Assembly (NCBI GenBank): GCA_026396385.1
Contig: JAPLWV010000051.1
Span: 26,143 to 90,142, forward strand
Length of the DNA: 64,000 bases
DNA from: Candidatus Micrarchaeota archaeon
GTDB lineage: Archaea; Micrarchaeota; Micrarchaeia; Burarchaeales; Fermentimicrarchaeaceae
Direction of reading: 5' to 3'
In this document: positions 1 through 64,000 of the stretch, one piece after another
Numbering within the stretch: the stretch's first letter is position 1
Layout of the letters: each line of letters begins with the position of its first letter
The notes under the pieces: generated by a model
What the model was told of the DNA's origin: nothing
The model's input: the letters and a program-made list of their open reading frames with translations, nothing else
Database searches by the model: none
Position numbers and translations under genes: made by a program

Positions 1-286
1 CCTCTCCGTGGACAAGCTCCCTCCCTTTTACCAGAAGGGGACCCATAAGCTTTCTATGAGAGGATATTCTGTAAGTCTTGTTTTCTACATCCCAATTCGC
101 GTTGATTGACGCTAACTCCCGTTCTAGACTGAAGGGAGGCTCTTTGGTATCCATCCTCTCTAAAACTTCAGCATCAATTACTTCATGCTCTTTTCTTCTT
201 TTTCTTATATTCTCTCTTATTTTTTTCATTATTTCACTAACGTCTATTTCCTTATCACGGATTTCAATATAATTTTCCTTACTCAT
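1..286 (-). CDS. hypothetical protein, N-terminal part only (gene runs off the window start)
   Basis: Uninterrupted minus-strand frame from ATG (plus-strand cat at 284-286) to position 1: MSKENYIEIRDKEIDVSEIMKKIRENIRKRREEHEVIDAEVLERMDTKEPPF... It lies 9 bp downstream of the wzt-like gene on the same strand, so it is probably the same operon. No motif recognised. Confidence 0.4.
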   Translation of the reverse strand, partial: MSKENYIEIRDKEIDVSEIMKKIRENIRKRRKEHEVIDAEVLERMDTKEPPFSLERELASINANWDVENKTYRISSHRKLMGPLLVKGRELVHGE

Positions 287-294
287 ATATTCAC

Positions 295-1485
295 CTATGG
301 TCCAAGTTCCCACTTGCAAGGTATTTCAAACATACCTGCGTCATTATTTTTTTTCGTAACATTAAATGAAAATTGCTTGTCAAGCCAGTCGTACGGAACA
401 TGCTCTTTGCTATGAACCGCCACTGTCAGTAGATATTTACCTTCATGCATGGTAAGCTTGTCGATATCGAGTTCTATATTGCCTGCTCCCTTAATTTTTT
501 TAATATCAATTCCTTTTAAATCGGTGTTGGTTCCGTAGCATTGTACATGATTATCGGTGTATAACGCCATACCAAAAACTGGATTTTCAACTTCTTTTGC
601 AGCAAAATATGAAATCCTGATCTTCATCGGGTCCCCTGAGACAAAATTGTAGCTCTCCTTTCCAAATTTATCATAGAACTTAACGTCTTTTATTACAACT
701 CTGCCATCCCCCCAGCGTGTTTTCTTCCCCTGCGTAGGCTGCGCAGTTTTGTCTATTCCATATACGTATCTGTCAATGACTTCCTCTGCCCCACCCAAAG
801 CCACTTGCTCGCCCTTATGCAGGAGCAGCACCCTGTTGCAGTATTTCCTAATTGCGCCCAAGTCGTGAGACACTATGAGAAGGGTGACTCCCCTCTTCTT
901 GAATTCTATGAATTTTTCGGTACATTTCTGCTGAAACTCAAGGTCTCCAACAGCAAGCACTTCATCAACAAGCAGTATATCGGGATTGGTCTGGATTGCG
1001 GTTGAAAAAGCCAGCCTAACCTGCATACCCGAGGACAGATTCTTTAATTTTGTGTCTATAAATTTCTTTAATCCAGCGAACTCAATGATATCATTGAATT
1101 TCTTGTCTATCTGTTTATCACTCAAACCCATGAACGCTCCGTAGAGGTATACATTTTCTCTTGCAGTTAAATCAGACTGGAATCCTACACCCAGTTCAAG
1201 AAATGAGGTGAGTTTTCCATTTACTTTCACTTCTCCTTTCGTCGGCCTGAGAACATTTGTTATAATGTTGAGTAGAGTGCTTTTTCCGCTCCCATTCTCC
1301 CCAATCACCCCAACAGATTCGCCTTTTGCAACCGAGAGGTTTATCCCCTTGAGCGCCCAGAACTCCTCGTAAGAAATTTTCTTGTTTATGCTGGCGATAG
1401 TCTCGAATACCGTGGTTTTCTTCTCATGCGGGACTATAAACTTCTTCGAGAGGTTTATTACCTCCACTGCATTTTCAATTTTCAA
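295..1485 (-). CDS. ABC transporter ATP-binding protein, Wzt/TagH-like polysaccharide exporter ATPase with C-terminal extra (glycan-binding-type) domain
   Basis: Walker A GENGSGKST, ABC signature LSSGMQVRL, Walker B LLVDEVLAVGD, H-loop SHD. About 150 aa extend beyond the NBD, as in Wzt/TagH. The ORF track starts at TTG 1515; I prefer TTG at 1485, which sits 2 nt after the wzm stop with GGAGGAAG 6 nt upstream. Confidence 0.8.
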   Translation of the reverse strand: MKIENAVEVINLSKKFIVPHEKKTTVFETIASINKKISYEEFWALKGINLSVAKGESVGVIGENGSGKSTLLNIITNVLRPTKGEVKVNGKLTSFLELGVGFQSDLTARENVYLYGAFMGLSDKQIDKKFNDIIEFAGLKKFIDTKLKNLSSGMQVRLAFSTAIQTNPDILLVDEVLAVGDLEFQQKCTEKFIEFKKRGVTLLIVSHDLGAIRKYCNRVLLLHKGEQVALGGAEEVIDRYVYGIDKTAQPTQGKKTRWGDGRVVIKDVKFYDKFGKESYNFVSGDPMKIRISYFAAKEVENPVFGMALYTDNHVQCYGTNTDLKGIDIKKIKGAGNIELDIDKLTMHEGKYLLTVAVHSKEHVPYDWLDKQFSFNVTKKNNDAGMFEIPCKWELGP

Positions 1486-1486
1486 G

Positions 1487-2251
1487 CTAAACTTCCTCCG
1501 CAAACCTGGGTTCAAGTTTCATGAATATGAAATAACCTGCTAGTAAGGCCACGAAGGCAGTAACGTAGATGATTAGAATATCAGTAATGTTTGGCATTAT
1601 GTTGTATATCACTGTCTTTCTTGATGCTTCTATGATTCGTGCCATCGGATTGAGCAAGAACCAGCCTACATACTGCGGGGGGTATATGATCACTGGATAG
1701 ATGACTGGAGTTAGGAAGAAGCCTGCCCGCAGAAGAACTGCCCAGATGTACTGAACATCTTTGTAGTATACGTTCAGAGCGGATAGCGCAAGTGACAGGC
1801 CGACAACGATGACGAACTCGCCGAGTAATATGAATGGGAATATGAGTGCCGTTATGGGGGGGATGACCCCGAATAGGAGCATGAACAATAGGAAGACTAC
1901 AAGCTCAAAAAATACCATCAGCAGCGCTGTGGAACACATGCCAACAACAAGAACTTCCCTCGGAAAATAGACTTTCTTAATGAGGGTTGGTTTACTCGTA
2001 ATGCTATAAAGGCCCATCATGGTTCCTTTTTCCAAAAGGTCCCAGCAGATGATTCCGAGGAACAGGAAGAGTTGGTAATGCTCAACATTGAGCTTCATGA
2101 GGTAAGAGAATACGAAGTAAAGCACAATGAAGATGAGGAGAGGTTCTAGCAGTGACCAGAGCAAGCCGAGCACTGAATTCTTGTACCGGAGCTTCAGCTC
2201 GCTCAATGCTATTTTCTTAACAAGGTGCCTGTAGTTCCATATCTCAATCAT
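1487..2251 (-). CDS. ABC-2 type polysaccharide export permease (Wzm/TagG-like)
   Basis: Six hydrophobic segments. The N-terminus MIEIWNYRHLVKKIALSELKLRYKNSVLGLLW matches the ABC-2 family signature. The start ATG at 2251 overlaps the upstream GT4 stop as ATGA. The longer ORF to 2320 is probably an artefact. Confidence 0.8.
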   Translation of the reverse strand: MIEIWNYRHLVKKIALSELKLRYKNSVLGLLWSLLEPLLIFIVLYFVFSYLMKLNVEHYQLFLFLGIICWDLLEKGTMMGLYSITSKPTLIKKVYFPREVLVVGMCSTALLMVFFELVVFLLFMLLFGVIPPITALIFPFILLGEFVIVVGLSLALSALNVYYKDVQYIWAVLLRAGFFLTPVIYPVIIYPPQYVGWFLLNPMARIIEASRKTVIYNIMPNITDILIIYVTAFVALLAGYFIFMKLEPRFAEEV

Positions 2252-3333
2252 GCGGATATCTCCTCTTTGATTTTCTTTATAAATATCTCCTCTCGGAAGA
2301 GCTTTGCCCTTTCCTCGCATGCTTTTCTGTACTTTAGAGGATTCTTAGATACTTTCACTATCCCTTTTATTATATCTTTGATATCAGGTTTGACTAATTC
2401 ACCCGTAACCCCTGGCTCTACAGTTTCCAGGTAACCCCCTTCCGCAACTGCCACAACCGGCTTTCCGGCGGCCATTGCCTCGATTGGCGTTAAGCCGAAA
2501 TCCTCATCCATTGCCGTAACTATGAGACCTTTGCACGTGGAGTAGAGCTCTGCCAGCTTCTTGTCATCAACAGGCCCAAGCATTTTGATGTTAGATGGGA
2601 GTGCGGTGAACCTGCTCTGGTACGCCTCCGCATGGTCCCCAGCACTATATCCCCCAATTATCAGAAGCTTCTCTTTGGGCAACCTCCTGAAGGCTTCCAC
2701 CTGCAGTTCAATTCTTTTCTCAGGGTAGAGTCTGTTCACTGAAAGCCAGAAATCGCCGCTTTTCCTGAATTTGTACCTGCCAATCTGGACGGAGGGATGA
2801 ACCACCTTAGCGCCACGCCCATAGAACTTTCTCACTCTTTTCATGGTGTTTTCACTGTTTGTTATTATTTTTTTTACGTTCCTCACTGAGAGCTTATCGA
2901 AATAGGAGTGGATGCCGACCCATAGTAGGAAGAGAAGTTTAAAAAGCAGGTTGGGCTGCCTGTCCGCCATGGTATCCTTCAAATCGTAGAACGCCCTTAC
3001 CGGAGTGTGGCAGTACCACGTATTAGGTTTGTGCCTCCGTGCAGCATAGTGCGCCCAGTTACCGCTGAAAATAAAGAAATCATATTTTTCTGAAAAATTA
3101 CAAAATGCGAATAGTAGTGAGGCGTGAATCTGCTTTAGGGGCGGTATTTTCAGTGTCCCGCCCAGGCTTATAACACGCACATCCCCAAACCCCATCTTCC
3201 TTATTGAATCCTCATTGGCATCAGTGGTTATGACATCTGCACGCAAAGCTCTGGCCAGAGTGAGGACTGTCTTTTCCCCTCCCCCAATTGCATCTATGTA
3301 GTCATGAAATATCGCTATTCTCATCTTAGGCAC
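2248..3333 (-). CDS. glycosyltransferase family 4 (GT-B, retaining)
   Basis: C-terminal E-x7-E type motif region DEDFGLTPIEAMAAGKPVVAV, typical of the GT4 / group 1 family. Confidence 0.8.
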   Translation of the reverse strand: MPKMRIAIFHDYIDAIGGGEKTVLTLARALRADVITTDANEDSIRKMGFGDVRVISLGGTLKIPPLKQIHASLLFAFCNFSEKYDFFIFSGNWAHYAARRHKPNTWYCHTPVRAFYDLKDTMADRQPNLLFKLLFLLWVGIHSYFDKLSVRNVKKIITNSENTMKRVRKFYGRGAKVVHPSVQIGRYKFRKSGDFWLSVNRLYPEKRIELQVEAFRRLPKEKLLIIGGYSAGDHAEAYQSRFTALPSNIKMLGPVDDKKLAELYSTCKGLIVTAMDEDFGLTPIEAMAAGKPVVAVAEGGYLETVEPGVTGELVKPDIKDIIKGIVKVSKNPLKYRKACEERAKLFREEIFIKKIKEEISA

Positions 3334-4432
3334 GGTAAACTTCCTCCAACCTCTTAGCTATACTGCTCCATTTGTATTCATCAGGTTTAATTTTCACCTT
3401 CATCCCAAACAGCTGTTCTATTCCGTCCGCTATAGCTTTATCAGCTAGTTTTACAACTTTTCCATTGACTCCGTCTTTCACAAAGTCTTTAACCGCATTG
3501 TCGTCACTATCAACTGTCAGAACGGGAACTCCGCAGGCATTTGCTTCCAAAGCAACCATGCCAAAGCCCTCTCTGCTGGATGGCAGGGCGAGCACTTTGC
3601 TGGATTTTATGTATGAAAAAACCTTCTCATGGGCCGGGAGGAAGTTATAGAAATTTATATTGTTTTTTATTTTTAGAGAAGATACAAGATTGACAAGGTT
3701 TGATTTCTCTGGGCCTTCTCCAATTACGCAGCACCTTATTTTCGGATGTTTTGTTCTCAAAAGCGCAACAGCTCTCAGGAGCACATCAACATTTTTTTCT
3801 TTTATCAGCCTCCCTATGAAGATTACATCGAAATTCTTTTCTAGGGGCTTTGCCTTCTTCAATGATTCATAATCCACTCCGTTTGGAAACACAGGTATCT
3901 TCTTGTCCACTTTTCTCATAATCTTTCTTCTCGTAAATTCAGATACGGATATTATGTTGCTTGAGAGCGTAAGAGCCAGCCTTTCTACAATTTTCCCGCA
4001 AAACCCAAGAGGCCATCCCAGGTATTCATACCAGTAATCGCCCCATAGCTCGTACCAAGTTACGAACAGTTTAGACCCTTTTATTTTTGATACGATTTTG
4101 CATGAGAAAACCGGGAAATAGGGGAAACTCTGGCAGTTTATAACATCGAATCTACCTTCCTTTAGCAAAGCTGGAATTAAGGCTAGGGAGAAATGGATTG
4201 GTTTTAGTATAGAACGCCTTCCGCTGGCGGTGTAGAGTGGAGCAGGGCTGCATACGCCGTGCAGGTAAACTCCTTCTCTCTCTATGATATCCGGACCCTT
4301 CCAGAATTTAATTCCAAAGCAGTGAACCTCATGACAGTGGGAACTAAGCTCCTTTGAGATTTCATATATTCCGATCTCCACCCCTCCCTTTGTATATGGA
4401 TAAACTGCATCGTACACAAACGCTATCCTCAT
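3326..4432 (-). CDS. glycosyltransferase family 4
   Basis: REGFGMVALEANACGVPVLTVD motif. 8-bp overlap with the downstream GT4, consistent with an operon. Confidence 0.8.
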   Translation of the reverse strand: MRIAFVYDAVYPYTKGGVEIGIYEISKELSSHCHEVHCFGIKFWKGPDIIEREGVYLHGVCSPAPLYTASGRRSILKPIHFSLALIPALLKEGRFDVINCQSFPYFPVFSCKIVSKIKGSKLFVTWYELWGDYWYEYLGWPLGFCGKIVERLALTLSSNIISVSEFTRRKIMRKVDKKIPVFPNGVDYESLKKAKPLEKNFDVIFIGRLIKEKNVDVLLRAVALLRTKHPKIRCCVIGEGPEKSNLVNLVSSLKIKNNINFYNFLPAHEKVFSYIKSSKVLALPSSREGFGMVALEANACGVPVLTVDSDDNAVKDFVKDGVNGKVVKLADKAIADGIEQLFGMKVKIKPDEYKWSSIAKRLEEVYRA

Positions 4433-4442
4433 TCCATCCCCC

Positions 4443-5594
4443 TCATTCCTTCTTCGGAAGGACCAATATGCTTAGGAAGAATGCAGAGAAGATTGCCTGC
4501 ACGCCGAGAATTATAAGAGTTGACGAGAAGAGCGCCCTCCGCACTTCAAAAAGCGGTCCGAAGTTGCTGAGCACCCATAAATAGATTATGTCAAAACTTA
4601 GTATTACTCCCAGAACTATCATCATAATTCCCAGGAAAGAAGCTTTCTCCAGAGAGAGGTGCTTGTAGATAAATTCGATTAGCTTATCCTCTTCTTCTAA
4701 GTGGGATACAACAGCGTAGGTTTTTGTGAAGAGCCCCATTATCAGAACCTGAAAGCCGACTATGGCAAGAAGGCTTGCTATAATCATGGGGTGTAAATCA
4801 AGTGTAGTGCCAGCTATGGTCACGGGGCCTGGCACAAGGGCTAAGAGAAGGACTAAAGCGACTATGAACATGAGAGTGCCGGGTATTATGAAAAGGTAAT
4901 CCGGCGAGTACAGGAGCATAAACCTCAGATGCCTCCATCCATCGCTGAAGGAGGAGAGCTTTGACTGGGCTTTTCTTGGGTGGTATGTTATTGGAACCTC
5001 AGCTATTCTCAGCTTCTTCTTCACTGCCTTGACAATCATCTCAGAGGCGAATTCCATTCCCGTTGCATGCAAATCCAGCTTTTCAAAAGCATCCCTTCTT
5101 ATTGCTCGGAAGCCCGTGTGGACATCGCTTATGCTGGCACCAAAGAATGTGTTCAGGATGAAGGAGAGCAATGGATTGCCGATGTACCTGTGAAGCCACG
5201 GCATGGAATTAGGAAGAATTCTGCCCTTCACGCGGGAGCCTAGCACCAAATCCGCCTTGTTCTCGCGAAGGAACTTTATGAATCTAGGTATTTCGTGGAA
5301 ATCATATGTATCATCCGCATCACCCATTAGGATGTATTCTCCTTTCGCTGCCTCAAAGCCAGCCATGTATGCACTACCGTACCCTTCAGTGGGGGATTTA
5401 ACTACCTTCACTCCCATTCTCCTAGCTATTTCCGGCGTTTTATCCGTAGAAGAATCCGCGACAATTATCTCTCCTTTTATGTTTTCCCTTCTGAAAACCT
5501 CCACAATCTTACTTATGCAGTCTGCTATTGTGGTCTCCTCATTCTTGGCCGGCAATATCACGGAGAACTCAATTGTGTTTCCCAATCTTATCAC
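4443..5594 (-). CDS. GT2 glycosyltransferase of Dol-P-sugar synthase type (DPM1/AglJ/AglD-like) with C-terminal transmembrane anchor
   Basis: N-terminal GT-A motifs VILPAKNEETTI, DSSTDKT and DADDTY (DxD), followed by about 4 TM helices. Confidence 0.75.
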   Translation of the reverse strand: MIRLGNTIEFSVILPAKNEETTIADCISKIVEVFRRENIKGEIIVADSSTDKTPEIARRMGVKVVKSPTEGYGSAYMAGFEAAKGEYILMGDADDTYDFHEIPRFIKFLRENKADLVLGSRVKGRILPNSMPWLHRYIGNPLLSFILNTFFGASISDVHTGFRAIRRDAFEKLDLHATGMEFASEMIVKAVKKKLRIAEVPITYHPRKAQSKLSSFSDGWRHLRFMLLYSPDYLFIIPGTLMFIVALVLLLALVPGPVTIAGTTLDLHPMIIASLLAIVGFQVLIMGLFTKTYAVVSHLEEEDKLIEFIYKHLSLEKASFLGIMMIVLGVILSFDIIYLWVLSNFGPLFEVRRALFSSTLIILGVQAIFSAFFLSILVLPKKE

Positions 5595-5628
5595 GTTTAT
5601 ATATTGTTACTTAAATTTATAATCTGGT

Positions 5629-7875
5629 CTATGTTCTAACGAAGGATATTTCTATTTTCTCTATGAGCACACCAAGAGTCCGGAGGTCTGCTGTAAAGTT
5701 AGAGTAGTCCGCGGGCACCCACGTGTTGCTGTAAAATGAAAGTGTGGTGAGTTGGTGGGATTTGTATTTTTTCACATCAAAATGCAACTCTTCAAACTGA
5801 GTCTTGTTCAGGGTTAGATTTTCGAGTTGTAAATCGTTTATCTGGATTGTGAAGTTCAACTGGACTTCCTTCGGGCTACGATCTGCGAGCGTGATGTTGA
5901 TGTCCTTTACCACCCATCTCCCCGGTAGGCTTATGGATGCGTTTCCGTTTGTCCATCTGGATTTTCTACCCCCGACATTTTCAAGGTCATGAAAGCCCGT
6001 TGCCGAGAACAAATCGAGAGAATCACTCATTTCTATTGTAATTGCAGAGCAGTTCTCCCCGCATAGTATCGACTCGTCATGGTATCCACTCACAACCACG
6101 AAAGTTTCATTATCCTTTTTTTCAGTTACGTTATACTCAAAGAATGGGTATATATTCTTCTTTATCCAATTCGCCCACTCGGGATGCCAATCCATACTGT
6201 GCAGGTAGATTGTTCTGTTGTTCTGGAGTCCGTAATCCATAACTGCAAATACGGAAGATTTACTATCTATATGTGCCGCAGCAATCCAAACATCCTTAGA
6301 TGCTTTCAAGGGCACCATTCTAAATGCGCTTGGTCCATATGAGATGATTACGCTTCTGCCATCAATGATTGAATCCGCCTTCGTTAATAAGTTGAGCGCA
6401 AGCGAACGGACAGAACTTTCATAGATAGAAAATTCAAATACGTAGTTTATTAGGAAAGAGACAGGTATGGATAGTAAGACGATTAATAGCAGTAGTATTG
6501 CGACGTATCTCCCCAACTCACGCCTCTTTGTTAACAAGAAAATTATGGAGAGGAGAGAAATCGATATGGCGAACAAAGTTAGCTCTTCTAGCACGTGCGC
6601 TTCCGAATCTCTGAAATCGTTGTACCAGTCTTGCATGTACGGAGGAAGCAGATTTAGGAAAAGGATTCCGCTTATGAGGATAACGGCAAATGTGGAGTTC
6701 TGCATTCTCGGAAAATTGAGGTTAATAAGTTTATTTGATACTCTAATTATTTCAGCCAAGGATATCACGGACAATACCACTAGTGGTGGAATCGCCTCAA
6801 GGAGATAGCGAGTGTTGTGGATTGGTCCTCCGTGGTGCGTGTGGGTGGTGTAATATAAAATCTGCATTATGGGTATCCCGCATAGGACGAGAAGGTAATC
6901 GAATTTCTTATCCTCCCACAGCTTATTAGCACCAATGAGGCATATTGAGAGGAAGGGGGATGACTGTAGAAGGGCTTTTGTTAGACCGTCAGCATACACT
7001 GTTGATTGCATAGCTATCCCATCCACATTTGTGAATGATTGCGTGTCGAATATGTATTTGTAGAGGATTTGTAGGTGCATCAGAATTCCACTGAAAAAAC
7101 CATGAGAGTATACCCCGATTGCGGTTTCACTATTTACGTAGGAGGGAGTGTAGCCTGTAGAGAATGGATTTCCGAAACGTATTATGTTCGATATTGCGAG
7201 CAGGAAAAGGGCAGGTAAGGTGGAGAGGAAGGAAATCAGGGATTTGTAATTCTTCGCTATAACTAGGATTATGAGGGGTAAGAAAAACATGGCATTTGTG
7301 TACCTTATTCCGATTGAGAGAGCCAGTATGAATGCAGAGATGGCCGTGTCCCAGTACGTGACTCTCTCTTTAAGCAATAAGTAGAACGGCGCTAAAACTA
7401 AGAGAGCGGACAGCATGTGCGGCCATATGGCAGTTGCATATTGCGGGGAGAATGTGCAGAAAGAGAATATTAGAATCGCAGCTATCCCCCACCGGTCTCG
7501 GTACTTCAGCCCGTGCATAACTGAATAAATAATCCAAAGAATCGCAGAGAACGAGAGGGTATTCAGGAGGAAAAGCCCGCGTAGACCGAATAATGCAAAG
7601 AATGGATAGGCCATGAATCCATAGTTGCCGGGGAATGAGGGGTAAAGATTATCGTTGTTTGTCCACCAAGGGAATATATATATGCTTCTGAATTTCAGTG
7701 CTGGATAGCCATTCTCGACGTTGAATCCCTGTGGCAATTGACTGGCCTGGAGAAAGTAGCTTGCCTCATCAATCATGTATAAGCCAGGAACGGTTTTTAT
7801 TACGAATAGCAATGTGATGGCGAGGATTAGGAATTTTATGCGAAAGTCTATTTTCTTAGTTTCTTGCAGACGCAT
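5629..7875 (-). CDS. polytopic GT-C superfamily glycosyltransferase, PMT_2 / GT39-GT83-like (748 aa)
   Basis: At least 12 predicted TM helices. The first extracytoplasmic loop carries YMIDEASY (the DE motif of PMT/ArnT-type GT-C enzymes). About 270 aa of C-terminal soluble domain. Confidence 0.6.
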   Translation of the reverse strand: MRLQETKKIDFRIKFLILAITLLFVIKTVPGLYMIDEASYFLQASQLPQGFNVENGYPALKFRSIYIFPWWTNNDNLYPSFPGNYGFMAYPFFALFGLRGLFLLNTLSFSAILWIIYSVMHGLKYRDRWGIAAILIFSFCTFSPQYATAIWPHMLSALLVLAPFYLLLKERVTYWDTAISAFILALSIGIRYTNAMFFLPLIILVIAKNYKSLISFLSTLPALFLLAISNIIRFGNPFSTGYTPSYVNSETAIGVYSHGFFSGILMHLQILYKYIFDTQSFTNVDGIAMQSTVYADGLTKALLQSSPFLSICLIGANKLWEDKKFDYLLVLCGIPIMQILYYTTHTHHGGPIHNTRYLLEAIPPLVVLSVISLAEIIRVSNKLINLNFPRMQNSTFAVILISGILFLNLLPPYMQDWYNDFRDSEAHVLEELTLFAISISLLSIIFLLTKRRELGRYVAILLLLIVLLSIPVSFLINYVFEFSIYESSVRSLALNLLTKADSIIDGRSVIISYGPSAFRMVPLKASKDVWIAAAHIDSKSSVFAVMDYGLQNNRTIYLHSMDWHPEWANWIKKNIYPFFEYNVTEKKDNETFVVVSGYHDESILCGENCSAITIEMSDSLDLFSATGFHDLENVGGRKSRWTNGNASISLPGRWVVKDINITLADRSPKEVQLNFTIQINDLQLENLTLNKTQFEELHFDVKKYKSHQLTTLSFYSNTWVPADYSNFTADLRTLGVLIEKIEISFVRT

Positions 7876-7885
7876 CGTATCTCCC

Positions 7886-10414
7886 TCATGGCGATTTTTT
7901 TATTGATATCTCTTCTATTATGGTTCCAAGCTCCCGCATGTCGCCATTCTTGATGAATTTTTCGGGTATCCAAGGTTCTGATTGTATCAGAAGTTCGGAG
8001 TATGGTCCGGTGGTACATTCCGCTGATATTTGTAGAATATTATCACCATCTGTCAAATTGCTTGAGAGAAGGCACTTGTTGAAGTAAACGGAGATATTCA
8101 TTGGTGCGTTTAGTGGTTTTTTGGAGTTGTCTATTCTAATGCGCAATGTATAGTCTGAATCCGCAGGTGTCGGGAAGGTAATGTGTGCATTCTTCATCGT
8201 CCACCTGAACTCCCTTCCGTCCGATGAAGTCTCGCAACTGAAGAACCCTGTGATGTAGGGGTAGTGGGAGGGACAGAAGTGGATAGTAATCTCGCCCTCC
8301 TGCAGGGCGACATCGGAACTTGTTACTTCGAATAAATCGTAAGATATCTTTCGCTGGGTTATGTTTTGCGGGAACCCGTACTGGGTTCCTTCCCCCATGA
8401 GAGGTACTTCTATTCCTTTACTTTCTTTGTAATTGAGGAACAAGCCAAAGTTTATCAACTTGTCAGCCAGGTTGTCAGAGGGATTTAGAACATATATCTT
8501 ATGGTCCTCGCTCTGCCACTTTTTGAACTGATTCCCGATAGCGGAGTAGTTGTGGTTGTATACAATGAGTGACTTCCTATCGAATATGTAGTTTAGAGGT
8601 GCGGATAATTTCAGGGATTGCCAGTTATACTTGTCAAATACCAATATAGAATTATTTTCCGTGGAGTTTGAGATTCCCTGGATGTAGTTAATCATCCCCT
8701 CATACTCGACATGGTTGAGGAGAGGGTAATTTGGTTGGATAGATAACAGTGTTAGAATCCCTAAGAGGATCCAGAAAATTATTTTTCCAAGAGGTTTCTC
8801 TTTGAAGGAGAGTTTGGATACGGATTCCGCGAGGTATGCAATGCATACCAGAATGAACGGTATTACGACAGGCACGAACCTCCTTATCCACCACGGTTGA
8901 TCGGCATACATTTTGGCGTTTGCTATGAAATAAACCGAATAGATAAGCATAACTCCGAGGAATAAGTACGTTTCGTTGTATGGTTTTTTGTAGAGAAGGA
9001 GGATTGAGCCGCACACGGCCAGTATTATTCCGATGGGGCCTGCTACGTACCAAGAGATTTTAACCATGTTGTACGTATCCACTATCCCTTCCGTGGGTCT
9101 TATGAAGAACGAGTAGAGTATCGCTGTGATGATGAGAAAAGCTACAAGGTACTGTAGGTATGGTAAAAGCTTCCTGAATCCTTTCAATTTTTTTGATATT
9201 TGGCTTCGGAAAAAATCAAACACAAAAAGAATTAAGAAGGTAAGTAGAATGAGAATCGCGAATAGATGAGGTTGTTCGATTAGGGCTGACTCATAGCTGA
9301 AGGTTACCCGGAATATGTCATATGTGTAGGGGGTGGATACCGCCAAAGCAGTGAGGAACGCAGAGATGAACAGAACTGAAAAAGGAATAATGAAGTAGAG
9401 ATATTCCATTTTCAATTTCTCCTTTATCCTGAGATATACGAAGAAGAGGAAAAGCGGAGCGGCGAGCAGAAATGCGTCAATTCTCGTCAAGAAGATTCCA
9501 CCCAAGCACATTGCTGAAATTATTCCGAAGTATTTGTTATGAGTTCTGTTGAATAAGATAAACAGAGCCAACCCACTGAATGTTAGCAGTTGGGTGAAAA
9601 CCTCGGTACTTGGCTCGCGGGCGTACCATATTTCGGCGAAGTTCAGGATTAATAGGAACGTGGAAAGCAGAGCAACTTTATCGTTGAATAACAGTTTTAT
9701 TAAGAAGAAAACGCTCAGCACAGCCAGAATTGCGAAAATGGGTGTTATGTAAAGGCTTGATTCCAGACCGAATAGCGAGTAGAGTATTGCTATCCAAGTG
9801 GGGTACAAGTATAAGAACTGCGGAGTTATCTCCCCCCTGTCTTTATCTGTGATATAGAAGCCCAGGTACTGGAGGCCTTGGTGGTAGGATTTGTTCAGGA
9901 TTTCTACTCTTTTCTCCATTATATAGAAAACATCTCTTGAGGAATCATTCATATCACTCAAAATTGGATCGTTGATAACCACCGAGCCGGTTTTTGCAAT
10001 GTTCGCCCCCGTATTAACATAAACTCCTTGGTCCCGCCCCCCGACTATCCACTCGTACGGCTTGAGGAACAAAGACGACGCAAGAAGAAGGAGGATTATC
10101 AGCAGGATTGAGGTAGAAGTTAAGGCGGGTTTTTGGAATAAATTCGTATCGAACCGACCATACGATTTAATAGCGAGTGGTATGCTCACCAAGAGCAGCA
10201 GCACGGTAAGGTTCGGGATGGAGAAGAAGCCCAGTTCAGCTAGAATCAGCCCCAACCACCCCGAGAGAATTATGTTGCCTAGAAGGATTGAAAGAACTGT
10301 TTCAAGAAATCCGAGCTTTAATTTTTTATTATGGAATGCGCAGTATAGCAAGAAACCTGGAATTAAGAAAATCAATAGTGATACGGGCAGAAGAAAGGCA
10401 GTTGAAACATCCAT
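7886..10414 (-). CDS. large polytopic membrane protein, probable GT-C glycosyltransferase (842 aa)
   Basis: Many TM helices in the first ~560 aa. Acidic first loop GGRDQGVY. About 280 aa of C-terminal soluble region rich in N-x-S/T. Adjacent to other glycosylation genes. Confidence 0.5.
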   Translation of the reverse strand: MDVSTAFLLPVSLLIFLIPGFLLYCAFHNKKLKLGFLETVLSILLGNIILSGWLGLILAELGFFSIPNLTVLLLLVSIPLAIKSYGRFDTNLFQKPALTSTSILLIILLLLASSLFLKPYEWIVGGRDQGVYVNTGANIAKTGSVVINDPILSDMNDSSRDVFYIMEKRVEILNKSYHQGLQYLGFYITDKDRGEITPQFLYLYPTWIAILYSLFGLESSLYITPIFAILAVLSVFFLIKLLFNDKVALLSTFLLILNFAEIWYAREPSTEVFTQLLTFSGLALFILFNRTHNKYFGIISAMCLGGIFLTRIDAFLLAAPLFLFFVYLRIKEKLKMEYLYFIIPFSVLFISAFLTALAVSTPYTYDIFRVTFSYESALIEQPHLFAILILLTFLILFVFDFFRSQISKKLKGFRKLLPYLQYLVAFLIITAILYSFFIRPTEGIVDTYNMVKISWYVAGPIGIILAVCGSILLLYKKPYNETYLFLGVMLIYSVYFIANAKMYADQPWWIRRFVPVVIPFILVCIAYLAESVSKLSFKEKPLGKIIFWILLGILTLLSIQPNYPLLNHVEYEGMINYIQGISNSTENNSILVFDKYNWQSLKLSAPLNYIFDRKSLIVYNHNYSAIGNQFKKWQSEDHKIYVLNPSDNLADKLINFGLFLNYKESKGIEVPLMGEGTQYGFPQNITQRKISYDLFEVTSSDVALQEGEITIHFCPSHYPYITGFFSCETSSDGREFRWTMKNAHITFPTPADSDYTLRIRIDNSKKPLNAPMNISVYFNKCLLSSNLTDGDNILQISAECTTGPYSELLIQSEPWIPEKFIKNGDMRELGTIIEEISIKKSP

Positions 10415-10484
10415 CGGCTCACGACAAGTTTGTATTTATCATCTTATATCAAAGTTTAAATTCTTAACTATTGATATCCTTATT

Positions 10485-11420
10485 GTGAAGCTGGCTATTG
10501 TTATACCCGCACACAACGAGGAGAAAACCATAGGCAAAGTCATCCGCGAGATCCCGAGGAGGATACCGGAAATTAAGGAAGTGGAAGTGATAGTGGTTGA
10601 TGACGGCTCCACGGATAGAACGGTCTCTGAAGCACTCAAGGCTGGAGCGGATAGATTCGTACAGCATAAGGTAAACAAAGGTTTGGCAGTCTCTTTCAGG
10701 GATGGATTGGATGCCGCTTTGGAGAGCGGGGCAGACATCATAGTGAACACAGATGGAGATTTCCAGTACAACCAAGGGGAGATTCCAACGTTGATAAAAC
10801 CTATAATGGATGGAAAGGCGGACTTGGTGCTGACTGACAGAAATGTTTGGAACCTGCGGCATATGCCCGTGAGTAAAAAGATCGGAAATAAGATCGCAAC
10901 TTATATTGTTAGGTTCCTGGCAGGTTTCCCAGTAAAAGATGCGCAGAGCGGTTTTAGAGCTTACTCGAGAGAAACGGCCTTGCAACTGAATATTCTTTCC
11001 GATTATACCTATGTTCAAGAGATGATAATACAGGCAGTATTCAAGAAAATGAAGATAGCGCAGGTTCCTTGCGATTTCAGGGCGAGAGAGGGGGAAAGTA
11101 GGCTTATCAGTAACATCTGGTCATATGCGAAAAGAGCGGGGTTGACAATTGTTCTGACTTACGTTCATTACAAGCCATTGAAAATTTTCTTGAGCATTGG
11201 ATTGTTTTTGATGCTGTTGGGCTCGGTTCTCGGACTGAGAGTGCTGATCCATTACCTCTCAACTGGCTTAGTTAGTCCGTATATCCCGACGGCAATCCTG
11301 ACTGCCATCCTGTTGATAGTGGGATTTCAGGTTTTAATGATGGGTCTGGTAGCGGATTCTATTAACGCCAACCGAAGGATTATGGAGAAGATCTTGTATT
11401 TAATGAAAAGAAACAAGTGA
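10485..11420 (+). CDS. GT2 glycosyltransferase, dolichol-phosphate sugar synthase-like, C-terminal TM anchor
   Basis: IVIPAHNEEKTIGKVI, VVDDGSTDRT and NTDGDFQ (DxD) motifs, then 2 TM helices. The ORF track start at 10062 overlaps the convergent 842-aa gene. The first in-frame start after that gene ends is GTG at 10485. Confidence 0.75.
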   Translation: MKLAIVIPAHNEEKTIGKVIREIPRRIPEIKEVEVIVVDDGSTDRTVSEALKAGADRFVQHKVNKGLAVSFRDGLDAALESGADIIVNTDGDFQYNQGEIPTLIKPIMDGKADLVLTDRNVWNLRHMPVSKKIGNKIATYIVRFLAGFPVKDAQSGFRAYSRETALQLNILSDYTYVQEMIIQAVFKKMKIAQVPCDFRAREGESRLISNIWSYAKRAGLTIVLTYVHYKPLKIFLSIGLFLMLLGSVLGLRVLIHYLSTGLVSPYIPTAILTAILLIVGFQVLMMGLVADSINANRRIMEKILYLMKRNK

Positions 11421-11426
11421 TAACGC

Positions 11427-11978
11427 ATGGGTTTATTGTCACCTTTTTTAAGAAAATGGAGAATAAGGAAAGCGTCGAGATGGGTACAGGGCAAAAGAAT
11501 TCTCGATTGTGGATGTGGCGATGGTAGTCTATTGGGTATAATCGGCGAGAATGTGGATTACCTGGGAGTGGACATAAACGAAAAAGTGATAAATGAGGCG
11601 AAAGGGAGATACAGGGGGGCAAACTTCATTTTGCTTAATGTGGAGAAGGGAGATTTGGGGAGGTATGGTAAATTCGACTCGGTAGTTGCATGTGCATTAT
11701 TGGAGCATTTGAACAATCCTAAAAAATTTATATCCAAAATTGTCAAACTTCTCTCTAGAGATGGGAGAATTATAATCACAACTCCAGCACCCATTTCACA
11801 TAATATATTGGGGTATGGGTCTACTATTGGAATTTTCGAAAGGGAGGCTTTTGAAGAGCATAAACATTACTTGATTTACGATGATTTTAGGAGGATGGCA
11901 AAAGAGTTAAAACTTACTATAAAGCATTATGAGAGATTCCAATTTGGCCTAAACCAACTTGTTGTCCTATCAAAATGA
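11427..11978 (+). CDS. class I SAM-dependent methyltransferase
   Basis: Motif I ILDCGCGDGSLL; post-I acidic residue (LGVDIN). Confidence 0.75.
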   Translation: MGLLSPFLRKWRIRKASRWVQGKRILDCGCGDGSLLGIIGENVDYLGVDINEKVINEAKGRYRGANFILLNVEKGDLGRYGKFDSVVACALLEHLNNPKKFISKIVKLLSRDGRIIITTPAPISHNILGYGSTIGIFEREAFEEHKHYLIYDDFRRMAKELKLTIKHYERFQFGLNQLVVLSK

Positions 11979-12061
11979 GGATGCTGGGAGCTGCTGCTTC
12001 TGAATAACGAAAATTGGATTCCTAGCTAAGATTTAAATCCTTAGACATAGAATGAGATGCT

Positions 12062-12589
12062 ATGAATAGATACTCCAGAATTCTGTTGATAGCAGCGGAA
12101 GTAATCCTAGGCTCACCAATCTTCTGCTTGCCTGTCTTCAGCCATCTAAAAAACGGCTTCTTCAGATTAGTTCTGAACGCGGACATAAATTTGAGTGTCG
12201 GCGACAGCACATTCATAATCCCGATACATGCAAGTGAGAGAAGTTTCATAAAAATTGGCAGTAATGTTAGGGTTGAGAGAAATTCTTTGGTGGATTGGAG
12301 CGGTGAACTCGAGATGGGATCGAATGTCACAATATCACAAGGAGTTTTCATCTATACCCACAAGCATCAATTCGCTGCGGGAAAGGGAGTCGGAGAAGCA
12401 TCGGCGACTAGTATGAGAATTGGCAGTAACGTTTGGATTGGCGCAAGGTCGATAATACTGCCTTCCGTAGAATGCATCGGGGACAATGTGATGATAGGTG
12501 CAGGCTCCGTGGTTACTAAAAGTGTTGAAAGCGGCGCCGTAATTGTCGGAAATCCTGCGAAAAATATTAAGGAGATAACACTCAGTTAG
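12062..12589 (+). CDS. hexapeptide-repeat (left-handed beta-helix) sugar O-acetyltransferase
   Basis: Tandem hexapeptide repeats IGSNVWIGARSIILPSVECIGDNVMIGAGSVVTKSV, as in the WbbJ / maltose or galactoside acetyltransferase family. Confidence 0.75.
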   Translation: MNRYSRILLIAAEVILGSPIFCLPVFSHLKNGFFRLVLNADINLSVGDSTFIIPIHASERSFIKIGSNVRVERNSLVDWSGELEMGSNVTISQGVFIYTHKHQFAAGKGVGEASATSMRIGSNVWIGARSIILPSVECIGDNVMIGAGSVVTKSVESGAVIVGNPAKNIKEITLS

Positions 12590-12657
12590 TAAGAAGCATA
12601 ATAAGCACATCTCGAATTTGCAAGAGTAAGATTGGCTTCATAAAGGAAGGGGAAGAG

Positions 12658-14103
12658 ATGAAGACAAGCGTGAGCAAAGGCACTTTTTATTTGCTGGTAG
12701 CACAAGCTATCTTTCTAGGGGTAGGATATGCAGTCCACATAGCTTTAGGGAGATTGATGGGCCCTGAACTGTATGGTGTCTTTGGAGTTGTTCTTGGGTT
12801 GATGTCTATTGTGATGTTGATTCCCAGCTCGGGAGTTCCAATTGCAGTTTCAAAATTTATATCCTGCAATGAGAAGAGTGCTGGAAGCATACTGAAGGAG
12901 AGTCTGAAGATACAGCTTATTCTATGCACAGTAATCTTTCTGATTTATTTCTCATCTGCTGGCCTGATAGCAACCGCACTTTCAGATGAGAGGTTCATCC
13001 TTTACGTGAGGCTCACCTCTGTCTCGATATTCCTTGTTGGCATCAGCAGCGTTTATTCTGGCTATTTGAACGGAGTTAGGCACTTCGGGAAGCAGAGCCT
13101 TGTTTCGATAGCGCATTCCCTGACGAAATTGACCGCCATTCTCTTAGTAGTGATGGGGCTGGGGGTTCTGGGGGCTGTTTTTGGGTACCTGCTCTCCTAT
13201 CTTGCAGCCCTCCTACTGGCGCTCTGGTTTAGCAGATTGGTAACGGGGGATGGAAAATTTGAATGGAGAAAGATTCTGTATTTCTCAATGCCTGTGATAG
13301 CGTACTCAGTTTTCAGCAATCTCTTGCCGAATATTGACATACTCATGATTAAATCTTTACTTAGGAATGACAGTTTAGTCGGCTACTACAACTCAGCCTC
13401 AACAATCGGGAGGCTGTTCTACTTCTTGGTGGGAACTCTGTTTGCAACCCTCATACCGGCCATTTCGGTTTCGATAGCAGCCGGGAACCAGAAAAAGGCC
13501 AACAGATACGTCACGAGTTCCATAAGGTACAGCCTTATGCTGCTCATTCCAATAAGCCTAGTGGTGAGCGCAACTGCGAGCGATTTGGCCTCTTTTGTCT
13601 ATTCAAGCGCATTTGCGCAGGCGGGAGAGCCCCTCTCCATCTTCATTTTCGGCATAAGCTTTTTCACTTTATTGAGTGGATTAGCTAGTATGCTGATCGC
13701 AGCGGGGAAACCGAAGCACTGTATGCTTATACTCGGATTGGTCTGTCTGCTCTCTCTTGCGTTGAACTTTCTCTTAATACCAGTGATGGGAATAAAGGGA
13801 GCAGCTCTGGCATCAACAATTAGCAGTTTTGTGGGCTTGGTTGTTGCCTACTATTATGTCACGGGAGAATTCGGATGTCTTATCAGCATGAAGTCTCTTG
13901 CTAGAATATCACTAGCTTCCCTCTTGATCTACCTGCCGAGCCTATACATTGTACTCCCAAACAAATGGCTCCTTCCACTAGAATATGCTTTTCTTTTCGG
14001 GTTTTATTTTGTAGTTCTAATTGTAATTAAAGAATGGAGGAAGGAGGATTTTGAGATAATTAAGAAACTTGTTCCGAAAAGATTCAGTACAGGTATCCTT
14101 TAA
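12658..14103 (+). CDS. MOP-superfamily oligosaccharide flippase (Wzx/AglR-like polysaccharide biosynthesis protein)
   Basis: 481 aa, about 12-14 TM helices, and the overall topology and length of the Wzx/RfbX family, within a glycosylation cluster. Confidence 0.7.
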   Translation: MKTSVSKGTFYLLVAQAIFLGVGYAVHIALGRLMGPELYGVFGVVLGLMSIVMLIPSSGVPIAVSKFISCNEKSAGSILKESLKIQLILCTVIFLIYFSSAGLIATALSDERFILYVRLTSVSIFLVGISSVYSGYLNGVRHFGKQSLVSIAHSLTKLTAILLVVMGLGVLGAVFGYLLSYLAALLLALWFSRLVTGDGKFEWRKILYFSMPVIAYSVFSNLLPNIDILMIKSLLRNDSLVGYYNSASTIGRLFYFLVGTLFATLIPAISVSIAAGNQKKANRYVTSSIRYSLMLLIPISLVVSATASDLASFVYSSAFAQAGEPLSIFIFGISFFTLLSGLASMLIAAGKPKHCMLILGLVCLLSLALNFLLIPVMGIKGAALASTISSFVGLVVAYYYVTGEFGCLISMKSLARISLASLLIYLPSLYIVLPNKWLLPLEYAFLFGFYFVVLIVIKEWRKEDFEIIKKLVPKRFSTGIL

Positions 14104-14115
14104 TTGCGGGGCAAT

Positions 14116-15441
14116 TCATGTGGAGTTTATTTCTTTAGCTTTGTTCATAGCGCTTCTTATGCAAGCAGCCATGTTCATGTACTTAAACTCCGCGAATCTG
14201 CCGCAGGATTCGATTCTTCTCTTCTTAAGGAATTTGAACACTTTTGAACTATTCTTATTGTAATCCAAATCGTATATTACGTAAGCGTACTCCGACCTTC
14301 TGACATTCCTGTAGGATATCTTCGAATTCCTTGCGAAACCCAGCCTCTCCAAATCCTTTACGACTTGCTTCAAAATTTTATCATCGCTCTGTTTCAACAA
14401 CGGGTCGTTGGGGAGGCAGGTTATCTCCACCAGTACGGATGACTTGCCTTCTGGAGCGACATACCTGGAGAAATTGAACGGGAAGCTCAACCTGTTGAAG
14501 TCGCCATCTTCCTCAGCAGGTATGTACATCCAAGAGATGTTGTTTATCCTCGGCTCGTCAATCCCAACCATCACCGTGATGAGGGAGTTGTATTTCAGGT
14601 TGTTTTTCGCTTCTTTCACATCCTTCGGCACTCCATCCATGGAATCTATCAAGTCAGGAATGGGCATGCAGGAAACAAGCTTGTCATATTTTCTCTCCTC
14701 CTTTCCATCTGAAACAGTGAATTTACCTCCTTCCCTTGCAACTGACTTCACTTCAAAATTGTATGTAATCTTATCTCTGAGCTTCTCCTCCATCGGCTTA
14801 ACAAGCGCATTTATTCCTCCCTGAATTGGATAGTAGAAAATGAGGTTCTGGTGGTATCCTTCAGTTTTGATTCCAAGAGACGATTTTATTATGTCTTCAG
14901 CAGGCGGCATGGGTATCCCGCTTGCCAGCAACTCCAGAGACAGTTTTCCAGGAGGGTAATTCCAGATTTTTCTGTTGTAGGGGATGAGGTATTTCTCAGT
15001 TATCCCTTTCCCGAATGTATAATACATCCACTCCTGGAAATTTGTTGGTTTCTTCACCTTTCCCTTGCTCACTTCTATGAGGTTTTTAATAAATGATGAA
15101 ATGCATTCGTAATTGTCCTGCTTGGGCAGCTGGTAAAGACCATTCTCAAACGGGTATTTGATGTACCTTCCCTTGAAAAGAATCTTGGAGTTTCTCTTCC
15201 TTTTCACCCAGTTTCCGTGAAGCAATTTTCGGTATAAATTGAAAACATCCTTGTCCTTTGTGAATATCACATGAGAGCCGCCATAGTCAAAGGTGAACCC
15301 TTCCTCGGTCAGGCTTCTGCAGAGTCCTCCGCACTCAGAATTTTTCTCCAATATCTCAAAATCCTTCTTGAGATGGAAACCCAAAGTCAAACCGCTTAAG
15401 CCGCCACCAAGAATGCCGATTTTCATGGAAAAACCTTTCAT
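14116..15441 (-). CDS. glf: FAD-dependent UDP-galactopyranose mutase-like flavoprotein
   Basis: N-terminal Rossmann IGILGGGLSGLT. Glf-like blocks ECGGLCRS...YGGSHVIFTKDKDVFNLY and C-terminal GRFAEFKYMNMA (compare E. coli Glf GRLATYKYYNMD). The true start is possibly MKIGIL at 15426. Confidence 0.55.
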   Translation of the reverse strand: MKGFSMKIGILGGGLSGLTLGFHLKKDFEILEKNSECGGLCRSLTEEGFTFDYGGSHVIFTKDKDVFNLYRKLLHGNWVKRKRNSKILFKGRYIKYPFENGLYQLPKQDNYECISSFIKNLIEVSKGKVKKPTNFQEWMYYTFGKGITEKYLIPYNRKIWNYPPGKLSLELLASGIPMPPAEDIIKSSLGIKTEGYHQNLIFYYPIQGGINALVKPMEEKLRDKITYNFEVKSVAREGGKFTVSDGKEERKYDKLVSCMPIPDLIDSMDGVPKDVKEAKNNLKYNSLITVMVGIDEPRINNISWMYIPAEEDGDFNRLSFPFNFSRYVAPEGKSSVLVEITCLPNDPLLKQSDDKILKQVVKDLERLGFARNSKISYRNVRRSEYAYVIYDLDYNKNSSKVFKFLKKRRIESCGRFAEFKYMNMAACIRSAMNKAKEINST

Positions 15442-17390
15442 TTTACAACCTTATAAATTTTAACCTCTCCAGCATCCTTGACCAGTTCTAGATAGGGTAT
15501 CGTTGAGTTCGTGTACATGAGATTGAAGAAGACCCTGTTCTCTGTCTGCATGGGCATCCTTATGAAGAGATCCGCGAACATGAAGAGATAATCATCATTG
15601 AATTCAACTCCGCCGAGTGCACTCGTGAAGTACAGGTTTTTGTCAGTAAACGCACCAAAATCCTTGTAGTAGACCTTCCTGCCACCCGTATATTCATCCC
15701 AGGCAACATTTTTGATGGGGTCGTAGTATGTTCTAAACCCTGTGCCGAGTTTTGCGGAGTATAGGCCACCTGCTCGTGAAGGTGGAGCCATGCTGAATTC
15801 TATTTTTTCATTCAGGAATTTCTCCGAACTACCTATCCTCGTGAGGTAACCCCTGCTCACCACAACATAACTCACATTATATCTCTCCAGTATATCGTTG
15901 GCTTTATCACCATTATTCGTTCCAAAGAATATCATCTGGTCATCAAATCTGCCTTGGGGCTGGTTGTTTACCACTGTCTTTCTTTCTGCGATTCCATTTA
16001 CCCACTGCGAGTAATCCCACCAGCTCATCACCACAGCATCCTGATTGGAGTTGTTCTTCAGCCACTGCATTGAAGTATACCAGTCGTCCGAAACAGAGTG
16101 GTGCACTATTTGCGGGGGGTAGAAAAGCACTGCGGAGAGTATCATTACTGGTATGAAAACGTCTTTTTTGACTGATGAGCTTGCAATATCAGAAAACCTG
16201 TTTAGCAGGTATGCCGAGAATATTGAGACGAAGATGCCGGCATATTGGAGGAATCTTATTGCAGTGGAAGCCAGCAATGCGAGGAGGGCGAAGGATACAA
16301 GGAAGAGCAGGGTTGCCCTATTGAATTTCTTTAAGGAGGTTAAGAATAGAATCAGCCCGACCAGGAAGGGCAGAAGCTGCAATCCATAATGCTGGGATAT
16401 GTTTGTTAGGGTGGGTGTTTGCAGTTCGGCTACACTTTCGAGGTATATACCTTTCTCCCTCAGACCCATGTAGGCCAGTCCCGCATCCACAATTGAGCTC
16501 TTGGAGAGAATCAGGAAGGGAAGCGAGCATAGCAGCACTATTGCGAGCAATATCACGAACGCGTTTCTGTTATTTTCAAGCCTAAGGGCCACATAGGAGA
16601 AAAGGGCTGAGAACAGCATCATCCCCAGGAAGGGCATTATGCCAAAACCATACCAGAGAGAAGCAATGACGGCAAAAACAATTGACAGGACAAGAAAACC
16701 GATGGTAACATCCTTCTCCAGAAGCTTTAGGTATGGGTTGAAGAGGGAGATGGCTAGCATGAATGCAGAAAGGATGACCACAACCAAGGGAAAGCCTGTC
16801 CAAGTGAGAGCGAACAGTCCAGTGGAAACCCCTGCCAGTGCATAATAGACTAGCTTTTCTTTATTTTCCATGAATCTCTGGTCTGATGGGGGGGATGAGG
16901 AGGAAGCAGTGGGCTTCTTTATAGCTTTTACGAAATAGAAGAATGCCGAGGATACGAAGAGATAATCCAATGGGTCATGGTCGGAGTAGCCGAAGTAGGT
17001 TGTTCCTTTAAAAATTGGGAGAACTGCCAGCAGCATTACTGCCAGCATTGCAGTCCTCTCATCAAACACTTCCCTTGTGAACAGAAAGACGAATATGAGA
17101 GCAAGCGCAGCAGCCAGCAGTGGGTATATCTGCGAGACCAGCATCACATTCAAGCCTGGAAGATGCGCTGGGATGGCAAGCAGGTAATGCAGAAGGGGTG
17201 GGTATAGTATATTCTCACCCATGTTTGACAGCGGGTCGAAAGACGGCCTTGTGCCCTGCTCAAATGTGTATTCCGCTAGCCGGTAGTGGTACCAGGGGTC
17301 GAAGTCTCGCAGGTATGGAACAGTTGTAGTTGTAAGGGCACCTACCACAATAACAAGAAAGATGGCTGCTAGGAGTTCAATTTTCATCAA
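15438..17390 (-). CDS. aglB: AglB/STT3-family oligosaccharyltransferase, short paralogue (650 aa) with WWDYS variant of the WWDYG motif
   Basis: 13 TM N-terminal domain. The EL1 segment is RDFDPWYHYR. C-terminal globular part has VMSWWDYSQW. Confidence 0.7.
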   Translation of the reverse strand: MMKIELLAAIFLVIVVGALTTTTVPYLRDFDPWYHYRLAEYTFEQGTRPSFDPLSNMGENILYPPLLHYLLAIPAHLPGLNVMLVSQIYPLLAAALALIFVFLFTREVFDERTAMLAVMLLAVLPIFKGTTYFGYSDHDPLDYLFVSSAFFYFVKAIKKPTASSSSPPSDQRFMENKEKLVYYALAGVSTGLFALTWTGFPLVVVILSAFMLAISLFNPYLKLLEKDVTIGFLVLSIVFAVIASLWYGFGIMPFLGMMLFSALFSYVALRLENNRNAFVILLAIVLLCSLPFLILSKSSIVDAGLAYMGLREKGIYLESVAELQTPTLTNISQHYGLQLLPFLVGLILFLTSLKKFNRATLLFLVSFALLALLASTAIRFLQYAGIFVSIFSAYLLNRFSDIASSSVKKDVFIPVMILSAVLFYPPQIVHHSVSDDWYTSMQWLKNNSNQDAVVMSWWDYSQWVNGIAERKTVVNNQPQGRFDDQMIFFGTNNGDKANDILERYNVSYVVVSRGYLTRIGSSEKFLNEKIEFSMAPPSRAGGLYSAKLGTGFRTYYDPIKNVAWDEYTGGRKVYYKDFGAFTDKNLYFTSALGGVEFNDDYLFMFADLFIRMPMQTENRVFFNLMYTNSTIPYLELVKDAGEVKIYKVVK

Positions 17391-17404
17391 TACCCCGTTA
17401 CAAA

Positions 17405-18448
17405 CTATTTCATGCTGAACCTGAGGATTCCTGCTATGCCCGACATGCCCGTCAGTTGCTTTCCAGCTTCACTTTCCGAGCTGAAGATGAATATCTCTGC
17501 TTTCATCTTCTCAGAATCTTCCAGCAGCTTCTCAACCTCCCTCTCCTTCCTCAGGAGCTCGTCAACCACCAGAAGCTTCGCAAGGGCTCTGCATTCAACT
17601 GCATTTCTGACTTCCCCAACTCCATAAACCGCAAGCCCGCTCTCCTTTGATAGCTCTCTGAGGAAACTCTCCAGAACAGAGAATTCCTCCTCCATTTTTT
17701 GCTCCTTGACAATTTTTGAGAGCGCACCCTTCTTAAGCAACTCGTATACTCCGCTCTCCTCGGCTGTGCTGCTGGACTCGAAATGAAGCTTCTTCAGAAG
17801 CTCCTCATCCCTCTCAGCTATGAACTTCTTGAGATTGTCCTTTGCAAAACCCGGTCCAGCAACAACAATTTTACTAACCTTCATGCTAGTGAGGTGTTTA
17901 GCTATATCGCCGAAGAACTGCTTCCCCTTCTCCTCGAATTTCTCATCGCCTTTTGATGCATGACTGCTGAGCTGGGGGCCGAACTCGACCCCATACTCCC
18001 TGACAAGCGCAAAGAGGGCTTTCCCTTCGTCTAAAACAAGAATCCCAAGCTGGGGTTTCTTTGAGCTGTTCTTAGCCTTCTCAATTCTCTGCAGCTGGTA
18101 GCTCTTCCACTCCTTCCTTATCTCAACCGGTCTTTGAAGCTCAACCTCTATGGTGTGGTGCTTTCCAATCTGTATGTAATCCTCAGGCTCCCCCCCAGTT
18201 ATTTTTCCAGTAACCCTCAGAGCATTGGAGAACTTGCTGAATTCTACCTTCTCTGCCTCCAACTGTATCCTTACCTTCTTCCTCTCACCTTCCTCGCCTT
18301 CCTCCTCGGATACCTTGAAAACCCGTGTGGAAGAGGATGAAACAACATCTCCGGGCTCCAGCACCCTCTCCAAATGCCATAGGTCCTCCAGAACCTCCGG
18401 TACGAGTTTCATCCTTCCTTCCTTTCTGTCGAAGCTCAGAACTTTCAT
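17405..18448 (-). CDS. pelA: Pelota (archaeal Dom34 homologue), no-go / non-stop ribosome rescue factor
   Basis: N-terminal MK..VPEVLEDLWHLERVLEPGD block characteristic of Pelota. Three-domain length (347 aa) with an eRF1-like central and C-terminal region. Confidence 0.8.
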   Translation of the reverse strand: MKVLSFDRKEGRMKLVPEVLEDLWHLERVLEPGDVVSSSSTRVFKVSEEEGEEGERKKVRIQLEAEKVEFSKFSNALRVTGKITGGEPEDYIQIGKHHTIEVELQRPVEIRKEWKSYQLQRIEKAKNSSKKPQLGILVLDEGKALFALVREYGVEFGPQLSSHASKGDEKFEEKGKQFFGDIAKHLTSMKVSKIVVAGPGFAKDNLKKFIAERDEELLKKLHFESSSTAEESGVYELLKKGALSKIVKEQKMEEEFSVLESFLRELSKESGLAVYGVGEVRNAVECRALAKLLVVDELLRKEREVEKLLEDSEKMKAEIFIFSSESEAGKQLTGMSGIAGILRFSMK

Positions 18449-18534
18449 GAGAGAATTAGGGTAGATGATTATTAAATTTAGTACATGCTTAGCTGATAAT
18501 CCTGAGCTGATTGTTTTTCAACTCCGTGTATAAA

Positions 18535-18789
18535 TTATTGGTAAACCTTCTTTCTGTGCCCCAGGTCAATCACATACAGCTTCTTTCCTGCATCATCCAA
18601 ATCTATGAAAACCCGGTAGTCGCCAACCCTCAGCTTCCATATCTTTACAGAAACTAGCCTGTCGAGGAAGAGGTGAGGCGAATCCCTTATCTCCTCAACT
18701 TTCTTTATAATTCTTGAAACTGCAACCTTGTCAAGGGAGGAGAGGGATTTCTCTGCCCTCTTTGTCCAGACAACCTCGTAGGGCATCAC
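18535..18789 (-). CDS. type II toxin, RelE/ParE family
   Basis: 84-aa basic protein ending KLRVGDYRVFIDLDDAGKKLYVIDLGHRKKVYQ (RelE fold signature). Overlaps the upstream antitoxin ORF by 4 bp (ATGA). Confidence 0.75.
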   Translation of the reverse strand: MMPYEVVWTKRAEKSLSSLDKVAVSRIIKKVEEIRDSPHLFLDRLVSVKIWKLRVGDYRVFIDLDDAGKKLYVIDLGHRKKVYQ

Positions 18790-19028
18790 TCAACACCCAG
18801 TTTCCTCAGCAACTCCTTTGTGGAGAGCACCCTGCCCTCTCTAATGTCTTTCCTGCCCTCCTCTATTCCTTTTACTGCCTCCTCGCTCAGCTGCTCCTTC
18901 TCAGCCATTTCGAACACCTTCATAAGCTTGTTCAGTATCTCATCATATGTTTCGCGCGTGTACTCCTTGAGGGAGAGAAGCTTCTCCCGCGTTTCCTTCT
19001 GAATCTGGATTGTCGTAAGCTCAGCCAT
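18786..19028 (-). CDS. antitoxin of RelE/ParE pair
   Basis: 80-aa acidic helical protein immediately upstream of, and translationally coupled to, the RelE-like toxin. Confidence 0.6.
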   Translation of the reverse strand: MAELTTIQIQKETREKLLSLKEYTRETYDEILNKLMKVFEMAEKEQLSEEAVKGIEEGRKDIREGRVLSTKELLRKLGVE

Positions 19029-19182
19029 AAAACCACCAGCAGTTATATACTACCATATAAGTTATTATACCGCAGCTATATAAACCTTCCTCCTGCTACC
19101 GAGCTATAAAATTCGGCATGCAAACGTTTTTATACTATAAGTATCATGAATACCGTTATAAAAAGCATAAAAAGGTGAACGT
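19029..19182. promoter_or_regulatory. divergent promoter region of the two toxin-antitoxin operons
   Basis: 154-bp AT-rich spacer. TATA-like tttatatag (minus-strand sense, about 19075-19084) and cgtttttatac (about 19124-19134) sit about 45-55 bp from the respective start codons. GGTGA Shine-Dalgarno 5 nt before ATG 19183. Confidence 0.4.
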
Positions 19183-19443
19183 ATGAATGTGAATGTGCAG
19201 TTCAAAGGGCTTATGGAGGAGATTCTGGAGGAAGCAGAGCGGAGAGGGATAGCAAAGACAAAAACAGAGGCTCTGAGGCTTGGAGTGCTGGAATTGAACA
19301 ACAGATACCACCTACTGGAGCACAGAGCAGAGGAGATTGAAGACCTGCAGGATACAAAAGAGCTCGAAGAGATGAGAAGTGCTGTCAAAAAAGGAAAAGC
19401 AAAGCTTATCAGCGAAAAAAAGATGCTGGCAATGCTGAAGTGA
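19183..19443 (+). CDS. antitoxin of second RelE/ParE pair
   Basis: 86-aa charged helical protein. Stop lies 4 nt before the toxin start. Confidence 0.6.
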   Translation: MNVNVQFKGLMEEILEEAERRGIAKTKTEALRLGVLELNNRYHLLEHRAEEIEDLQDTKELEEMRSAVKKGKAKLISEKKMLAMLK

Positions 19444-19447
19444 TCCG

Positions 19448-19699
19448 ATGCCCTATGAGCTTTTTTTCGATGCAGACTTCAGCAAAGATGTTGACAGACT
19501 GGACAAGAGCGTAAGAGAGCAGCTCAGAAAAATAATACTTAAAATAAAGCAAAACCTCTATGTTGGCAAAAGGCTTAAGGGCTACTCCAACTTCTTCAGG
19601 GTGAGATTTGGAATTTTTAGAATTATCTATTTTGTCGAAGGCGATAAAATTTACTTCAAAAGAGTTAGAAAAAGAGATGAGGTTTACAGGAATGTGTGA
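19448..19699 (+). CDS. type II toxin, RelE/ParE family (paralogue of 18535-18789)
   Basis: 83 aa. Starts MPYE like the other toxin, with a shared ...FRVRFGIFRIIYFVEGDKIYFKRVRKRDEVY C-terminal pattern. Confidence 0.7.
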   Translation: MPYELFFDADFSKDVDRLDKSVREQLRKIILKIKQNLYVGKRLKGYSNFFRVRFGIFRIIYFVEGDKIYFKRVRKRDEVYRNV

Positions 19700-19790
19700 G
19701 AGGGGAAAGCAGGCTTGATATATCCCACGAAACCGTAAAAATTGGTAAAAGTAAAGGGTAACGTATAAAATTTAGTAGTCAAAATTCTAG

Positions 19791-21563
19791 TTGGTTCATA
19801 TGGGGGTTAGAATTGCAATAGTGGACAGGGATAAGTGCACAAAGAAGAAGTGCGGCTACCTGTGCCAGAAAGCATGCCCAGGGGTAAGGATGGGCGACGA
19901 AACGGTTACGGTAGACGCTGAAGGATTTCCGGTAATTTCTGAAACACTATGCTCCGGCTGCGGCATATGCGTGAGGAAATGCCCCGTGAATGCCATAAAG
20001 ATAATAAACCTGCCCCACGAGGCGGGAAAACTCATCTTCCAGTATGGGGTGAATGCCTTCAGGCTTTACAACCTTCCCCTGCCCAAAAAGGGCGCTACAG
20101 TCGGTCTGATTGGGGCAAACGGGATAGGGAAGAGCACTGCGCTTGAGATATTGAGCGGAAGGCTGAAGCCCAACCTAGGCAACTACGGAAAGAAGGCAGA
20201 GTGGGATGAGATAATTGAAAAGTTCAAGGGCCAGGAGCTGCAGAACTACTTCGAGTCGCTTAAGAAAAAGGGTGTGAGGATAAGCTACAAGCCCCAGATG
20301 ATAGACAGACTTCCAGAAGTATTCAAGGAAACTGTTCGCAAGTTCATAAAGAGGAATGACAAACGGGGAAAATTCGAGGAAGCAATTGACGCATTTGAGC
20401 TTAGGGAGTGCCTTGACAGGAAGATTGAGAATCTTAGCGGGGGGGAGCTGCAGAGAATGGCCATATGCGCGGCCTATCTCAAAGATGCGGATGTGTATTA
20501 CATTGATGAGCCCAGTAGCTATCTTGATATAAAACAGAGGCTGAAGGTTTCAAGCAATCTGAGGGAGCTTGCGAAGGAAAAGGCAGTTATAGTTGTCGAG
20601 CATGACCTTGCAGTTCTGGATTATATGAGCGATTACATACACGTATTCTATGGAACCAGCGGAGCATACGGAGTTGTCTCCAAGCCCAAAGGGGTTAGGA
20701 ATGGGATAAATGAGTACCTTGCAGGCTATCTGAAGGAGGAGAATGTCAGATTCAGGAGTACTGAGATAAAATTCACTGCGGGCAGCATTGAGCAGAAGGG
20801 CGGTGAGTTACTTTTCCCGTATGACGAGATGAGCAAACGGTATTCTGGCTTCTCGCTGAAATGTACTTCTGGAGAAGTGAAGAAGGATGAAGTGATAGGC
20901 GTGATAGGCCCGAATGCAATTGGCAAGTCGACTTTTGTGAAACTGCTTGCAGGAGTGGAGAAGCCCGACAAAGGAGAGGTTGAGCAGAAGTTAAGAATTG
21001 CGTACAAGCCGCAGTATATAAAATCGGATTTCAAAGGGACTGTTGATGAGATGATAGCTGCCACAGACAACCTGAACAGGGATGTTTTTGAGAGGGAGGT
21101 CAAAGAGAAGCTCAGCATATCTGAGTTGATGGAGAAGAAGGTGAGGAACCTCAGCGGAGGGGAATTGCAGAGGGTTGCAATTTCATTGTGCATATGCCAG
21201 GAGGCTGACCTCTACCTGCTTGACGAACCATCCGCATTCCTGGATGTGGAGCAGAGGCTTATTTTTGCGGATGTACTTGGCAGGGTGATGGAGGGAAGCG
21301 GGAAGAGCGCATTTGTCGTTGACCATGATATAGTACTTATTGATTCAATTTCTGACAGGCTGATTGTCTTCCGGGGAAGGAGCGGGGTGGAGGGATTTGC
21401 GAATGCACCAGAGGGTAAGAGGGAGGGCATGAACAGGTTCCTGAAGGATGTTGATGTGACTCTGAGAAGGGATAAGGACTCCCTGAGACCGAGGGTGAAT
21501 AAGCCTGGTTCTGTGCTGGACAGGGAGCAGAAGCAGGCTGGTGAGTATTACTACCACAAGTAA
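19791..21563 (+). CDS. abcE1: ABCE1 (RNase L inhibitor / Rli1 homologue), ribosome recycling ATPase
   Basis: N-terminal twin 4Fe-4S Cys clusters (CGYLCQKACPG; CSGCGICVRKCP). Two NBDs with Walker A GANGIGKST / GPNAIGKST and signature LSGGELQR twice. The probable true start is the second ATG at 19800 (MGVRIAIVD). Confidence 0.9.
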   Translation: MVHMGVRIAIVDRDKCTKKKCGYLCQKACPGVRMGDETVTVDAEGFPVISETLCSGCGICVRKCPVNAIKIINLPHEAGKLIFQYGVNAFRLYNLPLPKKGATVGLIGANGIGKSTALEILSGRLKPNLGNYGKKAEWDEIIEKFKGQELQNYFESLKKKGVRISYKPQMIDRLPEVFKETVRKFIKRNDKRGKFEEAIDAFELRECLDRKIENLSGGELQRMAICAAYLKDADVYYIDEPSSYLDIKQRLKVSSNLRELAKEKAVIVVEHDLAVLDYMSDYIHVFYGTSGAYGVVSKPKGVRNGINEYLAGYLKEENVRFRSTEIKFTAGSIEQKGGELLFPYDEMSKRYSGFSLKCTSGEVKKDEVIGVIGPNAIGKSTFVKLLAGVEKPDKGEVEQKLRIAYKPQYIKSDFKGTVDEMIAATDNLNRDVFEREVKEKLSISELMEKKVRNLSGGELQRVAISLCICQEADLYLLDEPSAFLDVEQRLIFADVLGRVMEGSGKSAFVVDHDIVLIDSISDRLIVFRGRSGVEGFANAPEGKREGMNRFLKDVDVTLRRDKDSLRPRVNKPGSVLDREQKQAGEYYYHK

Positions 21564-21574
21564 TTCTTGGGCTA

Positions 21575-22111
21575 TTGTTAGTTTGTTTGTTTATTCTTGG
21601 ATGTTTTGGGGCATCCAATACTCCTCAAGGTAATACCCCCCCCCAAGATGCTAAATCAAAACAATATGAACAATTGAATAAAGATTTGCAAACGTATAAT
21701 ACGATCCTTCAGGGTGATAGCGACAAACTCGGAACTTTAAATATGGAAGGAAATGCAATAATTTCAAGGTATAATAATGCAACGACTAAACAAGATCGTT
21801 ATACTGCTTTTAGTGATTATCTGACGTGGGCGCAAAAGTATGCGAATCACGTTGAACTGATGGATAAACATCTCGCCGATTATGAAGACTATCTATCCGA
21901 TAATAAAGCACTATTAGATGAAGGAAAAGTGAATACTATACAACTGGAAAGTTCTATTGGCGATAGTAGGATTGCACTTAAACAAAGTGCTCAACAAGTA
22001 AAAACCAATATTGAAAGTATGAAGGCAACGATAGAAATGGAGCAAAAAATAGAACAGCAAAAACAAGACTTAATTATGAACATTCTAAGGATATTGATCG
22101 GCTTAAGTTAA
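21575..22111 (+). CDS. hypothetical secreted/lipobox protein
   Basis: Hydrophobic N-terminus LVCLFILGC followed by a polar coiled region. AT-rich codon usage unlike its neighbours. Start is TTG (no ATG available). Confidence 0.45.
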   Translation: MLVCLFILGCFGASNTPQGNTPPQDAKSKQYEQLNKDLQTYNTILQGDSDKLGTLNMEGNAIISRYNNATTKQDRYTAFSDYLTWAQKYANHVELMDKHLADYEDYLSDNKALLDEGKVNTIQLESSIGDSRIALKQSAQQVKTNIESMKATIEMEQKIEQQKQDLIMNILRILIGLS

Positions 22112-22140
22112 GAAGCCAAAGCAATCTTAAAAAATATTCC

Positions 22141-22159
22141 AATTTTACGTCGTAAAATT
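22141..22159. repeat. 19-bp perfect palindrome aattttacg-t-cgtaaaatt between two convergent genes
   Basis: Read directly; located in the 100-bp gap between the stops of 21575-22111 (+) and 22212-26240 (-). Confidence 0.6.
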
Positions 22160-22211
22160 ACAACTGTCTCGGACGCTGTAGACTCCAAGCAGTTGGTGAG
22201 GTCGCACACTA

Positions 22212-25200
22212 TTAGTATATTTTTATGGTTTTGGAGTTTACTGCTTCGCTGTTGCCTACGTTGTCGGTGCTATTGTATGTTATATAGCTCGTCCCTTTGG
22301 TTGAAACATAGATTTTGATGAGTCCTTTGTATGAGTCGTTTATTTCGGTTGCTGATAACGCCCTGTTGAATATCTTCACTTCGTCTATTGTGCCGTTAAA
22401 CCAACCACTATTCCCCCTTGCACAACCGATATATGGGGTATAGATAAGACTTGCGACACCTCCGAGGGCTAATGAATTTGAAGTTACATAAGCCCCGTTT
22501 TCCCATAAGGAGAAGTTATTGCCATCCCTCACCCCGCATACATGAAGCCATACATTATTTGTGACTGAATTACCACGCAAATCAATCGCATAACCATACA
22601 TATCCCTTACATGAAACCTAGTCACATAATTCCCGCTAGTATTCATTAATTGTATCGAATAGGATTCCCCGATTGATGTCGAATTTGTTTTGGCGAATAT
22701 TACAAAGGTCGTACTACTGTCTTGCGGAAGATTGGTTGGATATACCCAAGCACAAATGCTAAAGTTACCAGAACCGAAATTAAAGAGAGAGGAATTCGTG
22801 ATATTCACAAGGTCATTCTTCCCGTCAAAACTCAACGCAGGTCCGTATTTGCCTCCTGTCCAGGTTGCACCACTGATGGTTCCGGTATTCCCATTCCCGC
22901 TTGAGTCGTTTGCTGTGGTTCCTGTCCCTTCGTTGAGATTCCAGTAAGCCCGTAGATTGGATATGTCAGCAATCTGCTGAGATGTTAGGGCGGTGCCGTA
23001 TATCTTCACATCGTCTATCGTGCCGTAGATCACACTCCCTCCTTGCTGTCTTCCTATGTAGAATTTGGCAATGCTTGGCCGGATTGCTGAAATTGCCTGC
23101 GGGCTACCGCTCTGAACACCATCAATATAGATTATCGCATGCGTCCCATTCCATACTGCAGCAATGTGGTGCCAGTTGGTGTCTATTGTTGCTGTGGAAG
23201 TGGCTGATATTGTTGCGCTATCATCGGATTTTCTCAGTGTGAATGATATGGTGTTACCAGTGTTTTGGTTGATTGCATAACTGCGTTGTCCAGCAGCGGC
23301 ATTCCATCTGCTGAGTATTGTCCTTGCACTTGTCAAACTTGTGTTTGATGTCTTGAACCAGAGAGAGATGGTCATAGCTGTGAAATCCCTTAAAATAGTT
23401 GAATTGCCACAATAGACATTGTTAGTGGATAAACCATTAAAGCGCAATGCATTTCCGTATTTGCCTCCTGTCCAGGTTGCACCACTGATGGTTCCGGTAT
23501 TCCCATTCCCGCTTGAGTCGTTTGCTGTGGTTCCTGTCCCTTCGTTGAGATTCCAATAACCAAGTAACGAATAGTTGTACATATTAGCAATTTCGGTTGC
23601 TGATAACGCCCTGTTGAATATCTTCACATCATCTATCGTGCCATTGAACAAAGTGCCGCTTGCTGTGTTTCTACCTATATAAGTAGTAGTTATCGACGAT
23701 TGCAGATTGCTGAATGCTACTATATTATTTGTTTGGAGGATGCCATTAAGATATGTGTATATGTGCGTTCCATTCCAAACCCCAACGATATGATACCAAC
23801 TATTTGTTGCAGTTATGGCAGAATCTATACAGGAAGTAGCCCATACTGCATCGCTTATATTTCTTGTCATAAAGCAGAATTTGTTTGCTGTGTCCTGAAC
23901 TATCTGATATGAACGTTGTCCAGCAACAGAATTAGCTCGTGCAACTATCGCCTTTGCTGAAGCATAATTCAATTGTGCAGGATTTATCCATACACTAATC
24001 GTCATAGCAGTAAAATTCCGCAAAATAGTTGCATTCCCAACATTCACGTAACTACTTCCATTAAAACTCAATGCATTTCCAATCCTCCCTGATGTCCAAC
24101 TTGCGCCTATGATGGTTCCGGTATTTCCATTCCCGCTTGAGTCGTTTGCTGTGGTTCCTGTCCCTTCGTTGAGATTCCACAGGCCTACTAGACCGCTTTC
24201 TGTGGAAATTGTTGGCGTGCATAAGTTGCTTGTATCTATGCAATAGTGGGTTATTGCACAGCCGCTTGTTGCATCTGTGCAGAGTAAGGTCACGTTGACA
24301 TAGGAAGAGTTAGTCCATGTGTTTTCTGTGTAATTTGAGCCGTCGCTCTCTACTAAGGATGCAGAAGTTGAAGGTGGTGTTTTATCAAAAATTACTGAAC
24401 TCGAGTCAGTTGTGCTGGTCACCCGTACTCCGGAGATATATGAATGACTTATGAAATCAATTGTGAAATTCACTGTCCCTTCGCTATCACCGGGAGCCAT
24501 TGTATAAGTTGCCGTATAAGAATTCCCTCCAGTGCTGGATACCGAAGCTGTATGACCTGCGATTTTAACAACAGGGTTATTGGACAATGCTTTGTCTGCG
24601 GTAGATGAAAGATTTATGCTGTTACCTACTTTCGCCTTGCTTGAGTCAGAGTTGTTTGATTTTATTTTGACAGAGGTTAGCACAGGTGGAACCACGTCAT
24701 CTCCGAAAAAATGAACTCTCATGCTTAGGCCTTTGGCACTGTTTACAAAAACTGAAACCTGTGTATTATTCCCCCAGTTGTCAATTGAGCTCGGAGTTGT
24801 CGTATCGTTGAAATATTGTTTTGCGGCATTACTCGAGTAAGCAGCATCTGTAACATCCAATACGTATTCAGGCACAATTCCCTTTTGTACGCAAGCGTTT
24901 ATTGTATTGTTTGTCCTGCTGCATGGAACATGCCCGTATATGTACCAGTTGTCTATATGCCATATGACAGTTCCCTCACCTGGGATATACGCATCAAATC
25001 CAACTTTTTCTCTATTCTCTACTATATAATACTCTTTATCAACATTCAGAATTGAATTGTTGATGATAAACGCTTGGCTTTTATTCTCAAGATTTTTCAC
25101 GTAATATGAGATGGGGTTACCGGTCAGCTGGGTTGCCTTTAACCATCCCAGGTCTATCTTGCACCAGGCGCTCATATGAGTTGGAACAGTGCCGTCATAG

Positions 25201-26240
25201 CTTGGACCTCCCCATGAACCACCATCCATAAGGTCCCAAGTATCGACTACCCAATCTCCAGAATATGTATTATACAAATCAGGCAGACCTAAATCATGCC
25301 CAAACTCATGCGCAAAAACTCCGGTTTTACCGTACTCGGGGTCCATTGTGTATAGGTATACTCTTTTGCCGTCAACCAGCTGACCTCCGGGAATAACCCA
25401 GCTGTGGGACCATATGCTTGTATCTGGGGGGTAGCCTTCCTCCTGCCCATGACCGCTATGGATTATTATGACGTGATCCGCATAGCCATCACTATCCGTA
25501 TCATAATCTGCAAAATTAACATTTGGATTTGCCAGCAGGATCGCCTCTCTTGTAAGCTCATAAATATAGACTGGCCAATTCGGCCCCGGTTGACCAGTAT
25601 CTATATATCCATACCCATCAGTTGCGTAGTACTCCACTGGGTGACTGCTTGTATACCAGCCAAGCACAGTGCCTGTCAGGTTTAGCTTGCCATAGGATAC
25701 TTCATTGTAATAACTCGTTAGGCTAAGTGGGTTGGATGCATTGAACAGCAAATTCTGAAAATACGCTGTATCATGGGACGGATCATGAGCCTGGTTAGTA
25801 AACTGTATGAGGATAACTACCACTTTATGGGTGCCTGTTGGCGGAGGAGCATATTGAGGCTGATCTTCCATAGACGCCCTTCTAGTTGTTGGAACAGGAA
25901 TGTCACTTTCTATTGAAAGTTTGGAAGAGTCAATGGCTTTGAAAATGCTTTTATGTATACCTATTGATTGAGGTGACACATGACCGACTCTCAAATCAAC
26001 GGACTGGTTCAAGAGTTCATTTTGTGTGACGTATGTCCACCATTCACCAGTTTTTTGGATAGCATAGCCAGTTTCAGTTTCATACCAGTATCCATTCTCA
26101 TCGCCTCTTAGATAGCCCTTGAATGTTGTATTGTCTGGTTGTTGGAATTCATGTAGGATGGGTCTGGCTGGTACTGCGTAGCAGATACCTGATAACAAAA
26201 ATATTGAAATGAGTATAGTCAGCTCAGTTAGTTTTCTCAT
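22212..26240 (-). CDS. secreted M6-family (immune inhibitor A-like) zinc metalloprotease with three C-terminal LamG / concanavalin-A-like lectin repeats
   Basis: Signal peptide MRKLTELTILISIFLLSGICYA. Zinc site VFAHEFGHDLGLPDLY (HExxHxxGxxD of M6/InhA). Three repeats, each about 205 aa, beginning WNLNEGTGTTANDSSGNGNTGTI.GA.WT and ending GTIDDVKI(F/Y). Start taken at the second ATG (26240). Confidence 0.75.
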   Translation of the reverse strand: MRKLTELTILISIFLLSGICYAVPARPILHEFQQPDNTTFKGYLRGDENGYWYETETGYAIQKTGEWWTYVTQNELLNQSVDLRVGHVSPQSIGIHKSIFKAIDSSKLSIESDIPVPTTRRASMEDQPQYAPPPTGTHKVVVILIQFTNQAHDPSHDTAYFQNLLFNASNPLSLTSYYNEVSYGKLNLTGTVLGWYTSSHPVEYYATDGYGYIDTGQPGPNWPVYIYELTREAILLANPNVNFADYDTDSDGYADHVIIIHSGHGQEEGYPPDTSIWSHSWVIPGGQLVDGKRVYLYTMDPEYGKTGVFAHEFGHDLGLPDLYNTYSGDWVVDTWDLMDGGSWGGPSYDGTVPTHMSAWCKIDLGWLKATQLTGNPISYYVKNLENKSQAFIINNSILNVDKEYYIVENREKVGFDAYIPGEGTVIWHIDNWYIYGHVPCSRTNNTINACVQKGIVPEYVLDVTDAAYSSNAAKQYFNDTTTPSSIDNWGNNTQVSVFVNSAKGLSMRVHFFGDDVVPPVLTSVKIKSNNSDSSKAKVGNSINLSSTADKALSNNPVVKIAGHTASVSSTGGNSYTATYTMAPGDSEGTVNFTIDFISHSYISGVRVTSTTDSSSVIFDKTPPSTSASLVESDGSNYTENTWTNSSYVNVTLLCTDATSGCAITHYCIDTSNLCTPTISTESGLVGLWNLNEGTGTTANDSSGNGNTGTIIGASWTSGRIGNALSFNGSSYVNVGNATILRNFTAMTISVWINPAQLNYASAKAIVARANSVAGQRSYQIVQDTANKFCFMTRNISDAVWATSCIDSAITATNSWYHIVGVWNGTHIYTYLNGILQTNNIVAFSNLQSSITTTYIGRNTASGTLFNGTIDDVKIFNRALSATEIANMYNYSLLGYWNLNEGTGTTANDSSGNGNTGTISGATWTGGKYGNALRFNGLSTNNVYCGNSTILRDFTAMTISLWFKTSNTSLTSARTILSRWNAAAGQRSYAINQNTGNTISFTLRKSDDSATISATSTATIDTNWHHIAAVWNGTHAIIYIDGVQSGSPQAISAIRPSIAKFYIGRQQGGSVIYGTIDDVKIYGTALTSQQIADISNLRAYWNLNEGTGTTANDSSGNGNTGTISGATWTGGKYGPALSFDGKNDLVNITNSSLFNFGSGNFSICAWVYPTNLPQDSSTTFVIFAKTNSTSIGESYSIQLMNTSGNYVTRFHVRDMYGYAIDLRGNSVTNNVWLHVCGVRDGNNFSLWENGAYVTSNSLALGGVASLIYTPYIGCARGNSGWFNGTIDEVKIFNRALSATEINDSYKGLIKIYVSTKGTSYITYNSTDNVGNSEAVNSKTIKIY
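22843..22943. repeat. about 101-bp coding-sequence repeat, copy 3 (LamG repeat head)
   Basis: Identical to 23454-23554 over about 101 nt (ccgtatttgcctcctgtccaggttgcaccactgatggttccggtattcccattcccgcttgagtcgtttgctgtggttcctgtcccttcgttgagattcca). Confidence 0.8.
23454..23554. repeat. about 101-bp coding-sequence repeat, copy 2
   Basis: See copy 3; offset 611 bp. Confidence 0.8.
24111..24179. repeat. about 69-bp coding-sequence repeat, copy 1 (1 mismatch)
   Basis: gatggttccggtatttccattcccgcttgagtcgtttgctgtggttcctgtcccttcgttgagattcca; offset 625 bp from copy 2. Confidence 0.75.
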
Positions 26241-26667
26241 ATTGATACACCATCCTTTCTCCTTTACTAATCGAGACATTTGCTTGAATTATATCACCGA
26301 CGGCAATTCCAGATAGATTTACATCTGTATTACTTGGACCCAGTGGCGGCATATCTACGGTAGTAGCTGATGTTCCCCATTGAAATACGAAATTGTTGAT
26401 ATCGCTTTTTTCCAATTTTATCGTGCCATCGCGTTTATCTGAATCATAAGAGATAAGGTCCAGAATCTCAAGCCTTGCGCTTTGCGTTTGAACATTCAAA
26501 ACTCTCGCCCTAATAACTGCCGAATCAGTAAGTGGTTTTGGAGGTATGACTTCTGTTGAATCGTTAGATCCCGTAGTACTATTTGGGTTAATTGTATTTG
26601 GCGAAAGTGACTCTTTAGTAATACAGCCTGAAAAAAATAGGATTGCACAGACTAGTGAAACCAGCAA
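26224..26667 (-). CDS. hypothetical lipobox/secreted protein
   Basis: N-terminal MLVSLVCAILFFSGC hydrophobic segment ending in a lipobox-like SGC. Ser/Thr/Asn-rich linker. Confidence 0.5.
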   Translation of the reverse strand: MLVSLVCAILFFSGCITKESLSPNTINPNSTTGSNDSTEVIPPKPLTDSAVIRARVLNVQTQSARLEILDLISYDSDKRDGTIKLEKSDINNFVFQWGTSATTVDMPPLGPSNTDVNLSGIAVGDIIQANVSISKGERMVYQYEKTN

Positions 26668-27318
26668 AACATTACAGGAAAATTTTTTCGTTTTAGACCA
26701 CTTCCAACTTATCTTTCGTATATTTAGTAGCCTTGTTAGCTATGAGTATTATAATTTGTCTTTCTTCTTAAACTTATTGTTCCATGAGAGCCAAAAAATA
26801 TTTTAATTATGGAAATTATTTTGCCTCGGACGCTGTTCAGCAGAAGCAGTCAGCGAACTCATTCAATTAATTACTTTCTTAGTAATTAATTTTACGGATT
26901 CCAAATAATATTTGAGGTTCTAGTATAAAAAAGTATTGTTAAGAAGGGCTTTGCTAAGAAAGTCTCGTTTGCTCATAAACTCCCTCATCTGCTCAAAAAG
27001 TCGGGGTTTAAGGCGAGTTCTTTAGCAAAGCCGTTAAGAAGAATAGTATTTTAAATGATTAATTCATTTTTATTAATGTGGTAAAACTAGAAGATTATTT
27101 TTATGGAGTAATTGTATATCTGATGAAAAAATGGTTATGCGTCCTCGCAAATCAGCGAGACGCACCGAGAGCCGATTTTCAGTCGTATGAGAATTACGGG
27201 TGGCGAACCGTTGGCCTCAACACCAGATACTCTAAGAAACTTTGAGGGGAATTTATTTGACAGAACAGTGGAGTTCTGGAAAGATTTTTTCAAAGAACTT
27301 AATTCCGGGATTAGTAAA

Positions 27319-27915
27319 CTACTCTATGAACTTATCAATAACTTTCCCGCCACTTTGGTTGAGAATCAGTTTTATCAAGTAGTCTGCATTGAGTGAGCTC
27401 CATCTTACTACCCAAACCGAGGGGTATGTGGAGTTTGTTTTTGGCTCAAAGTAGTTATCGTAGAATGCAGCATCAACTCTGACATTTGAATAACCAAAGT
27501 TGTTCACAAACGAGTCAACTTCCGAAACATTGTTGAGTTTGTGCGAAGCAATAATCGCTTCCTCGGGCATGGTTATTTTGCAGACTGGTATATCCTTGCA
27601 CCCAAGCAACTGGCAGTCTTGGGTTATGTTGTTCTGGTCCCTTGGGACAAAGCCGAATTTGGGGTATTCGTATACAACAATTGATAAATCCGGGCAGGGA
27701 GTGTTTGCTCCATAGATTACCTTTGAAGTCATCTTCCAGCTCCCATCCTGCGAAGCCACATTGAAAACATCTGTGGTAGACCCAGGGTACTGCACCTGCA
27801 TGTGCTCCTTGACAAGCGCCACAGCTTTGTCCTGTGTCATCTGCTCGTTCGGCTGGGTACATCCAGAGAGTAGTAAGAATAGGGCAACTACTATGAAAGG
27901 ATATTCTGGTCGCAT
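27319..27915 (-). CDS. hypothetical lipobox/secreted protein
   Basis: MRPEYPFIVVALFLLLSGCTQ signal/lipobox; 198 aa; several Cys. Confidence 0.5.
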   Translation of the reverse strand: MRPEYPFIVVALFLLLSGCTQPNEQMTQDKAVALVKEHMQVQYPGSTTDVFNVASQDGSWKMTSKVIYGANTPCPDLSIVVYEYPKFGFVPRDQNNITQDCQLLGCKDIPVCKITMPEEAIIASHKLNNVSEVDSFVNNFGYSNVRVDAAFYDNYFEPKTNSTYPSVWVVRWSSLNADYLIKLILNQSGGKVIDKFIE

Positions 27916-27960
27916 ACGCCTTCGGAGTAATAATCGGAGCCCTAGTATAAAAAGATAACG

Positions 27961-29661
27961 TCAGCTGGCAGTTGGGTTCGTAACTCTTCCTATGAATAGG
28001 ATGTTACCGGTATCCCTCTGCTGTATGATGAAGATGAATGGGTGGTCTGCTCTGAATACCGGCTTTGGAGTTGCGGGTATGGCCGTCATAGCCATGATTA
28101 CGGCAGTTGCTGCAGCTGCTTCTGTTCCAGTCTCATTCACCTCAATAAATGCCTGGTGTATGACATTGCTGATATACAGGTTTCTCGTTCCATCCATGCC
28201 GGAAAAGTCCGCTTCGTTTGGATCAAACGCCTTTTCGATTCCCATATTCTTTAGGGTGTCAACCATGAGGTACTTAGTCTCAAACTTAAATCTAGGCATA
28301 TAAACACCGGCAAGCTCTGTTTCGCTTAGCATAGCCTTCAATTCATTTAAGTTGTCTGTAGTGAGTGACTGTTCAAGATCCTGCAGATTGTCTTCTTTTG
28401 GAAGAATTATGAGCATGGATACATCATCACCTTGGTAAGGCAGCTCAAGAATTTGAGTTTCGTTTGTTTCTGCGTAATTGAATCTCAGGGGAACTGACTC
28501 GCCATCAGATGTCTTCACATAGTCGCCGTCCAGAGACATCATCTTAACTTTTACGGTCTTTGTTGGGGTTACTCTAAAGTCTTGGTCAGTAGTATCGTTT
28601 AAAAACGGTATAAGCCAGTGCGCTTTGAAATAGACCGCGTTTGTAAGAACCAAACGAGTCAACTCGTCGATGGCTCCCGGCGGTATTATATCTTTAATTT
28701 TGTTGTTTGTCTGTCCCTCCACCCATTGGTTTATAGTCACGCGGGAGTTTTCGGTATCACCCTTAAAGTCGAGATTTGTCACATTTCCGCCGTAATATTC
28801 GTCTACTAAACTGAAATAATCGTCTAAGAACTTGTAATCCTTCTGCGCCCATAATGCATTTGCAGTGCTGAGGTTGTATTCTTTGTCTTTCTTGTTTATC
28901 TCATTGTAAACTCCTGCGAAACCTAGTCTTCGTGTATTATTATCCGGGGGGAAATGAAAAACAGCTTGCATTTCTTCTGCTGTTTGGCCTCTTGCACCCT
29001 CATAGGTCATTGCCAACGCAGTTGAGATGCTGTAGGGAGAGAATAACAGATTGTCATTCTGGAACTTGTACTGCGAGTAGAGGTCAAATGCAAACTGATT
29101 GTTAGCGTTTACTACATTGTTTACGGCTTCTGTGATTGTTGCGTTATTGGGAGATGAAGATGTATTTACGCATTTGAGTTTATCGCTATCCCAGCATCTT
29201 CCCTCTCCGCAATCGCAAGCTTTCACTTCATGGCTGTTGCTTGGGGAGCAACCGCAGGCTCCTATGAGGCAGGTATTCGGGAAATCACCAACCGAATTGC
29301 AGCATAGGTGAGTTGTAACATTTCCACCCCCCATCCTACATTGATTTTCGGTATACCAGCTTCTGTTAAACCCAATGCTCTCGCAGAACCCTTCGGACTG
29401 GCAGCTGATTGAACTGCAAGCCGCGCATGGCGGGCATACCACGCACTGGCTGGGGCATTTATCAACAGAATAATTCTGGCAGTTGGTTACATTTGGGCAG
29501 GGAGCAAATTCGCAATTTGGACCGACTCTCCCAACAGATGAGCCGTCAGGGCAAACCTTGGCTTCTTCCGTGCATGCTCTAGGTGGGTTTATCTGCGTGC
29601 ATCCAGCCCACAAGAATAAAGTTGCAACAAACAATAGAACTATGAGAGTTTTTGTTTTCAT
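27961..29661 (-). CDS. serpin (serine protease inhibitor) with about 150-aa Cys-rich N-terminal domain and lipobox signal
   Basis: Serpin blocks FSPYSISTALAMTYEGARGQTAEEM, NAVYFKAHW, hinge/RCL ETGTEAAAATAVIMAMTAIP, FRADHPFIFIIQQ and FIGRVTNP. Signal MKTKTLIVLLFVATLFLWAGC. Residues about 20-165 contain about 30 Cys. Start moved to ATG at 29661; the 44 upstream codons lack signal-peptide features. Confidence 0.85.
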   Translation of the reverse strand: MKTKTLIVLLFVATLFLWAGCTQINPPRACTEEAKVCPDGSSVGRVGPNCEFAPCPNVTNCQNYSVDKCPSQCVVCPPCAACSSISCQSEGFCESIGFNRSWYTENQCRMGGGNVTTHLCCNSVGDFPNTCLIGACGCSPSNSHEVKACDCGEGRCWDSDKLKCVNTSSSPNNATITEAVNNVVNANNQFAFDLYSQYKFQNDNLLFSPYSISTALAMTYEGARGQTAEEMQAVFHFPPDNNTRRLGFAGVYNEINKKDKEYNLSTANALWAQKDYKFLDDYFSLVDEYYGGNVTNLDFKGDTENSRVTINQWVEGQTNNKIKDIIPPGAIDELTRLVLTNAVYFKAHWLIPFLNDTTDQDFRVTPTKTVKVKMMSLDGDYVKTSDGESVPLRFNYAETNETQILELPYQGDDVSMLIILPKEDNLQDLEQSLTTDNLNELKAMLSETELAGVYMPRFKFETKYLMVDTLKNMGIEKAFDPNEADFSGMDGTRNLYISNVIHQAFIEVNETGTEAAAATAVIMAMTAIPATPKPVFRADHPFIFIIQQRDTGNILFIGRVTNPTAS

Positions 29662-29719
29662 GTTTATGGTATTATAAAAAGAACTTAAAAATGTTCCCAA
29701 TTTGTTCGGTGAAAACCGA

Positions 29720-30610
29720 TCAAAAATTATTTTTGAGCCTTTCAACTGCCTCTTTCCATGTTGGGACGTTCGTCTGCGCTCCATGCTTTTCAACTATGAA
29801 TGAGGACACAGATGACGCAACTTTCGCGCACATTTTCAAATCCTCGCCTCTCAGAAATGCTGAAAGGAAGGCTGCCCTGAAAGAATCCCCTGCGCCTGTC
29901 GGGTCGACAAACCTAGCCTTCACTGCAGGCACATCAAAACTCCCATCTCTTGTGGTGACAGAACTGCCTTTTGCTCCTTTTGTCGTTATGATGTATTCAA
30001 CAGGGAACGCGAAAAGCTCCTCCTTGCTTCTCATTCTAAGAAGCGTGAGAATTCTCCGCATCTCAAACTCATTGCATGTGAGGAACTTTGTGTTTTTTAG
30101 GACTCCTTCAAGCTCTTTCTTTCCATAGGCAATTATGTCATAGCCCGGGTCGAAAGAAACCCCGGGATATTTTTTGGCTATCCTCATGCTGAAATCAGGG
30201 TCGCCATTCGCCAGGTGCACAATATCGTTTTTCCCCATTTTCAATTTTGGGACTGGTGCCCTGTGGAAAAGCTCGGCAACTCCCCAGTAGAAGAATGACA
30301 TCTGCCTATGCCTGGAGTCATTGAACATGAATGCCCTTGGGGTTTGGCCACCTTTCACGATTTTCAGGTGAATTAGATCAACCTTGTTGAGCCTGAGATG
30401 TCTTTCATAGCCAGAACCTCTGAAATCCCCGCCAACGAACGAGATTAGAGATGTCTTCTGACCAAGCTTCGAGCATACAGCTGAAAAATTTCCTGCAGCC
30501 CCTCCAAAAAGCTCGAAGTATCTTTTTATGTATGTGGTGGAGTTCGGCTTTGGAAATTCCTTCACTTCGCCTATGTTATCATAGACAACCTGTCCGACAG
30601 AGTATATCAT
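29720..30610 (-). CDS. PfkB-family (ribokinase-like) carbohydrate/nucleoside kinase
   Basis: C-terminal DPTGAGDSFRAAF (DTxGAGD anion-hole motif); N-terminal GG sugar-binding motif region. Confidence 0.75.
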   Translation of the reverse strand: MIYSVGQVVYDNIGEVKEFPKPNSTTYIKRYFELFGGAAGNFSAVCSKLGQKTSLISFVGGDFRGSGYERHLRLNKVDLIHLKIVKGGQTPRAFMFNDSRHRQMSFFYWGVAELFHRAPVPKLKMGKNDIVHLANGDPDFSMRIAKKYPGVSFDPGYDIIAYGKKELEGVLKNTKFLTCNEFEMRRILTLLRMRSKEELFAFPVEYIITTKGAKGSSVTTRDGSFDVPAVKARFVDPTGAGDSFRAAFLSAFLRGEDLKMCAKVASSVSSFIVEKHGAQTNVPTWKEAVERLKNNF

Positions 30611-30975
30611 TCCACCACCTCATACTCCAGCTTCTCGCCATTGTTGCTGTAGACCCCTATATTGTTTTCGGTAAATGGGTATGCAACTATTATGTGCACG
30701 CCACCGGTTTTTGAGAATGAGAGAAGGTCACCCGCTGACGGTCTTGCATTTGGAGTGGGATGGGAATGGACGCTCCCCACATATTTTACAGTGTAGGGCA
30801 CCATGTAGTGGTCAATGGATGAAAAACCTCTACCGTAAGTGGACCTTGGGAGCAGAAGCACCTCTGATATTTCCTTTTTCTCGTTTTCCCTTAGAAGCCC
30901 TATGAACTCCCGAGGGTACATATTCCTGGCTAGGTTAAGCATGAATTCCAGAGCGACTCTCTTTATCCTAAGCAT
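30607..30975 (-). CDS. JAMM/MPN+ metalloprotease (small archaeal JAB1/Mov34-type, possible SAMP/ubiquitin-like deconjugase)
   Basis: JAMM motif E(REFIGLL)...GSVHSHPTPNARPSAGDL (HxHx7Sx2D); 122 aa. Confidence 0.75.
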   Translation of the reverse strand: MLRIKRVALEFMLNLARNMYPREFIGLLRENEKKEISEVLLLPRSTYGRGFSSIDHYMVPYTVKYVGSVHSHPTPNARPSAGDLLSFSKTGGVHIIVAYPFTENNIGVYSNNGEKLEYEVVE

Positions 30976-31027
30976 AGTACCATTTAATATTAAAAAGTAG
31001 GTTATTTAAAATCTCATAAGTGATGGG

Positions 31028-32317
31028 ATGGGCATTCTGATCAAGAATGTCAGCATACTGACACAAAACAGCAGGAGGGAAATCCTCAGGGACGTTGATA
31101 TACTTACAGAGGGTAATAGAATAGAAAAAATAGGCAAAAATGTAAGGGAGAGGGCAGAATTCAAGATAGACGGAAGGGGGAAACTTGCCGTTCCTGGTTT
31201 GGTAAACACCCACAGCCATGTAGCAATGACACTCTTCAGGGGATATGCTGATGACATGAGATTCTGGGAGGCATGGCCGGAGAGGATATGGCCGAAAGAG
31301 AAGAAGTTGAAAGCAGAGCATGTATACTGGGGCGCTATGCTCGGATGCATGGAGATGATCAGGAGCGGCACAACATGCTTTATGGATAACTATTTTTTCA
31401 TGGAGGAGGTTGCAAAGGCAGTAAAGGAGATAGGAATTCGAGCTAATCTTGCCTATGGCATGATAGATTTGGATGACGCAGGAAAAAGAAAAAAGGAGTT
31501 GGAGATTGGAGAGGGGTTTGTCAAAGACTTCAATGGCAAAGCAGATGGCAGGATAACGTGTTCATTCAGTCCCCACGCCCCCTACACCTGCTCCAGGGAA
31601 CTGCTGCTCAAGTCAAAGGAGCTTGCAGAGAAACATGATGTCTTGCTGCAGATTCATGTTTCAGAGACAAGGAAGGAGGTTTTCGATTCACTTAAAAAGT
31701 TTGGCAAGAGGCCTGTTGAATACCTGGATTCAATCGGATTTCTCGGCAGGAGGGTTATGGCTGCTCACTGCGTATGGATTACAAAAAGGGAAGTGAGGAT
31801 GCTGGGGGAGAAAGGAACTAGAGTATCGTATAACCCAGTGAGCAACATGATGCTCGCTTCCGGTGGAGTGGCACCAATACCGCAGATGCTTGAGAGCAAG
31901 ATCTGTATAACATTTGGGACTGATGGAGCAGTGTCTAATAACTCCCTGAATATGCTTGAAACGATGAAAGTGGGGGCATTGCTCCAGAAAGCGCATCATT
32001 GGGATGCAAGGGTGCTTAATGCACAGCAGGCAGTGGACTTTGCAACCTGCAATGGAGCTGCAGCACTTTGCATGAACAGCGGCAGCATAGTGGAGGGGAA
32101 GCTCTCGGATATGTCCCTCATGGAACTTAAATCCCCGAACCTGCTCCCGGAAAACAACCTTGTCTCAAATCTGGTTTACTCTTCTAACCCATCAAACATA
32201 TCTGACATGATAATAGATGGAAAGCTTGTTATGGAAAACAGAAAGATTCTGACAATTGATGAAGAGAAAGTTTTTGAAAATGTGGAGAAAGTTGCTGAGA
32301 AACTTACGCGCGATTAG
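31028..32317 (+). CDS. amidohydrolase, MTA/SAH / 5-deoxyadenosine deaminase-like (MtaD/DadD family)
   Basis: Metal-binding VNTHSHVAMTLFRG (HxH). Overall length 429 aa and the C-terminal GTDG...D pattern of the TIM-barrel amidohydrolases. Confidence 0.7.
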   Translation: MGILIKNVSILTQNSRREILRDVDILTEGNRIEKIGKNVRERAEFKIDGRGKLAVPGLVNTHSHVAMTLFRGYADDMRFWEAWPERIWPKEKKLKAEHVYWGAMLGCMEMIRSGTTCFMDNYFFMEEVAKAVKEIGIRANLAYGMIDLDDAGKRKKELEIGEGFVKDFNGKADGRITCSFSPHAPYTCSRELLLKSKELAEKHDVLLQIHVSETRKEVFDSLKKFGKRPVEYLDSIGFLGRRVMAAHCVWITKREVRMLGEKGTRVSYNPVSNMMLASGGVAPIPQMLESKICITFGTDGAVSNNSLNMLETMKVGALLQKAHHWDARVLNAQQAVDFATCNGAAALCMNSGSIVEGKLSDMSLMELKSPNLLPENNLVSNLVYSSNPSNISDMIIDGKLVMENRKILTIDEEKVFENVEKVAEKLTRD

Positions 32318-32987
32318 AACTTCCTGTAAGTTTAGCGTCCGTTATCTTGAATATCCCCCTAACTCCATCCCATCTCTTCTCGCTTTTTAATATTTTCAAT
32401 CTCTTTTTGAACATTGGGGAATGAAGGACAAATGTTTCCATCTCTCCTCCTTCTCCAGCAATTGATATGCCGTATCTGTCCCTGAGTTTCAGCAGTTCTT
32501 TTATGCATTCATCGTCTATCCTTCTCCCAAGCCAGCTCTCGTCAAACCCTTCTGCAGAAACAGAAGTTATGATTACCTCAAAACCTGCATCTAGCATGTC
32601 CTTCAAAAGCATCTCTCCATCCTTATGCCAGAGGGGGGAGAAGCTCCTTAAACCCAGCTCCTCGCATATCATATCCACCTTCTCTTTCTGGTACTCACTG
32701 CCTAACGCTCCAGTCACCACCCCATCAACCTTAACGCTCTGAATAAGGGATTTTAAGTCATCAAGTTCCGAGTCCTTCTCACCTGAGCTTTTCTGCATGA
32801 TAAGCGGAAGACCCATTGCCTCTGCCTGCAGCGGAGTCCACTCGACATTGGGGCGGTGAAACATGTAGGAGGAATCGGAAGCCGGAAGCATCGTTAGCAG
32901 AACTTTGGCTTCCCATCCAAACGAGTTTGCAGTCCACAGAGCATATACACTATCCTTACCACCACTGAAAAGCAGAGCGACTTCCAT
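32304..32987 (-). CDS. dph6: diphthine-ammonia ligase (Dph6; MJ0570-type PP-loop ATPase)
   Basis: PP-loop LFSGGKDS at N-terminus; 227 aa; family-typical EGGEMETFV block. Confidence 0.7.
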   Translation of the reverse strand: MEVALLFSGGKDSVYALWTANSFGWEAKVLLTMLPASDSSYMFHRPNVEWTPLQAEAMGLPLIMQKSSGEKDSELDDLKSLIQSVKVDGVVTGALGSEYQKEKVDMICEELGLRSFSPLWHKDGEMLLKDMLDAGFEVIITSVSAEGFDESWLGRRIDDECIKELLKLRDRYGISIAGEGGEMETFVLHSPMFKKRLKILKSEKRWDGVRGIFKITDAKLTGSSNRA

Positions 32988-32995
32988 CAGAACGC

Positions 32996-33424
32996 CTATA
33001 GTCTGACAATATCCATCATTTTTTTGATCAGGACTGAGGATTTGTTCAGCTTGGGGTTGAAGCTCTTTCTTATTCTGACCACTTTGGTCTTTACTCCCAT
33101 CTCCTTAAGTTTCTTCTTCAGAATATCCTCATCTTGCTTCTGGTCGTAACCAAGGGCAATAACATCTGGTTTTATCTTTTTGATAATCCGGTACTTGTCC
33201 CCTGTGCTTCCGAGTATGGCAGAGTCAACAAACTTCAGGGATTCGACAAGCTTCCTCCTTGACTCCTCATCAAGAACAGACTCGCGCTTTTTGAATTTCC
33301 TTATGGTTGAGTCTCTTGCAACTATAACTATCAGCTTATCGCCAAGCTTCTTTGCGTTTTTCAGGTACGTGTAGTGACCCATGTGGAGTATGTCGAAACA
33401 TCCGAAAGCCATCACTTTTCTCAT
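32996..33424 (-). CDS. ribL: cytidylyltransferase-like nucleotidyltransferase, archaeal FAD synthase RibL-like
   Basis: MAFGCFDILHMGHYTYL (GxFDxxHxGH); 142 aa. Confidence 0.65.
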   Translation of the reverse strand: MRKVMAFGCFDILHMGHYTYLKNAKKLGDKLIVIVARDSTIRKFKKRESVLDEESRRKLVESLKFVDSAILGSTGDKYRIIKKIKPDVIALGYDQKQDEDILKKKLKEMGVKTKVVRIRKSFNPKLNKSSVLIKKMMDIVRL

Positions 33425-33433
33425 CTGATCACC

Positions 33434-34741
33434 TTAGGGGTAAACCCTGTTGATTGTCCTCGGGAACGGCACTGCATCTCTGATATGATCCAGGTTGAGA
33501 ACCCACTTGAGCAGCCTTTCTATGCCCAGCCCGAAACCAGAATGCGGAACGGAGCCATATTTCCTCAAATCAATGTACCACTGGTAGCTTTTCACATCAA
33601 GCTTCTCCTCCTTTATCCTTTTCATGAGTTCATCGTACTCCCAAATTCTCTCAGAGCCCCCGGCAAGCTCTCCATGCCCGTTTGGAGCCTGCATATCTGC
33701 ATTCAAAACAGTTTTGGGGTTCTCCGGGTTGACTTTCATGTAGAATGCCCTGCCTCCCTTGGGATAGTTGTATATGAACATCGGTTTTTCTATGCCTGAC
33801 GTGAGAATTTCCTCATCCTCTGTGCCAAAGTCATCTCCCCATGTCTTCTTGATTCCTTTCTTCACAAGGAAATCAATTGCATCATCATAGCTAATTCTTT
33901 TGAATGGAGGAGAAACCTTTGCAAGAGTCTCTGGCTTCACCTTGAAGAATTCCAGTAAATCCGCATGGTTCTTAGCGAGCTTCTGGCATGCATAGGAGAC
34001 GAGCTCCTCCTGCAGCTTCATGTTATCCTCATTGTGGTAGAATGCCTCCTCTGCCTCCAGATGCCAGTATTCGGCAAGGTGCTTCACAGTTCTGCTCTTT
34101 TCTGCTCGGAAGGAGGGGGCTAGAACGAATATCTTTTCAAGCGCAGTTATGAACACCTCGTTGTACAGCTGAGCACTTTGTGAAAGGTACGCAGTGTCAT
34201 CGAAATACTTGAACTCAAAAAGAGTTGAGCCACCCTCGCAGCCTGCCTGTGTTATTATTGGCGGTGCAACCTCCCAGAAACCCTGAGAAAAGAAGTATTC
34301 CCTGAGGTAGTTGACAAGGTATTGCCTCACTTTCATTATGTTTGTGAGCTTCTGTGAGCGCAGCCAGAGGTGCCTCAAATCAAGCAGCAGCTCAGTGCTC
34401 TGATGCTCTGTTATTGGGAAAGGTTCTGAAAAGCTTATTACGGAGAACTCGGTAACCTGCAGTTCGTATCCTCCGGGGGCTCTCCCGTCCTCTTTCACAA
34501 CTCCTTTTGCTGTAACTGCCGATTCTATGAGGGCTTTATCAGCGTCATGGTATGCCTTTTCAGGAACATTCTCCTTCTTAATCGCAACCTGCATTGTTCC
34601 GGTTGAATCTCTCAGAACAAGGAACTGCACTCCGCCGCTTGACCTCTTCCTGTAAATCCATCCCCTAACAGAGACGTCCCTGCCGACGTATTTCCCTGAG
34701 AGTATTTTTCCTATCTGGGTGAACTCAGTCATGCAAATCAC
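33434..34741 (-). CDS. asnS: asparaginyl-tRNA synthetase (class IIb)
   Basis: N-terminal OB anticodon-binding domain. Class II motifs: FRAEKSRTVKHLAEYWHLEAEEAF (motif 2, AsnRS-like) and PHSGFGLGIERL (motif 3). AspRS cannot be fully excluded. Confidence 0.75.
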   Translation of the reverse strand: MICMTEFTQIGKILSGKYVGRDVSVRGWIYRKRSSGGVQFLVLRDSTGTMQVAIKKENVPEKAYHDADKALIESAVTAKGVVKEDGRAPGGYELQVTEFSVISFSEPFPITEHQSTELLLDLRHLWLRSQKLTNIMKVRQYLVNYLREYFFSQGFWEVAPPIITQAGCEGGSTLFEFKYFDDTAYLSQSAQLYNEVFITALEKIFVLAPSFRAEKSRTVKHLAEYWHLEAEEAFYHNEDNMKLQEELVSYACQKLAKNHADLLEFFKVKPETLAKVSPPFKRISYDDAIDFLVKKGIKKTWGDDFGTEDEEILTSGIEKPMFIYNYPKGGRAFYMKVNPENPKTVLNADMQAPNGHGELAGGSERIWEYDELMKRIKEEKLDVKSYQWYIDLRKYGSVPHSGFGLGIERLLKWVLNLDHIRDAVPFPRTINRVYP

Positions 34742-35927
34742 CTATCTCATTAATTACCAATCCGACTGCCTCCTCAAGCTTCTCAGCCTTTCCTGCACCG
34801 CTCATGAAATACTCCTTTCCTCCACCTTTTCCTTCCATAACTCTGAATGCCTTTTCCGCTATTGAATTCAAATCAACGTTCATTTTCTGATTCTTTGCTA
34901 TGAGGAGGAAGCCCTTCTCCCCCTTGTTTCCAAGTATAACTAACACATTCTCTTCTTTTATTAATTCCCCCGCTTTGTCCATAAGCTTTTTGGCATCCAT
35001 ACCCGAGAAGATTTTTGAGTATATCTTAATTCCGCCTTTTTGAGTGGGTTCCAGCTTGCTGAGAAGCGCCTCGTTCAACTCCTTGAGCTGCTCCGAAAGC
35101 GTGAGGTTCTCCTGCTTGAGCTTATCGGCAGTCCTCTCAAGCAGCTCGGGGTAGGTTTGGAGAATGGAAGATGCACTCATGCCTATCTTCTTCATATCCA
35201 AAAGAAAATCTCTTGCCTTATCACCGAACTCAAACTCCAGAGTATGCTCATTTCCCTCTTTGGTAATGCGTGTAACAGCGAGAAGACCTATTTCATTTGT
35301 GCTTAGAACGTGAACTCCGGAGCATGCGGACTTGTCAAATCCCTCAATTTCAACAACACGCACCTCGTTTCCCTTTATCCTATCAAGCTTGATTCGGAAA
35401 TCTCCCTTCGCAGCTTCCTCCTTCTTCATCCAGCGCACTATTACCCGTCTTCCCTCTTTGATAACCTGGTTTGCGAGCTTCTCCGCTTCTGCAAGCCTTG
35501 CAAAGTCTATTTGCTCAGGGCTCCGTATGAAAAGCGCATGCCTTCCGACATCTATGTTGTCTTTCACAACGTACAAGTCTTTGAAGAACCTTGAAAGGCA
35601 CTGGAAGAACATGTGCTGCGCAGTGTGAGCCCTCATAAGCTCGTATCGTCTATCCCAGTCAATCCTGCACTGCACTCCCTCCCCCTGTTCTATTACTCCA
35701 TTGAGGGAGCATAGGTGCACCACGATATTTTTTTCCATCCTTGTCTCAACAACCTTGGCAGAACCTTTCTTTCCCACAATAATTCCAGTATCGTGGCTCT
35801 GCCCACCACCGCCAGGGAAGAATGCTGTCTTCTCAAGCACGATGAGCGCATGGGAATTGGAATAGGAAACCGAGTTAACCTTGGAAGTGAAGGACTTGAG
35901 GTATGGGTCCTCGTAGTAAAGTTCCAT
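34725..35927 (-). CDS. alaX: AlaX-L alanyl-tRNA editing protein (AlaRS editing-domain homologue with C-terminal DHHA1 domain)
   Basis: Zinc motifs HTAQHM (HxxxH) and CSGVHV (CxxxH); C-terminal GGGKEYFMSGAG. Confidence 0.8.
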   Translation of the reverse strand: MELYYEDPYLKSFTSKVNSVSYSNSHALIVLEKTAFFPGGGGQSHDTGIIVGKKGSAKVVETRMEKNIVVHLCSLNGVIEQGEGVQCRIDWDRRYELMRAHTAQHMFFQCLSRFFKDLYVVKDNIDVGRHALFIRSPEQIDFARLAEAEKLANQVIKEGRRVIVRWMKKEEAAKGDFRIKLDRIKGNEVRVVEIEGFDKSACSGVHVLSTNEIGLLAVTRITKEGNEHTLEFEFGDKARDFLLDMKKIGMSASSILQTYPELLERTADKLKQENLTLSEQLKELNEALLSKLEPTQKGGIKIYSKIFSGMDAKKLMDKAGELIKEENVLVILGNKGEKGFLLIAKNQKMNVDLNSIAEKAFRVMEGKGGGKEYFMSGAGKAEKLEEAVGLVINEIGDLHD

Positions 35928-35938
35928 ATCTGTCCCTT

Positions 35939-37306
35939 TCAGATTAGATCATTGATGAAGAATTCCCTTTTTGTTAGATAAGAATCAACAAACTCATTGA
36001 AGCTCTCTTTCAGAATATCCTCATCAACAAGCACGTATCCCTTCTTTATAGTTTTTGATATATGGGATGGGATGGCATAGCTGCCAGGGTTTTTAATTAT
36101 TTTTTTGATGAGCACAATTGCATCGGTTATATCCCTGCGCTCCACTGCAACCACCTTATCCCCCTCAATCCTGGGTCCTTCTACGGCATTCCTGTGCTTC
36201 CTTATGAAGCTCCCCACATCCTTCTCATAGGTCACCGCAGGGCCTATGGCTTTTCTGATAGCGGGAAGCTGGTAGGTGGACAGCTCGAGGAGTACCACAC
36301 ACCTCTTGTTCTCGTCGCTCCAGAAGTCATAGCCGAAAAGCTTGAATTCGGAGAGCTCAAGATGCTTTGCAATGCTGCCTGCTGCTTTCCTGAGCTGGGG
36401 CCAGAGTATGTCAGGCACAACTTTCGGAGCGGGAAATACCAGCGCAACGAACTTTGTCCCCCTGCTCATCATCTTCTCTGAAAGCTCCTTCTTCGAGAAC
36501 TCCTTATCCTCTGAAAAGAAGAATCCCTTGCTTGGTTTTCTCAGGAATGCTCTTGATGCAAGTATGAATTTTGAGAGGGATACCGGGGAAACTGCTGCTG
36601 CAACATTTCTGTTCTTATCAACCGGGTCTATGACAATGAGGGGAGCATTGAACTTCTCCCTTATCTCTTTCTCACTGTGGTATCCTTCAATATCAATGAC
36701 AGGCCTGCTCCAGTTTGAAGAATGCTTGAGGAGCTCGATAAGGGAGCCATAATGCACGATGAATAATTCACCGAGGTAACCTGAGAAGCCTTCAACCCTC
36801 AGCTCTGCACCGTAAACTCCAAGCCTTTTCAGGAATTGTTTGAGCAATCTCACCTCATCGCATTTCTTTTCGTCAAGTTTTGAGAGTATGTATTTCTTGT
36901 GCAGAGGTGACCTGTCAACTGCAGATGCTCTCTCGTTTATGTTGGTTATCCTGAAGGAAGGAACTAGCTCAATGGTGCATCCCTCCACTTCTGCTTTTAG
37001 ATACGGATGCTCAGCGTAGCCAATCTGCCAGGGATGGGGGGAAACTGCTTTCTTTGCATATGCCAATCCTTTCGTTACCAACTCACTCTTTGCAGTTCCT
37101 TTTGGGAAAAGCATGAACATGTCGACATCTCTGTCATTCCTCAAATCGGTGTTCTTGGCTATAGAGCCGACTATCTCGATCTCAACATTCTTTGGCATAA
37201 CTCTTCTCAGTCTTGATTTCACCCACTCCGCGATGCTCATCTCCCACTCCTTCTCCTCAGGGGTGGGCTTTATCCTCTCAAGAACCTCGCTCAGAAGTTT
37301 TTCCAT
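35939..37306 (-). CDS. cca: CCA-adding tRNA nucleotidyltransferase, archaeal class I
   Basis: GSIAKNTDLRNDRDVDMFMLF (GS...D.D catalytic motif of class I pol-beta-type Cca); 455 aa. Confidence 0.85.
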   Translation of the reverse strand: MEKLLSEVLERIKPTPEEKEWEMSIAEWVKSRLRRVMPKNVEIEIVGSIAKNTDLRNDRDVDMFMLFPKGTAKSELVTKGLAYAKKAVSPHPWQIGYAEHPYLKAEVEGCTIELVPSFRITNINERASAVDRSPLHKKYILSKLDEKKCDEVRLLKQFLKRLGVYGAELRVEGFSGYLGELFIVHYGSLIELLKHSSNWSRPVIDIEGYHSEKEIREKFNAPLIVIDPVDKNRNVAAAVSPVSLSKFILASRAFLRKPSKGFFFSEDKEFSKKELSEKMMSRGTKFVALVFPAPKVVPDILWPQLRKAAGSIAKHLELSEFKLFGYDFWSDENKRCVVLLELSTYQLPAIRKAIGPAVTYEKDVGSFIRKHRNAVEGPRIEGDKVVAVERRDITDAIVLIKKIIKNPGSYAIPSHISKTIKKGYVLVDEDILKESFNEFVDSYLTKREFFINDLI

Positions 37307-37406
37307 GATACCATTTCGAAGGTTGTTTTAAAATATACTGCATATCATGAAGTGATGAGGCAGTCTTAAGTAATCTCATTTTAATGTCTTTCTACAAAAT
37401 AAACTC

Positions 37407-38942
37407 ATGGGTGGTGAAAGAAAGCTTGCCTCTGGCAAACTCCCGGAAATGGCTTTCTATTCAATTGTTATTCTATTCTTCCTGCTGCTAGTATTCGCAC
37501 CAACTCTTTACATCGCATTGAGAGGCTGTCCTGACTCCAATGCAGTCTGCTTCCCACCGATATACCTCAGTAAAGAGATGGGTGATGCCCTCTTCAACTC
37601 CTTCTCCATAGCATTCATCGCAGTAGTGCTTGACATAATATTCGGAATTCCGATTGCGTGGGTTATAGCTAGGTACAAAACAAACCTTAAAGTCTACCTG
37701 AACTTTCTTGTGGATATGCCTCTAATAATGCCGACAGCTGCGCTTGGTTTCTCAGTCGCCCTATTCTGGGGTGGGGAGGGAATTGGATTGCTCAGCAAGG
37801 GCTTCTGGATGATACTTGCCGTGCACGTGGCTTTCACCTACCCGTATATTGTGAGGACGCTTTCTGCTGCGATCGAGGAAGTAGATATAACCTACGAGAT
37901 GGCATCGAGGACTCTTGGAGCAAGTCCGCTGACTGCTTTCAGGACAGTCACGCTTCCGCTTTTCAAGTCTGGCTTGCTCATTGCAGCTCTGCTGGCGTTC
38001 ACAAGAAGCCTCAGCGAGACAGGAGCGACTATGATGGCGGTTGGCACTGGGCAGTTCTTCGCAGCAACAGCACCTACCCAGACGCTTCTTTACAAAAACA
38101 ACGGCGATATTGCATCCGCCGTATCTCTCAGTATAATACTCATCGCGATATCAACCATACTCTTAGCAGTAGTCAGGTATCTCTCGAACAAATTCGGCAT
38201 TCCCATGCTGAAAGTTTATCCATCGCTTGAGAAATCGATAAACAGCCTCAAGCTGGAGAAGAATATATTCGCTTCTGCATTCTTCATAGCCATTATACTC
38301 TTTCCATCATTCTACCTGCTCAAATTCGTTTCGTATTCACCTGGCGAATTTGGAGACATTATGAACGCCATCGGAATATCCTTCTCCATAGCCTTTGTAG
38401 CCACGGTAGTCAATCTCGTCTTTGGAGTAGGAATGGCTCTGCTGATAGGCAGGAACAGATTCGGGCTTGGACCGCTTTTTGAATTCCTTACCGACATGGT
38501 TATGGTGATGCCAACTGTTGCTCTGGGGCTCTCGCTGGGAATGTTCTGGAATCTGTTTAAGATGAATGAGCTCCTTGTCTTGGCAATGGTTCACATGAGC
38601 TTCTCCTACCCGTATATAGTGAAGCCTGTGGCGGCGTCAATAAGGGATTTGGATAAGAACCTGGAAGATGCAGCAAGAGTTCTGGGGGCGACTCCGTTCA
38701 AGGTTTTCAGAACTATAACGCTCCCTCTCATAATGCCAAGCATATTGGCGGGTGCAGTAATGGCATTTATGAGGAGTTTGAGTGAGACCGGCGCAACACT
38801 GGCAGTCTCAAAAACATTTAAAACAATCCCCGTGCTAATAGTAGGATTTGTAAACGCGAGCAAATACGGCGATGCGGCATTTGCGTCTGCTCTGCTGCTC
38901 GGTGTTTCGTTCATCGCAGCATTTCTCCTGAGGAGGAAGTGA
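37407..38942 (+). CDS. ABC importer permease, fused two-domain MetI-type (FbpB/ThiP/ModB-like)
   Basis: 511 aa with two repeated 6-TM halves, each with an EAA-like loop (RSLSETGATM / RSLSETGATL). Confidence 0.75.
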   Translation: MGGERKLASGKLPEMAFYSIVILFFLLLVFAPTLYIALRGCPDSNAVCFPPIYLSKEMGDALFNSFSIAFIAVVLDIIFGIPIAWVIARYKTNLKVYLNFLVDMPLIMPTAALGFSVALFWGGEGIGLLSKGFWMILAVHVAFTYPYIVRTLSAAIEEVDITYEMASRTLGASPLTAFRTVTLPLFKSGLLIAALLAFTRSLSETGATMMAVGTGQFFAATAPTQTLLYKNNGDIASAVSLSIILIAISTILLAVVRYLSNKFGIPMLKVYPSLEKSINSLKLEKNIFASAFFIAIILFPSFYLLKFVSYSPGEFGDIMNAIGISFSIAFVATVVNLVFGVGMALLIGRNRFGLGPLFEFLTDMVMVMPTVALGLSLGMFWNLFKMNELLVLAMVHMSFSYPYIVKPVAASIRDLDKNLEDAARVLGATPFKVFRTITLPLIMPSILAGAVMAFMRSLSETGATLAVSKTFKTIPVLIVGFVNASKYGDAAFASALLLGVSFIAAFLLRRK

Positions 38943-38946
38943 GTCA

Positions 38947-40008
38947 ATGCCTAATGTGAAAGTAGTGGGTGTTTCAAAGTTCTTTGGAAACATAAGGGCA
39001 CTTGAGAACATAAACGTTGAGATAAATGATGGGGAGTATGTGGTGCTGCTTGGGCCGAGCGGATGCGGCAAGACTACTCTGTTGAAGATTATTGCAGGTA
39101 TGTGGGAGCCGACAGCTGGAAAGGTCTACATCAATGGAAATGACGTCACAGATCTTCCGCCAGAGGATAGGAACATTGGCTTTGTCTTCCAGAACTATGC
39201 CTTATTTCCCCATCTCAATGTTTTTGACAACACGATATACGGACCAGTGGTAAGGGGAAAGGACTCTGAGGAGAGCAGGAAGAATGCAAAAGAGATGCTA
39301 AACCTTGTAAGGCTGGCCGCGAGGCATGACGCCTTTCCTGCCGAGCTCTCGGGAGGGATGCAACAGAGGCTCGCAGTTGCAAGAGCGCTCACAACAGGCT
39401 CAAGCTTGCTGTTTCTGGATGAGCCGCTCTCTGCCCTTGATGCCAAGATAGGTGCAGAGCTTAGGAGCGAGATGAGGAAGATGATAAAGGATCTGAAGCT
39501 CACTGCAATCCATGTCACGCACAACCAGGAGGAGGCTATGGAAGTTGCAGATAAAATAGTCGTGATGAGGAGGGGAGGGGTGGAGCAGGTGGGCTCTCCC
39601 AAGGAGATTTACAGAAATCCTGCAAACCTATTCGTGGCGCACTTCCTTGGCGATGCGAACTTTATAAAGGTGGCAGCTTCTGATTATGGAACATGTTGCA
39701 AATTAAAAATGCTAAATTGGGAGATGTAAGTCCCGAAGGTCAAGTCCGGAGCGTATGTTGCTGTCGTTAGACCTGAGAAAGTGGAGGTAGGAGATGGCGG
39801 AGCCGAGGGGTTTGTAAAGAATTTCAGGTTTCTTGGGGGGTTATCCTATGTTGAGGTGGGAATCAGGGATGAGTCTGTCATCTCAAGGTTCCCCAGCGGA
39901 AGAGAATATGAATTGGGCGAGAAGGTCTGCGTGTGCTTCAAGCCCGAGGATGTTAAACTGTTTAAGTATCCCGACGAGGGACTGAAGGAGGCGTTGAGAA
40001 TTGACTAG
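38947..40008 (+). pseudogene. ABC importer ATPase (PotA/ModC/FbpC-like) interrupted by one in-frame TAA between NBD and TOBE domain
   Basis: NBD 38947-39729 (Walker A GPSGCGKTT, signature LSGGMQQRL, Walker B LLFLDEPLS) ends at TAA 39727-39729. The same frame continues VPKVKSGAYVAVVRPEKVEVGDG...VCVCFKPEDVKL (TOBE motif) to 40008. May equally be two ORFs, or a sequencing error. Confidence 0.55.
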
Positions 40009-40633
40009 CATATCTGAATGGTTTGGTGAGAGAAGGGAGGAGAAGGTCCTCGAGATGTTCAAGAGAGAGTTCGAGCTTGGCAGAAAATCCATAGAAGAGC
40101 TTGTGAATATGGTTGAGAAGGGGGGACGGAAGTTTGACAGAATAAAGATGTTTGAGAAGGAGGCTGATGGGGTACGAAGGGATATAATGGAACAGCTTGC
40201 GAAGGGTGAGCTTGCAAGGCAGGATAAGGAGGATCTCATGCACCTTGCAAAAGAGGCGGATTCAATAAACGACTGGGTATACACCTCGAGCAAGAACCTT
40301 GCCGTCATAGGGAAACTGAGGGAATCTGAGAAGAGGCTTATAGCCGAAATGTGCAAGAACGACAAGGAGGCAATCGAGAAGCTCAATGAATGCATTGACA
40401 GGATAATCTCTGGGGAAAAGGAAATGGCTATGGAGCTTGCCCATAAGGTAGAGAGGTTAGAGGAGGCAGTGGACGACCAGTACTACTCTTCTCAGAAAGT
40501 GCTGCTGAAGGAGAACAGACCCGGTGCAGAGGCAATTCTGGTGTATGCACTCTTCCAGTCCGTTGAGAACATAGCAGATGCTTGCGAGGACACAGCAGAC
40601 CAGATAAGACTGATACTTGTGAAGTTCTGGTGA
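40001..40633 (+). CDS. DUF47 / PhoU-like (Pit-accessory, TIGR00153-type) protein
   Basis: 210-aa all-helical protein with a repeated E..AD..E pattern typical of the DUF47/PhoU family. Overlaps the end of the ATPase by 8 bp. Confidence 0.55.
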   Translation: MTSISEWFGERREEKVLEMFKREFELGRKSIEELVNMVEKGGRKFDRIKMFEKEADGVRRDIMEQLAKGELARQDKEDLMHLAKEADSINDWVYTSSKNLAVIGKLRESEKRLIAEMCKNDKEAIEKLNECIDRIISGEKEMAMELAHKVERLEEAVDDQYYSSQKVLLKENRPGAEAILVYALFQSVENIADACEDTADQIRLILVKFW

Positions 40634-40667
40634 ACGGATAGTGGTGTGTAGGATATTCGAACCAGCG

Positions 40668-41060
40668 TTAGAACCCGCTAGTGATCTTTAGGAGCTTGAC
40701 TAATCCAAATCTTTTTTTGGGAGACCATTGATTCCCAAGGCGCTGCCTAAACATCCCACCATATATTCTAGCATTTGGTCCCAATCTTAATCTTTTGGCT
40801 AATTCTTCAAGGTGTTCAAAGAATTCTTTTTCTGCTTTTTTATTTATTCCAAAGTCTTTCCCGACGTAGAAGTAAATGTCCCCCTTTTTGTCGACAAACC
40901 CCCTTATTATTTCGTTCATTGAATTGGCGTTTTTAATCCAAGCTCTTTTTCTAAACCAATCAATATGTGAATAAGGCGAGTTTGGGCGTGCAATAAAAAG
41001 CTTGCCGTTTCTTATGCAGAACATTCTTCGACCTTTATGGTAGTCTCCCACCCTTCCCAT
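40668..41060 (-). CDS. hypothetical protein (AT-rich, next to tRNA gene)
   Basis: 130-aa ORF with no recognisable motif. Lys/Phe/Asn-rich composition differs from neighbours. Confidence 0.4.
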   Translation of the reverse strand: MGRVGDYHKGRRMFCIRNGKLFIARPNSPYSHIDWFRKRAWIKNANSMNEIIRGFVDKKGDIYFYVGKDFGINKKAEKEFFEHLEELAKRLRLGPNARIYGGMFRQRLGNQWSPKKRFGLVKLLKITSGF

Positions 41061-41099
41061 TTTACTCGCCTTGTTTTATCGACCTGTTTAATAGGTTAA

Positions 41100-41204
41100 T
41101 GCGGGGGGAGGGATTTGAACCCACGTAGCACCTAAGTGCACAGGATCTTAAGTTTGACAGGCTTATAGCCACCTGCCCTTTAGACCTGGCTCAGGCACCC
41201 CCGC
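41100..41204 (-). tRNA. type II tRNA, probably tRNA-Leu(UAA), 105 nt with an apparent 18-20 nt intron-like insertion
   Basis: Minus-strand sequence GCGGGGGTGCCTGAGCCAGG...CTTAAGATCCTG...GCACTTAGGTGC...GTGGGTTCAAATCCCTCCCCCCGCA. The acceptor stem GCGGGGG/CCCCCGC pairs perfectly. T-loop GTTCAAATC. Long variable arm GCAC-TTAG-GTGC. The 7-nt loop CTTAAGA is flanked 3' by TCCTG whose partner CAGG lies about 19 nt upstream. Confidence 0.6.
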
Positions 41205-41238
41205 GCGTAGAATGTTTTGAAAAAGGGAGAATTTAAAA

Positions 41239-41970
41239 TCAACCGTACATCGGCCCTATCTCCTCTACCTTCTTGTAGTTGCTGTGCGCATCCCTTGCCT
41301 TGTACATGATCTCCTTCATCCTTCCCTCTATGTTCACCGATTCGCAGACGAGCTCCTCTGTGCTTACTTTTACGTTTATTAACTTCTTCAGTGCTTCTAT
41401 GACTAGAGCTGCTGCTTTCGGGTCCAGAAATTCGGGTTTGGAGTCTGCAAGTAATGAGACTGCCGGGAATTTCCTTGAGTAGCAGTCAGCAAGAAGCACA
41501 CCGCTTACGCCCGTAGTTGCGCCTTCCTTTATTGTTTTTATTCCATTTGCCTCAAGCTGCTCAACAAGTTTTGGGGTGCTGGCTATCCCGAATACTACGT
41601 CCCCTTGGTCTTTTAGGACTATGCCGCCTAGGGAGATTATCTCCTTAACCTCTCTCTCTATGCACCAGTCAAGTATTTTCTCCGAAAGGTCGTGAATGCT
41701 TTGAAGGGGTATGATGAATTCAGAGAAAAGCACAAGCAGATTGTTCTTCTGAGATTTGTATATTCTTGCTGGATGAAGTGGAATTTTATTGTGAACCGCG
41801 GCTATGGGAGGAAACTTCTCGGAAGTTATGTGGCCCAGCAGATCCATTTTGAGCTTCTCAACTAGATAGCTGGATGCTATTGTTCCGACAAGCCCTATGC
41901 CTGGGAAACCCTCAACAAGTATGGGCTTCTTCAAATCGAACTCCGAAGTTTCAATGATTTTGACTGGCAT
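41239..41970 (-). CDS. PAC2-family protein (archaeal proteasome assembly chaperone PbaA/PbaB-like, COG1938)
   Basis: N-terminal PILVEGFPGIGLVGTIA block typical of PAC2/DUF75; 243 aa. Confidence 0.65.
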   Translation of the reverse strand: MPVKIIETSEFDLKKPILVEGFPGIGLVGTIASSYLVEKLKMDLLGHITSEKFPPIAAVHNKIPLHPARIYKSQKNNLLVLFSEFIIPLQSIHDLSEKILDWCIEREVKEIISLGGIVLKDQGDVVFGIASTPKLVEQLEANGIKTIKEGATTGVSGVLLADCYSRKFPAVSLLADSKPEFLDPKAAALVIEALKKLINVKVSTEELVCESVNIEGRMKEIMYKARDAHSNYKKVEEIGPMYG

Positions 41971-41990
41971 AAGGAGTTTATGTTACTGAT

Positions 41991-42353
41991 CTAAATATAT
42001 ACCTTCTTGAGCAGCCTGTCACCAACGCGTATTTTTCTCCTTTTAGCCCCACCTGCCCCCATCTCAAGTATGTATCTAGCAGGCTTAGCAGGTGTTATTT
42101 TTAATGCGAATGGCTTTATGCGCTCCCTGATGTCCACAACAACTCCTTTTGAGTTTAGGAAAACTGCATCAAAGGGAAAGAATACAAAAAGGGAGTGGAT
42201 TGAGCTGAGTTCTGCTGATTCCGAGGGCATAATGAAGAGCAGTGGTTTTGAAATACTGCTTCTGAACATCAGCCCCCTCGCCCTCTTGAAAAATGTGTCA
42301 GCAAGCTCGAGCTCATCTTCCAAATCGCCTTTTCCTCGTCTCATAGTACTCAA
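41991..42353 (-). CDS. DUF192 (COG1430) family protein
   Basis: ADTFFKRARGLMFR motif; 120 aa. Confidence 0.55.
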   Translation of the reverse strand: MSTMRRGKGDLEDELELADTFFKRARGLMFRSSISKPLLFIMPSESAELSSIHSLFVFFPFDAVFLNSKGVVVDIRERIKPFALKITPAKPARYILEMGAGGAKRRKIRVGDRLLKKVYI

Positions 42354-43008
42354 CCGCCTCTTTCAAATCCTGCTCTGAAAAATCAGGCCAGAGTTTTGGG
42401 CAGAAGTATAACTCGCTGTATGATGTCTGCCAAGGCATTAAGCCTGAGATTCTCTGCTCACCAGAGGTGCGTATAACCAAATCCGGGTCGGGCAGGTCCT
42501 TGGTGTACAGGTAGTTTGCAAATGTCTCCTCAGTCACAGATTCAATCCTGCCCTTCTTGAAGTCTTCCAGTATTGAATTGCAGGCGTCCACTATCTCCTG
42601 CTTGCCGCCATAGGCGAGCAGAATATTGACGAAATAACGGTCATATTTCTCTGTTTCCTTCTCAAACTGCTCAATTTTTTCCCTAACTTTCTTGGGAAGC
42701 AGCTCCTTCCTGCCAAGAACTCTTACTCGTATCTTGTTCTGGTGGACTTCTTCTCTGTTGATCTCGTCTATCTTAGTCTCAAAGAGTTTCATAAGAAGTT
42801 CAATCTCACTCTTGTCCCTGTCAAAGTTCTCTATGGAGAAGCCCCAGAAGGTCACCATGCGTATATCCAGGTCTCTGCACCATTCTATTACCTTCCTGAG
42901 CTTGTCTATGCCTCTTCTATGGCCTTCTATTAGAGGAAGCCCATGCTGCTTCGCCCATCTCCTGTTCCCATCAGGTATTATTGCTAAATGCTTAGGAACG
43001 TTTTCCAT
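42313..43008 (-). CDS. uppS: cis-prenyltransferase (undecaprenyl/dehydrodolichyl diphosphate synthase, UppS family)
   Basis: HLAIIPDGNRRWAKQHGLP...GHRRG catalytic N-terminus; C-terminal RFG; 231 aa. Confidence 0.85.
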   Translation of the reverse strand: MENVPKHLAIIPDGNRRWAKQHGLPLIEGHRRGIDKLRKVIEWCRDLDIRMVTFWGFSIENFDRDKSEIELLMKLFETKIDEINREEVHQNKIRVRVLGRKELLPKKVREKIEQFEKETEKYDRYFVNILLAYGGKQEIVDACNSILEDFKKGRIESVTEETFANYLYTKDLPDPDLVIRTSGEQRISGLMPWQTSYSELYFCPKLWPDFSEQDLKEAVEYYETRKRRFGR

Positions 43009-43057
43009 CAGGTAGGTATGAGACTTCAGGATTTATATACGTGATTTATACGTAATA

Positions 43058-44482
43058 TTGCTGTATACTATGGAAAAAAGCACTTTTGCAGTATTTCTGT
43101 TTCTTTTACTGCTGAATGTCATCATCGCGCTCTCACAACCCTTGGCAATTTTTGTTGATGAGGGGCAGTATCTCTTAATATCAAAGAAAATGATAGAAGG
43201 CTGGGTGCCCTACAGAGACATAGTTGAAAACAAACCAATCGGAATGTACATCTCCCTAATCCCGGCAGTTCTCTTGTGCGGGAATGATTTTGTAAAGCTG
43301 AGGTTATACGGTGCTCTGATTGTGGGAGTTACATCTTTCCTTGTGTTCTTAATCGGCAGTAAGACAACGGGCAGAGCTGCCGGCCTTCTTGCGGCTTTGA
43401 TTTTTATATGCATAGCAGCATTTCCAAGTTTGTATGGTTACAACCTGATAACTGAGCCAGTTGTGAACCTCTTCGTAGTCGCGCTTTTCTATGTTCTTCT
43501 TAAAGAGAAACTTAACTCCGAGAGGGCTCTGCTAATTGGAATCCTTACGGCAGCGGCATGCTCGGTAAGGCAGACATCAGTATTTGTTTTCCTGCCCCTA
43601 GCATTTGCTTTCCTCTATTACAACGGGAAAACCGATAAAAAAAGAATTCTACTGTCCTTCTTGGCTGGGGGGGCTGTGATCACCATACCGATTCTGCTTT
43701 ACCTGACCCTGAACTCTGCGCTTGGTGATGCGTTTTACTGGACTTTCTTACACCTGATTAGATTGGGGGGCTCCGACACTGAGAGCAAGCTCCAAACAGT
43801 TGGCGCGTATTCCCTCCTCTTCCTTCCGTTCGTCCTAGCTTCCTTTCTAAGTCTACTTGAGCTTTCTAAAGAGAAGAAGGTAGTCTGGCTGTGGCTCTTG
43901 GGCTCTCTCATTCTTGTGCAGGTGGGGTATGCATGGTCCCACAACTATATTCTCCTTGCGCCTCCCTTTTCGATACTTGCCGCAGATGGCATAGCGGGAG
44001 CAGTTAGGAAAGGAAGGAATGAGTTTGTAAAAACCTTCCTGAGAGGAGTCCGCATAGCTCTCTTTTTAACTATGCTACTTGTATTTTTAGAATTCAATAT
44101 TATAAGAGAAAGTAAGTACTATCCCTCATGGCAGGAGCAGAAACAGATAAGTGATTTCATAGCAAACCACACCAATAGAAGTGAGGGGATTTTCGTATTC
44201 AGGAATAATGCGGAAATCTACTACCTTTCCGATAGAGAGCCAGTGGGCAGGATGAGTTTCTTCTTCGGGGGCTATTTTGAGATGATGGATGAGAAGGAAC
44301 TGAAGGAATTTGTATTCGGACCTCTTGAGGAGAAAAAGCCCAGATATTTCGTGTTCAACGCAGCAGACTTCGCTGCTTATAGGGATTTCAAGAATTCAAA
44401 CGCAGTGAGGGATTACATGCTAGAGAACTATGTTTATGTGACAGGTGCAGGGCCTCTTGAGGTTTATGAGAGGAAGTACTAG
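43058..44482 (+). CDS. GT-C superfamily glycosyltransferase, PMT_2 / GT39-83-like (474 aa)
   Basis: 11-12 TM helices. First loop IFVDEGQYLLISKKM (DE motif). Confidence 0.6.
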   Translation: MLYTMEKSTFAVFLFLLLLNVIIALSQPLAIFVDEGQYLLISKKMIEGWVPYRDIVENKPIGMYISLIPAVLLCGNDFVKLRLYGALIVGVTSFLVFLIGSKTTGRAAGLLAALIFICIAAFPSLYGYNLITEPVVNLFVVALFYVLLKEKLNSERALLIGILTAAACSVRQTSVFVFLPLAFAFLYYNGKTDKKRILLSFLAGGAVITIPILLYLTLNSALGDAFYWTFLHLIRLGGSDTESKLQTVGAYSLLFLPFVLASFLSLLELSKEKKVVWLWLLGSLILVQVGYAWSHNYILLAPPFSILAADGIAGAVRKGRNEFVKTFLRGVRIALFLTMLLVFLEFNIIRESKYYPSWQEQKQISDFIANHTNRSEGIFVFRNNAEIYYLSDREPVGRMSFFFGGYFEMMDEKELKEFVFGPLEEKKPRYFVFNAADFAAYRDFKNSNAVRDYMLENYVYVTGAGPLEVYERKY

Positions 44483-45081
44483 ATTTTCTCGCATGCAAAT
44501 ATCATCACGCAGCCAAATATGGCTCGGCCTCTGCTTCTTATGCGGAATCCATTCCTCTCAAGCATTTCCTCAATCTTAGCCTCGTTGTATTCCCTCAAAT
44601 GTTTCTCCCTCCACCTCCTCCCAACAGTGGCTGTCCAGAGCCCCCAACCCAATCTCCATGTCAGCATGCTCGAGTCCGGGATGCTGAGTACAAGAATTCC
44701 TTGAGGCTTCAGCAGCCTGCTGGCTTCAGAGAGCAGGGCATCCTCATCCTCCACATGGTCAAGAAGCTCAAGGGCGGAGATGACTTCAAAAGATGACGAG
44801 GGTATGTCAATCCTGCTGGCATCCCCGCATATGAGTTTTGCGCGGCTTAGGATTTTTCGGGCATAGCGAATGTTCTCGTCAGAAAGATCCACCCCAACTA
44901 GCCTAATGCTATGGTGAGTTCTCTCAACTGCAGCCAGAAAATGCCCTTCGCCGCATCCCATGTCCAGCAGAGATTTTGCCTTACCCGGTATCATGAGGAG
45001 GGGCAGTTTCAGCCTGTCCCCTAGAGCCCCTCTAGAAATTGGGTTTGAGAGCGCTCCCTGTGGGACAGCTGCCTGGCTCAC
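44479..45081 (-). CDS. class I SAM-dependent methyltransferase
   Basis: LLDMGCGEGHFL motif I; 200 aa. Confidence 0.7.
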   Translation of the reverse strand: MSQAAVPQGALSNPISRGALGDRLKLPLLMIPGKAKSLLDMGCGEGHFLAAVERTHHSIRLVGVDLSDENIRYARKILSRAKLICGDASRIDIPSSSFEVISALELLDHVEDEDALLSEASRLLKPQGILVLSIPDSSMLTWRLGWGLWTATVGRRWREKHLREYNEAKIEEMLERNGFRIRSRGRAIFGCVMIFACEKI

Positions 45082-45800
45082 TAGTACCGCCTCAGTCTCA
45101 AGCGGATTACTGTGAGGGCGTATTTTAGCTGCTCTGAAAAACCAAGCTTGGAGCTGCCACCCTCCCTATCGTGGAATGTGATGGGAACCTCTTTTATACT
45201 GAGCCCGGCTCTCTCCGCCCTGAAGACAACTTCCATCAGAATCGAGTATCCGCTTGATGTCAGCTCATCGAATTTTATAATGCGCAGAGCATCCCTTGTA
45301 TATGCTCTGTATCCTGTCGTGAGGTCATTGGTTTTCAGGCCAAGCACTAGCTTCGCAAATAGGCCCGCTGTCCTGCTCATGATTCTTCTGTAGATGCTCC
45401 ATTTATCTATCGCCCCTCCCTTGACATAGCGGGAGCCTATCACAATGTCATTTCCTTTTCCAATCTCCTCCACCATGAGTGGTATTATGCTGGGGTCATG
45501 GGAGAAGTCGGCATCCATTGTAACGACAATCCGCCCCCTTGTGCTTTCAACCCCCTCCTTGTATGCTGAACCGATTCCAAGCTTAGCCCTCCTTGCTATC
45601 AGCCTGGTGTGAGTCTTGCTGGCAATTTTCTTAACAACTTCTCCTGTTCCATCTGGGGAGTTGTCATCCACAACCACTATCTCGTATCCCACACCGGCTT
45701 TTTCCATAGCTGCGCTTATCCGATTGAGCAGTTTTCGTATGTTATCCCGCTCGTTGTAGGTAGGTATTACCACACTAACGGTTGTTTTCATATTCATCAT
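45081..45800 (-). CDS. dolichyl/polyprenyl-phosphate mannosyltransferase (DPM1-type GT2, soluble form)
   Basis: VSVVIPTYNERDNI, EIVVVDDNSPDGT and MDADFSHDP are near-canonical DPM1 family blocks. The probable real start is MKTTVSVV (45791). Confidence 0.8.
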   Translation of the reverse strand: MMNMKTTVSVVIPTYNERDNIRKLLNRISAAMEKAGVGYEIVVVDDNSPDGTGEVVKKIASKTHTRLIARRAKLGIGSAYKEGVESTRGRIVVTMDADFSHDPSIIPLMVEEIGKGNDIVIGSRYVKGGAIDKWSIYRRIMSRTAGLFAKLVLGLKTNDLTTGYRAYTRDALRIIKFDELTSSGYSILMEVVFRAERAGLSIKEVPITFHDREGGSSKLGFSEQLKYALTVIRLRLRRY

Positions 45801-46957
45801 CCAAGTGGTATTATGCTAGCGAATGTCCTTATCCGAAATGCTTGAAGGGGAAACTTAGATTTTGCCGAATCAAGGATTGCCATGGGGCTGTCCATGTCCC
45901 CATGCTCTGCAAGGAATTTTTCCATGCCGAATTTCTTCGCTATAGTGAAGTAGCTGTCAATCTGCCGGTCAGTAAGGGAATTGTAGAGCTCCCTGAGCTT
46001 CTTGTGCAGCATGAGGTCATCTCCAAATCTTTTCTTCCAGCTCCGCTCGTACTCGCTCGAATCCTCCTTCTCGATTATTCTTGGTGCAAGACTTCCTGCA
46101 AGCTTTGCACAGTTACCACCGAATACAATTCCTCCCCCTGTCGTTGCCTTGACCTGACCCGCCGCATCACCCACTAGGAGCACATTTCCACTTGCAGTTT
46201 TATCTCTAGTTGAAAGGGGAATGATTGCACTCAGCCTGTTTTTACTCTTTGATTTTTTAAGAATTTTTGAAACGACTGGGTGTTTCTTGGTGAAAATGTC
46301 AAAGTAATGCTTAACACTCCTGTCGTATCCATGGCGCACATCCCTGAAAACCCCAAGCCCAACTCTTGCTTCTGATTCATTGAGAGGAATCGCCCATCCG
46401 AAAAAGCCCGGGAATAGCATGTTTGAAAGAAAAATGCTGACCAAATTCTTGTCTTCTATGGCTGCATTCTGGAAATCTGCCTGGTAGCAGAATGCGAATT
46501 CATTTATTTTGGGAAAACCAAACCACGCTGCAACCTGCGAGAGCGCACCATCAGCGCCTATAATGAGATTTGATTTCAAATCTGTTCTTCGTGCCCTTTT
46601 CTTCAGAAATATTTTCGCACCCTGCTCTTCTGCATCGTCAGCGCATGTTTTATCAAATCGCACTCTATCAATTGCAAATGCCTTGATGTCCTTTGCAATA
46701 ACGTTCATTTCATTCAGGGAGGGCGAGTAGATCCTAGTCCCGCGGAATTCATTCAGAATCGATTTTTTGTAGTCTACCCCGAGCATATCAAGGCCTTTTT
46801 TTGAGATGAGCCCGGAGCATTTTAGGCGTGAGCCAATACTCCCATGCTCTTCGAATATAGTAACATTCAAGTTCCTCTTGGCAGCTTCCATGGCCGCCAA
46901 GCAGCCTGTTGGTCCACCGCCAATCACTCTGACATCGTCCATAACAGCATCTCGCAA
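45797..46957 (-). CDS. geranylgeranyl reductase-family FAD-dependent oxidoreductase (possible polyprenol/dolichol reductase)
   Basis: VIGGGPTGCLAAMEAAKRNLNVTIFEE dinucleotide-binding motif; GDAAG motif (VLLVGDAAGQV); 386 aa. Confidence 0.75.
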   Translation of the reverse strand: MRDAVMDDVRVIGGGPTGCLAAMEAAKRNLNVTIFEEHGSIGSRLKCSGLISKKGLDMLGVDYKKSILNEFRGTRIYSPSLNEMNVIAKDIKAFAIDRVRFDKTCADDAEEQGAKIFLKKRARRTDLKSNLIIGADGALSQVAAWFGFPKINEFAFCYQADFQNAAIEDKNLVSIFLSNMLFPGFFGWAIPLNESEARVGLGVFRDVRHGYDRSVKHYFDIFTKKHPVVSKILKKSKSKNRLSAIIPLSTRDKTASGNVLLVGDAAGQVKATTGGGIVFGGNCAKLAGSLAPRIIEKEDSSEYERSWKKRFGDDLMLHKKLRELYNSLTDRQIDSYFTIAKKFGMEKFLAEHGDMDSPMAILDSAKSKFPLQAFRIRTFASIIPLG

Positions 46958-47015
46958 TATTTCCGTTATTTAAATCTTTACTTATATACTATTAAAAAGC
47001 TATAAAAGTGATCAC

Positions 47016-49685
47016 TTGAGCGGAGAGATTGCATTCCTTAGGACGGCAGTGCCAGTATTCTTGTCAATCTTTGTACCCGGATTTCTGTTAGCCTTGGCGT
47101 TGTTGAGAAAAACCAAGATATCCCTTGCGGAGATTGCAGCTTTCGGCTTCGTGATAGGTCTGATAGTCCCACCGATTCTACTTTTTGTATATTCCCTCTT
47201 TGGAGTACTTTACTCTCCCCAGCTTGCAGTGGGAAACATCATCTTTGTGACAATCGTGGGCTTTCTCCTCTGCGCAAAGGAGAAGGTGCTTGATTTTGAA
47301 CTTTCTTTCGATTACAAAAGAGATGCTGCCTGGATATTACTTCTGCTGATAATGCTGCTCGCATTCTGGGTTAGGATACAGAGCATAGGCCCAATATTCT
47401 ATGAGTTCGACCCTTATTACTACGACCAAGGTGCGCAGTTCATTCTAACTCAGGGTGAGATTCCCAAAACTGACGATCTTGCTTGGTACCCACATCCGGA
47501 CTCGCACAGAGACCCTCCGATTGTTCGCTACTTGGAGGTTGAGTGGTACTCAATCCACGGTTACATAACAGGAAACCAGCAGTTCGACAACTATCTGCTT
47601 TCGACAATTGCAGGAGTTTACCCGCCAGTTGTGGGGGCACTGATATGCTTCCTAGTCTTTATTCTGATTTCAGAAGAATACGGAAAGAGGTATGGTTTGA
47701 TTGGCGCAGCCTTAATGGCAATAATGCCAAGAGTAATAGAGAAGTTTGCTGCAGGAGAGAGCGAGCTGCAGCCATGGGGTATATTCGCCGCTTTCTTCTT
47801 CTACTCAACGTATGCGCTTGCAGTTTCAAGAAAAGATAGAAGATTCGCAGTTCTGGCAGGAATCGCTGTCATGGCTGCAACGCTTGGGTCAAGTGGAGAT
47901 GTTCTGGTATATCTTGTGCTGGCGGGTTATGTGGGATTACAATCGCTGATTAACTACTTCCAAAATAAATCGAATAGAGAGTTAATTGAACTGAATGCTA
48001 TAATACTCTGCTTCTCGGTTTTCACGTATATTGTATACTCTGTATATATCGGCTGGGTGATGCCAAGTGATATACTGAGTTTTGCCTCAGCTCTTGCATT
48101 TGCTGTTGGCTTATATTTCATCAGCCAAAGAGCGAAGAGGCAGGAGGATAGGATGAACTACCTTGCAGGATATCTGATACTTGGAGGAATCTTTCTTCTT
48201 ATAACATTTGCTTCTGGCTTCCCACTACCAGTTGGACCAAGGATTTGGAACTACGTGGTGAATGCCGCTTCTATAGCGCGCCCATCAAGCGCCCTTATGA
48301 TGACAGTTGCTGAGGAGACCCCGACATCGGGAGATTTCGCGAATTCGATGGGGTTCCTGGGGAGCAGCATATGGTTTGTTGACATCCTCTTTTTGTCTTC
48401 CTTTTTAGCGATTTGCTATTCGATATACCGTGGCTCGAGCTTGGGAGTTTTGTTCGGGATGATGATTTTCCCAGTGAGCTATGTGGGCCTGAGTAAGAGC
48501 AAATACATGCTTCATGTATCTTTCATGGCTTGCGTTGCAGTGACAATGCTATTTGGAGAGTTGGATAAAAAATTGCGCAAGTTTATAAAAAAAGAGTTTG
48601 GAGATGATGCAGCAAAATGGACTGTTGTGGGGGTTGCTCTGCTCGTGCTCGCTGCCGAGTCCCTAGTGTATGTGAGGCCGTGCGCCAACTGTTTTATTGA
48701 GCCTGATTTTTCTAACCCTGGCCCATTAGTTGATGTTGTTACTGGTGCACTTGACTCGAAATATGAACTAAAAGATCTCACCTATGCGAGTGAGATGGGA
48801 CGCGACTGCTCTGCTCTAGCAGGTGATGGAAAGTCAATCTCTTACTACCTATTCTGCTCCAGGATACCTGCATATTGGAGAGACTCTATGGACTGGATAA
48901 AGGATAATGTTGGTGAGAATGATAGGGTTATCTCATGGTGGGATTACGGGCACTGGATAAACTACTGGGGGCAGAAGAAATGCATCACAAGAAACGACCA
49001 CAAGTATCAGGATATGGATCTGGAGGTTGCGGACAAGTTCGTCTCCAACACACCTCAAGCATTGAAGGAGTACATGCTGGAGCATAATGCGAAATATGTG
49101 CTCTTTGACCAGGACCTTGTTGGCAAGTGGGGAGCACTTAACTTCCTGTCCTGCGTGTATAACAATGAGAGTAGCATGGATTTCGCTTTCAAGGAAGGAA
49201 TAAAGTATGGCGGGATGTATCAGCTGGGCACTTCTAGATGCGAAGCCGAGCACAACTTTGAGAGGATTGCGGTGCCTGTTAATCCGACTATAATGGATTT
49301 CTGCGAGAGCCCTGGCTCTTCGGTGCCACTGGTTAGAGCGCGCAGCACTCTCTCGAACTATACCTATTGCATAAGATATGCAAATGGCAGTGCGACTACT
49401 ATAGCCGGAATATTCTATGAGTACAACCTGAGCAGAGTCAACAGGGGAATACCGTACTATGGCGGTGTTCAGGGTTCTCAGGGCAAAAACGTATATGTGT
49501 ACACCATGCTCTACACCAACGACGTTTGGCCAGATGGAAATACTGGTTGGGAAGATAGGGTAGGGAAAATGTATGATTCTACGTTCTACCAGGGATTCAT
49601 ACTTGGGAGTATACCTGGATTCGAGCAGGTCTATCCGGCTAACGATCAGTCCGGCTTGGTGAGGATATTCAAAATTATTGAGTAG
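47016..49685 (+). CDS. aglB: AglB/STT3 oligosaccharyltransferase, long paralogue (889 aa, canonical WWDYG)
   Basis: 13-TM N-terminal domain. Periplasmic domain with RVISWWDYGHWINYWG, then DHKYQDMDLEVADKF (DK-type motif region). Start TTG at 47016 (uncertain). Confidence 0.85.
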   Translation: MSGEIAFLRTAVPVFLSIFVPGFLLALALLRKTKISLAEIAAFGFVIGLIVPPILLFVYSLFGVLYSPQLAVGNIIFVTIVGFLLCAKEKVLDFELSFDYKRDAAWILLLLIMLLAFWVRIQSIGPIFYEFDPYYYDQGAQFILTQGEIPKTDDLAWYPHPDSHRDPPIVRYLEVEWYSIHGYITGNQQFDNYLLSTIAGVYPPVVGALICFLVFILISEEYGKRYGLIGAALMAIMPRVIEKFAAGESELQPWGIFAAFFFYSTYALAVSRKDRRFAVLAGIAVMAATLGSSGDVLVYLVLAGYVGLQSLINYFQNKSNRELIELNAIILCFSVFTYIVYSVYIGWVMPSDILSFASALAFAVGLYFISQRAKRQEDRMNYLAGYLILGGIFLLITFASGFPLPVGPRIWNYVVNAASIARPSSALMMTVAEETPTSGDFANSMGFLGSSIWFVDILFLSSFLAICYSIYRGSSLGVLFGMMIFPVSYVGLSKSKYMLHVSFMACVAVTMLFGELDKKLRKFIKKEFGDDAAKWTVVGVALLVLAAESLVYVRPCANCFIEPDFSNPGPLVDVVTGALDSKYELKDLTYASEMGRDCSALAGDGKSISYYLFCSRIPAYWRDSMDWIKDNVGENDRVISWWDYGHWINYWGQKKCITRNDHKYQDMDLEVADKFVSNTPQALKEYMLEHNAKYVLFDQDLVGKWGALNFLSCVYNNESSMDFAFKEGIKYGGMYQLGTSRCEAEHNFERIAVPVNPTIMDFCESPGSSVPLVRARSTLSNYTYCIRYANGSATTIAGIFYEYNLSRVNRGIPYYGGVQGSQGKNVYVYTMLYTNDVWPDGNTGWEDRVGKMYDSTFYQGFILGSIPGFEQVYPANDQSGLVRIFKIIE

Positions 49686-50604
49686 CCTCCAGCCATTCGA
49701 CATACTTTCTTATCCCATCTTTCAGAGAGACCTTCTTCCTCCAGCCCAGCTTCTCAATCTTCTTGGTATCCAGAAGCATTTTCACTACATCGCCTTTCCA
49801 GCCTCTCGTGCCCCCAGTATACTCGAATTTAGGTTTCACTTTCAGGAACGAACACATCGTATTTGCTATATAATTGACGTTCTCCATCTGCCCGCTTCCG
49901 ACGTTGAAGAAGTCAAATATGTTTTTTTGCTTCCTTGATGCTAGGAAAAGCGCATCTACACAGTCTGAAATGTAGAGATACGATTTGCATTGCTTGCCGT
50001 TTCCAAGAATCTCAAGTTTCTTTGGATTTGTCTTTAGCTTTTTGTAGAAGTCGAACATAACACCGTGGGTTGAGGGGGAACCAAATATGTTTGCTAACCT
50101 AAGCACAACCCCCTTTATGCCATAGGTTGATGCATAGGAGGATATGTAAGCCTCGTCCGCAACTTTTGATGCTGCGTAGTTGCTTATTGGGATAAGTGGA
50201 TAATTTTCAGGGGTTGGGAGCACCTCAGCTTCACCATATACCGTAGAAGTCGAAGTGAAAACTACCTTCTTCACGTCGTTTTTCCTTGCCGCCTCGAGCA
50301 CGCTGAAAGTCCCGCTGACATTTATACTAAAACTAACCCCGGGGTTCGTTGCGCTATCCTTCACGCTGGGGTCTGCTGCAAGATGGTATACCTCTTCAAC
50401 ACCCTTCATTGCTGAGTCAACTGTTTCGCTGTCACGAATGTCCCCTTTTATGAATTTGAAATTCTTTCTTCCAATACTCGCATTAAGATTTTCCATGCGT
50501 CCTGATGAGAGGTTATCAAAAACGGTAACATCGCTGCCTTTTGAGATGAAAAAATTCGTTAAGTTGCTTCCTATGAAGCCGGCTCCGCCCGTTATTAGGA
50601 TCAT
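49675..50604 (-). CDS. NAD-dependent nucleotide-sugar epimerase/dehydratase (extended SDR, GalE/WbpP-like)
   Basis: ILITGGAGFIGSNL Rossmann; catalytic YAASK; 309 aa. Confidence 0.75.
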   Translation of the reverse strand: MILITGGAGFIGSNLTNFFISKGSDVTVFDNLSSGRMENLNASIGRKNFKFIKGDIRDSETVDSAMKGVEEVYHLAADPSVKDSATNPGVSFSINVSGTFSVLEAARKNDVKKVVFTSTSTVYGEAEVLPTPENYPLIPISNYAASKVADEAYISSYASTYGIKGVVLRLANIFGSPSTHGVMFDFYKKLKTNPKKLEILGNGKQCKSYLYISDCVDALFLASRKQKNIFDFFNVGSGQMENVNYIANTMCSFLKVKPKFEYTGGTRGWKGDVVKMLLDTKKIEKLGWRKKVSLKDGIRKYVEWLEATQ

Positions 50605-50657
50605 GATTCTCTTTTGGTGTATGGTATTTATTTGTTTTCCCTGAATAATAGATTTCG

Positions 50658-51983
50658 ATGAAAATCTCGATAATTGGTGCGGGTTATGTGGGACTTATTG
50701 CGGCAGCCTGCTTTGCTGATCGCGGTTTCAGGGTACTGATATCCACGAATGACCCCAAAAAAATAAAGATGATAAATAGGGGGAAAGCTCCTTTCTTTGA
50801 GCCTGAGCTGGAGGGGTTGCTTAGGAAGGCAGTGAAGTCTGGCGCGCTGAAAGCTACAAACACAAGAAACGAGGCGATTCTGAATTCTGATGTGACTTTC
50901 ATATGCGTGGGCACACCCAGTGCTGCTGACGGGTCTATAGATTTGAGCTTTATCTACGCAGCTGCTGAGGAGGTGGGGAGGAGCTTGAGAAAGAAGAGAG
51001 GGTATCATACTGTAGTTCTGAGGAGCACCGTTGTTCCAGGGACAACTGATAAGGTCAAGGAGATTATTGAGAGAGTCTCTGGAAAGAGCGCGGATAAGGA
51101 GTTTGGCATATGCATGTGCCCGGAGTTCCTCAGGCAGGGAAATGCAGTCTACGACACATTCAACCCGGATAGAGTAGTAATTGGAGAGCATGACGGAAGA
51201 GCTGGCGAGTTTGTTGAGAAACTTTTCAAGAAGTTTTACAAAGGGAAGAAGGTTCCAATGCTGAGAATGAATACTGTTTCAGCAGAGATGGTGAAGTATG
51301 TGAGCAACTCTATACTGGCAACCAAGGTTTCATTCATAAACGAAATTGCAAATATGTGCGAGAAGCTGAAAAATGTCGATGTATACGAAGTTGCAAAGGG
51401 GGTTGGGCTGGACAGGAGAGTTGGACCGCTTTTCCTTGAGGCTGGGCCAGGGTTTGGAGGTAGTTGTTTTCCCAAAGATGTCAATGCAATACTAAGTTTT
51501 TCAAGGGAGCTAGGATATGAGCTGAAAATACTTGATAGCGTTATGGTAGTTAATGAGGAGCAGGCCCTCCATGTTGTGGATCTGGTGAGGAGGAGCCTCG
51601 GGAGTCTGGCTGGAAGGAGAATTGCAGTTTTAGGATTATCATTCAAGCCTGATACAGATGATATGAGGGAAGCTCCCTCAGTTAGAATCATAAGGAAGCT
51701 CCTTGGGGAGGGCGCATCAGTGGTGGCGTACGACCCTGTTGCGGTTGGGAATGCCAAAAAAATACTCAAGGATGCAATACAGTACGCAGACTCCAGTTCG
51801 GAATGCTTAAAGGACGCGGACTGCTGTGTAGTTGTTACGGAGTGGGACGAGTTCAAGAAAATAAAACCTGAGATGCTGAAGAAAATGAAGGGGAGAAGTA
51901 TTATTGACTCTAGGAGAATCTGGAATGCTGAAACGCTCAGGAAGGCAGGCTTCAAATATTATGGGATAGGACTGGGAGAATGA
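50658..51983 (+). CDS. ugd: UDP-glucose / UDP-sugar 6-dehydrogenase
   Basis: KISIIGAGYVGL N-terminus; catalytic Cys block GFGGSCFPKD; 441 aa. Confidence 0.85.
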   Translation: MKISIIGAGYVGLIAAACFADRGFRVLISTNDPKKIKMINRGKAPFFEPELEGLLRKAVKSGALKATNTRNEAILNSDVTFICVGTPSAADGSIDLSFIYAAAEEVGRSLRKKRGYHTVVLRSTVVPGTTDKVKEIIERVSGKSADKEFGICMCPEFLRQGNAVYDTFNPDRVVIGEHDGRAGEFVEKLFKKFYKGKKVPMLRMNTVSAEMVKYVSNSILATKVSFINEIANMCEKLKNVDVYEVAKGVGLDRRVGPLFLEAGPGFGGSCFPKDVNAILSFSRELGYELKILDSVMVVNEEQALHVVDLVRRSLGSLAGRRIAVLGLSFKPDTDDMREAPSVRIIRKLLGEGASVVAYDPVAVGNAKKILKDAIQYADSSSECLKDADCCVVVTEWDEFKKIKPEMLKKMKGRSIIDSRRIWNAETLRKAGFKYYGIGLGE

Positions 51984-52960
51984 TATCTGGAGAAAATATA
52001 CTTGTGACTGGCGGTGCTGGCTACATCGGCTCCCATCTAGTTGATGCACTTGTGGAGAAGAATAGAGTTACGGTTCTGGATAACCTGAGCACGGGCAAGA
52101 TTAGCAATATACAGCACAATCTGAAGAGGAAGGGATTCCATTTCATAAAGGGTAATGTGGAGGATGCGGAAACTCTAAGGAAGGCTGCTATGGGCTGCAG
52201 CATAATAGTTCATGAAGCAGCCGTTGTTGGAGTGAAGCATTATGTAAAAGACCCTTTGAAAGTTCTTTTGGTGAATTCGCTTGGGATGGAGAACGTCCTT
52301 GAAGTAGCCAGAAAGACGGATGCGAAGGTGGTTTTCGCTTCCACAAGCGAAGTTTACGGCAAAAGCGAGACTCTGCCGCTCAGAGAGAATGGAGATAGAC
52401 TGCTGGGCTCGACTTCAATAGACCGGTGGTGCTACAGCACAAGCAAGGCATTTGACGAGCACCTATGTTTTGGCTATTATAAGAAATATTCTTTGCCAGT
52501 TGTTATACTGCGGTATTTCAACTCATATGGCCCAAGAGCTGATGGAAGCGAGTATGGCGGTGTGATACCCATATTCATAAACCGAGTTCTTAGGAATAAA
52601 GCACCTCAAGTGCATGGTGATGGTAAGCAGACCAGGTGCTTCACTTATATAAGTGACACTGTTGCAGGAACAATGCTCTCCCTTGAGAAGAAGGGAGCTG
52701 TTGGGGAAATCATCAATATAGGAACGAATGTGGAGACGCCAATCGTTGAACTCGCGGGAAGAATAATTGATTTAAGCGGGGAAAAGATGAAACCTGAGTT
52801 CATTACTCACGAGAAGTTCTATGGGAAAAGCTACGAGGATATAAGGAGGAGAGTGCCGGATATAAGCAAGGCAAAGAAGTTGTTGGGCTGGGAGCCAAGG
52901 GTTGATTTCGAGGATGGTTTGAGAAGGACTATTGCGTGGTATAAGAAGGTGATACGTTGA
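51980..52960 (+). CDS. extended SDR, UDP-glucuronate decarboxylase-like (ArnA C-domain / UXS family)
   Basis: ILVTGGAGYIGSHL. Catalytic region RWCYSTSKAFDEHLCFGY resembles ArnA RWIYSVSKQLLDRV. Overlaps the ugd stop by 4 bp. Confidence 0.55.
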   Translation: MISGENILVTGGAGYIGSHLVDALVEKNRVTVLDNLSTGKISNIQHNLKRKGFHFIKGNVEDAETLRKAAMGCSIIVHEAAVVGVKHYVKDPLKVLLVNSLGMENVLEVARKTDAKVVFASTSEVYGKSETLPLRENGDRLLGSTSIDRWCYSTSKAFDEHLCFGYYKKYSLPVVILRYFNSYGPRADGSEYGGVIPIFINRVLRNKAPQVHGDGKQTRCFTYISDTVAGTMLSLEKKGAVGEIINIGTNVETPIVELAGRIIDLSGEKMKPEFITHEKFYGKSYEDIRRRVPDISKAKKLLGWEPRVDFEDGLRRTIAWYKKVIR

Positions 52961-53685
52961 AGGCAATAATACTTGCTGCTGGGAAGGGTGTGCGGCTCAG
53001 ACCACTTACATATGGGATACCAAAGCCTCTGCTTCCTGTTGGAGGTAAACCTGTTATTGATTTTGTTATAGATAACCTTCTCACCTGCAAAGAGATAGAT
53101 ACAATATATGTCGGCGTATCGCATATGCAGAACATGATAAGCAGCTACCTTGCTCATACTCCTAGGGATAATGTGAAGGTGGAAACAGTGAGCACCCTCT
53201 GCTGGGAAACTGCCGGCGATATTAGGGTGATAGCTGTTGAGAAGGAGATAGACGAGCCTGTTGTTATTGCATATGGGGATAATGTGACAAAGATGGATAT
53301 TGGCAAACTTGTGAAATTCCACAAGAAAATGGGGAGAAGCGCAACTGTCGCTCTATTTAAAGTTCCATGGGATGAGGTGCATAGATTTGGAGTTGCAACA
53401 TTGAAGGATAACCTGATAACTGAGTTTATCGAGAAACCTGAAGGAGGAAAAGCGCATTCAAACCTCGCGAATGTCGGTTATTATGTGATAGAACCTGAAG
53501 TGATAAGCCGCATACCTTACAGCAAGGTTAAGATGGAAAGCACCCTATTCCCAAAGCTGGCACAGGAAGGCGAGCTGGCTGGGCTTGCTTACAACTTGAA
53601 GTACTGGCTGGATATAGGAACAATCGAGGCGTACAGAAAAGCGAACAGGATGATTGAGGGCATATTAGCGCCACCAAATAGATAA
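52957..53685 (+). CDS. sugar-1-phosphate nucleotidyltransferase (short RmlA/GlmU-NTD-like)
   Basis: MKAIILAAGKGVRLRPLTYGIPKPLLPVGGKPVI; 242 aa. Confidence 0.75.
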   Translation: MKAIILAAGKGVRLRPLTYGIPKPLLPVGGKPVIDFVIDNLLTCKEIDTIYVGVSHMQNMISSYLAHTPRDNVKVETVSTLCWETAGDIRVIAVEKEIDEPVVIAYGDNVTKMDIGKLVKFHKKMGRSATVALFKVPWDEVHRFGVATLKDNLITEFIEKPEGGKAHSNLANVGYYVIEPEVISRIPYSKVKMESTLFPKLAQEGELAGLAYNLKYWLDIGTIEAYRKANRMIEGILAPPNR

Positions 53686-53883
53686 AGTAGGTTTTGGGAT
53701 AAGAGTGCTTGTGAGTGGAATGGCGGGATTCGTTGGAAGAGGGGATACGGATAATGGCTGACTGGGCTAAGAAGTGGGCCCGAGAAAATCCAAAGTATGG
53801 GAAAGATTGGAAGTGGAAAAGAGCCTGCCTGAATTCTGGAAGAATGTTGGCAGTATATAGCGAAGCAATAGAAGTCTTTTCAG

Positions 53884-54567
53884 TTAGCGGCTATTCACTT
53901 TTCTTGCCTTTATTATAAGATGGTTTGCAAGGGAAGGGTAGTAATCTGCTAAGCGTACAAACATGGGGGTTAGAACAGGAAATTTGCGGTAGCTGAATGC
54001 AATGCTATTACCCCGCACTTTTTCAACTTTGAATCCGTTCCTCTCCAGCATTTCAATAAGTTCACTTTTTGTAAAAAGTCGTAGGTGGTGCGGGTGCAGT
54101 TTGGGGTGCATGTAGAACAGATGCTTCCCGCATAGAAGGTTGAATCTATGCTGCAGGGAAGTCAGGTTTGGCGTGGTCAGGATAAGAGCGCCCCCTTCCT
54201 TGAGGACACGGTATGACTCGCTTATCAGATATTCGTAATTGAACAGATGCTCAATTATCTCGCCCGCATATATACAATCAAAGGATTTGCCAGGGAAAGG
54301 CAGTCTTTTACCATCTATGTTCATGGAAATGAAACGCACATTTTTTGAGCTGCATATTTTTTTATAGGCAGGGTTGAGGTCAATTCCGTATTTCTCTGCT
54401 TTAAAGTCCTTGATGAACTCACAGTTGCCGCATCCTATGTCCAGTACCACATCACCTTCTAAAAGTTTACGGGATTTGTTTATCCTCTCATCATTGGGAA
54501 GGTATTTCATATTCTCTGAAAACGACTTGAGCTGAATCTCCCTCCAATTTCTTTTAGGATGCACCAT
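53884..54567 (-). CDS. class I SAM-dependent methyltransferase
   Basis: VLDIGCGNCEF motif I. Start moved to MVHPKR (54567) because the longer ORF would overlap the divergent GT2. Confidence 0.65.
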   Translation of the reverse strand: MVHPKRNWREIQLKSFSENMKYLPNDERINKSRKLLEGDVVLDIGCGNCEFIKDFKAEKYGIDLNPAYKKICSSKNVRFISMNIDGKRLPFPGKSFDCIYAGEIIEHLFNYEYLISESYRVLKEGGALILTTPNLTSLQHRFNLLCGKHLFYMHPKLHPHHLRLFTKSELIEMLERNGFKVEKVRGNSIAFSYRKFPVLTPMFVRLADYYPSLANHLIIKARKVNSR

Positions 54568-54623
54568 GATAGGTTTATTACTGGAATGATTATAAGTATT
54601 TGCAGAGGAACTGCATAGCCATA

Positions 54624-55742
54624 ATGGGGTTGAAGATGAAAAAAGTTTCCGTGATAATAGCGGCATACAACTCGGAGAAATCAATTGGGAAAGTTTTGGA
54701 TGCGCTGGATAAGCAGGATTATGGGAATTTTGAAGTTATCGTTGTGGATGACTGTTCAAAGGACGGAACTTCCGAAGTTGTTAAGAAATTCAAGAAATTT
54801 AAGCTCATTAGAAATAAGAGGAACCGGGGGCTTTCTGGATCTGTCAACAGTGGTATAAGAGAATCAAAGGGCAGTATAATAATGACACTGCACGATGACA
54901 GCGTGCCGATGTCCGATACATGGATGTCAGACATGGTGGCGACATTTGAGATGAGCTCAGACATAGGAATAGTCAGTTCAGATTATGTCATAAACTTCAA
55001 AGGTCTGAGCCTTGCGGACAAGTGCTTCTCATTCGCATACCATCTAGGTGAGGACATGGACCTAGCAAAAAAAGAGGGAGTGGAGGACATAGAAACGATT
55101 TCGGATAAGTGCGATGCATACCGAAGGGATGTGCTGGAGCAAGTTGGATTGTTTGATGAGACGTTCAGGAACGCCGGGGAAGATATGGATATCTCTAAAA
55201 AAGTTAAGGCACTTGGCTACAGGATTGTTAGGAACAATAGATGCAAGGTTGAGCACAGATTTACGGAGTCAAAAAGGGAGAGAACGATTTGGGATCATTT
55301 CAGAAAGGCATTCCAGATAACAGAGTGTAGCATATATGTGCTTCTGAGGTATGGAATGATGTACAAAGTCGATACGCTGCTTTTCGTTCTCTCATCAATA
55401 ATCTGCTGGGCGGCCCCAGTACTCACTCTCCCGTTCTATATAATTTGTATCCTTCTGAACAGAGCATTCTCGATGTTTGGCATACTCGCCTTTGCAGCAT
55501 TCTATTACCTGAGTCCTGAGCTAATAAGACAGCCATCCCTTGCCCTTATCATCGGGCTTTCATATCTGCTTGTAAAGAATTTCCTGAAAGCGCTTCGGTA
55601 CCTTAGGAAGTATAGAAAGTTCGACCTGATACTCCCAATCTGGTCATTTTGTTTAGCTTGGGATATAGCCTCGGGACTAGGGTGGACTGTTGGAATACTC
55701 AATTTCCTAAAGGTGGAGAGTACCTCCAGGTTTATGCGGTAG
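54624..55742 (+). CDS. GT2 glycosyltransferase with C-terminal membrane domain
   Basis: VSVIIAAYNSEKSI, VVDDCSKDGT and HDD motifs. 4 TM helices in the last 120 aa. Start MGLKMKK (54624) or MKK (54636). Confidence 0.7.
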   Translation: MGLKMKKVSVIIAAYNSEKSIGKVLDALDKQDYGNFEVIVVDDCSKDGTSEVVKKFKKFKLIRNKRNRGLSGSVNSGIRESKGSIIMTLHDDSVPMSDTWMSDMVATFEMSSDIGIVSSDYVINFKGLSLADKCFSFAYHLGEDMDLAKKEGVEDIETISDKCDAYRRDVLEQVGLFDETFRNAGEDMDISKKVKALGYRIVRNNRCKVEHRFTESKRERTIWDHFRKAFQITECSIYVLLRYGMMYKVDTLLFVLSSIICWAAPVLTLPFYIICILLNRAFSMFGILAFAAFYYLSPELIRQPSLALIIGLSYLLVKNFLKALRYLRKYRKFDLILPIWSFCLAWDIASGLGWTVGILNFLKVESTSRFMR

Positions 55743-55747
55743 CCGCT

Positions 55748-56224
55748 TTACTTATGCGGCAGCTTGTTCCAGTCAAATGGCTTTCCAGTTTTTGAGTCAA
55801 TTATGCTAAGGTCATTCCAAGCCTTCCTTTCCTCATCCGGGTTCTTATAGTCATACAGCTTTGTTACGAAATATATCATCAGAGCAGGTTCTGAGCTAAT
55901 GACTTTAGAGCCGTGCCAGTAATGACCAGGAATCCGTGCTAGCTGCAGCCTCTCGCTGCTGAGGATTATCTCATCGAGCTGCTTCTTTTTTTCATCATAG
56001 GCGCATAGCTTAACCGCTCCTTTCAAGACAAGGAAGTAATCCACCTGCCCTCTCGTATGCCTGTGCCATGCCTTTATTATGCCAGGGTAAACCATAGAGA
56101 GATTGGCCTGCACTATCTTATCTTCTCCTACAAACTCCTCCCAATCCTCCCGGAATACTTCGGCAAAGAAGCCCCTCTCATCTGGCAGTTTCTTTATGTC
56201 GGTTACTTTTACTCCCTCAAGCAT
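55748..56224 (-). CDS. rmlC: dTDP-4-dehydrorhamnose 3,5-epimerase-like cupin (RmlC family)
   Basis: RGFFAEVFRED...HRHTRGQVDYFLVLKG RmlC-type blocks; 158 aa. Confidence 0.7.
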   Translation of the reverse strand: MLEGVKVTDIKKLPDERGFFAEVFREDWEEFVGEDKIVQANLSMVYPGIIKAWHRHTRGQVDYFLVLKGAVKLCAYDEKKKQLDEIILSSERLQLARIPGHYWHGSKVISSEPALMIYFVTKLYDYKNPDEERKAWNDLSIIDSKTGKPFDWNKLPHK

Positions 56225-56308
56225 ATGCTCACCCCATTCGAATATGTTTATAATATATGATGTTAATATTTATAAATGTTATTATCATATTAGTATGGAG
56301 GGGGAATA

Positions 56309-57196
56309 ATGACCAGGATACTCGTCATAGGCGCAACTGGGCTACTGGGCAGCAGGCTTATGGAGCTGGGGAAGGAAAGCTACGAGATGCACGGAACCTA
56401 CAGTAGAGACAAGCCAAAGGGAAGCAATATGCACAGGATGGATGTTACAAAGAGGGATGAAGTTTTTTCAATACTGGAGAAAGTAAAGCCGGACTGCGTG
56501 GCAGATACGGCAGCCATCACGGATGTGGATTACTGCGAGACGCATCCTGAAGAGGCATGGCTTGTGAATGTTGATGGAACTAAGAATGTTGCGGAAGCAT
56601 GCAAAAGGATTGGGGCAAAAATGGTATTCCTGTCCACGGATTATGTATTCGATGGGAAAAAACTTGATTACAGCGAAAAGGACAAGCCAAGGCCCATGAA
56701 TTATTATGCAAAAACAAAGCTGGTTTCAGAGCACGTGCTCGAGGCGCTGGGTGTTAACTATATAACTGCAAGGACTGCCGTGCTGTACGGGCTTGGAGGG
56801 CTTGGGAAGAAGAATTTCGTGACCTGGATTATTGAGAAGCTCGATAATAAGGAGAAGATTAGGATAGTGACTGACCAGCACAATAACCCCACCTATTCCG
56901 ACAACCTAGCTGAAATACTCCTTGCGCTATACAGGAAGGATGCGAAGGGGTTATTCCATGTCACTGGAAGTGACTGTCTGAGCAGGTATGAGTTCGCTTT
57001 GAGAATATCTGATGCGTTCGGATTGGATGGTAAGCTCATAAGCCCCACGACTACACCTGAACTAAACCAGATAGCAGTTAGGCCAGAAAAGGTTTCAATG
57101 GTGACAAACAAGGTTGAGAGGGTGACGGGAATTAAGCCCATGGGGGTTGATGAGGGGTTGAGGAGGCTTAAGGAGCAGCTGGAGGTAAAAGAATGA
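56309..57196 (+). CDS. rmlD: dTDP-4-dehydrorhamnose reductase
   Basis: RILVIGATGLLGSRL; YAKTK catalytic; 295 aa; RmlD-length SDR without the extended C-domain. Confidence 0.75.
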   Translation: MTRILVIGATGLLGSRLMELGKESYEMHGTYSRDKPKGSNMHRMDVTKRDEVFSILEKVKPDCVADTAAITDVDYCETHPEEAWLVNVDGTKNVAEACKRIGAKMVFLSTDYVFDGKKLDYSEKDKPRPMNYYAKTKLVSEHVLEALGVNYITARTAVLYGLGGLGKKNFVTWIIEKLDNKEKIRIVTDQHNNPTYSDNLAEILLALYRKDAKGLFHVTGSDCLSRYEFALRISDAFGLDGKLISPTTTPELNQIAVRPEKVSMVTNKVERVTGIKPMGVDEGLRRLKEQLEVKE

Positions 57197-57924
57197 AATC
57201 CGAAAAGCAAAGAAAGCATCTAGTGAAATTGGCAATCCTAAGAAGAGGGACGCACCACTCAGAAGAATCTAAGAAAAAGATGAGCGAAATCAAAAAAAGA
57301 TTATTTGCAGAAGGCAGATTAATTCAGTGGAGCAAAGGCAAACATTTTTCAGCAGAAGAATACCCGAACAAGGGTATGCGGGGCAAGCATCACTCATTAA
57401 AAAGCATACAAAAAATGAGCGAAATGCATAAAGGACTCCCATCATATTGGAAAAGAAAACATCGTTCTGAAGAAACTAAAGAAAAAATAAGTTTAAAGCT
57501 AATTGGTAATCCCGCATGGAACAAGAACATAAGAGATATTCATTTATCACCACAAACAGAATTTAAAAAAGGACGTCATCCATCAACTTCTACAGAATTT
57601 AAGAAGGGGCAGATTCCGTGGAATAGAGATAAACCCTACTTACAGATACGAGGTTCAAAACATCATAATTGGAAAGGAGGGATAACGCCATTCCGAATTG
57701 CATTACATAACTCATTGGAGTACCAAAGATGGAGAAAGACAACATTTGAAAGAGATAACTATACTTGTCAAAAATGTGGGCAACGTGGAATTAAATTAGG
57801 AGTACATCACATAAAACCATTTGCGCAATTTCCTGAATTAAGATTAGATATTAATAACGGCATTACTTTATGCAAAGACTGTCATAATCAAACAAAAAGA
57901 GGAGTAGGATTATGCGTTGTTTAG
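57193..57924 (+). CDS. free-standing HNH homing endonuclease with N-terminal NUMOD3 DNA-binding repeats
   Basis: Three NUMOD3-like repeats (GTHHSEESKKKMSE; GKHHSLKSIQKMSE; KHRSEETKEKISL). C-terminal HNH motif CQKCG...GVHHIKP...NNGITLCKDCHNQ. Lys-rich and AT-rich. Overlaps the rmlD stop (ATGA) and the rmlB start. Confidence 0.8.
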   Translation: MKSEKQRKHLVKLAILRRGTHHSEESKKKMSEIKKRLFAEGRLIQWSKGKHFSAEEYPNKGMRGKHHSLKSIQKMSEMHKGLPSYWKRKHRSEETKEKISLKLIGNPAWNKNIRDIHLSPQTEFKKGRHPSTSTEFKKGQIPWNRDKPYLQIRGSKHHNWKGGITPFRIALHNSLEYQRWRKTTFERDNYTCQKCGQRGIKLGVHHIKPFAQFPELRLDINNGITLCKDCHNQTKRGVGLCVV

Positions 57925-58874
57925 TCACAGGGGGATGCGGCTTCATATTCTCCAATTTTATAAGGTACATGCTGCAGAAATACCCAGATTACGAGATAAT
58001 CAACTTGGACAAGTTGACATACTGTGGGCGCATTGAGAACACTCTGGATTTCAAGAACAACAAGAGGTACAGGTTTGTAAAAGGTGACGTATGCAACAGA
58101 AAGCTTATTGAGAAGATTACGAAGGATGTTGATGTTATAATAAATGCAGCTGCAGAGACCCATGTGGACAGGTCGATAATAGACGCGGGAACATTTGTAG
58201 AGACAGACGTATTCGGCACATACAGCCTGCTTGAAGCTGCAAGGAAGAATGATGTTGAGAAATACGTGCAGATCTCAACTGATGAGGTTTACGGAAGCAT
58301 GGAAAAGGGAAGCTTCAGAGAGGATGACCTTCCCAACCCAAGCTCCCCTTACTCGGCAAGCAAGGCAGGGGCGGATATGCTTGTTATGGCTTACCGCAAA
58401 ACCCATGGCCTGCCAGTGATGATAACAAGGAGCTCGAACAACTACGGCCCTTATCAGTTTCCGGAGAAGCTCATACCGCTTTTCATAACAAACCTCATTG
58501 AGAACAAGAAGGTTCCGCTGTACGGGAATGGATTGAACATCAGAGACTGGCTCTTCATGACTGACAACTGCATAGCGGTGGATACGGTTCTGCAGAAAGG
58601 AAAAATCGGCGAGATTTACAATATTGCGTCATGCGAGGAGAAGACAAATTTGGAGATAACAAATATCTTGCTTAAGCTGTTTGGCAAATCCAAGGATATG
58701 ATTCAATTCGTTGATGACAGAAAGGGGCATGATTTCAGATATTCATTAAATTGCGATAAGACTCGGGAGTTGGGATGGGAGCCGAAAGTCAAGCTTGATG
58801 AAGGTTTGAGGGAGACAGTTGTGTGGTACAAGAAAAACGAGTGGTGGTGGAAGCCTCTGAAGAAGGGTGTTTAG
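57912..58874 (+). CDS. rmlB: dTDP-glucose 4,6-dehydratase
   Basis: MRCLVTGGCGFIFSNF; YSASK catalytic; 320 aa. Confidence 0.85.
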   Translation: MRCLVTGGCGFIFSNFIRYMLQKYPDYEIINLDKLTYCGRIENTLDFKNNKRYRFVKGDVCNRKLIEKITKDVDVIINAAAETHVDRSIIDAGTFVETDVFGTYSLLEAARKNDVEKYVQISTDEVYGSMEKGSFREDDLPNPSSPYSASKAGADMLVMAYRKTHGLPVMITRSSNNYGPYQFPEKLIPLFITNLIENKKVPLYGNGLNIRDWLFMTDNCIAVDTVLQKGKIGEIYNIASCEEKTNLEITNILLKLFGKSKDMIQFVDDRKGHDFRYSLNCDKTRELGWEPKVKLDEGLRETVVWYKKNEWWWKPLKKGV

Positions 58875-59571
58875 AGATGGTGACTGCATGAGCATAATTC
58901 ACTCGGCTGCCAAGTCAGTCTATTGGAAGTTCTACGTAAAAATATTCCCGCACATGGTTATCCTTGTTAGAAGAGAGCTTGAAGGGTGCAAGAGCTTTCT
59001 TGATCTTGGATGCGGGAGGGACTCTCCGGTAAAACATTTCTCAAAAGAGTTCTACTGTGTTGGCGTGGATGTTTTCAAGCCCTTTATTGAGGAGAGCAGA
59101 AAGAAAGGGATACATGATGAATACACTCTTATGAATGTGACTAATCTCAAGTTCAAGCCCCGCTCATATGATGCCGTTCTGGCTTTAGATTTGATAGAAC
59201 ATCTCCCAAAAGACGAGGGTAAGAAGCTCCTTAGAACTATGGAAAAAATTGCAAAAAAGAGGGTGATAGTCTTCACTCCAAACGAGTTCCTTAAGCAGGA
59301 TGAGCTTGAGGGAAATAAGTATCAGGTACATAAATCCGGCTGGACAGTTTCTGAGATGAGGGAGAGGGGTTACAGGGTGATGGGTGTTGGCGGGGCTAAA
59401 TTTCTTCGGGGGAGAGGCAGGCTCGCTCATTTGAGAGGGAAGGGAGTTGTGGATCATTACATGTATTACTTCTGGTGGGCTGTTTCCGATATAACACAGC
59501 TTTTTACTTACCATTTTCCAGAGTATGCATTTCAGTTGTTATGCGTAAAGGATGTTGACAAGGAGGTGTAG
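58867..59571 (+). CDS. class I SAM-dependent methyltransferase
   Basis: FLDLGCGRDSP motif I; 234 aa. Confidence 0.65.
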   Translation: MFRDGDCMSIIHSAAKSVYWKFYVKIFPHMVILVRRELEGCKSFLDLGCGRDSPVKHFSKEFYCVGVDVFKPFIEESRKKGIHDEYTLMNVTNLKFKPRSYDAVLALDLIEHLPKDEGKKLLRTMEKIAKKRVIVFTPNEFLKQDELEGNKYQVHKSGWTVSEMRERGYRVMGVGGAKFLRGRGRLAHLRGKGVVDHYMYYFWWAVSDITQLFTYHFPEYAFQLLCVKDVDKEV

Positions 59572-59573
59572 TC

Positions 59574-60335
59574 ATGAGCGGAGTGGTTGGAGTTGTGCTT
59601 GCTGGAGGCGAGGCGAGTAGACTTGGCGAGCTTACAAGAATAACAAACAAACATCTGTTGCCTGTTGGGAAGGTTCCGATGATATATCACTCTTTGAAAA
59701 GATTGGAAGAGGCAGGCATAGGAGAAGTATGCCTTGTGACCGGACAGAATCATGCTGGCGATTTCATAGATATACTTGGAGATGGGAGGGTAGTGGGAAG
59801 GGAAGGTAGAGTGTTGATTGACCTTAATCTCACCTACAAGGTTCAGAAGAGAGCTGGCGGCATAGCTGAGGCACTAAGCCTTACTAAACATTTTGTTGGT
59901 GATAACAAGGTAGTCGTTATACTCGGTGACAATATAATAGGCGGTTCAATAGATGCATACGTGGATGCATTCAGAAAACAAAAAAGCGGCGCAAGGCTGC
60001 TTTTGAAGAAAGTTAAGGATCCATGGAGATTTGGAGTTGTTGAGATAGAGAAAGGGAGTATATCCCAGATAGTTGAGAAGCCAAAGAAACCAAAATCCAA
60101 TCTCGTACAGATTGGGGTGTACATGTATGACAATGGGGTATTTGGTATAATATCAAAATTGAAGCCATCAAAAAGAAGAGAGCTGGAGATAACTGATGTA
60201 AACATGCATTATGTGAAGGAGGGCACTATAGAATTTGATATATTGACCCACTGGTGGACTGACGCAGGCACCTTAGACTCACTCGGAGAGGCGAATAGGC
60301 TGGCATTTAGGGATTGGAAGCTTTTGGGCTTCTGA
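59574..60335 (+). CDS. rmlA: glucose-1-phosphate thymidylyltransferase-like nucleotidyltransferase (short form)
   Basis: VVGVVLAGGEASRLGELTRITNKHLLPVG; 253 aa; part of the rml gene string. Confidence 0.7.
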   Translation: MSGVVGVVLAGGEASRLGELTRITNKHLLPVGKVPMIYHSLKRLEEAGIGEVCLVTGQNHAGDFIDILGDGRVVGREGRVLIDLNLTYKVQKRAGGIAEALSLTKHFVGDNKVVVILGDNIIGGSIDAYVDAFRKQKSGARLLLKKVKDPWRFGVVEIEKGSISQIVEKPKKPKSNLVQIGVYMYDNGVFGIISKLKPSKRRELEITDVNMHYVKEGTIEFDILTHWWTDAGTLDSLGEANRLAFRDWKLLGF

Positions 60336-60342
60336 TACACTT

Positions 60343-61446
60343 CTAGGAAACCAGAATGCGTTCAAGGCTTTTTGCACGCAACTTCCAATCGTTCTTCTTT
60401 ATTGAAACTTCTCTAGCATAGCTGGCTTTTTTAGCAGCTTCTGCTTTGTTTTTGTAGATTGAGATAAGAGCGCAAGACAGCTCAGCAGCGTCATCAGGAT
60501 GTACAATATAGCCTGCCTTTCCATTCTCAAGGTATTTGCGAAGCTCACCCACATCACTTGCTATTATGGGCTTGCCTAGGGACATGAATTCGAAAACCTT
60601 CACATTTGATTGGTAGTGCATTCCCTCTAACGGCGAGTAGGGAACGACTATTGCATCAGCAGATGAGAGTAGCCCGGGTAGCTTTTCGTAGGGTACTACT
60701 CCTAAAAAAATGAAATATTCCTCCAGGTTTCTCTTTTTTATTATCTGCTGCAACTCGCCCTTTTTTGGTCCGTCTCCGATTATATGGCATACTAGATGGG
60801 GTATGTCTGCTCTCACCCTGTCCACCATCTCTACAACTGATAGTATGTGCTTTATTTTGTACAAATAACTGACAAGGAATATATGGAATCCTTTCTGCTT
60901 TTTCACCTTCAACGGTTTGAATCTCTTTGTGTCAACACCGTTGGGCAGGTAGAAACATTTCCCCCAGTACTTTGCAGGTATCTTTTCGCTCTTTATGTAT
61001 TCATTTGCGTAGATTATTTTATCTGCGAACCAGATGCAGAACTTTGACAGTATTTCCATGAAGAACAGCTTATAGAAAGGTTCATCGTTGTCCTTCAGTG
61101 TTGCAGATTCCCACTCATCACAGTCCAGCAGAGTCGTGCACTTCGGGTTGATAATTTTATAGAGAATTGCTGGTAGGAATGTAAATGGGTGACACTTGTA
61201 GAAATAAACCACATCGGGTTTTTGGGAGAGTAAGTGGAGGAGCGATTTTGCAATGTAGATGGGAAGAGTTAGGAAGGATTTGTTTTCAAGTGGAAAGTAG
61301 AAACGTGAATCATCAAATGAAACTCCGTATTTATCCCTTTTCGGAAGTATGAATCGGACTTCGTTCTGCATATTTATTGCTATCTGATAGAGCCTGTTCA
61401 TCCCTGCGCTTCTTGCCGAGAATGGGGAGAGCATCATAATTTTCAT
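60343..61446 (-). CDS. glycosyltransferase family 4
   Basis: EGMHYQSNVKVFEFMSLGKPIIASDVGELRKYL C-terminal GT4 block. Confidence 0.75.
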   Translation of the reverse strand: MKIMMLSPFSARSAGMNRLYQIAINMQNEVRFILPKRDKYGVSFDDSRFYFPLENKSFLTLPIYIAKSLLHLLSQKPDVVYFYKCHPFTFLPAILYKIINPKCTTLLDCDEWESATLKDNDEPFYKLFFMEILSKFCIWFADKIIYANEYIKSEKIPAKYWGKCFYLPNGVDTKRFKPLKVKKQKGFHIFLVSYLYKIKHILSVVEMVDRVRADIPHLVCHIIGDGPKKGELQQIIKKRNLEEYFIFLGVVPYEKLPGLLSSADAIVVPYSPLEGMHYQSNVKVFEFMSLGKPIIASDVGELRKYLENGKAGYIVHPDDAAELSCALISIYKNKAEAAKKASYAREVSIKKNDWKLRAKSLERILVS

Positions 61447-61767
61447 AAAACCATTAGGTTACTTAATGCCGAGAACAGAGCTTATTTTATCACCCCTGCT
61501 TTTATTACCATACGGTTAGATGAGTTATGCTATACTCAAAATGCTCTTCGAAAGGCAGTTAAGAATTCAATTGAAAGAAAAATGCAAACAAGAATTTTGA
61601 GGTTGGTAGCGGTGCCATTTGGAATTTTTTCGTATGGTTTGAACACATAAAAGTAATAAAGATGATACGTCAATAATGTAGAAACGGCGTGATGCCTGAG
61701 TGAATCGCTCTTGGGATGAGGAGGACAGTATTAGATTGGAACTTCTGTAAAAAGGAGGGTTGAAATC

Positions 61768-62856
61768 GTGAGAGTTTGCTTGCTAAACCCATATCCGCTT
61801 TCATTCAGGTTCAAAGGAGGGGTAGAGTCCGTACTCTATTCCTTGAATCTGGAATTAATGAAGAGGGGGGTTGAAACAGAGGTAATATCGCTCTCAGAAG
61901 AGGAGATGAGGATAATCCCCCTGTTCGCTCGTTTGACGATATCCCTAGTTCTGCTGAGGAAGCTGCTGAAATCCCAAGCTCGTTTTGACATTGTACATTC
62001 GCATGCTTGGGCTGCGGGTACTCTTAGATTTATAAAAAATAAGCCAACCATAGCCACAGCTCATGGAACTACCAAGGGTTTCCTAAACAGGACTTGGAAT
62101 ACCCGACCCCTCTTTTCTAAGGTATACAACTCCATTGTCACATCGAACTTGGAGAATATTGGCTTCAGGAGTGCAAAGCAAGTTACCGCGGTCTCCCGCT
62201 CAAGCAAAAGAGAGATTGTTGATAATTACGGGATACCCGAAGAGAGAATAGCCGTTGTATACAACGGGATAGACCCGGATAAGGTACACAGGGTTAAAAC
62301 CAATCTGAGAGATGAAATCGAATGCGAGCATCTCCTCTTTTTCATGGGAAGGCTGATTAAAGAAAAGGGAATCGAAGTTCTCATAAACGCCATGGCAATG
62401 CTTGGGAATTATGACGTCAAGCTTGTGGTGGCTGGAGAAGGAAGGGGAGAAGCGGAGGTGCGGAGGCTGACCTCCGAACTCAATTTAAGGGAGAAGGTCA
62501 TCTTCGCTGGAACGCTGGATGAGAAAAAGAAGCTTCAATACATGTCTGCAAGCGATGCGTTTGTCTTCCCATCCTTTTCCGAGTCTTTTGGCATGACACT
62601 GCTCGATGCAATGGCGTGCAAAACCCCAATTGTCGCATCAAGAGTCGCCAGCATACCCGAAGTCGTTGGGAATTGCGGAGTCCTCGTTGAGCCAAGAGAC
62701 CCAGCAAAACTCGCAGAAGGAATAGAGAAGCTGTTGAATGATAAAAAAGCTTCTAAGAAACTTGCCAGTAAAGCTTATGAGAGATTAACTTCTAATTTTA
62801 CAGTTGAAAAAATGGCGGATGGATACCTAAGGACATACGAAAATGTGTTGAGATGA
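61768..62856 (+). CDS. glycosyltransferase family 4
   Basis: SESFGMTLLDAMACKTPIVASRV. GTG start preceded by AAAGGAGGG at -9. Confidence 0.8.
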   Translation: MRVCLLNPYPLSFRFKGGVESVLYSLNLELMKRGVETEVISLSEEEMRIIPLFARLTISLVLLRKLLKSQARFDIVHSHAWAAGTLRFIKNKPTIATAHGTTKGFLNRTWNTRPLFSKVYNSIVTSNLENIGFRSAKQVTAVSRSSKREIVDNYGIPEERIAVVYNGIDPDKVHRVKTNLRDEIECEHLLFFMGRLIKEKGIEVLINAMAMLGNYDVKLVVAGEGRGEAEVRRLTSELNLREKVIFAGTLDEKKKLQYMSASDAFVFPSFSESFGMTLLDAMACKTPIVASRVASIPEVVGNCGVLVEPRDPAKLAEGIEKLLNDKKASKKLASKAYERLTSNFTVEKMADGYLRTYENVLR

Positions 62857-63734
62857 AAACATACTATATAAGCATTCTAATCTTCACGTATAACAGAGAA
62901 AAGAAGCTTGCGGATACTATGCGGGCTCTATTTAAACAAAAATATCCTTTGGACCATTATGAGATAATAGTGAGTGATGACGGTTCTAGTGATGGAACTT
63001 CTGAAGTGGTAAAAGCATTGCAGGCTGAATCTCCTTGTAAACTGGTATATGTACAAAATCTACATAGGGGGGTTGCAGCAACGATAAACTCTGGGGCAAA
63101 AAAGTCTAGCGGAGATGTTTTGATTCTGCTGGGCGATGACGTGATTACCAGTCCAACTTTCCTCGAAGAGTATAACAGGGCGTATAATAAATACCCTGAT
63201 ATCGCAGGCGTAGCCGGGTATACCTGTCCACTTTCAACTACTATCTTCGCAAGACACGAATGGTTCATGACGCAGTATTACTTGAAATTCAATTTTGAAG
63301 AGAGAGTTATGAAAAAAGGCGAGGCAGTGAGTAACCCCATCAGCGTAAAAAGAAACATTTTTTTTGAAATAGGCGGCATTAGCGAGAAAATCAAATATGC
63401 GCGTGGAGACGATTCAGAAGTGATAGAAAAACTCTATGAAAAAGGATATGCTATGGTTAGTATCCCAACAAAAACAATCCACATGCAAGATTACAACCTG
63501 AGAGGTTTCATCAAAAGTGCAGAGAATAGAGGGACAGAAGGCCGCCGTTACCTATTAGGTAATAACTACAAATTCCCAAGGCTGCGTTTTGCAGTGAAGT
63601 TTACGCTCATGCCTCTACTGTTCTTCAAATACTGGTACGACTTTGCAAAATTCGGCAGAATACTGTCAATTGATATGGTTGCTATGAGAACAGTATTCAA
63701 TGCAGTTTCATCATTATATGCCGTGTTTGGATGA
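62853..63734 (+). CDS. GT2 glycosyltransferase
   Basis: ISILIFTYNREKKL, IVSDDGSSDGT and GDD motifs. Confidence 0.75.
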   Translation: MKTYYISILIFTYNREKKLADTMRALFKQKYPLDHYEIIVSDDGSSDGTSEVVKALQAESPCKLVYVQNLHRGVAATINSGAKKSSGDVLILLGDDVITSPTFLEEYNRAYNKYPDIAGVAGYTCPLSTTIFARHEWFMTQYYLKFNFEERVMKKGEAVSNPISVKRNIFFEIGGISEKIKYARGDDSEVIEKLYEKGYAMVSIPTKTIHMQDYNLRGFIKSAENRGTEGRRYLLGNNYKFPRLRFAVKFTLMPLLFFKYWYDFAKFGRILSIDMVAMRTVFNAVSSLYAVFG

Positions 63735-63757
63735 GAAATAATCTGAAGGTAGATTAA

Positions 63758-64000
63758 ATGAAAACATTAGATTTAGGTTGTGGTAATGATAAGCTATCAG
63801 GAGCAGTAGGAGTGGACATAGACCCAAATAGTAAAGCGGATATACTTCATGATTTGAATGTAATGCCTTATCCATTTGAAAATAACGAATTTGATTATGT
63901 AAGAATGAAACACTCATTGGAACACCTAAGAGATATAAAAGAAGTTCTTAATGAAGTAATAAGGATAACCAAACCGAAAGGTAAAATACTTCTGCAATAC
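63758..64000 (+). CDS. class I SAM-dependent methyltransferase, 5' part (runs off window end)
   Basis: MKTLDLGCGNDKL motif I; open to the end of the window. Confidence 0.65.
   Translation, partial: MKTLDLGCGNDKLSGAVGVDIDPNSKADILHDLNVMPYPFENNEFDYVRMKHSLEHLRDIKEVLNEVIRITKPKGKILLQY

Follow-up and report, generated by a model that had tools for sequence, protein, structure and literature searches.

Does the interval between abcE1 and the PfkB kinase gene of a Candidatus Micrarchaeota genome represent a single horizontally acquired island, or did its genes for surface proteins come together by different routes? The archaeon is tiny and of symbiotic type. The stretch analysed here (64 kb in all, hereafter the window) is DNA of this DPANN archaeon, from a genome assembled from a metagenome (MAG). 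Its serpin, M6 and p198 proteins each have a 100% identical counterpart in a Candidatus Micrarchaeota MAG, and the consecutive NCBI accessions MCX6776195, MCX6776197 and MCX6776198 follow the same gene order as the window. The five ORFs of the original prediction, ORF1, M6, p147, p198 and the serpin, are present where it had placed them. Pfam assigns Peptidase_M6 and three Laminin_G_3 domains to the M6 ORF and Serpin to the serpin ORF; ORF1, p147 and p198 match no Pfam family above the curated cut-off. In our view the interval is probably a composite surface-protein neighbourhood and not a single island: the serpin and p198 are residents, and a laterally exchanged p147-M6 block has been inserted beside them, together with ORF1 and a spacer.

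What kind of proteins are these? The largest is an M6 (InhA-like) metalloprotease of 1342 amino acids (22212-26240, minus strand), assigned by Pfam (PF05547, 102 bits; PF13385, 236 bits), by TIGR03296 (214.7 bits versus a cut-off of 110.8) and by its motifs. A signal peptide spans residues 1-22 (26240-26175) and ends at a predicted signal peptidase I site, CYA/VPARP. The zinc motif HEFGHDLGLPD is given at 25310-25296, three tandem LamG (Laminin_G_3) domains occupy ~24179-22371, their DNA repeats being 80-92% identical to one another, and an OmpL47-type Ig-like strand forms the C-terminus. Like InhA of Bacillus thuringiensis/cereus (MEROPS M6), the protein joins a PF05547 catalytic domain and a TIGR03296 score above cut-off to an HEXXHXXGXXD zinc motif, an N-terminal Sec signal peptide and an extracellular multi-domain architecture. 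Unlike InhA, it belongs to a DPANN archaeon and is dense in N-glycosylation sequons, it carries three recently duplicated LamG domains inserted in its C-terminal Ig-like module, and its gene is always overlapped upstream by a lipoprotein gene.

That gene encodes p147 (26224-26667, minus strand; 147 aa), a small partner of M6 with the lipobox FFSGC (Cys15), recognized by its homologues beside M6. The two genes overlap by 17 nt, from the M6 start to the p147 stop. Homologues lie directly upstream of M6, overlapping its start, in the loci L006, L014 and L012, and all of them have lipoboxes (FFSGC, ILSGC, VLGC); identities are 92% for L006, 48% for L014 and 52% for L012 (C-terminal domain), and the M6 proteins of L012 and L014 are only 47-54% identical to that of the window. 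A conserved C-terminal domain of ~108 aa matches no family, p147 has no Pfam or PDB match, and NCBI annotates a mere 91 aa of it. A scan of JGI metagenomes yielded just one further instance of the p147 partner, and a search of 5.8 billion proteins returned a single M6 homologue that exceeds 54% identity. Every part of the locus is of a known kind; the pairing of p147 with M6 is undescribed.

Could the cassette be an antagonism module, in which M6 is an effector that attacks surface proteins of a host or competitor, with p147 as its membrane-anchored cognate inhibitor or immunity protein? The analogues are serralysin with Inh/AprI and the staphopain-staphostatin operons. The pairing is strictly conserved, with overlapping genes, among M6 proteins with 47-100% identity; the conserved domain of p147 is small and is predicted, at low confidence, to be all-beta; the cassette acts like a mobile accessory unit; and the lectin-like LamG domains suggest target binding by the protease. 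We nevertheless consider this function possible but unlikely, as p147 lacks a sequence or structural match to known inhibitor families, its AF2 model (pLDDT 43) is unusable, and a tethering, chaperone or maturation role fits the same data equally well. Antagonism would fit the anatomy of the composite neighbourhood and is more specific on function.

How would these proteins reach the surface? We based export calls on a PROSITE-PS51257-style lipobox pattern and on conservation across homologues. It is literally true, as originally noted, that all five N-termini have a hydrophobic segment followed by a Cys. The proposed lipobox, in turn, is supported and conserved by these sequence measures for three of them, the serpin (LWAGC, Cys21, 29601-29599, after a signal peptide), p198 (Cys19) and p147 (Cys15), and fails for the other two. 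In M6 (LSGIC-YA/VPARP) an Ile precedes the Cys, and across 13 homologues the A/VPA site is conserved and the Cys is not; M6 thus appears to be a signal-peptidase-I-type secreted protein rather than a lipoprotein. The Cys of ORF1 stands at position 10 (6 by the NCBI call), a charged n-region is missing, and the lipobox test failed. In the rest of the 64 kb, none of the large ORFs treated as genes has the pattern, save for two evident false positives, at 50658 (a Rossmann-type N-terminus) and 43463 (an internal start). N-glycosylation sequons reach 2.0-2.8 per 100 aa in M6 (37 sequons, 2.76), the serpin (12, 2.1), p198 and p147, versus 0.37 +/- 0.42 (maximum 1.47) in 47 other genes, and this density marks the four proteins as extracellular; ORF1 is unenriched. 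Lipoboxes, the M6 cleavage site and sequon density together bear out the idea of a cluster of exported surface proteins.

Lipidation of archaeal lipoboxes has been shown experimentally, which argues against the alternative that the N-termini with a Cys serve as transmembrane anchors that stay uncleaved, or as ordinary signal peptides, and are never lipidated. A plain anchor does suffice in the wider p198 family, in which 114 of the 122 full-length members have a hydrophobic N-terminus devoid of a lipobox, and the N-terminus of p147 has no n-region. For the proteins at hand we find this alternative improbable. The Cys is invariant, in a G-C context, across serpins 46-100% identical (every full-length homologue, 11 of the 15 sequences fetched), in all four M6 partners and throughout the full-length p198 homologues of the clade; the pattern is otherwise rare among window genes; and both AliA and lipoproteins, the latter as predictions, are reported to be prevalent in DPANN archaea (PMC12462473). 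Compared with archaeal lipobox lipoproteins of the AliA/AliB pathway (Haloferax volcanii; PMC12462473), the serpin and p198 show the same n-region, h-region and lipobox ending in [GAS]-Cys, the Cys is conserved in orthologues, and the host superphylum is rich in predicted lipoproteins. The likeness of p147 is partial, with an h-region and a lipobox and no positively charged n-region from its sole canonical start (TTG 26667); an in-frame KTKK lies upstream of that start and is accompanied by no ATG, GTG or TTG. Position -3 deviates from the strict [L/V/I], with Trp in the serpin and Phe in p147.

For lipidation, glycosylation, the role of p147 and the protease targets we infer the following course. 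The serpin, p198, p147 and M6 would be exported by Sec and then N-glycosylated; an AglB/STT3 gene is located at 15438-17390. Enzymes of the AliA/AliB type would lipidate the lipobox Cys, after which the signal peptide would be cleaved, and the serpin, p198 and p147 would be tethered to the outer membrane face via an archaeol thioether on that Cys. Signal peptidase I would cut M6 at its predicted site, and the cleaved protease may diffuse off, or may be held or controlled by its co-translated partner p147. The serpin would trap serine proteases at the cell surface.

Is the serpin, then, the inhibitor that belongs to the M6 protease, as the notion of a protease-with-inhibitor module implied? Serpins inhibit serine or cysteine proteases, which rules out this one as the cognate inhibitor of the M6 metalloprotease; protease and inhibitor stand side by side by an accident of insertion. 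The protein (27961-29661, minus strand, 566 aa; PF00079, 404 bits) consists of a Cys-rich N-terminal region (residues 22-185, 29598-29107), made of shuffled modules that match neither Pfam nor PDB entries, and a serpin domain (residues 186-563) with the inhibitory hinge ETGTEAAAAT and reactive-centre loop at 28128-28039. Its closest solved structure is 8gxv (E 2e-82), an inhibitory prokaryotic serpin; others are Tk-serpin, aeropin and the lipoprotein serpin miropin of Tannerella forsythia. The window serpin shares with this group the full fold and the canonical hinge, E-x-G-T-E-A-A-A-A-T, as well as a reactive-centre loop in which close relatives differ strongly, and with miropin the lipoprotein-type N-terminus. 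It differs in the 165-residue Cys-rich region between lipid anchor and serpin domain, and in that its lipidation would proceed via an archaeal pathway.

Next to it lies p198 (27319-27915, minus strand), a conserved lipoprotein of 198 aa with the lipobox LLSGC, characterized by synteny and predicted fold. Modelling confidently predicts two tandem helix-plus-sheet modules of PepSY/FTP/cystatin-like type, and p198 has no PepSY or FTP match at the sequence level. We compared it by fold with the tandem-PepSY proteins YpeB and YpmB and with the FTP-PepSY propeptides of M4/M36 metalloproteases (vibriolysin MCP-02, 3nqy; fungalysin, 4k90). TM-scores are low (0.3) because the two modules are oriented differently and, unlike the propeptides, p198 is free-standing, membrane-anchored and not fused to a protease. 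The fold is generic, as NTF2, VirB8 and cystatin match too, and an inhibitor function is therefore only a lead. The serpin is syntenic in L001, L002, L004, L005, L007 and L016, accompanied by p198 in all six, and p198 adjoins abcE1 in a seventh relative (L010); these seven sampled relatives span 67-92% p198 identity. Comparison of these loci indicates that p198 and the serpin have long been resident between PfkB and abcE1 and have been inherited vertically. More distant genomes carry the two genes apart, which leaves a functional link between them unsupported.

How did the M6 cassette come to lie beside these residents? An AT-rich insertion of 5,755 bp (21564-27318), defined by blastn against L001, gene tables of empty sites and GC content, sits exactly between the convergent stops of abcE1 (21561-21563) and p198 (27319-27321). 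In L001, the counterparts of window positions 21561 and 27313 are 1-3 nt apart (L001 12347-12349), and according to the gene tables the site is also empty in L004, L005 and L016. It holds a methyltransferase remnant in L002, BacA in L007 and a methyltransferase in L010, and the 5,755-bp block occurs there in none of these seven related genomes. Only 21564-27318 is an insertion within the interval; it contains the p147-M6 cassette, the orphan ORF1 and the spacer. Horizontal acquisition, once proposed for the entire stretch, accordingly stands for this block and falls for the serpin and p198, with their synteny in six relatives and host composition.

Flexible genomic islets are strain-variable accessory cassettes at conserved hotspots that lack mobility genes. 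The block resembles them in its site between conserved convergent genes, in content that differs per relative, and in inserted DNA that is compositionally deviant and younger than the genome. It is unlike them in its very small size (two functional genes) and its weak flanking repeat of ~65 nt, and in that it comes without an integrase, tRNA or IS element; neither integrase, transposase nor tRNA was found at the insertion.

The cassette proper (22210-26824, minus strand) comprises a promoter region, p147 and M6. It is common to the window and the relative represented by L006/L011, where it resides at a different chromosomal locus; in the relative k141_1329927 it lies ~35 kb from the serpin locus, with unrelated genes on either side. 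A blastn alignment of window 24065-26824 with L006 9423-12177 gives 86.9% identity, and one of window 22210-22394 gives 77%; in 150-nt windows identity rises to 0.95-0.99 over p147 and parts of M6. Core genes of the window and the cassette-bearing relative share 69-82% DNA identity versus 86.9% for the cassette, and at four-fold degenerate sites identity is 0.905 for p147 and 0.705 for M6 versus 0.35-0.49 for core genes. This excess over the core genes, and the different locus in a more distant relative, indicate that the cassette was laterally exchanged among Micrarchaeota after the lineages split. Might it instead be ancestral at the site and have been lost independently in the relatives, with no lateral transfer? 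Deletions do happen between p198 and abcE1, as content there turns over among genomes, from BacA, a methyltransferase or its remnant to nothing at all. We regard such a history as very improbable: loss would be required in all seven sampled relatives, the only further copy of the cassette occupies another locus, and vertical descent does not predict synonymous-site identities of 0.71-0.91 in the cassette versus 0.35-0.49 in the core. Under lateral exchange, the locus is a tidy, fairly ordinary case of surface-gene turnover.

Base composition separates the same two parts. The interval 21575-29661 has a GC content of 0.420 versus 0.446 for the remaining window, and is the lowest-GC 8-kb window of the contig, yet only ~1.9 SD under the mean. 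Its AT-richness, originally drawn from abcE1 to PfkB, is confined to 21564-27318 (0.409 versus 0.446), where the minimum of all 5.75-kb windows exactly falls; p198 and the serpin (27319-29661), at 0.448, equal the rest of the window. A GC3 comparison with 53 window genes gave z-scores of -3.1 for ORF1 (GC3 0.28), -2.8 for p147 and -1.3 for M6, versus +0.45 for p198 and -0.4 for the serpin, so that the shift is confined to the three inserted genes; synonymous codon usage of the serpin and p198 is host-typical as well. The cassette (GC 0.42) is mildly under the host, and ORF1, p147 and the spacer supply most of the AT signal. Instead of several long intergenic AT tracts there is one (26668-27318, 651 bp, GC 0.34), whereas Asn is indeed frequent in all five proteins (7-9%, versus 1-6.9% in most other window genes).

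That the whole 8-kb stretch is one acquired island of five lipoproteins, possibly bacterial, is thus hardly credible. The low GC of the interval as a whole and the Cys in five of five N-termini speak for it, as does a serpin core that shares 58-65% identity with proteins carrying the labels CPR bacteria, Actinobacteria, Omnitrophota and several archaeal phyla; the latter range makes an older inter-domain transfer of this serpin clade seem likely. Against it stand the synteny and host-typical codon usage of the serpin and p198, the conserved signal peptidase I site of M6 and the failure of ORF1 to follow lipobox rules. Nor are the nearest relatives bacterial: Micrarchaeota supply both the closest serpins and the closest homologue of M6, and the next-closest M6 proteins that were examined are on contigs of archaeal appearance. 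Mis-assembly of several related strains is just as implausible an origin of the 5.75-kb block, for although the source is a MAG contig and one sample (Ga0315279 contigs) holds related populations of which some carry the cassette and others lack it, two chimeric joins, each coinciding with the end of a gene, would have to be assumed, with both flanks collinear with relatives, ORF1 and the spacer match none of the other loci compared, and the NCBI record shows an identical gene order.

ORF1 (21575-22111, plus strand), an orphan coiled-coil protein of 178 aa by the ORF list, is called by NCBI as 174 aa from TTG 21587 (MCX6776195.1) and stands out by its GC3. Its best Pfam match, the coiled coil betaPIX_CC, is sub-threshold (23.7 bits, cut-off 26.8), as are its NCBIfam matches, all to coiled coils; homologues are absent from the fetched loci and viral contigs, and its 90% cluster is a singleton. 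Its first residues, MLVCLFILGC, resemble a lipoprotein signal peptide cut off at the 5' end. The spacer (26825-27318, 494 bp, GC 0.36) has no counterpart among the fetched loci and no Rfam match, and its ORF fragments have no Pfam match; an imperfect hairpin at 26926-27053 has a z-score of -2.3. An imperfect direct repeat flanks the cassette. Its downstream copy of ~65 nt (22129-22193; repeat families D5 and D10, alignment) contains ACAGCGTCCGAG ... AATATTTTTT, and its upstream copy (26793-26850; repeat search, alignment and shuffles) straddles the boundary of homology with L006 at 26824. Shuffled sequences attain the local alignment score of the two copies in 0.1% of cases, and other segments of the window in 0.5%; the repeat is only modestly significant.

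Five open reading frames lie between abcE1 (19791-21563) and the PfkB kinase gene (29720-30610): ORF1 (21575-22111, plus strand, 178 aa) and, on the minus strand, an M6 protease (22212-26240, 1342 aa), p147 (26224-26667, 147 aa), p198 (27319-27915, 198 aa) and a serpin (27961-29661, 566 aa). Proteins from a Candidatus Micrarchaeota MAG match the serpin, M6 and p198 at 100% identity, and on this basis the host is a DPANN archaeon. Do the five genes form a single acquired unit? The original prediction treated 21575-29661 as one AT-rich, horizontally acquired island, borders that prove too wide. Among contigs carrying close serpin homologues, those of six related genomes (L001, L004/L008, L005, L002/L009, L007 and L016) retain the order PfkB, serpin, p198 and, convergently, abcE1, with serpin identities of 64-88%; p198 also adjoins abcE1 in a seventh relative. 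In L001 a single nucleotide separates the stop codons of p198 and abcE1, and blastn maps window positions 27313 and 21561 to L001 12349 and 12347. Because the flanks abut in L001, 21564-27318 (5,755 bp) constitutes an insertion relative to these genomes. We propose that the island proper is this 5.75-kb insertion, and that its functional core is a laterally exchanged cassette of a lipoprotein gene and the M6 protease gene.

No other 8-kb stretch of the contig is as AT-rich as 21575-29661 (GC 0.420 versus 0.446), yet its GC lies only ~1.9 SD below the mean. GC is 0.409 in 21564-27318, and the minimum over all segments of that size falls exactly there, while p198 and the serpin have the same GC (0.448) as the rest of the window. 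Relative to 53 window genes, GC3 z-scores are -3.1 for ORF1, -2.8 for p147 and -1.3 for M6, compared to +0.45 for p198 and -0.4 for the serpin; likelihoods of synonymous codon choice agree in direction. Sliding-window GC and codon comparison thus bears out an AT-rich island in 21564-27318 and detects no shift in p198 or the serpin, whose GC and GC3 are host-typical. The richness in Asn expected of these reading frames is common to all five proteins. Elsewhere in the window, a 243-aa gene at 57193-57924 (plus strand; GC 0.355, GC3 0.29, z -2.9) deviates to the same degree as ORF1 and p147, and could also have been acquired recently.

Where did the inserted genes come from? The only close homologue of the M6 protease in 5.8 billion proteins is P0122, at 73% identity. 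Its gene is located on the contig that carries the serpin locus L007, ~35 kb from that locus, with a GFO_IDH_MocA gene on one side and a GT2/RFC pair on the other. A 145-aa ORF with 92% identity to p147 lies just upstream of this gene and overlaps its start. DNA homology to this cassette of the relative is limited to window positions 22210-26824; ORF1 and the 494 bp of 26825-27318 have no counterpart among the fetched loci. Scored in 150-nt windows, p147 and the promoter region show 0.95-0.99 identity and the catalytic domain 0.89-0.97, with lower values across the pro-region and the LamG portion of M6. At four-fold degenerate sites, window and relative are identical at 0.905 in p147 and 0.705 in the N-terminal 725 codons of M6, compared to 0.35-0.49 in eleven core genes and 0.575 in the serpin. 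Since the cassette exceeds the core genes in four-fold-site identity, it is much younger than the split of the two genomes, and it was exchanged laterally, either directly or via a common donor. The predicted horizontal acquisition therefore stands for the insertion, absent at this site in relatives and set apart by its four-fold-site identity, and falls for the serpin and p198, given their synteny in six relatives. The latter two are predicted to be core, vertically inherited surface lipoproteins of the clade.

The cassette is bordered by two copies (22129-22193 and 26793-26850) of an imperfect direct repeat, ~65 nt long. Shuffled sequences attain the score of this repeat in 0.1% of cases and other segments of the window in 0.5% (p ~0.001-0.005), which is suggestive, not proof, of a recombination trace. 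No integrase or transposase domains were detected at the insertion with Pfam, the window contains no tRNAs, and an Rfam search (E <= 1) of 21000-30000 returned no match. A sigma-70 promoter and terminator scan, the model of which is irrelevant for archaea, found sites no more common than in shuffles. Candidate gene remnants in the spacer, including the 'ITGGEPL' ORF at 27187-27396, show neither a Pfam match nor similarity to the fetched loci. The AT-rich spacer also contains, at 26926-27053, an imperfect inverted repeat with 44-nt arms that are 73% complementary (-29 kcal/mol, z -2.3); it has no Rfam match, occurs only once in the window and is absent from the fetched loci.

Pfam and NCBIfam models bear out the assignment of the M6 (InhA-type) metalloprotease. 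Its catalytic domain scores 102.4 bits against PF05547 (cut-off 22) and 214.7 bits against TIGR03296 (cut-off 110.8), and the zinc motif HEXXH with the downstream Asp is intact (HEFGHDLGLPD, residues 311-321). Pfam further identifies three Laminin_G_3 domains. The DNA encoding these domains (22371-24179) contains repeats of 133 nt that are 80-92% identical and spaced 612-624 nt apart. The three LamG domains are recent tandem duplications, and the shorter, 915-aa protein of the relative, which matches about two-thirds of the window's protein, is consistent with fewer LamG repeats.

Is the association of p147 with the M6 protease specific to these two genomes? A pattern-based scan of JGI metagenome contigs gave a single further instance of the p147 partner. 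More distant M6 homologues (47-54% identity) in the loci L012 and L014 are each accompanied by a small upstream gene whose stop overlaps the M6 start, and these partner genes end in a ~108-aa domain that is 48-52% identical to p147. All four M6 partners carry a lipobox (FFSGC, FFSGC, ILSGC and VLGC), with its Cys invariant in 4/4. We conclude that p147 is a conserved partner of this M6 subfamily and a predicted lipoprotein, and that the overlapping genes are probably translationally coupled; p147 may tether, mature or inhibit the protease. Neither Pfam nor PDB contains a relative of the ~108-aa domain; in PDB, a profile built from the four members of the p147 family hit nothing but a meaningless lipoyl domain. 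An AF2 model of p147 from a 3-sequence alignment was unusable (pLDDT 43). The L012 partner has an additional Cys-rich stretch and a DUF333 domain. DUF333 occurs both in this partner lipoprotein (7262-8062) and at the C-terminus of the Altiarchaeota serpin P0051, and so the same accessory domain is found on two different protease-related surface proteins.

The p147 protein fits the lipobox pattern (Cys15) but contains no Lys or Arg ahead of it when started at TTG 26667. Directly upstream of this TTG, at 26668-26742 (minus strand), the frame continues without a stop and reads ...KTKKFSCNV, which would serve well as the n-region of a signal peptide; the frame is kept in the relative's cassette locus (L006 9505-9579) and offers no ATG, GTG or TTG. 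The NCBI annotation includes only a 91-aa product here, MCX6776197.1. Translation from a non-canonical codon, or an error in calling the start, may be the cause.

To what extent are the five proteins lipoproteins, as originally predicted? We applied a PROSITE PS51257-style rule, which demands an n-region and an h-region followed by [LVI..][ASTVI..][GAS]-Cys within ~15-35 residues, to all ORFs of the window, taking each possible start in turn. Matches to the pattern were the serpin (Cys21), p198 (Cys19) and p147 (Cys15); other large ORFs taken as genes in the window gave no match save evident false positives. The serpin (MKTKTLIVLLFVATLFLWAGC) and p198 (MRPEYPFIVVALFLLLSGC) conform to the rule in full, and p147 to the pattern only. 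All full-length serpin homologues retrieved (11/15 sequences fetched; 46-100% identical) retain the lipobox Cys, in the context of LWAGC, LLSGC, LLVGC, LLAGC, LFMGC or LFAGC, and the lipobox Cys of p198 is likewise invariant in all full-length p198 homologues of the clade. The remaining two candidates are not borne out. In M6 an Ile directly precedes the Cys, which departs from the rule, and its homologues retain 'x-x-A↓V/M-P-A-x-P' but replace the Cys; the N-terminus (MRKLTELTILISIFLLSGICYA↓VPARP) is a predicted signal-peptidase-I site, not a lipobox. The hydrophobic stretch of ORF1 begins 12 nt past the abcE1 stop, its Cys is residue 10 (residue 6 in the NCBI call), and it falls outside the rule, being without a charged n-region; from its sequence, ORF1 looks like a lipoprotein gene truncated at the 5' end. 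A viral-contig scan gave no match for ORF1.

Independent evidence for export of M6, p147, p198 and the serpin comes from the density of putative N-glycosylation sequons, which points in the same direction. Per 100 aa, we count 2.76 in M6, 2.72 in p147, 2.02 in p198 and 2.12 in the serpin, compared to 0.37 +/- 0.42 in 47 other genes (maximum 1.47); ORF1, at 0.56, is not enriched. An AglB/STT3 gene is located at 15438-17390. In archaeal lipoproteins the lipobox Cys is archaeol-modified in a manner that depends on AliA/AliB, and DPANN genomes commonly encode predicted lipoproteins as well as AliA, the latter 'with some gaps' (PMC12462473). Comparative evidence for conserved lipobox anchoring of the serpin and of two unannotated DPANN families thus provides concrete candidates for the archaeal lipoprotein pathway.

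The serpin domain (PF00079, MEROPS I4) scores 404 bits (cut-off 27) over residues 186-563, covering positions 2-370 of the 370 in the model, and matches the solved serpin 8gxv with an E-value of 1.8e-82. Inhibitory serpins have a hinge with Glu at P17, Gly at P15, Thr at P14 and small residues at P12-P9. The hinge found here (ETGTEAAAATAVIMAMTA, residues 510-527) is canonical for this type, and the serpin is predicted from it to be inhibitory; the reactive-centre loop varies among close relatives. A role as cognate inhibitor of the M6 protease can be dismissed, as the two classes are mechanistically mismatched and the genes are adjacent only in this genome. Residues 22-185 form a Cys-rich region composed of modules shuffled among DPANN serpins, with no Pfam or PDB match. 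The corresponding DNA (29107-29598) encodes the module 'C-T-x-E-A-K-x-C-P-D-G-S-x-V-G-R-x-G-P-N-C-E-F-x-P-C-P'. Between lipobox and serpin domain, Cys-rich and other small disulfide-type modules have been duplicated, lost or swapped (homologues P0004-P0011, P0020, P0028 and P0051).

ORF1, p147 and p198 match no family in Pfam or NCBIfam, and searches of the small proteins against PHROGs and NCBIfam yielded only sub-threshold matches driven by signal peptides or coiled coils. A structural model of p198 built from a 61-sequence alignment (pLDDT 95.2) shows a tandem pair of modules, in both of which a helix packs against a four-stranded antiparallel sheet. The top Foldseek matches are vibriolysin MCP-02, by its FTP-PepSY propeptide of two domains (3nqy_A; probability 1.0, E 3.7e-4), a C. 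difficile lipoprotein (4exr) and the fungalysin propeptide. The fold is generic, and NTF2 and VirB8 proteins match as well; the PepSY and FTP Pfam models do not match p198, the 61 family members give only weak YfjL_N or Cystatin matches, and a sequence search of PDB returned nothing significant. Because of the generic fold and the lack of a PepSY match at the sequence level, a 'protease-regulatory' role for p198 is a lead only. The wider p198 family comprises 146 representative clusters, none of them annotated. Its full-length members have a hydrophobic N-terminus in 122/122 cases and a lipobox in 8/122, which points to a family that is always N-terminally anchored, with a predicted lipid anchor in this clade.

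Do the serpin and p198 act as an obligate functional pair? Their synteny makes them long-standing neighbors in the clade, not an obligate pair: L018 encodes a lipobox serpin of 49% identity that stands alone among housekeeping genes, and L010 and L017 have p198 close to abcE1 or PfkB with no accompanying serpin.

As DPANN archaea live on other cells and possess very small genomes, the few surface proteins that they have are likely tools of interaction between the DPANN cell and other cells. The components described here are all of known kinds (a serpin, a protease of the InhA type, archaeal lipoproteins and a flexible genomic islet), current views are not overturned, and the island turns out smaller and less unusual than first supposed. 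The novelty lies in the conserved pairing of p147 with M6, in the p198 family, which carries no annotation, and in a datable exchange of surface genes between Micrarchaeota. The last is a clean example of a surface-protease cassette swapped between lineages, and the cassette landed in a hotspot between two essential genes. The p147-type partner of M6 and the p198 family with its tandem PepSY-like fold are targets for functional work. A more speculative reading, which we consider rather doubtful, is that p147 founds a new lipid-anchored family of obligate partners of an archaeal M6 subfamily, with a role in tethering, as a chaperone or in cognate inhibition; the unit of two overlapping genes would then be a self-contained 'surface protease' cassette that moves between DPANN genomes by short-repeat recombination, without a dedicated mobility gene, and aids reduced-genome episymbionts in remodelling their interaction surface.

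The spot between p198 and abcE1 is a turnover hotspot. It is occupied by BacA in L007 and by a methyltransferase in L010, and L002 retains a truncated remnant of the L010-type methyltransferase. In L010, from a DRTY-6 Micrarchaeia genome, a 286-aa ORF (4931-5791) directly upstream of the p198 homologue resembles an IS-type transposase by eye, and two FtsZ genes replace the PfkB-serpin side, a rearrangement that parts p198 from the serpin. The gap between pelota and abcE1 (18786-19699), at a distance of 2 kb from the insertion, is variable as well. It contains toxin-antitoxin-like small genes, one of 80 aa on the minus strand (DUF7557-like) followed by two of 86 and 83 aa on the plus strand, the last of which resembles ParE_toxin. 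This cluster is present in L001 and absent from L002, L007 and L016, in which pelota abuts abcE1. An extra PNP_UDP_1 gene is found in L001 and L004. Most core proteins are 95-97% identical to those of L001; values are far lower for the amidohydrolase (75.6%) and the 32304-32987 gene (60.6%), both in 31028-32987, and for the 14116-15441 gene (80.5%). These uneven identities suggest mosaic recombination among co-occurring populations.

Follow-up and report, generated by a model that had tools for sequence, protein, structure and literature searches.

A minus-strand ORF at 22212..26279 of the window, i.e., the whole stretch of 64,000 nucleotides that was analysed, likely encodes a Sec-secreted and probably N-glycosylated M6 zinc endopeptidase, which would be co-transcribed with a lipoprotein-like partner. 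In the same likely reading, its heterologous LamG cassettes were recombined at their heads and tails and would have a targeting role. The likely start is at 26240, because ortholog P0002 begins at the equivalent of M14, and the protein then has 1342 aa. It was confirmed to carry an intact zinc protease domain of M6/InhA type, a signal peptide, and three Laminin_G_3 modules. The features are as follows.

26224..26667, minus strand: small lipobox ORF of 147 aa ('FFSGC'), conserved as upstream partner, with a 17-nt overlap with the protease start
26172..26240, minus strand: signal peptide, aa 1-23, MRKLTELTILISIFLLSGICYAV, the only hydrophobic segment of the protein, with the same N-terminus in ortholog P0002
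25854..26171, minus strand: N-terminal beta-rich domain and disordered linker, aa 24-129 (AF2 model)
24696..25853, minus strand: catalytic domain of M6 (InhA/thuringilysin) type with its conserved C-terminal subdomain, aa 130-515 (profiles, AF2, Foldseek)
25272..25310, minus strand: zinc-binding/catalytic motif HEFGHDLGLPDLY, with H311, E312, H315, G318, D321, and Y323, aligned to the InhA motif of 4YU5
24387..24695, minus strand: putative Ig-like spacer domain, aa 516-618 (beta-rich sequence pattern; AF2 pLDDT 40-55)
24195..24386, minus strand: N-terminal half of a split OmpL47-type/Ig-like domain, aa 619-682 (NF047446 match after in-silico LamG removal)
23580..24194, minus strand: LamG module R1, aa 683-887, with the common head, its own body, and the terminal-type tail FNRALSATEI (PF13385; AF2 pLDDT about 90)
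22968..23579, minus strand: LamG module R2, aa 888-1091, with an 'S8-protease type' body and the 'internal-junction' tail YGTALTSQQIADISNLR (identity to P0128 and Sv326)
23454..23555, minus strand: 102-nt head of R2, identical to the R3 head
22341..22967, minus strand: LamG module R3, aa 1092-1300, with an R2-type head, a foreign body, and a terminal-type tail (comparison with the Sv326 array)
22842..22943, minus strand: 102-nt head of R3, identical to the R2 head
22212..22340, minus strand: C-terminal half of the split OmpL47-type/Ig-like domain, aa 1301-1342, and stop codon (NF047446 positions 36-68, 25.4 bits)

The source organism is a tiny symbiotic-type archaeon (Micrarchaeota, DPANN). 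The sequence-only reading had assigned the protease to an archaeon, in agreement with the NCBI label Ca. Micrarchaeota and with the neighbour genes, i.e., ABCE1, an eRF1/Pelota-family protein, and AglB. An identical protein is already public (MCX6776196.1, "M6 family metalloprotease domain-containing protein", Candidatus Micrarchaeota) and is known from one contig only. The order and number of the LamG modules are those of this one MAG contig.

The protease motif reads HEFGHDLGLPD, and HEFGHDLGLPDLY was found once, at aa 311-323. Its earlier assignment as an M6/InhA-type zinc signature was borne out by TIGR03296 (aa 142-428, 214.7 bits, cutoff 110.8), by the Peptidase_M6 profile (PF05547, E 3.5e-29), and by the InhA structure 4YU5, which was matched by sequence at E 5e-22. 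The catalytic domain was modelled at AF2 pLDDT >90, and its best Foldseek matches were 4YU6/4YU5 (E about 3e-22; 4YU6, E 2.8e-22). Across 74 M6 relatives, H311, E312, H315, Y323, and also M338 are invariant, and G318 and D321 are at least 90% conserved. These residues show the predicted catalytic machinery to be intact, i.e., HEXXHXXGXXD and the conserved Tyr and Met. Secretion, which had also been proposed, is supported by the N-terminal signal peptide, whose cleavage site is putative. In the AF2 model, aa 28-100 form beta strands (pLDDT 82-96) and aa 101-128 have pLDDT <50. By analogy with the InhA zymogen structures 4YU5/4YU6, aa 24-129 may be a pro-region.

InhA/thuringilysin (MEROPS M6; B. 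anthracis InhA2 zymogens 4YU5/4YU6; V. cholerae PrtV) and the present protein are alike as secreted multidomain zinc endopeptidases and resemble each other by profile, sequence, and fold. They share HEXXHXXGXXD with Asp as third ligand, the conserved Tyr and Met, a region N-terminal to the catalytic domain, and beta-sandwich domains after it. However, sequence identity to InhA is only about 18-25%, and the present protease is archaeal (DPANN), has a conserved small lipoprotein-like operon partner, and bears Ig-like domains and three Laminin_G_3 modules. VEG/MAM domains of the InhA type were not detected in the profile search (PF20773 and PF20774 absent). The family had been described as known mainly from Bacillus, Vibrio, and a few methanogen-associated genomes, which is an understatement. 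The family search gave 1895 proteins at E<=1e-10, including those of Altiarchaeota, ANME-2, Thermoplasmata, Poseidoniia, Sigynarchaeota, and CPR bacteria. Nor is the fusion of M6 with LamG_3 confined to the present gene, as it is also found in P0002 and P0028. M6 proteases and LamG expansions are both common in archaea and DPANN.

For the spacer at aa 516-618, no significant family match was obtained. The native protein covers only positions 36-68 of NF047446. When the LamG block was excised in silico, the flanks matched positions 5-68 of 68 (E 2.9e-9, 37.2 bits, cutoff 40) and were collinear with the contiguous domain of the distant ortholog P0003 (E 0.1). The region of aa 1301-1342 is identical to the C-terminus of P0002 at 25/38 aa. 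The fold of the split domain was not obtained by AF2 (pLDDT <50). On this profile evidence, the LamG block is probably inserted within a split Ig-like (OmpL47-type) domain, in a loop.

The three tandem lectin-like repeats of about 205 aa that had been noticed earlier were recovered as three modules by the Laminin_G_3 profile (PF13385, E 2e-70), at a spacing of 612 and 624 nt, i.e., 204-208 aa; both families named in advance, Peptidase_M6 and Laminin_G_3, were thus matched in the HMM search. Each module has AF2 pLDDT about 90, and the models show three confidently folded LamG/ConA-like jelly-roll modules C-terminal to the enzyme. Structural matches were neurexin/laminin LG and the carbohydrate-binding domain of AbnA (5hon_A, TM 0.80). 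Conserved in all of them are about 35 aa at the head and about 20 aa at the tail.

In the head, the peptide WNLNEGTGTTANDSSGNGNTGTI is present in three copies (window 24179-24111, 23555-23487, and 22943-22875). The sequence-only reading had given a conserved head of 22 residues and 101 of 101 identical nt between copies 2 and 3; the three copies and the identical run are real, and the lengths are corrected to 23 residues and 102 nt. Copy 1 has a 53-nt run with each of the others, and outside the heads the nucleotide identity of the repeats is about 40-55%. All 23 of the 23 head codons are identical, against 8.5 expected from window codon usage (P about 1e-11). The maximum chi-square breakpoint lies at nt 105, with 1 vs 286 differences, a value reached in 0 of 300 permutations. 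The DNA identity of the heads is far above chance or protein-level constraint.

In other genomes, the same head peptide is 77-91% identical in nucleotides, with synonymous drift, and in multi-LamG genes of other taxa the heads are 66-76% identical, with no nucleotide homogenisation. Of the two causes offered earlier, gene conversion (or recombination) was the right class, but sequence-level constraint does not agree with these values. Constraint on the head at the DNA level is ruled out because the peptide is kept between genomes while its synonymous sites drift. The same drift argues against a function of the head DNA itself, i.e., as a template/variable-repeat boundary of a DGR, a regulatory or RNA element, or a site-specific recombinase site, and this reading is extremely improbable. 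It is true that the identity stops sharply after 102 nt and that DGRs are frequent in DPANN/CPR, with Laminin_G_3 matches in some DGR targets (PMC5758913). However, no reverse transcriptase, integrase, or recombinase was found near the gene in the window annotation, and the Rfam search gave no matches. The mismatches are without adenine bias, and the bodies differ at about 50-60% of nucleotides, which is not point mutagenesis.

The remainder of the repeats had been described as diverged, which is not accurate, since the bodies are different old LamG lineages. R2 and R3 bodies share 23% aa identity, and the R1 body is 46% aa identical to the R2-type. With the LamG of P0128, an S8 protease, the R2 body shares 77% aa identity, and the whole R2 module is 81% aa and 78% nt identical to Sv326 modules. 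The R3 body is 42% aa identical to the LamG of P0258/L002. Because R2 is so distant from R3 but 77-81% identical to modules in proteins of other genomes, the body lineages predate the array in the present gene. The array consists of three heterologous cassettes, none of which is a recent copy of another. These values, with the 23/23 head codons, largely refute a recent in-situ triplication of one LamG unit, with bodies diversified fast by positive selection and the head kept by purifying selection. Purifying selection on the peptide cannot yield identical codons throughout, heads under selection alone (other genomes, other taxa) are 66-91% nt identical, and a recent origin of the R2-like S8 modules from the present gene is incompatible with their 74-78% nt identity. 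Triplication is thus very improbable, although the spacing is regular, the modules are in frame, and recent whole-module tandem duplication exists in relatives (615 nt without a difference between copies 1 and 2 of Sv326).

The segment from R2 through its tail and linker to the R3 head runs collinear with the R2-R2 tandem arrays that S8 proteases of other Micrarchaeota carry; the R2 tail and linker match the R2-R2 junctions in L004 and L005. Compared with the Sv326 array, R3 shows a nucleotide identity of 0.82-0.93 through junction and head, 0.3-0.5 after 'GKYG', and 0.90 again at the tail. The M6 ortholog on L001 has one LamG, vs three in the window gene. Its DNA is 87% identical to the window up to the R1 head, homology stops within that head at window 24065, and it restarts at window 22394, in the R3 tail. 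P0128 and P0258/L002 share 70-93% identity over beta-helix and head, then 10-35%. Three independent ortholog pairs diverge directly after the head. In related genomes, the differences between orthologous proteases concern the type and number of modules and lie exactly between head and tail. Head/tail-anchored recombination or gene conversion is the best explanation. The array would have arisen via homologous recombination or gene conversion with the conserved head and tail as anchors, in combination with tandem amplification.

The S8 subtilase/fn3/beta-helix/LamG proteases (P0128, P0258, L005 ORF 3487-7353, L004) are likewise secreted, belong to the same Micrarchaeota lineage, and have the same LamG head, tail, and linker. 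They bear R2-type or R3-like modules, whose type and copy number (1, 2, at least 3) differ among orthologs, with modules up to 100% nt identical. They are serine proteases with C-terminal, homotypic arrays (copies 95-100% nt identical), whereas the M6 protease is a zinc enzyme with a nested, heterotypic array.

Cassette exchange at conserved junction motifs is found in polymorphic toxins (CdiA VENN, Rhs PxxxxDPxGL) and in phage receptor-binding proteins. By analogy, the present system may be regarded as having a conserved junction between a stable N-terminal part and a replaceable specificity module. In both cases, orthologs in close relatives appear near-identical up to the junction and unrelated beyond it. 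Unlike in CdiA/Rhs, the junction here belongs to the LamG fold, the replaced unit has conserved sequence on both sides, and neither an immunity gene nor a silent store of cassettes was seen.

An assembly artefact, with fewer true LamG modules and one (e.g., R2 from the organism's own S8-protease array) mis-threaded via the 102-nt head, would leave the reading frame intact automatically. The R2 tail, linker, and next head have exactly the appearance of a junction inside an S8-protease array, the single LamG of the ortholog and the single contig fit this reading, and assemblies of relatives are broken or circularised within such arrays (the P0259 protein is partial, on a 3.3-kb contig, and CP058998.1 starts inside an array). 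It is nevertheless improbable. A repeat of 102 nt fits within a standard 150-nt read and lies below the largest k used by common assemblers, and the identical run at the R1-R2 junction is only 53 nt. No donor module is in evidence, because R2 is only 74-78% nt identical to all S8-type modules found. Both array ends are natively anchored to ortholog-conserved flanks, and independent assemblies show real variation of module number and type.

The small upstream ORF is 92% identical to L001 9580-10017, and an ORF upstream of P0003 is 48% identical to it (E 3e-43), with the same 17-nt overlap. It had no Pfam match, and its relatives are only 18 cluster representatives among 1.8e9 proteins. Synteny around the two-gene unit is not conserved. 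The protease would be co-transcribed with this small conserved lipoprotein-like partner.

The reported richness in N-x-S/T sequons and the nearby N-glycosylation machinery both held. The protein contains 37 sequons, whereas shuffled versions average 24.0 and 0.2% of them reach its count; its sequon density is the highest of the window. AglB/STT3 lies at 15438-17390 and another AglB at 47016-49685; numerous GTs, a flippase, and a cis-prenyltransferase surround them. From its sequon excess and the nearby AglB genes, the protease is probably N-glycosylated. In a small genome with dense glycosylation islands, AglB may be nearby for that reason only.

LamG-bearing proteases are without a membrane anchor, and the LamG-less orthologs P0003-5 have a C-terminal TM helix (4 vs 3 proteins). 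The LamG modules would be exchangeable targeting or retention domains, a role that the C-terminal transmembrane anchor may take in the more distant orthologs. A role in host interaction has been proposed for the LamG expansions of DPANN/Micrarchaeota (PMC5498576, PMC10266531). The multi-LamG surface proteins of DPANN/CPR, abundant in small-genome episymbionts and often in genomic islands, have tandem LamG_3 modules of about 200 aa as the present protease does, with the family-wide head GLVGYWxFNEGSGTxAxDSSGNGNxGTL and tail FxGxIDDVRIYNRALSAxEI. Most of these relatives are LamG-only, whereas the present array is joined to a protease, is probably nested in an Ig-like domain, and has heterotypic modules with DNA-identical heads. 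Clostridial neurotoxins likewise combine a zinc protease (M27) with lectin-like targeting domains, i.e., a receptor-binding region with a LamG-like jelly roll, and BoNT/TeNT Hc domains were among the structural matches to the LamG model. However, their protease family is unrelated and the present protein has no translocation domain; homology is not implied.

A mainly nutritional, scavenging exoprotease, whose LamG modules do no more than hold it on extracellular polysaccharide or on the glycosylated S-layer of the cell itself, without host recognition, is a rather unlikely reading, yet the most serious of the alternatives. Reports of extracellular peptidases are common for Micrarchaeota and DPANN, where these enzymes are taken as a means of nutrient acquisition (PMC8784108, PMC8561730). 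The missing membrane anchor, the best single-domain structural match to a module of an extracellular arabinanase (5hon_A), and the position of the gene in the cell's own glycosylation islands agree with it. Fast exchange of cassettes between close relatives, however, is more typically a feature of recognition interfaces that are under diversifying pressure than of a housekeeping tether. This reading and the targeting explanation differ in the ligand only.

The gene was already auto-annotated, and its sole unusual point is that unrelated LamG cassettes meet at a common DNA-identical head. As targeting domains, the LamG modules would bind glycans or glycoproteins on the host or on the archaeon's own cell surface or matrix, and the protease would therefore be positioned on its substrates.

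The protease gene was listed as an ORF at 22212..26279 on the minus strand. The probable start is position 26240, giving a protein of 1342 aa, because the closest ortholog (P0002) begins at the equivalent of this internal Met. The protein sequence is identical to public entry MCX6776196.1, which is known from one 106-kb contig. The window is archaeal, i.e., ABCE1, an eRF1/Pelota-family protein, diphthamide synthase, an archaeal CCA-adding enzyme, and two AglB/STT3 genes were found around the protease. The protein carries an N-terminal signal peptide.

The protease was assigned to the M6 family by profile search, in agreement with the zinc signature recognized in the sequence-only reading; the assignment is already public. 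TIGR03296 (M6 domain) matched over profile positions 1-286 of 286 with 214.7 bits (cutoff 110.8), and PF05547 (Peptidase_M6) matched with 102.4 bits (cutoff 22; E 3.5e-29). The zinc motif HEFGHDLGLPDLY is present once, at aa 311-323. It reads H311-E312-F-G-H315-D-L-G318-L-P-D321, i.e., HEXXHXXGXXD with Asp as third ligand. This predicted site fits that of the thuringilysins, which have the HEXXHXXGXXD zinc site with Asp as the third ligand (PMC12237041). In an alignment of 74 relatives, H311, E312, H315, P320, Y323, and M338 were invariant, and G318 and D321 were at least 90% conserved. A Met-turn downstream of the zinc motif is a hallmark of metzincins. The invariant M338 lies downstream of the motif and is the candidate Met-turn, judged from sequence alone.

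Entries 4YU5/4YU6, the zymogen of Bacillus anthracis InhA (E 5e-22), were the only solved relatives found by sequence, and the alignment runs across the active-site motif. The AF2 model of aa 1-620 was confident at aa 28-100 and aa 130-515. Its top four Foldseek matches in PDB were 4YU6/4YU5 chains (E 2.8e-22 to 2.4e-21; TM 0.48-0.50, with a multidomain query), followed by fragilysin and ADAM/TACE metzincins. Ahead of the catalytic domain, a beta-rich domain (aa 28-100) and a disordered linker (aa 101-128) were modeled; they may form a pro-segment. The InhA-type VEG and MAM domains (PF20773, PF20774), present in some M6 relatives, had no match in the window protein by Pfam search. VEG and MAM are marks of the InhA architecture of Bacillus and do not define the M6 catalytic family. 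By profile, zinc motif, and InhA fold, the window protein is an M6 protease. The family had been described as known mainly from Bacillus and Vibrio and from a few methanogen-associated genomes, which understates its spread. At E ≤ 1e-10, 1895 proteins were found, including those of Altiarchaeota, ANME-2, Thermoplasmata, Poseidoniia, and Asgard MAGs; the M6 family is far from rare in archaea.

Behind the catalytic region, the following segments were assigned.

Segments of the window protease downstream of the catalytic region (minus-strand gene)
aa 516-618: putative Ig-like stretch
aa 619-682: "DKTPPSTS...THYCID" segment, before the LamG block
aa 683-1300: LamG block of three modules, i.e., R1 (683-887), R2 (888-1091), and R3 (1092-1300)
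final 42 residues: C-terminal segment, "...YITYNSTDNVGNSEAVNSKTIKIY"

The three LamG modules expected from the sequence were found by PF13385 (Laminin_G_3) in three stretches (E 2.1e-70). Each module was modeled with AF2 pLDDT of about 90. In Foldseek, the LamG model resembled neurexin LNS, laminin LG, clostridial-neurotoxin receptor-binding, and trans-sialidase lectin domains, and it aligned with carbohydrate-binding domain 4 of arabinanase AbnA (5hon_A) at TM 0.80 and rmsd 2.7. A Laminin_G_3/ConA-like profile match with a predicted jelly-roll fold is therefore found three times. In an alignment of 61 multi-LamG proteins, the most conserved LamG segments were the start of the module, i.e., the head (GLVGYWxFNEGSGTxAxDSSGNGNxGTL...), and its end, i.e., the tail (FxGxIDDVRIYNRALSAxEI). 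Therefore, conservation of the head peptide is a family property and is not special to the window gene.

The LamG block is probably nested inside a split OmpL47-type/Ig-like domain. In the native protein, the match to the OmpL47-type beta-barrel model (NF047446, positions 36-68) was confined to the last 33 residues, and the N-half of the split domain alone had no match to it. When the LamG block was deleted in silico, the flanks matched positions 5-68 of 68 in one stretch (E 2.9e-9; 37.2 bits, below the cutoff of 40). The flanks of P0002 behaved likewise after LamG removal. P0003, a more distant LamG-less ortholog, has a contiguous domain at the same place, and the spliced window flanks were collinear with it but weakly matched (BLASTP E 0.1). 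Against P0004, also LamG-less, only the first 16 residues were matched in BLASTP, and PDB sequences gave no meaningful match to the spliced flanks. When the C-terminal 730 aa were modeled with AF2, confidence was high for the LamG modules, whereas the Ig-like flanks had pLDDT <50.

The 23-residue head peptide WNLNEGTGTTANDSSGNGNTGTI is present three times, with spacing of 612 and 624 nt. Its conservation at the DNA level, noticed earlier, was confirmed by an exact run of 102 nt between copies 2 and 3 (R2 and R3); copy 1 shares 53 nt with each. All 23 codons are identical in the R2 and R3 heads vs. 8.5 expected from window codon usage (P about 1e-11), and 22 of 23 are matched in the R1 head. 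The maximum chi-square breakpoint was placed at nt 105 for R2/R3 (1 vs. 286 differences). When R1 was paired with R2 or R3, it fell at nt 73. In both cases, none of 300 permutations reached the value.

Gene conversion or sequence constraint had been offered as causes of this identity. The former is right in kind, but constraint on the DNA does not agree with heads of other genomes, which showed 77-91% nucleotide identity at 88-93% amino acid identity. The L002 locus of another micrarchaeon encodes the identical head peptide at 86% nucleotide identity over 134 nt, and the heads within a gammaproteobacterial five-LamG gene are only 66-76% identical. On this drift, and with no reverse transcriptase (RT), Rfam, or tRNA signals, DNA-level constraint was rejected. 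DNA repeats were absent from the other multi-LamG loci of other taxa, i.e., head-only DNA identity is not general in multi-LamG genes. The exact 53-nt head core had 0 matches in GTDB representative genomes, and the degenerate head pattern had one match in metagenome contigs, L002.

A diversity-generating retroelement or other programmed mutagenesis was also rejected, since no RT was present among the ORFs scanned in the 64-kb window and the mismatches had no adenine bias. The window ORF scan detected no recombinase near the protease gene. Rfam and ARAGORN searches of the whole window detected no RNA element or tRNA at the repeats. Sigma-70 promoter and terminator matches were no more frequent than in shuffles, and the sigma-70 model is not applicable to archaea.

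The repeats had been described as one unit whose remainder diverged, and this description was not upheld. Without head and tail, the bodies share only 23% (R2-R3), 29% (R1-R3), and 46% (R1-R2) amino acid identity, whereas the R2 body has 77% identity to the one LamG that P0128 carries. P0128 is an S8 subtilase/fn3/beta-helix protease of another micrarchaeon. The whole R2 module showed 81% amino acid and 78% nucleotide identity to LamG modules of Candidatus Fermentimicrarchaeum limneticum Sv326. The nearest relative of R3 is the LamG of P0258/L002, at 42% in the body. When R2-R3 was aligned to the R2-R2 tandem of Sv326, nucleotide identity was 0.82-0.93 across R2 tail, linker (YGTALTSQQIADISNLRAY), and R3 head. 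It fell to 0.3-0.5 right after "GKYG" and returned to 0.90 in the terminal tail. Identity is thus high at the junction and head, low in the R3 body, and high at the tail, and R3 is therefore an R2-array frame with a foreign body.

Comparisons of other ortholog pairs gave the same breakpoints. Window and L001, the locus of P0002, share 87% nucleotide identity over a stretch that takes in the small upstream ORF and the protease and ends at window 24065, within the R1 head; the match resumes at window 22394, in the R3 tail. Between these points, the L001 ortholog has one unrelated LamG (27% body identity), whereas the window gene has three. P0128 and P0258 share 70-93% identity through the enzyme, beta-helix, and head, and then 10-35% in the LamG body. 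R2-type modules number one in P0128, two in the S8 ortholog of L005 (95% nucleotide identical), and at least three in that of Sv326 (L004), where copies 1 and 2 are identical over 615 nt. By these comparisons, R1-R3 are heterologous cassettes joined at conserved anchors, i.e., a mosaic and not a diverged triplication. The economical explanation is homologous recombination or gene conversion with head and tail as anchors, combined with tandem amplification.

R2 looks exactly like a unit of an S8-protease array, as it would if a de Bruijn assembler with k below 102 had threaded it from such an array into the M6 gene. We consider this origin improbable. The 102-nt repeat is short relative to read length, no R2 donor closer than 78% in nucleotides was found, and the ends of the array are natively anchored to ortholog-conserved flanks. 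An S8/LamG protease of this MAG itself, the possible donor, was not identifiable among the matches. In the Sv326 'complete genome' (CP058998.1), the record opens in the middle of a tandem LamG array (L004 1-1842). Therefore, its circularization point lies within a repeat, and the copy number there may be uncertain. At LamG arrays with DNA-identical heads or whole modules, MAG assemblies break, circularize, and may mis-join, and domain counts in such proteins are not to be trusted without read support.

The genes around the protease include the following.

Neighboring features in the window
5629-7875 (-): ORF of 748 aa, inside a glycosyltransferase cluster
7886-10414 (-): adjacent ORF of 842 aa, inside the same cluster
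15438-17390 (-): AglB/STT3 paralog
27961-29793 (-): serpin of 610 aa (PF00079, E 1e-120)
47016-49685 (+): AglB/STT3 paralog, divergent from the former and within 30 kb of it

The protease was called sequon-rich and adjacent to N-glycosylation machinery, and both points were borne out. It has 37 N-x-S/T sequons vs. 24.0 in composition-preserving shuffles, of which 0.2% reached 37, and its sequon density is the highest in the window (cytoplasmic proteins, 0-1 per 100 aa). The codon, breakpoint, repeat, and sequon statistics thus confirm the observation and exclude chance as its cause. Two glycosylation clusters flank the gene, and AglB is at a distance of 4.8 kb. With a signal peptide, sequon enrichment, and AglB nearby, the protease is a predicted AglB substrate, i.e., N-glycosylated. 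The L001 locus is likewise flanked by glycan-biosynthesis genes. However, no synteny between window and L001 was found beyond the two-gene unit of small ORF and protease, and AglB proximity is therefore not a conserved linkage.

The glycosylation island occupies most of the 64-kb window. Around and between the AglB genes are a cis-prenyltransferase, a geranylgeranyl-reductase-like gene, many GT2/GT4 genes, nucleotide-sugar enzymes, a Wzt/Wzm-type ABC exporter, and a flippase. The 748- and 842-aa ORFs had no Pfam match and carry 11 sequons each vs. about 5 expected, a significant excess. A DUF6311 protein, similar in size, is encoded at a comparable position of the ortholog locus. In L003 (3911-5927), the genes after P0128 encode a 481-aa Polysacc_synt flippase and a methyltransferase, and the same gene types are at window 11427-14103. 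The secreted LamG proteases of the lineage seem to be placed repeatedly in glycan-biosynthesis neighborhoods. The 18449-19790 stretch (about 1.3 kb), which separates the eRF1/Pelota-family gene from ABCE1, has no ORF of at least 150 aa, tRNA, or Rfam match.

A 147-aa ORF with a lipobox-like signal (26224..26667, minus strand) overlaps the protease start by 17 nt. A small ORF is also immediately upstream of the M6 clade genes seen in L001 (9580-10017, 92% identical) and L016 (3556-4017, 48%, upstream of P0003 with the same 17-nt overlap). The family is tiny, as 1.8 billion proteins yielded only 18 cluster representatives. Some of the distant matches are multi-repeat proteins. A role of the small lipobox protein as anchor, inhibitor, or chaperone of the protease is speculative. 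The serpin lies 1.3 kb upstream of the small-ORF/M6 pair and has a cysteine-rich N-terminal extension of about 225 aa and a signal-like segment, and it is sequon-rich. The proximity of a secreted serine-protease inhibitor to a secreted metalloprotease could be fortuitous, or both may belong to an extracellular proteolysis toolkit.

The LamG-bearing proteases (P0001, i.e., the window protein, P0002, P0128, and P0258) have an N-terminal signal peptide only and no membrane anchor, whereas the LamG-less M6 orthologs P0003, P0004, and P0005 have a C-terminal transmembrane helix. In this small sample, the difference suggests that LamG modules replace the membrane anchor as a retention or targeting device, LamG and transmembrane helix being alternative C-terminal solutions. 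By sequence and model, the protein is a predicted secreted zinc endopeptidase whose active site is intact and which bears three distinct lectin-like modules. The protease would be N-glycosylated, and its LamG modules, by binding glycans or glycoproteins, would place the enzyme on its substrates. Candidate targets would be the surface of a host or neighboring cell, or the organism's own glycosylated envelope or matrix. Recombination-driven module turnover would alter LamG specificity.

A wider reading, rather doubtful as a whole, is that the conserved head and tail act as built-in recombination anchors by which lectin-like cassettes would be swapped between, and amplified within, M6 and S8 secreted-protease genes, giving a host-dependent archaeon of this lineage a modular re-targeting mechanism, with the small lipoprotein as anchor or inhibitor of the protease. 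The proposed exchange would be comparable to that of receptor-binding domains in phage tail fibers and of C-termini in polymorphic toxins.

DPANN archaea, e.g., Micrarchaeota, depend on other cells, and the surface and secreted proteins that mediate this are poorly known. LamG expansions have been reported for DPANN, Micrarchaeota among them, frequently within genomic islands, and were proposed to take part in host interaction (PMC5498576, PMC10266531). Extracellular peptidases are commonly reported in Micrarchaeota/DPANN lineages (PMC8784108, PMC8561730). The gene is otherwise ordinary; it is already auto-annotated and belongs to two very large families. It falls among the M6 proteases and among the DPANN LamG surface or secreted proteins. 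As a lead, the recurrent exchange of cassettes among protease genes is of modest interest and does not amount to a new system. Testable reagents would be the protease, its small partner protein, and each of the three distinct LamG modules. Lectin-like targeting modules that close relatives replace and amplify make the secreted protease a plausible candidate for recognition of a host or substrate.

Follow-up and report, generated by a model that had tools for sequence, protein, structure and literature searches.

The serpin gene described here lies in the window, the 64,000-nucleotide stretch of Candidatus Micrarchaeota DNA that we analysed, and encodes a protein in which the serpin domain is preceded by a Cys-rich stretch composed of three separate, mobile mini-modules with 4, 8, and 10 cysteines. 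We consider it moderately probable that this lipoprotein of the Micrarchaeota (DPANN) is a surface-anchored suicide inhibitor of serine proteases, borne on an exchangeable cassette of autonomous disulfide modules. The protein is already in the NCBI database, where an entry of 100% identity (P0121) is named "serpin family protein" of Candidatus Micrarchaeota archaeon. The features of the gene, with their positions in the window, are as follows.

27961 to 29661, minus strand: complete serpin coding sequence, 566 aa plus stop, with an ATG start; lipoprotein type with an N-terminal Cys-module cassette.
29599 to 29661, minus strand: signal peptide and lipobox-like motif, aa 1-21 (MKTKTLIVLLFVATLFLWAG followed by C21), as read from the sequence.
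29494 to 29577, minus strand: module M1, aa 29-56 (ACTEEAKVCPDGSSVGRVGPNCEFAPCP), 4 Cys; no Pfam or PDB relative.
29353 to 29484, minus strand: module M2, aa 60-103 (NCQNYSVDKCPSQCVVCPPCAACSSISCQSEGFCESIGFNRSWY), 8 Cys; no PDB relative and no Pfam match.
29164 to 29349, minus strand: module M3, aa 105-166 (ENQCRMGGGNVTTHLCCNSVGDFPNTCLIGACGCSPSNSHEVKACDCGEGRCWDSDKLKCVN), 10 Cys.
29107 to 29163, minus strand: linker rich in Asn, Ser, and Thr, aa 167-185; two N-x-S/T sequons, at N173 and, on the boundary with M3, at N166.
27973 to 29106, minus strand: serpin domain (PF00079), aa 186-563, no Cys.

The original prediction described an N-terminal domain of about 150 residues and about 30 cysteines. 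A Cys-rich extension is indeed present (aa 22-166, about 145 residues), but it consists of three modules rather than a single domain and contains 22 cysteines rather than about 30. All 23 cysteines of the whole protein are confined to aa 21-164, namely the lipobox Cys21 and the 22 of the mature N-terminal part. The N-terminal part has 22 cysteines among 143 residues, whereas the serpin part has none among 381, and the pattern is therefore not a product of chance. The CxxC and CPxC spacings that had been noted are present (CPSQCVVCPPCAACSSISC), and the cysteines of M2 are arranged as C-x3-C-x2-C-x2-C-x2-C-x4-C-x5-C. The even number of cysteines in each module fits an arrangement of 2, 4, and 5 disulfides, which M1, M2, and M3, respectively, would be expected to contain. 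Lake sediment is the source of at least one close relative; we assume this habitat to be low in oxygen, and extracellular disulfides are not guaranteed to form in such a setting. Structure prediction of the N-terminal part, proposed earlier as a check, gave an AlphaFold model of the three modules that was only moderate (pLDDT 69.8), with the linker at about 50, whereas M3 alone was modeled confidently (pLDDT 91.7; AlphaFold2, without ligands).

A search for the Cys pattern in other proteins, which had also been suggested, showed that the modules are widespread, with matches in 6513 cluster representatives at E≤1e-3 and at least 856 at E≤1e-10. The retrieved proteins contained 365 distinct instances of M1, with up to 10-11 tandem copies in one protein, and 30 distinct instances of M2; the invariant D, G, and R positions of M1 are partly imposed by the regular expression that collected its instances. 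Alignments of the cut-out modules and of the whole N-terminal region with MAFFT stacked unrelated modules and were discarded, and whole collinear proteins were aligned instead. Among 243 module-bearing proteins examined, 97 were composed of modules only, 60 had modules C-terminal to another domain, and 203 had an N-terminal hydrophobic stretch. Modules placed at the C-termini of other proteins are a poor fit to a simple membrane stalk. Stand-alone proteins with named sources as far apart as DPANN archaea and a eukaryote transcriptome share 60-75% identity in M3; the conservation of M3 includes non-Cys positions such as FPNTCLIGACGCSP, and His, Asp, and Glu residues are conserved near its cysteines. 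The modules are also found in Nannocystaceae and Labilithrix, and the neighbourhoods of two stand-alone M3 genes had no recurring theme. Relatives carry the arrangements M1-M2-M3, M1-M2-M4-M3, M1-M4-M3, M1-M4, and M1-M1.

The exchange of modules can be followed at a single chromosomal slot, which is bounded by the PfkB gene and by the following neighbour.

27319 to 27915, minus strand: 198-aa lipoprotein (LLLSGC), downstream neighbour of the variable slot; no Pfam match.

This lipoprotein has 23 homologues, all from Micrarchaeota, and is adjacent to the slot in all syntenic loci. The slot is empty in L016, holds M1-M4-M3 alone as a module-only lipoprotein in L001-L003, M1-M4-serpin in L006 and L017, M1-M2*-M4-M3-serpin in L004, and M1-M2-M3-serpin in the window, L007, and L008. 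Since these modules also make up secreted proteins by themselves, and the slot is occupied in a relative by a lipoprotein of modules only, the cassette is not specific to the serpin but is a self-contained unit that can be exchanged and that is taken from a large pool of mobile extracellular Cys modules. Serpins trap serine (and some cysteine) proteases. The neighbouring M6 metallopeptidase was considered as a functional partner and rejected, as none of the five syntenic relatives has it and serpins do not usually target metallopeptidases; scanning the window for the catalytic motifs of subtilisin, trypsin, and HtrA revealed no serine protease that could be a candidate target.

One could envisage that the modules are a passive spacer, that is, a rigid, protease-resistant, glycosylated stalk that binds nothing. 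The lipid anchor and the serpin flank the cassette, the linkers between modules carry sequons, the weak Foldseek matches that were obtained are strings of EGF, TNFR, or VWF-type modules, and orthologues vary freely in the number and type of modules while retaining the serpin, as would be expected if only length and stiffness mattered. However, the 97 module-only proteins and the 60 with C-terminal modules, together with the module-only lipoprotein in the orthologous slot of a relative, are at odds with this idea, and the identity of M3, extending to non-Cys positions, exceeds the constraint that a spacer would need. We regard the stalk as unlikely.

The original prediction had called the architecture unrecognised and had raised a second inhibitor module as one possibility. 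The architecture did prove to be unannotated. The N-terminal 182 aa matched no Pfam family at E≤1 (Kazal, pacifastin, antistasin, TIL, WAP, and EGF were considered), NCBIfam had no match for the architecture, profile searches of PDB sequences with M1, M2, and M3 returned either nothing or chance "CPDGS" strings, and fold searches gave no significant match of the modules to any solved structure. Pfam searches with the module-only proteins P0001, P0032, and P0241 likewise gave no relevant match. These results weigh against the proposal that at least one of M1-M3 is a tight-binding (Laskowski-type) protease inhibitor, so that one protein would combine two mechanisms. The proposal draws on the company that the modules keep: Kazal_1 scores above the gathering threshold beside M2/M1 in P0355 and P0366, antistasin is found beside M1 in P0361 (46.9 bits), M1 repeats in myxobacterial proteins follow pacifastin-like stretches that score below threshold, and a related Altiarchaeota serpin with M1 modules (P0171) is fused to a Kazal-like module, which scores 21.6 bits (cut-off 21) and matches a genuine Kazal domain in BLASTP at 5e-15. 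The large number of module-only proteins also argues that the modules are functional by themselves. Yet an inhibitor domain occurs in just about 11 of 102 scanned module proteins, several of these being below threshold. In addition, column entropies gave no clear signal, in that no single hypervariable position was seen in an otherwise invariant disulfide-bounded loop, and the long M3 loop (DFPNTCLIGACGCSP) hardly varies, in contrast to the reactive sites of canonical inhibitors. A second inhibitory mechanism in the cassette thus seems rather improbable.

We hold at a similarly low level of expectation a broader proposal, that M1-M3, together with M4 and other companions, are the first members of new, widespread families of autonomous Cys-knot modules that are extracellular and occur in DPANN archaea, CPR bacteria, and myxobacteria, that the M3 fold has no solved relative, and that at least one module represents a new inhibitor class or a host-surface ligand. 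If so, the protein would be a two-mechanism or host-targeted inhibitor, and the locus would be a hot spot for the shuffling of surface modules by symbionts engaged in an arms race.

That the C-terminal part is a full-length serpin, as first stated, is clear from the Pfam match to PF00079, which spans aa 186-563 and positions 2-370 of the 370-position profile (404 bits against a cut-off of 27, E=9e-121). The domain matched 177 PDB serpin chains at E≤1e-30; the closest solved chains were 8gxv_A (E=1.9e-82) and human SERPINB1 (4ga7_A), which places it near the inhibitory clade-B serpins. Prokaryotic serpins had been called rare, and this does not hold for the present clade: 7423 of 8000 scored serpin candidates reached E≤1e-20, so that such proteins are common in this part of the tree, and the named top matches were from Micrarchaeota, Aenigmarchaeota, Woesearchaeota, Altiarchaeota, Patescibacteria, and Omnitrophota. 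The reactive-centre loop comprises two features.

28057 to 28134, minus strand: reactive-centre loop, aa 510-535, with the hinge E510-T-G-T-E-A-A-A-A518 as P17-P9.
28081 to 28086, minus strand: predicted P1 Thr526 and P1' Ala527, with Met525 at P2, counted from P15 Gly512.

The GTEAAAATAV hinge (aa 512-521) is of the inhibitory type, as had been proposed. The consensus for inhibitory hinges at P17-P9 is ExGTEAAAA (PMC8233489), and ETGTEAAAA conforms to it, with small residues at P12-P9, Thr at P14 (where Thr or Ser is expected), and Thr in place of E/K/R at P16. Of the 120 nearest homologues, 116 have this hinge; the P1 region, in contrast, is variable. The alignment with SERPINB1 agrees in the hinge (P15-P9) and so fixes the register, from which P1 is probably Thr526 and P1' Ala527, with Met at the predicted P2 and P4; the primed side up to the F-x-ADHPF motif is 9 residues long, within the range of 6-12 seen in homologues. 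Thr is unusual at P1, and the true scissile bond may therefore be shifted by one residue. Because of the hinge type and the loop length, a loop-inserting suicide inhibitor is predicted. Its likely enzyme targets would be subtilisin-, elastase-, or chymotrypsin-like.

The loop also has features that could be taken to indicate a non-inhibitory serpin that serves, as ovalbumin or maspin does, in binding or as a chaperone: the predicted P1 Thr, which is Gly in orthologues, is atypical, P16 departs from the usual residues, and an N-x-T sequon (N509) is located at the base of the hinge. Against this, P15-P9 is GTEAAAA, with neither Pro nor charge at P12-P9, in agreement with the inhibitory consensus, the top solved relatives are inhibitory serpins, and the loop varies among orthologues on a conserved scaffold, as it does under the target-driven selection of inhibitory serpins. 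We therefore judge loss of inhibitory function to be very unlikely.

The Cys-rich extension had been placed behind a lipobox signal, and this was borne out in that the N-terminus (MKTKTLIVLLFVATLFLWAGC) resembles a signal peptide ending in a lipobox-like LWAGC; both elements are kept among orthologues, where the motif reads LLSGC, LLAGC, or LWAGC. The archaeal lipobox is described as Leu, Val, or Ile at −3, Ala, Ser, Thr, Val, or Ile at −2, Gly, Ala, or Ser at −1, and Cys at +1, and DPANN in general are reported to have archaeal lipoproteins and AliA, the enzyme of lipidation (PMC12462473). The W-A-G-C of the window protein fits at −2, −1, and +1, but the Trp at −3 is outside the strict set, whereas the orthologues with L-S-G-C and L-A-G-C have Leu there. 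The wider PROSITE lipobox pattern permits Trp at −3. The protein has 12 N-x-S/T sequons compared with 6.3±2.2 expected from shuffling, and their positions are conserved among orthologues. The hydrophobic N-terminal signal, the excess of sequons, and the reports of lipoproteins and AliA in DPANN together point to a surface location.

Alternatively, the dense cysteines might be ligands of metal ions or of an Fe-S cluster instead of forming disulfides. The CxxCxxCxxC run in M2 (C-x3-C-x2-C-x2-C-x2-C-x4-C), the conserved His, Asp, and Glu of M3, and the lake-sediment origin of a close relative could be read in this way. However, no Fer4 or metallothionein match was found in Pfam at E≤1, and the M2 spacing differs from CxxCxxCxxxCP, the ferredoxin motif. 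No twin-arginine motif was found when the signal peptide was read, which argues for export as an unfolded protein through Sec. Moreover, the cysteine counts per module are even, Nannocystaceae and Labilithrix, which have the same modules, are aerobic myxobacteria, and AlphaFold2 folded M3 confidently with no ligand supplied. A metal-binding or redox role is thus highly doubtful, and disulfides are the preferred interpretation of the cassette.

A later start, downstream of the Cys-rich segment, had been named as an outcome that would overturn the prediction, but the data did not bear this out. Relative to the orthologue L004, substitutions at the three codon positions numbered 20/17/61 in the N-terminal part and 62/44/173 in the serpin part, and amino-acid identity was 78% in the Cys-rich extension and 76% in the serpin part. 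An alignment of seven orthologous upstream regions revealed conserved blocks and non-triplet indels upstream of the ATG.

29662 to 29719, minus strand: non-coding region between the PfkB and serpin genes, with conserved CCrAACAAAy and CTTTTAA (TATA/BRE-like) about 25-45 nt before the ATG.

These blocks probably constitute an archaeal promoter. Judging from a codon-position bias like that of the serpin and from the promoter-like element directly 5' of the ATG, the Cys-rich part is translated. Some relatives were shortened by gene callers (P0132, 398 aa; P0128, 462 aa), and P0125 has lost one M2 cysteine; the "serpin-only" allele that P0132 seemed to represent was rejected as a gene-calling truncation, and the upstream ORF of the "truncated" relative L017 is intact, with the signal, M1, and M4. 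Although such shortened entries and the missing cysteine might suggest an annotation artefact or a decaying fusion, that reading is practically untenable and is already contradicted by the sequences at hand, because the third-position excess equals that of the serpin part, all 22 mature-part cysteines are kept in 88%-identical orthologues, the sole signal peptide is upstream of the modules, the promoter-like block directly precedes the ATG, and the L017 ORF is open.

The favored reading, a surface-anchored suicide inhibitor, can be pictured as follows. A Sec-type signal peptide would direct export, and Cys21 of LWAGC would be lipidated to anchor the N-terminus, both steps being predicted from the sequence. 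M1, M2, and M3 would fold independently, braced by disulfides and separated by sequon-bearing segments, and would be followed by the flexible Asn/Ser/Thr linker and the serpin, which would trap serine proteases by loop insertion after cleavage at or next to Thr526-Ala527. The likely role would be to shield the cell envelope of a small-genome archaeon from proteases secreted by the host or community. Least firmly of all, we suggest that the cassette is a protease-resistant tether or a targeting (binding) part that displays the serpin.

Serpins of DPANN and CPR are numerous in metagenomes and have not been studied; a full-text literature search for serpins with DPANN or Micrarchaeota found no relevant paper, and a comprehensive serpin phylogeny contains no discussion of domain fusions. 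In one Micrarchaeota clade, the serpin appears to reach the cell surface on a small Cys-module cassette, the modules of which are swapped between close relatives at a fixed chromosomal slot. The modules occur in at least 856 protein clusters (E≤1e-10), yet have no Pfam or PDB counterpart. Should they bind the host or envelope, or inhibit proteases, they would provide a useful way into the question of how ultra-small symbionts shield and decorate the cell surface. In practical terms the gain is more modest, amounting to three or four new domain families to define; M3, a 62-residue domain that was modeled with confidence and lacks a known relative by fold, is a tractable one.

The literature searched contained no description of a Cys-module cassette ahead of a serpin, but several known systems share parts of the arrangement. 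Mosaics with Kazal, antistasin, and pacifastin units (prokaryotic P0355, P0366, and P0361) are likewise secreted proteins built of shuffled short disulfide modules, although M1-M3 match none of these units by profile or fold search. The cellulosomal serpins of Clostridia and Ruminococcus, which the literature lists among the dockerin-bearing components of cellulosomes, also combine a serpin with a small non-catalytic module and an extracellular placement; dockerin, however, is a Ca-binding helical module with cohesin as its partner, whereas M1-M3 are built on disulfides, are not homologous to dockerin, and have no partner that is known. C1-inhibitor and heparin cofactor II have a glycosylated non-serpin region of about 100 aa before the serpin body. 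In those proteins the extension is mucin-like or acidic and for the most part lacks structure, whereas that of the window protein consists of three compact modules (M3 pLDDT 91.7).

The archaeal Tk-serpin, Pnserpin, and aeropin have an inhibitory hinge like that of the window serpin, but they are single-domain proteins of thermophiles, whereas the window serpin is multi-module and belongs to a DPANN archaeon. Aeropin, moreover, has disulfides inside the serpin body, in contrast to the Cys-free body of the window serpin, in which all cysteines are in the N-terminal part. Miropin of Tannerella forsythia is a lipoprotein. Tk-serpin and Pnserpin were reported to inhibit subtilisin- and chymotrypsin-like proteases (PMC8233489), and the membrane-anchored prokaryotic serpins represented by miropin share with the window protein the inhibitory hinge ExGTEAAAA, an N-terminal export signal, and predicted tethering (Spence et al. 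2021, PMC8233489). The window protein differs from them in that a three-module Cys cassette, about 145 aa long, separates the serpin from the anchor.

The serpin gene lies among archaeal genes (ABCE1/RLI, diphthamide synthase, class II aminoacyl-tRNA synthetase, Prok-JAB), and its product is identical to P0121, an NCBI entry named 'serpin family protein [Candidatus Micrarchaeota archaeon]'.

29661 (ATG) to 27961, minus strand: ORF, serpin CDS, 566 aa

The longest possible ORF extends to a TTG at 29793, into the PfkB kinase gene (29720-30610). When seven orthologous upstream regions were aligned, CCrAACAAAy and CTTTTAA blocks separated by single-base indels were conserved about 25-45 nt 5' of the ATG; this stretch resembles a non-coding promoter, and may carry an archaeal BRE/TATA element.

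Residues 186-563 form a complete Pfam serpin domain (E=9e-121, profile 2-370 of 370), the nearest solved chains being 8gxv_A (bacterial 'proteinase inhibitor I4 serpin', E=1.9e-82) and human SERPINB1 (4ga7_A). The hinge is of the inhibitory type, as originally predicted: E510-T-G-T-E-A-A-A-A518 fits the P17-P9 ExGTEAAAA taken as the mark of inhibitory serpins by Spence et al. (PMC8233489), with Thr at P16 as the sole departure. Counting from P15 Gly512 gives a predicted P1 of Thr526, in agreement with the location first proposed, followed by P1' Ala527 and preceded by P2 Met525 and P4 Met523. Of the 120 nearest homologues, 116 retain the hinge, with variable residues at P8-P1 and on the primed side (commonest predicted P1: T 39, G 24, S 13, K 10). 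This is the usual inhibitory-serpin pattern, and the protein is predicted to inhibit a protease. No serine protease gene was picked up in the window by motif scanning. In this clade the hinge reads NETGTEAAAA versus NEEGTEAAAA in most relatives, so that Thr at P16 creates an N-glycosylation sequon (N509-E-T, 28129-28137, minus strand) at the base of the hinge, and glycosylation of N509, if present, could affect loop insertion.

All 23 cysteines of the protein (not about 30, an over-count in the original prediction) lie within residues 21-164, and the serpin part has none; this contrast (22 Cys per 143 residues versus 0 per 381) is genuine. The objection raised earlier, that translation might start downstream of the Cys-rich segment, is contradicted by purifying selection, by retention of the cysteines and by the sole signal peptide, which is upstream of the modules. 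Against the orthologue at locus L004, the N-terminal part shows 20, 17 and 61 substitutions at codon positions 1, 2 and 3 (78% amino acid identity over 143 aligned codons) and the serpin part 62, 44 and 173 (76% identity), a similar pattern indicating that both are under similar purifying selection. P0122 and P0123, orthologues with 88% identity, retain all cysteines. These comparisons show that the Cys-rich part is translated. In the L004 protein (P0125, gene 6001-7818), Tyr replaces the second Cys of the second module (DKYPSQC), and given the resulting odd Cys count this module may be decaying.

The first 185 residues gave no Pfam or NCBIfam match, even at E<=1. Residues 21-182 as a query matched 360 proteins, with no serpin among them, and reading these proteins and classifying their Cys-spacing patterns resolved the supposed single domain of about 150 residues into three separate modules (M1-M3), a further one (M4) being present in relatives.

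M1, aa 29-56, 4 Cys: CTxEAKxCPDGSxVGRxGPxCEFAPCP
M2, aa 60-103, 8 Cys: CxxxSVDxCPxxCVVCPPCxxCSSISCQxEEFCxSIGFNRxWY
M3, aa 105-166, 10 Cys: CxxSGGTVxTxxCCxSxxDFPNTCLIGACGCSPxNSHEVKxCxCGEGxCxDxxxC
M4, absent from the window protein: CxCPxGYxxxGDxCNPxCYYSTPxCLxPSIxC

The even Cys counts of M1-M3 (4, 8 and 10) are as expected of fully disulfide-bonded modules. Every module also occurs singly; M1 can be repeated in tandem up to 10-11 times, and M3 is found in 2-4 tandem copies or as the one module of small proteins (about 90 aa) that otherwise have just a membrane or signal segment at the N-terminus. An exhaustive phmmer search of 1.84 billion cluster representatives returned 6513 matches at E<=1e-3, 856 at E<=1e-10 and 14 at E<=1e-30, of which only the E<=1e-10 set was deemed safe because of the Cys-rich composition. 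Among 243 module-bearing proteins examined, 203 have an N-terminal hydrophobic segment, 97 are made up entirely of modules, 60 have modules C-terminal to another domain, and 31 share the arrangement of the window protein, in which a larger domain follows N-proximal modules. The named sources include Aenigmarchaeota, Campbellbacteria, Peregrinibacteria, Nannocystaceae, Labilithrix and one MMETSP eukaryote transcriptome; the M3-type modules in this last protein (P0066, from a marine microbial eukaryote) could reflect contamination or a wider distribution. Five mosaic proteins (P0171, a 768-aa Altiarchaeota serpin, and P0355, P0366, P0118 and P0219) share further recurrent mobile mini-modules: IGGDRDAHGCLxAAGYSWNxSxxxCMRxWSGE, FxECVxAGYPVMESYPRRCxTPDGxxFTE, and a Kazal-like variant with a 9-residue insert. 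In P0171 the latter lies C-terminal to the serpin, with DUF333 (Kazal_1 21.6 bits, cut-off 21; BLASTP 5e-15 to a genuine Kazal domain).

AlphaFold2 gave a moderate model of residues 22-185 (52 collinear relatives aligned; pLDDT 69.8, pTM 0.41) with short beta-hairpins and helices, and a confident one of M3 alone (57 sequences; pLDDT 91.7, pTM 0.70, 5/5 models >=90), in which one short helix and a small beta-sheet ring a long, nearly invariant loop. Profile searches of PDB sequences with M1, M2 and M3 were empty or at chance level. M3 is thus modelled as a compact domain without a detectable solved relative, which is suggestive, not proof, of a new fold for these 62 residues.

Most of the 102 larger module proteins scanned have no Pfam domain, and protease-related domains are prominent among those that do: Pacifastin_I in six (below gathering score in those checked), Kazal in three (over threshold in P0355 and P0366), Antistasin in two (46.9 bits in P0361) and M10 matrixin in one (P0261), beside META, DUF5667, DUF6438, DUF333, SIMPL and cupredoxin. 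These raw counts hint at a shared theme of extracellular proteolysis. M1-M3 themselves showed neither homology to inhibitor families nor a hypervariable reactive-site column. The module-only and C-terminal occurrences count against a purely passive stalk, and the near-invariant M3 loop favours a conserved ligand or structural role.

The gene order common to relatives is aaRS, CTP-transferase, diphthamide synthase, amidohydrolase, JAB, PfkB, a variable slot, a 197/198-aa lipoprotein, (BacA) and RLI. The slot is occupied as follows.

Empty: Ca. Fermentimicrarchaeum limneticum Sv326 (L016)
M1-M4-M3, 164-aa lipoprotein without serpin (P0004): L001-L003
M1-M4-serpin: L006, L017
M1-M2*-M4-M3-serpin, 605 aa: L004
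M1-M2-M3-serpin: window, L007, L008 (Lake Pavin sediment MAG)

On this comparison the locus is a module-shuffling hot spot. The serpin-less variants show that, in one relative or more, the cassette is a gene product in its own right, and the set of variants marks the serpin-module junction as a clean domain boundary. P0132 (398 aa, L017 3363-4961), seemingly a serpin only, is a gene-calling truncation, its ORF running upstream through M4, M1 and a signal peptide; P0128 (462 aa), which starts inside M3, is probably also truncated. P0124 has an extra N-terminal Cys module, and the more distant serpins P0140, P0148 and P0171 carry M1-M1. The following genes lie on the downstream side of the slot.

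27319-27915, minus strand: 198-aa lipoprotein (LLLSGC), immediately downstream of the serpin gene
26224-26667, minus strand: 147-aa lipoprotein, overlapping and preceding the M6 gene
22212-26279, minus strand: 1355-aa M6 'immune inhibitor A'-type metallopeptidase with three Laminin_G_3 stretches
21575-22111, plus strand: 178-aa coiled-coil ORF flanking the M6 gene

The 198-aa lipoprotein, which has no Pfam match and only 23 homologues, every one from Micrarchaeota, adjoins the slot regardless of its content (serpin fusion, gene for Cys modules alone, or empty). The M6 block between it and RLI occurs only in the window genome and is missing from five syntenic relatives, and so looks like an insertion beside the slot. 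In L016 (CP058998.1), IS605 OrfB/Cas12f-like (TnpB-type) and ParE-type toxin genes (1191-2366 and 9879-10594) are no more than a few kb from the empty slot, and ParE toxins are near the slot in L007 too; mobile elements may contribute to the region's variability.

We propose that the protein would be exported by Sec and then lipidated at Cys21, the lipobox being slightly atypical (Trp at -3); AliA-type machinery has been reported for DPANN (PMC12462473). Eleven disulfides, all intramodule, would form, and the protein would be N-glycosylated. Its mature form contains 12 N-x-S/T sequons, where shuffled sequences would have 6.3+-2.2 (p about 0.015), and their positions are conserved across the orthologues; this fits a glycosylated surface protein. 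The displayed serpin would trap serine proteases by loop insertion once cleaved near Thr526, with the cassette as a protease-resistant tether and perhaps also a binding unit.

A full-text literature search returned no relevant paper tying serpins to DPANN or Micrarchaeota, and we found no description of such a Cys-module cassette on a serpin, of M1-M3 themselves (which have no Pfam or PDB counterpart) or of module exchange at a fixed locus. Demonstration that a module acts as an inhibitor or as a host ligand would make the finding more interesting. Some eukaryotic serpins have a glycosylated N-terminal extension, and cellulosomal serpins are known to be fused to a targeting module. Membrane-anchored prokaryotic serpins are already a known class (PMC8233489), and the window serpin is predicted to be surface-anchored. 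Because it is a serpin by every testable criterion, we regard it as a variant within a known kind, not as categorically new.
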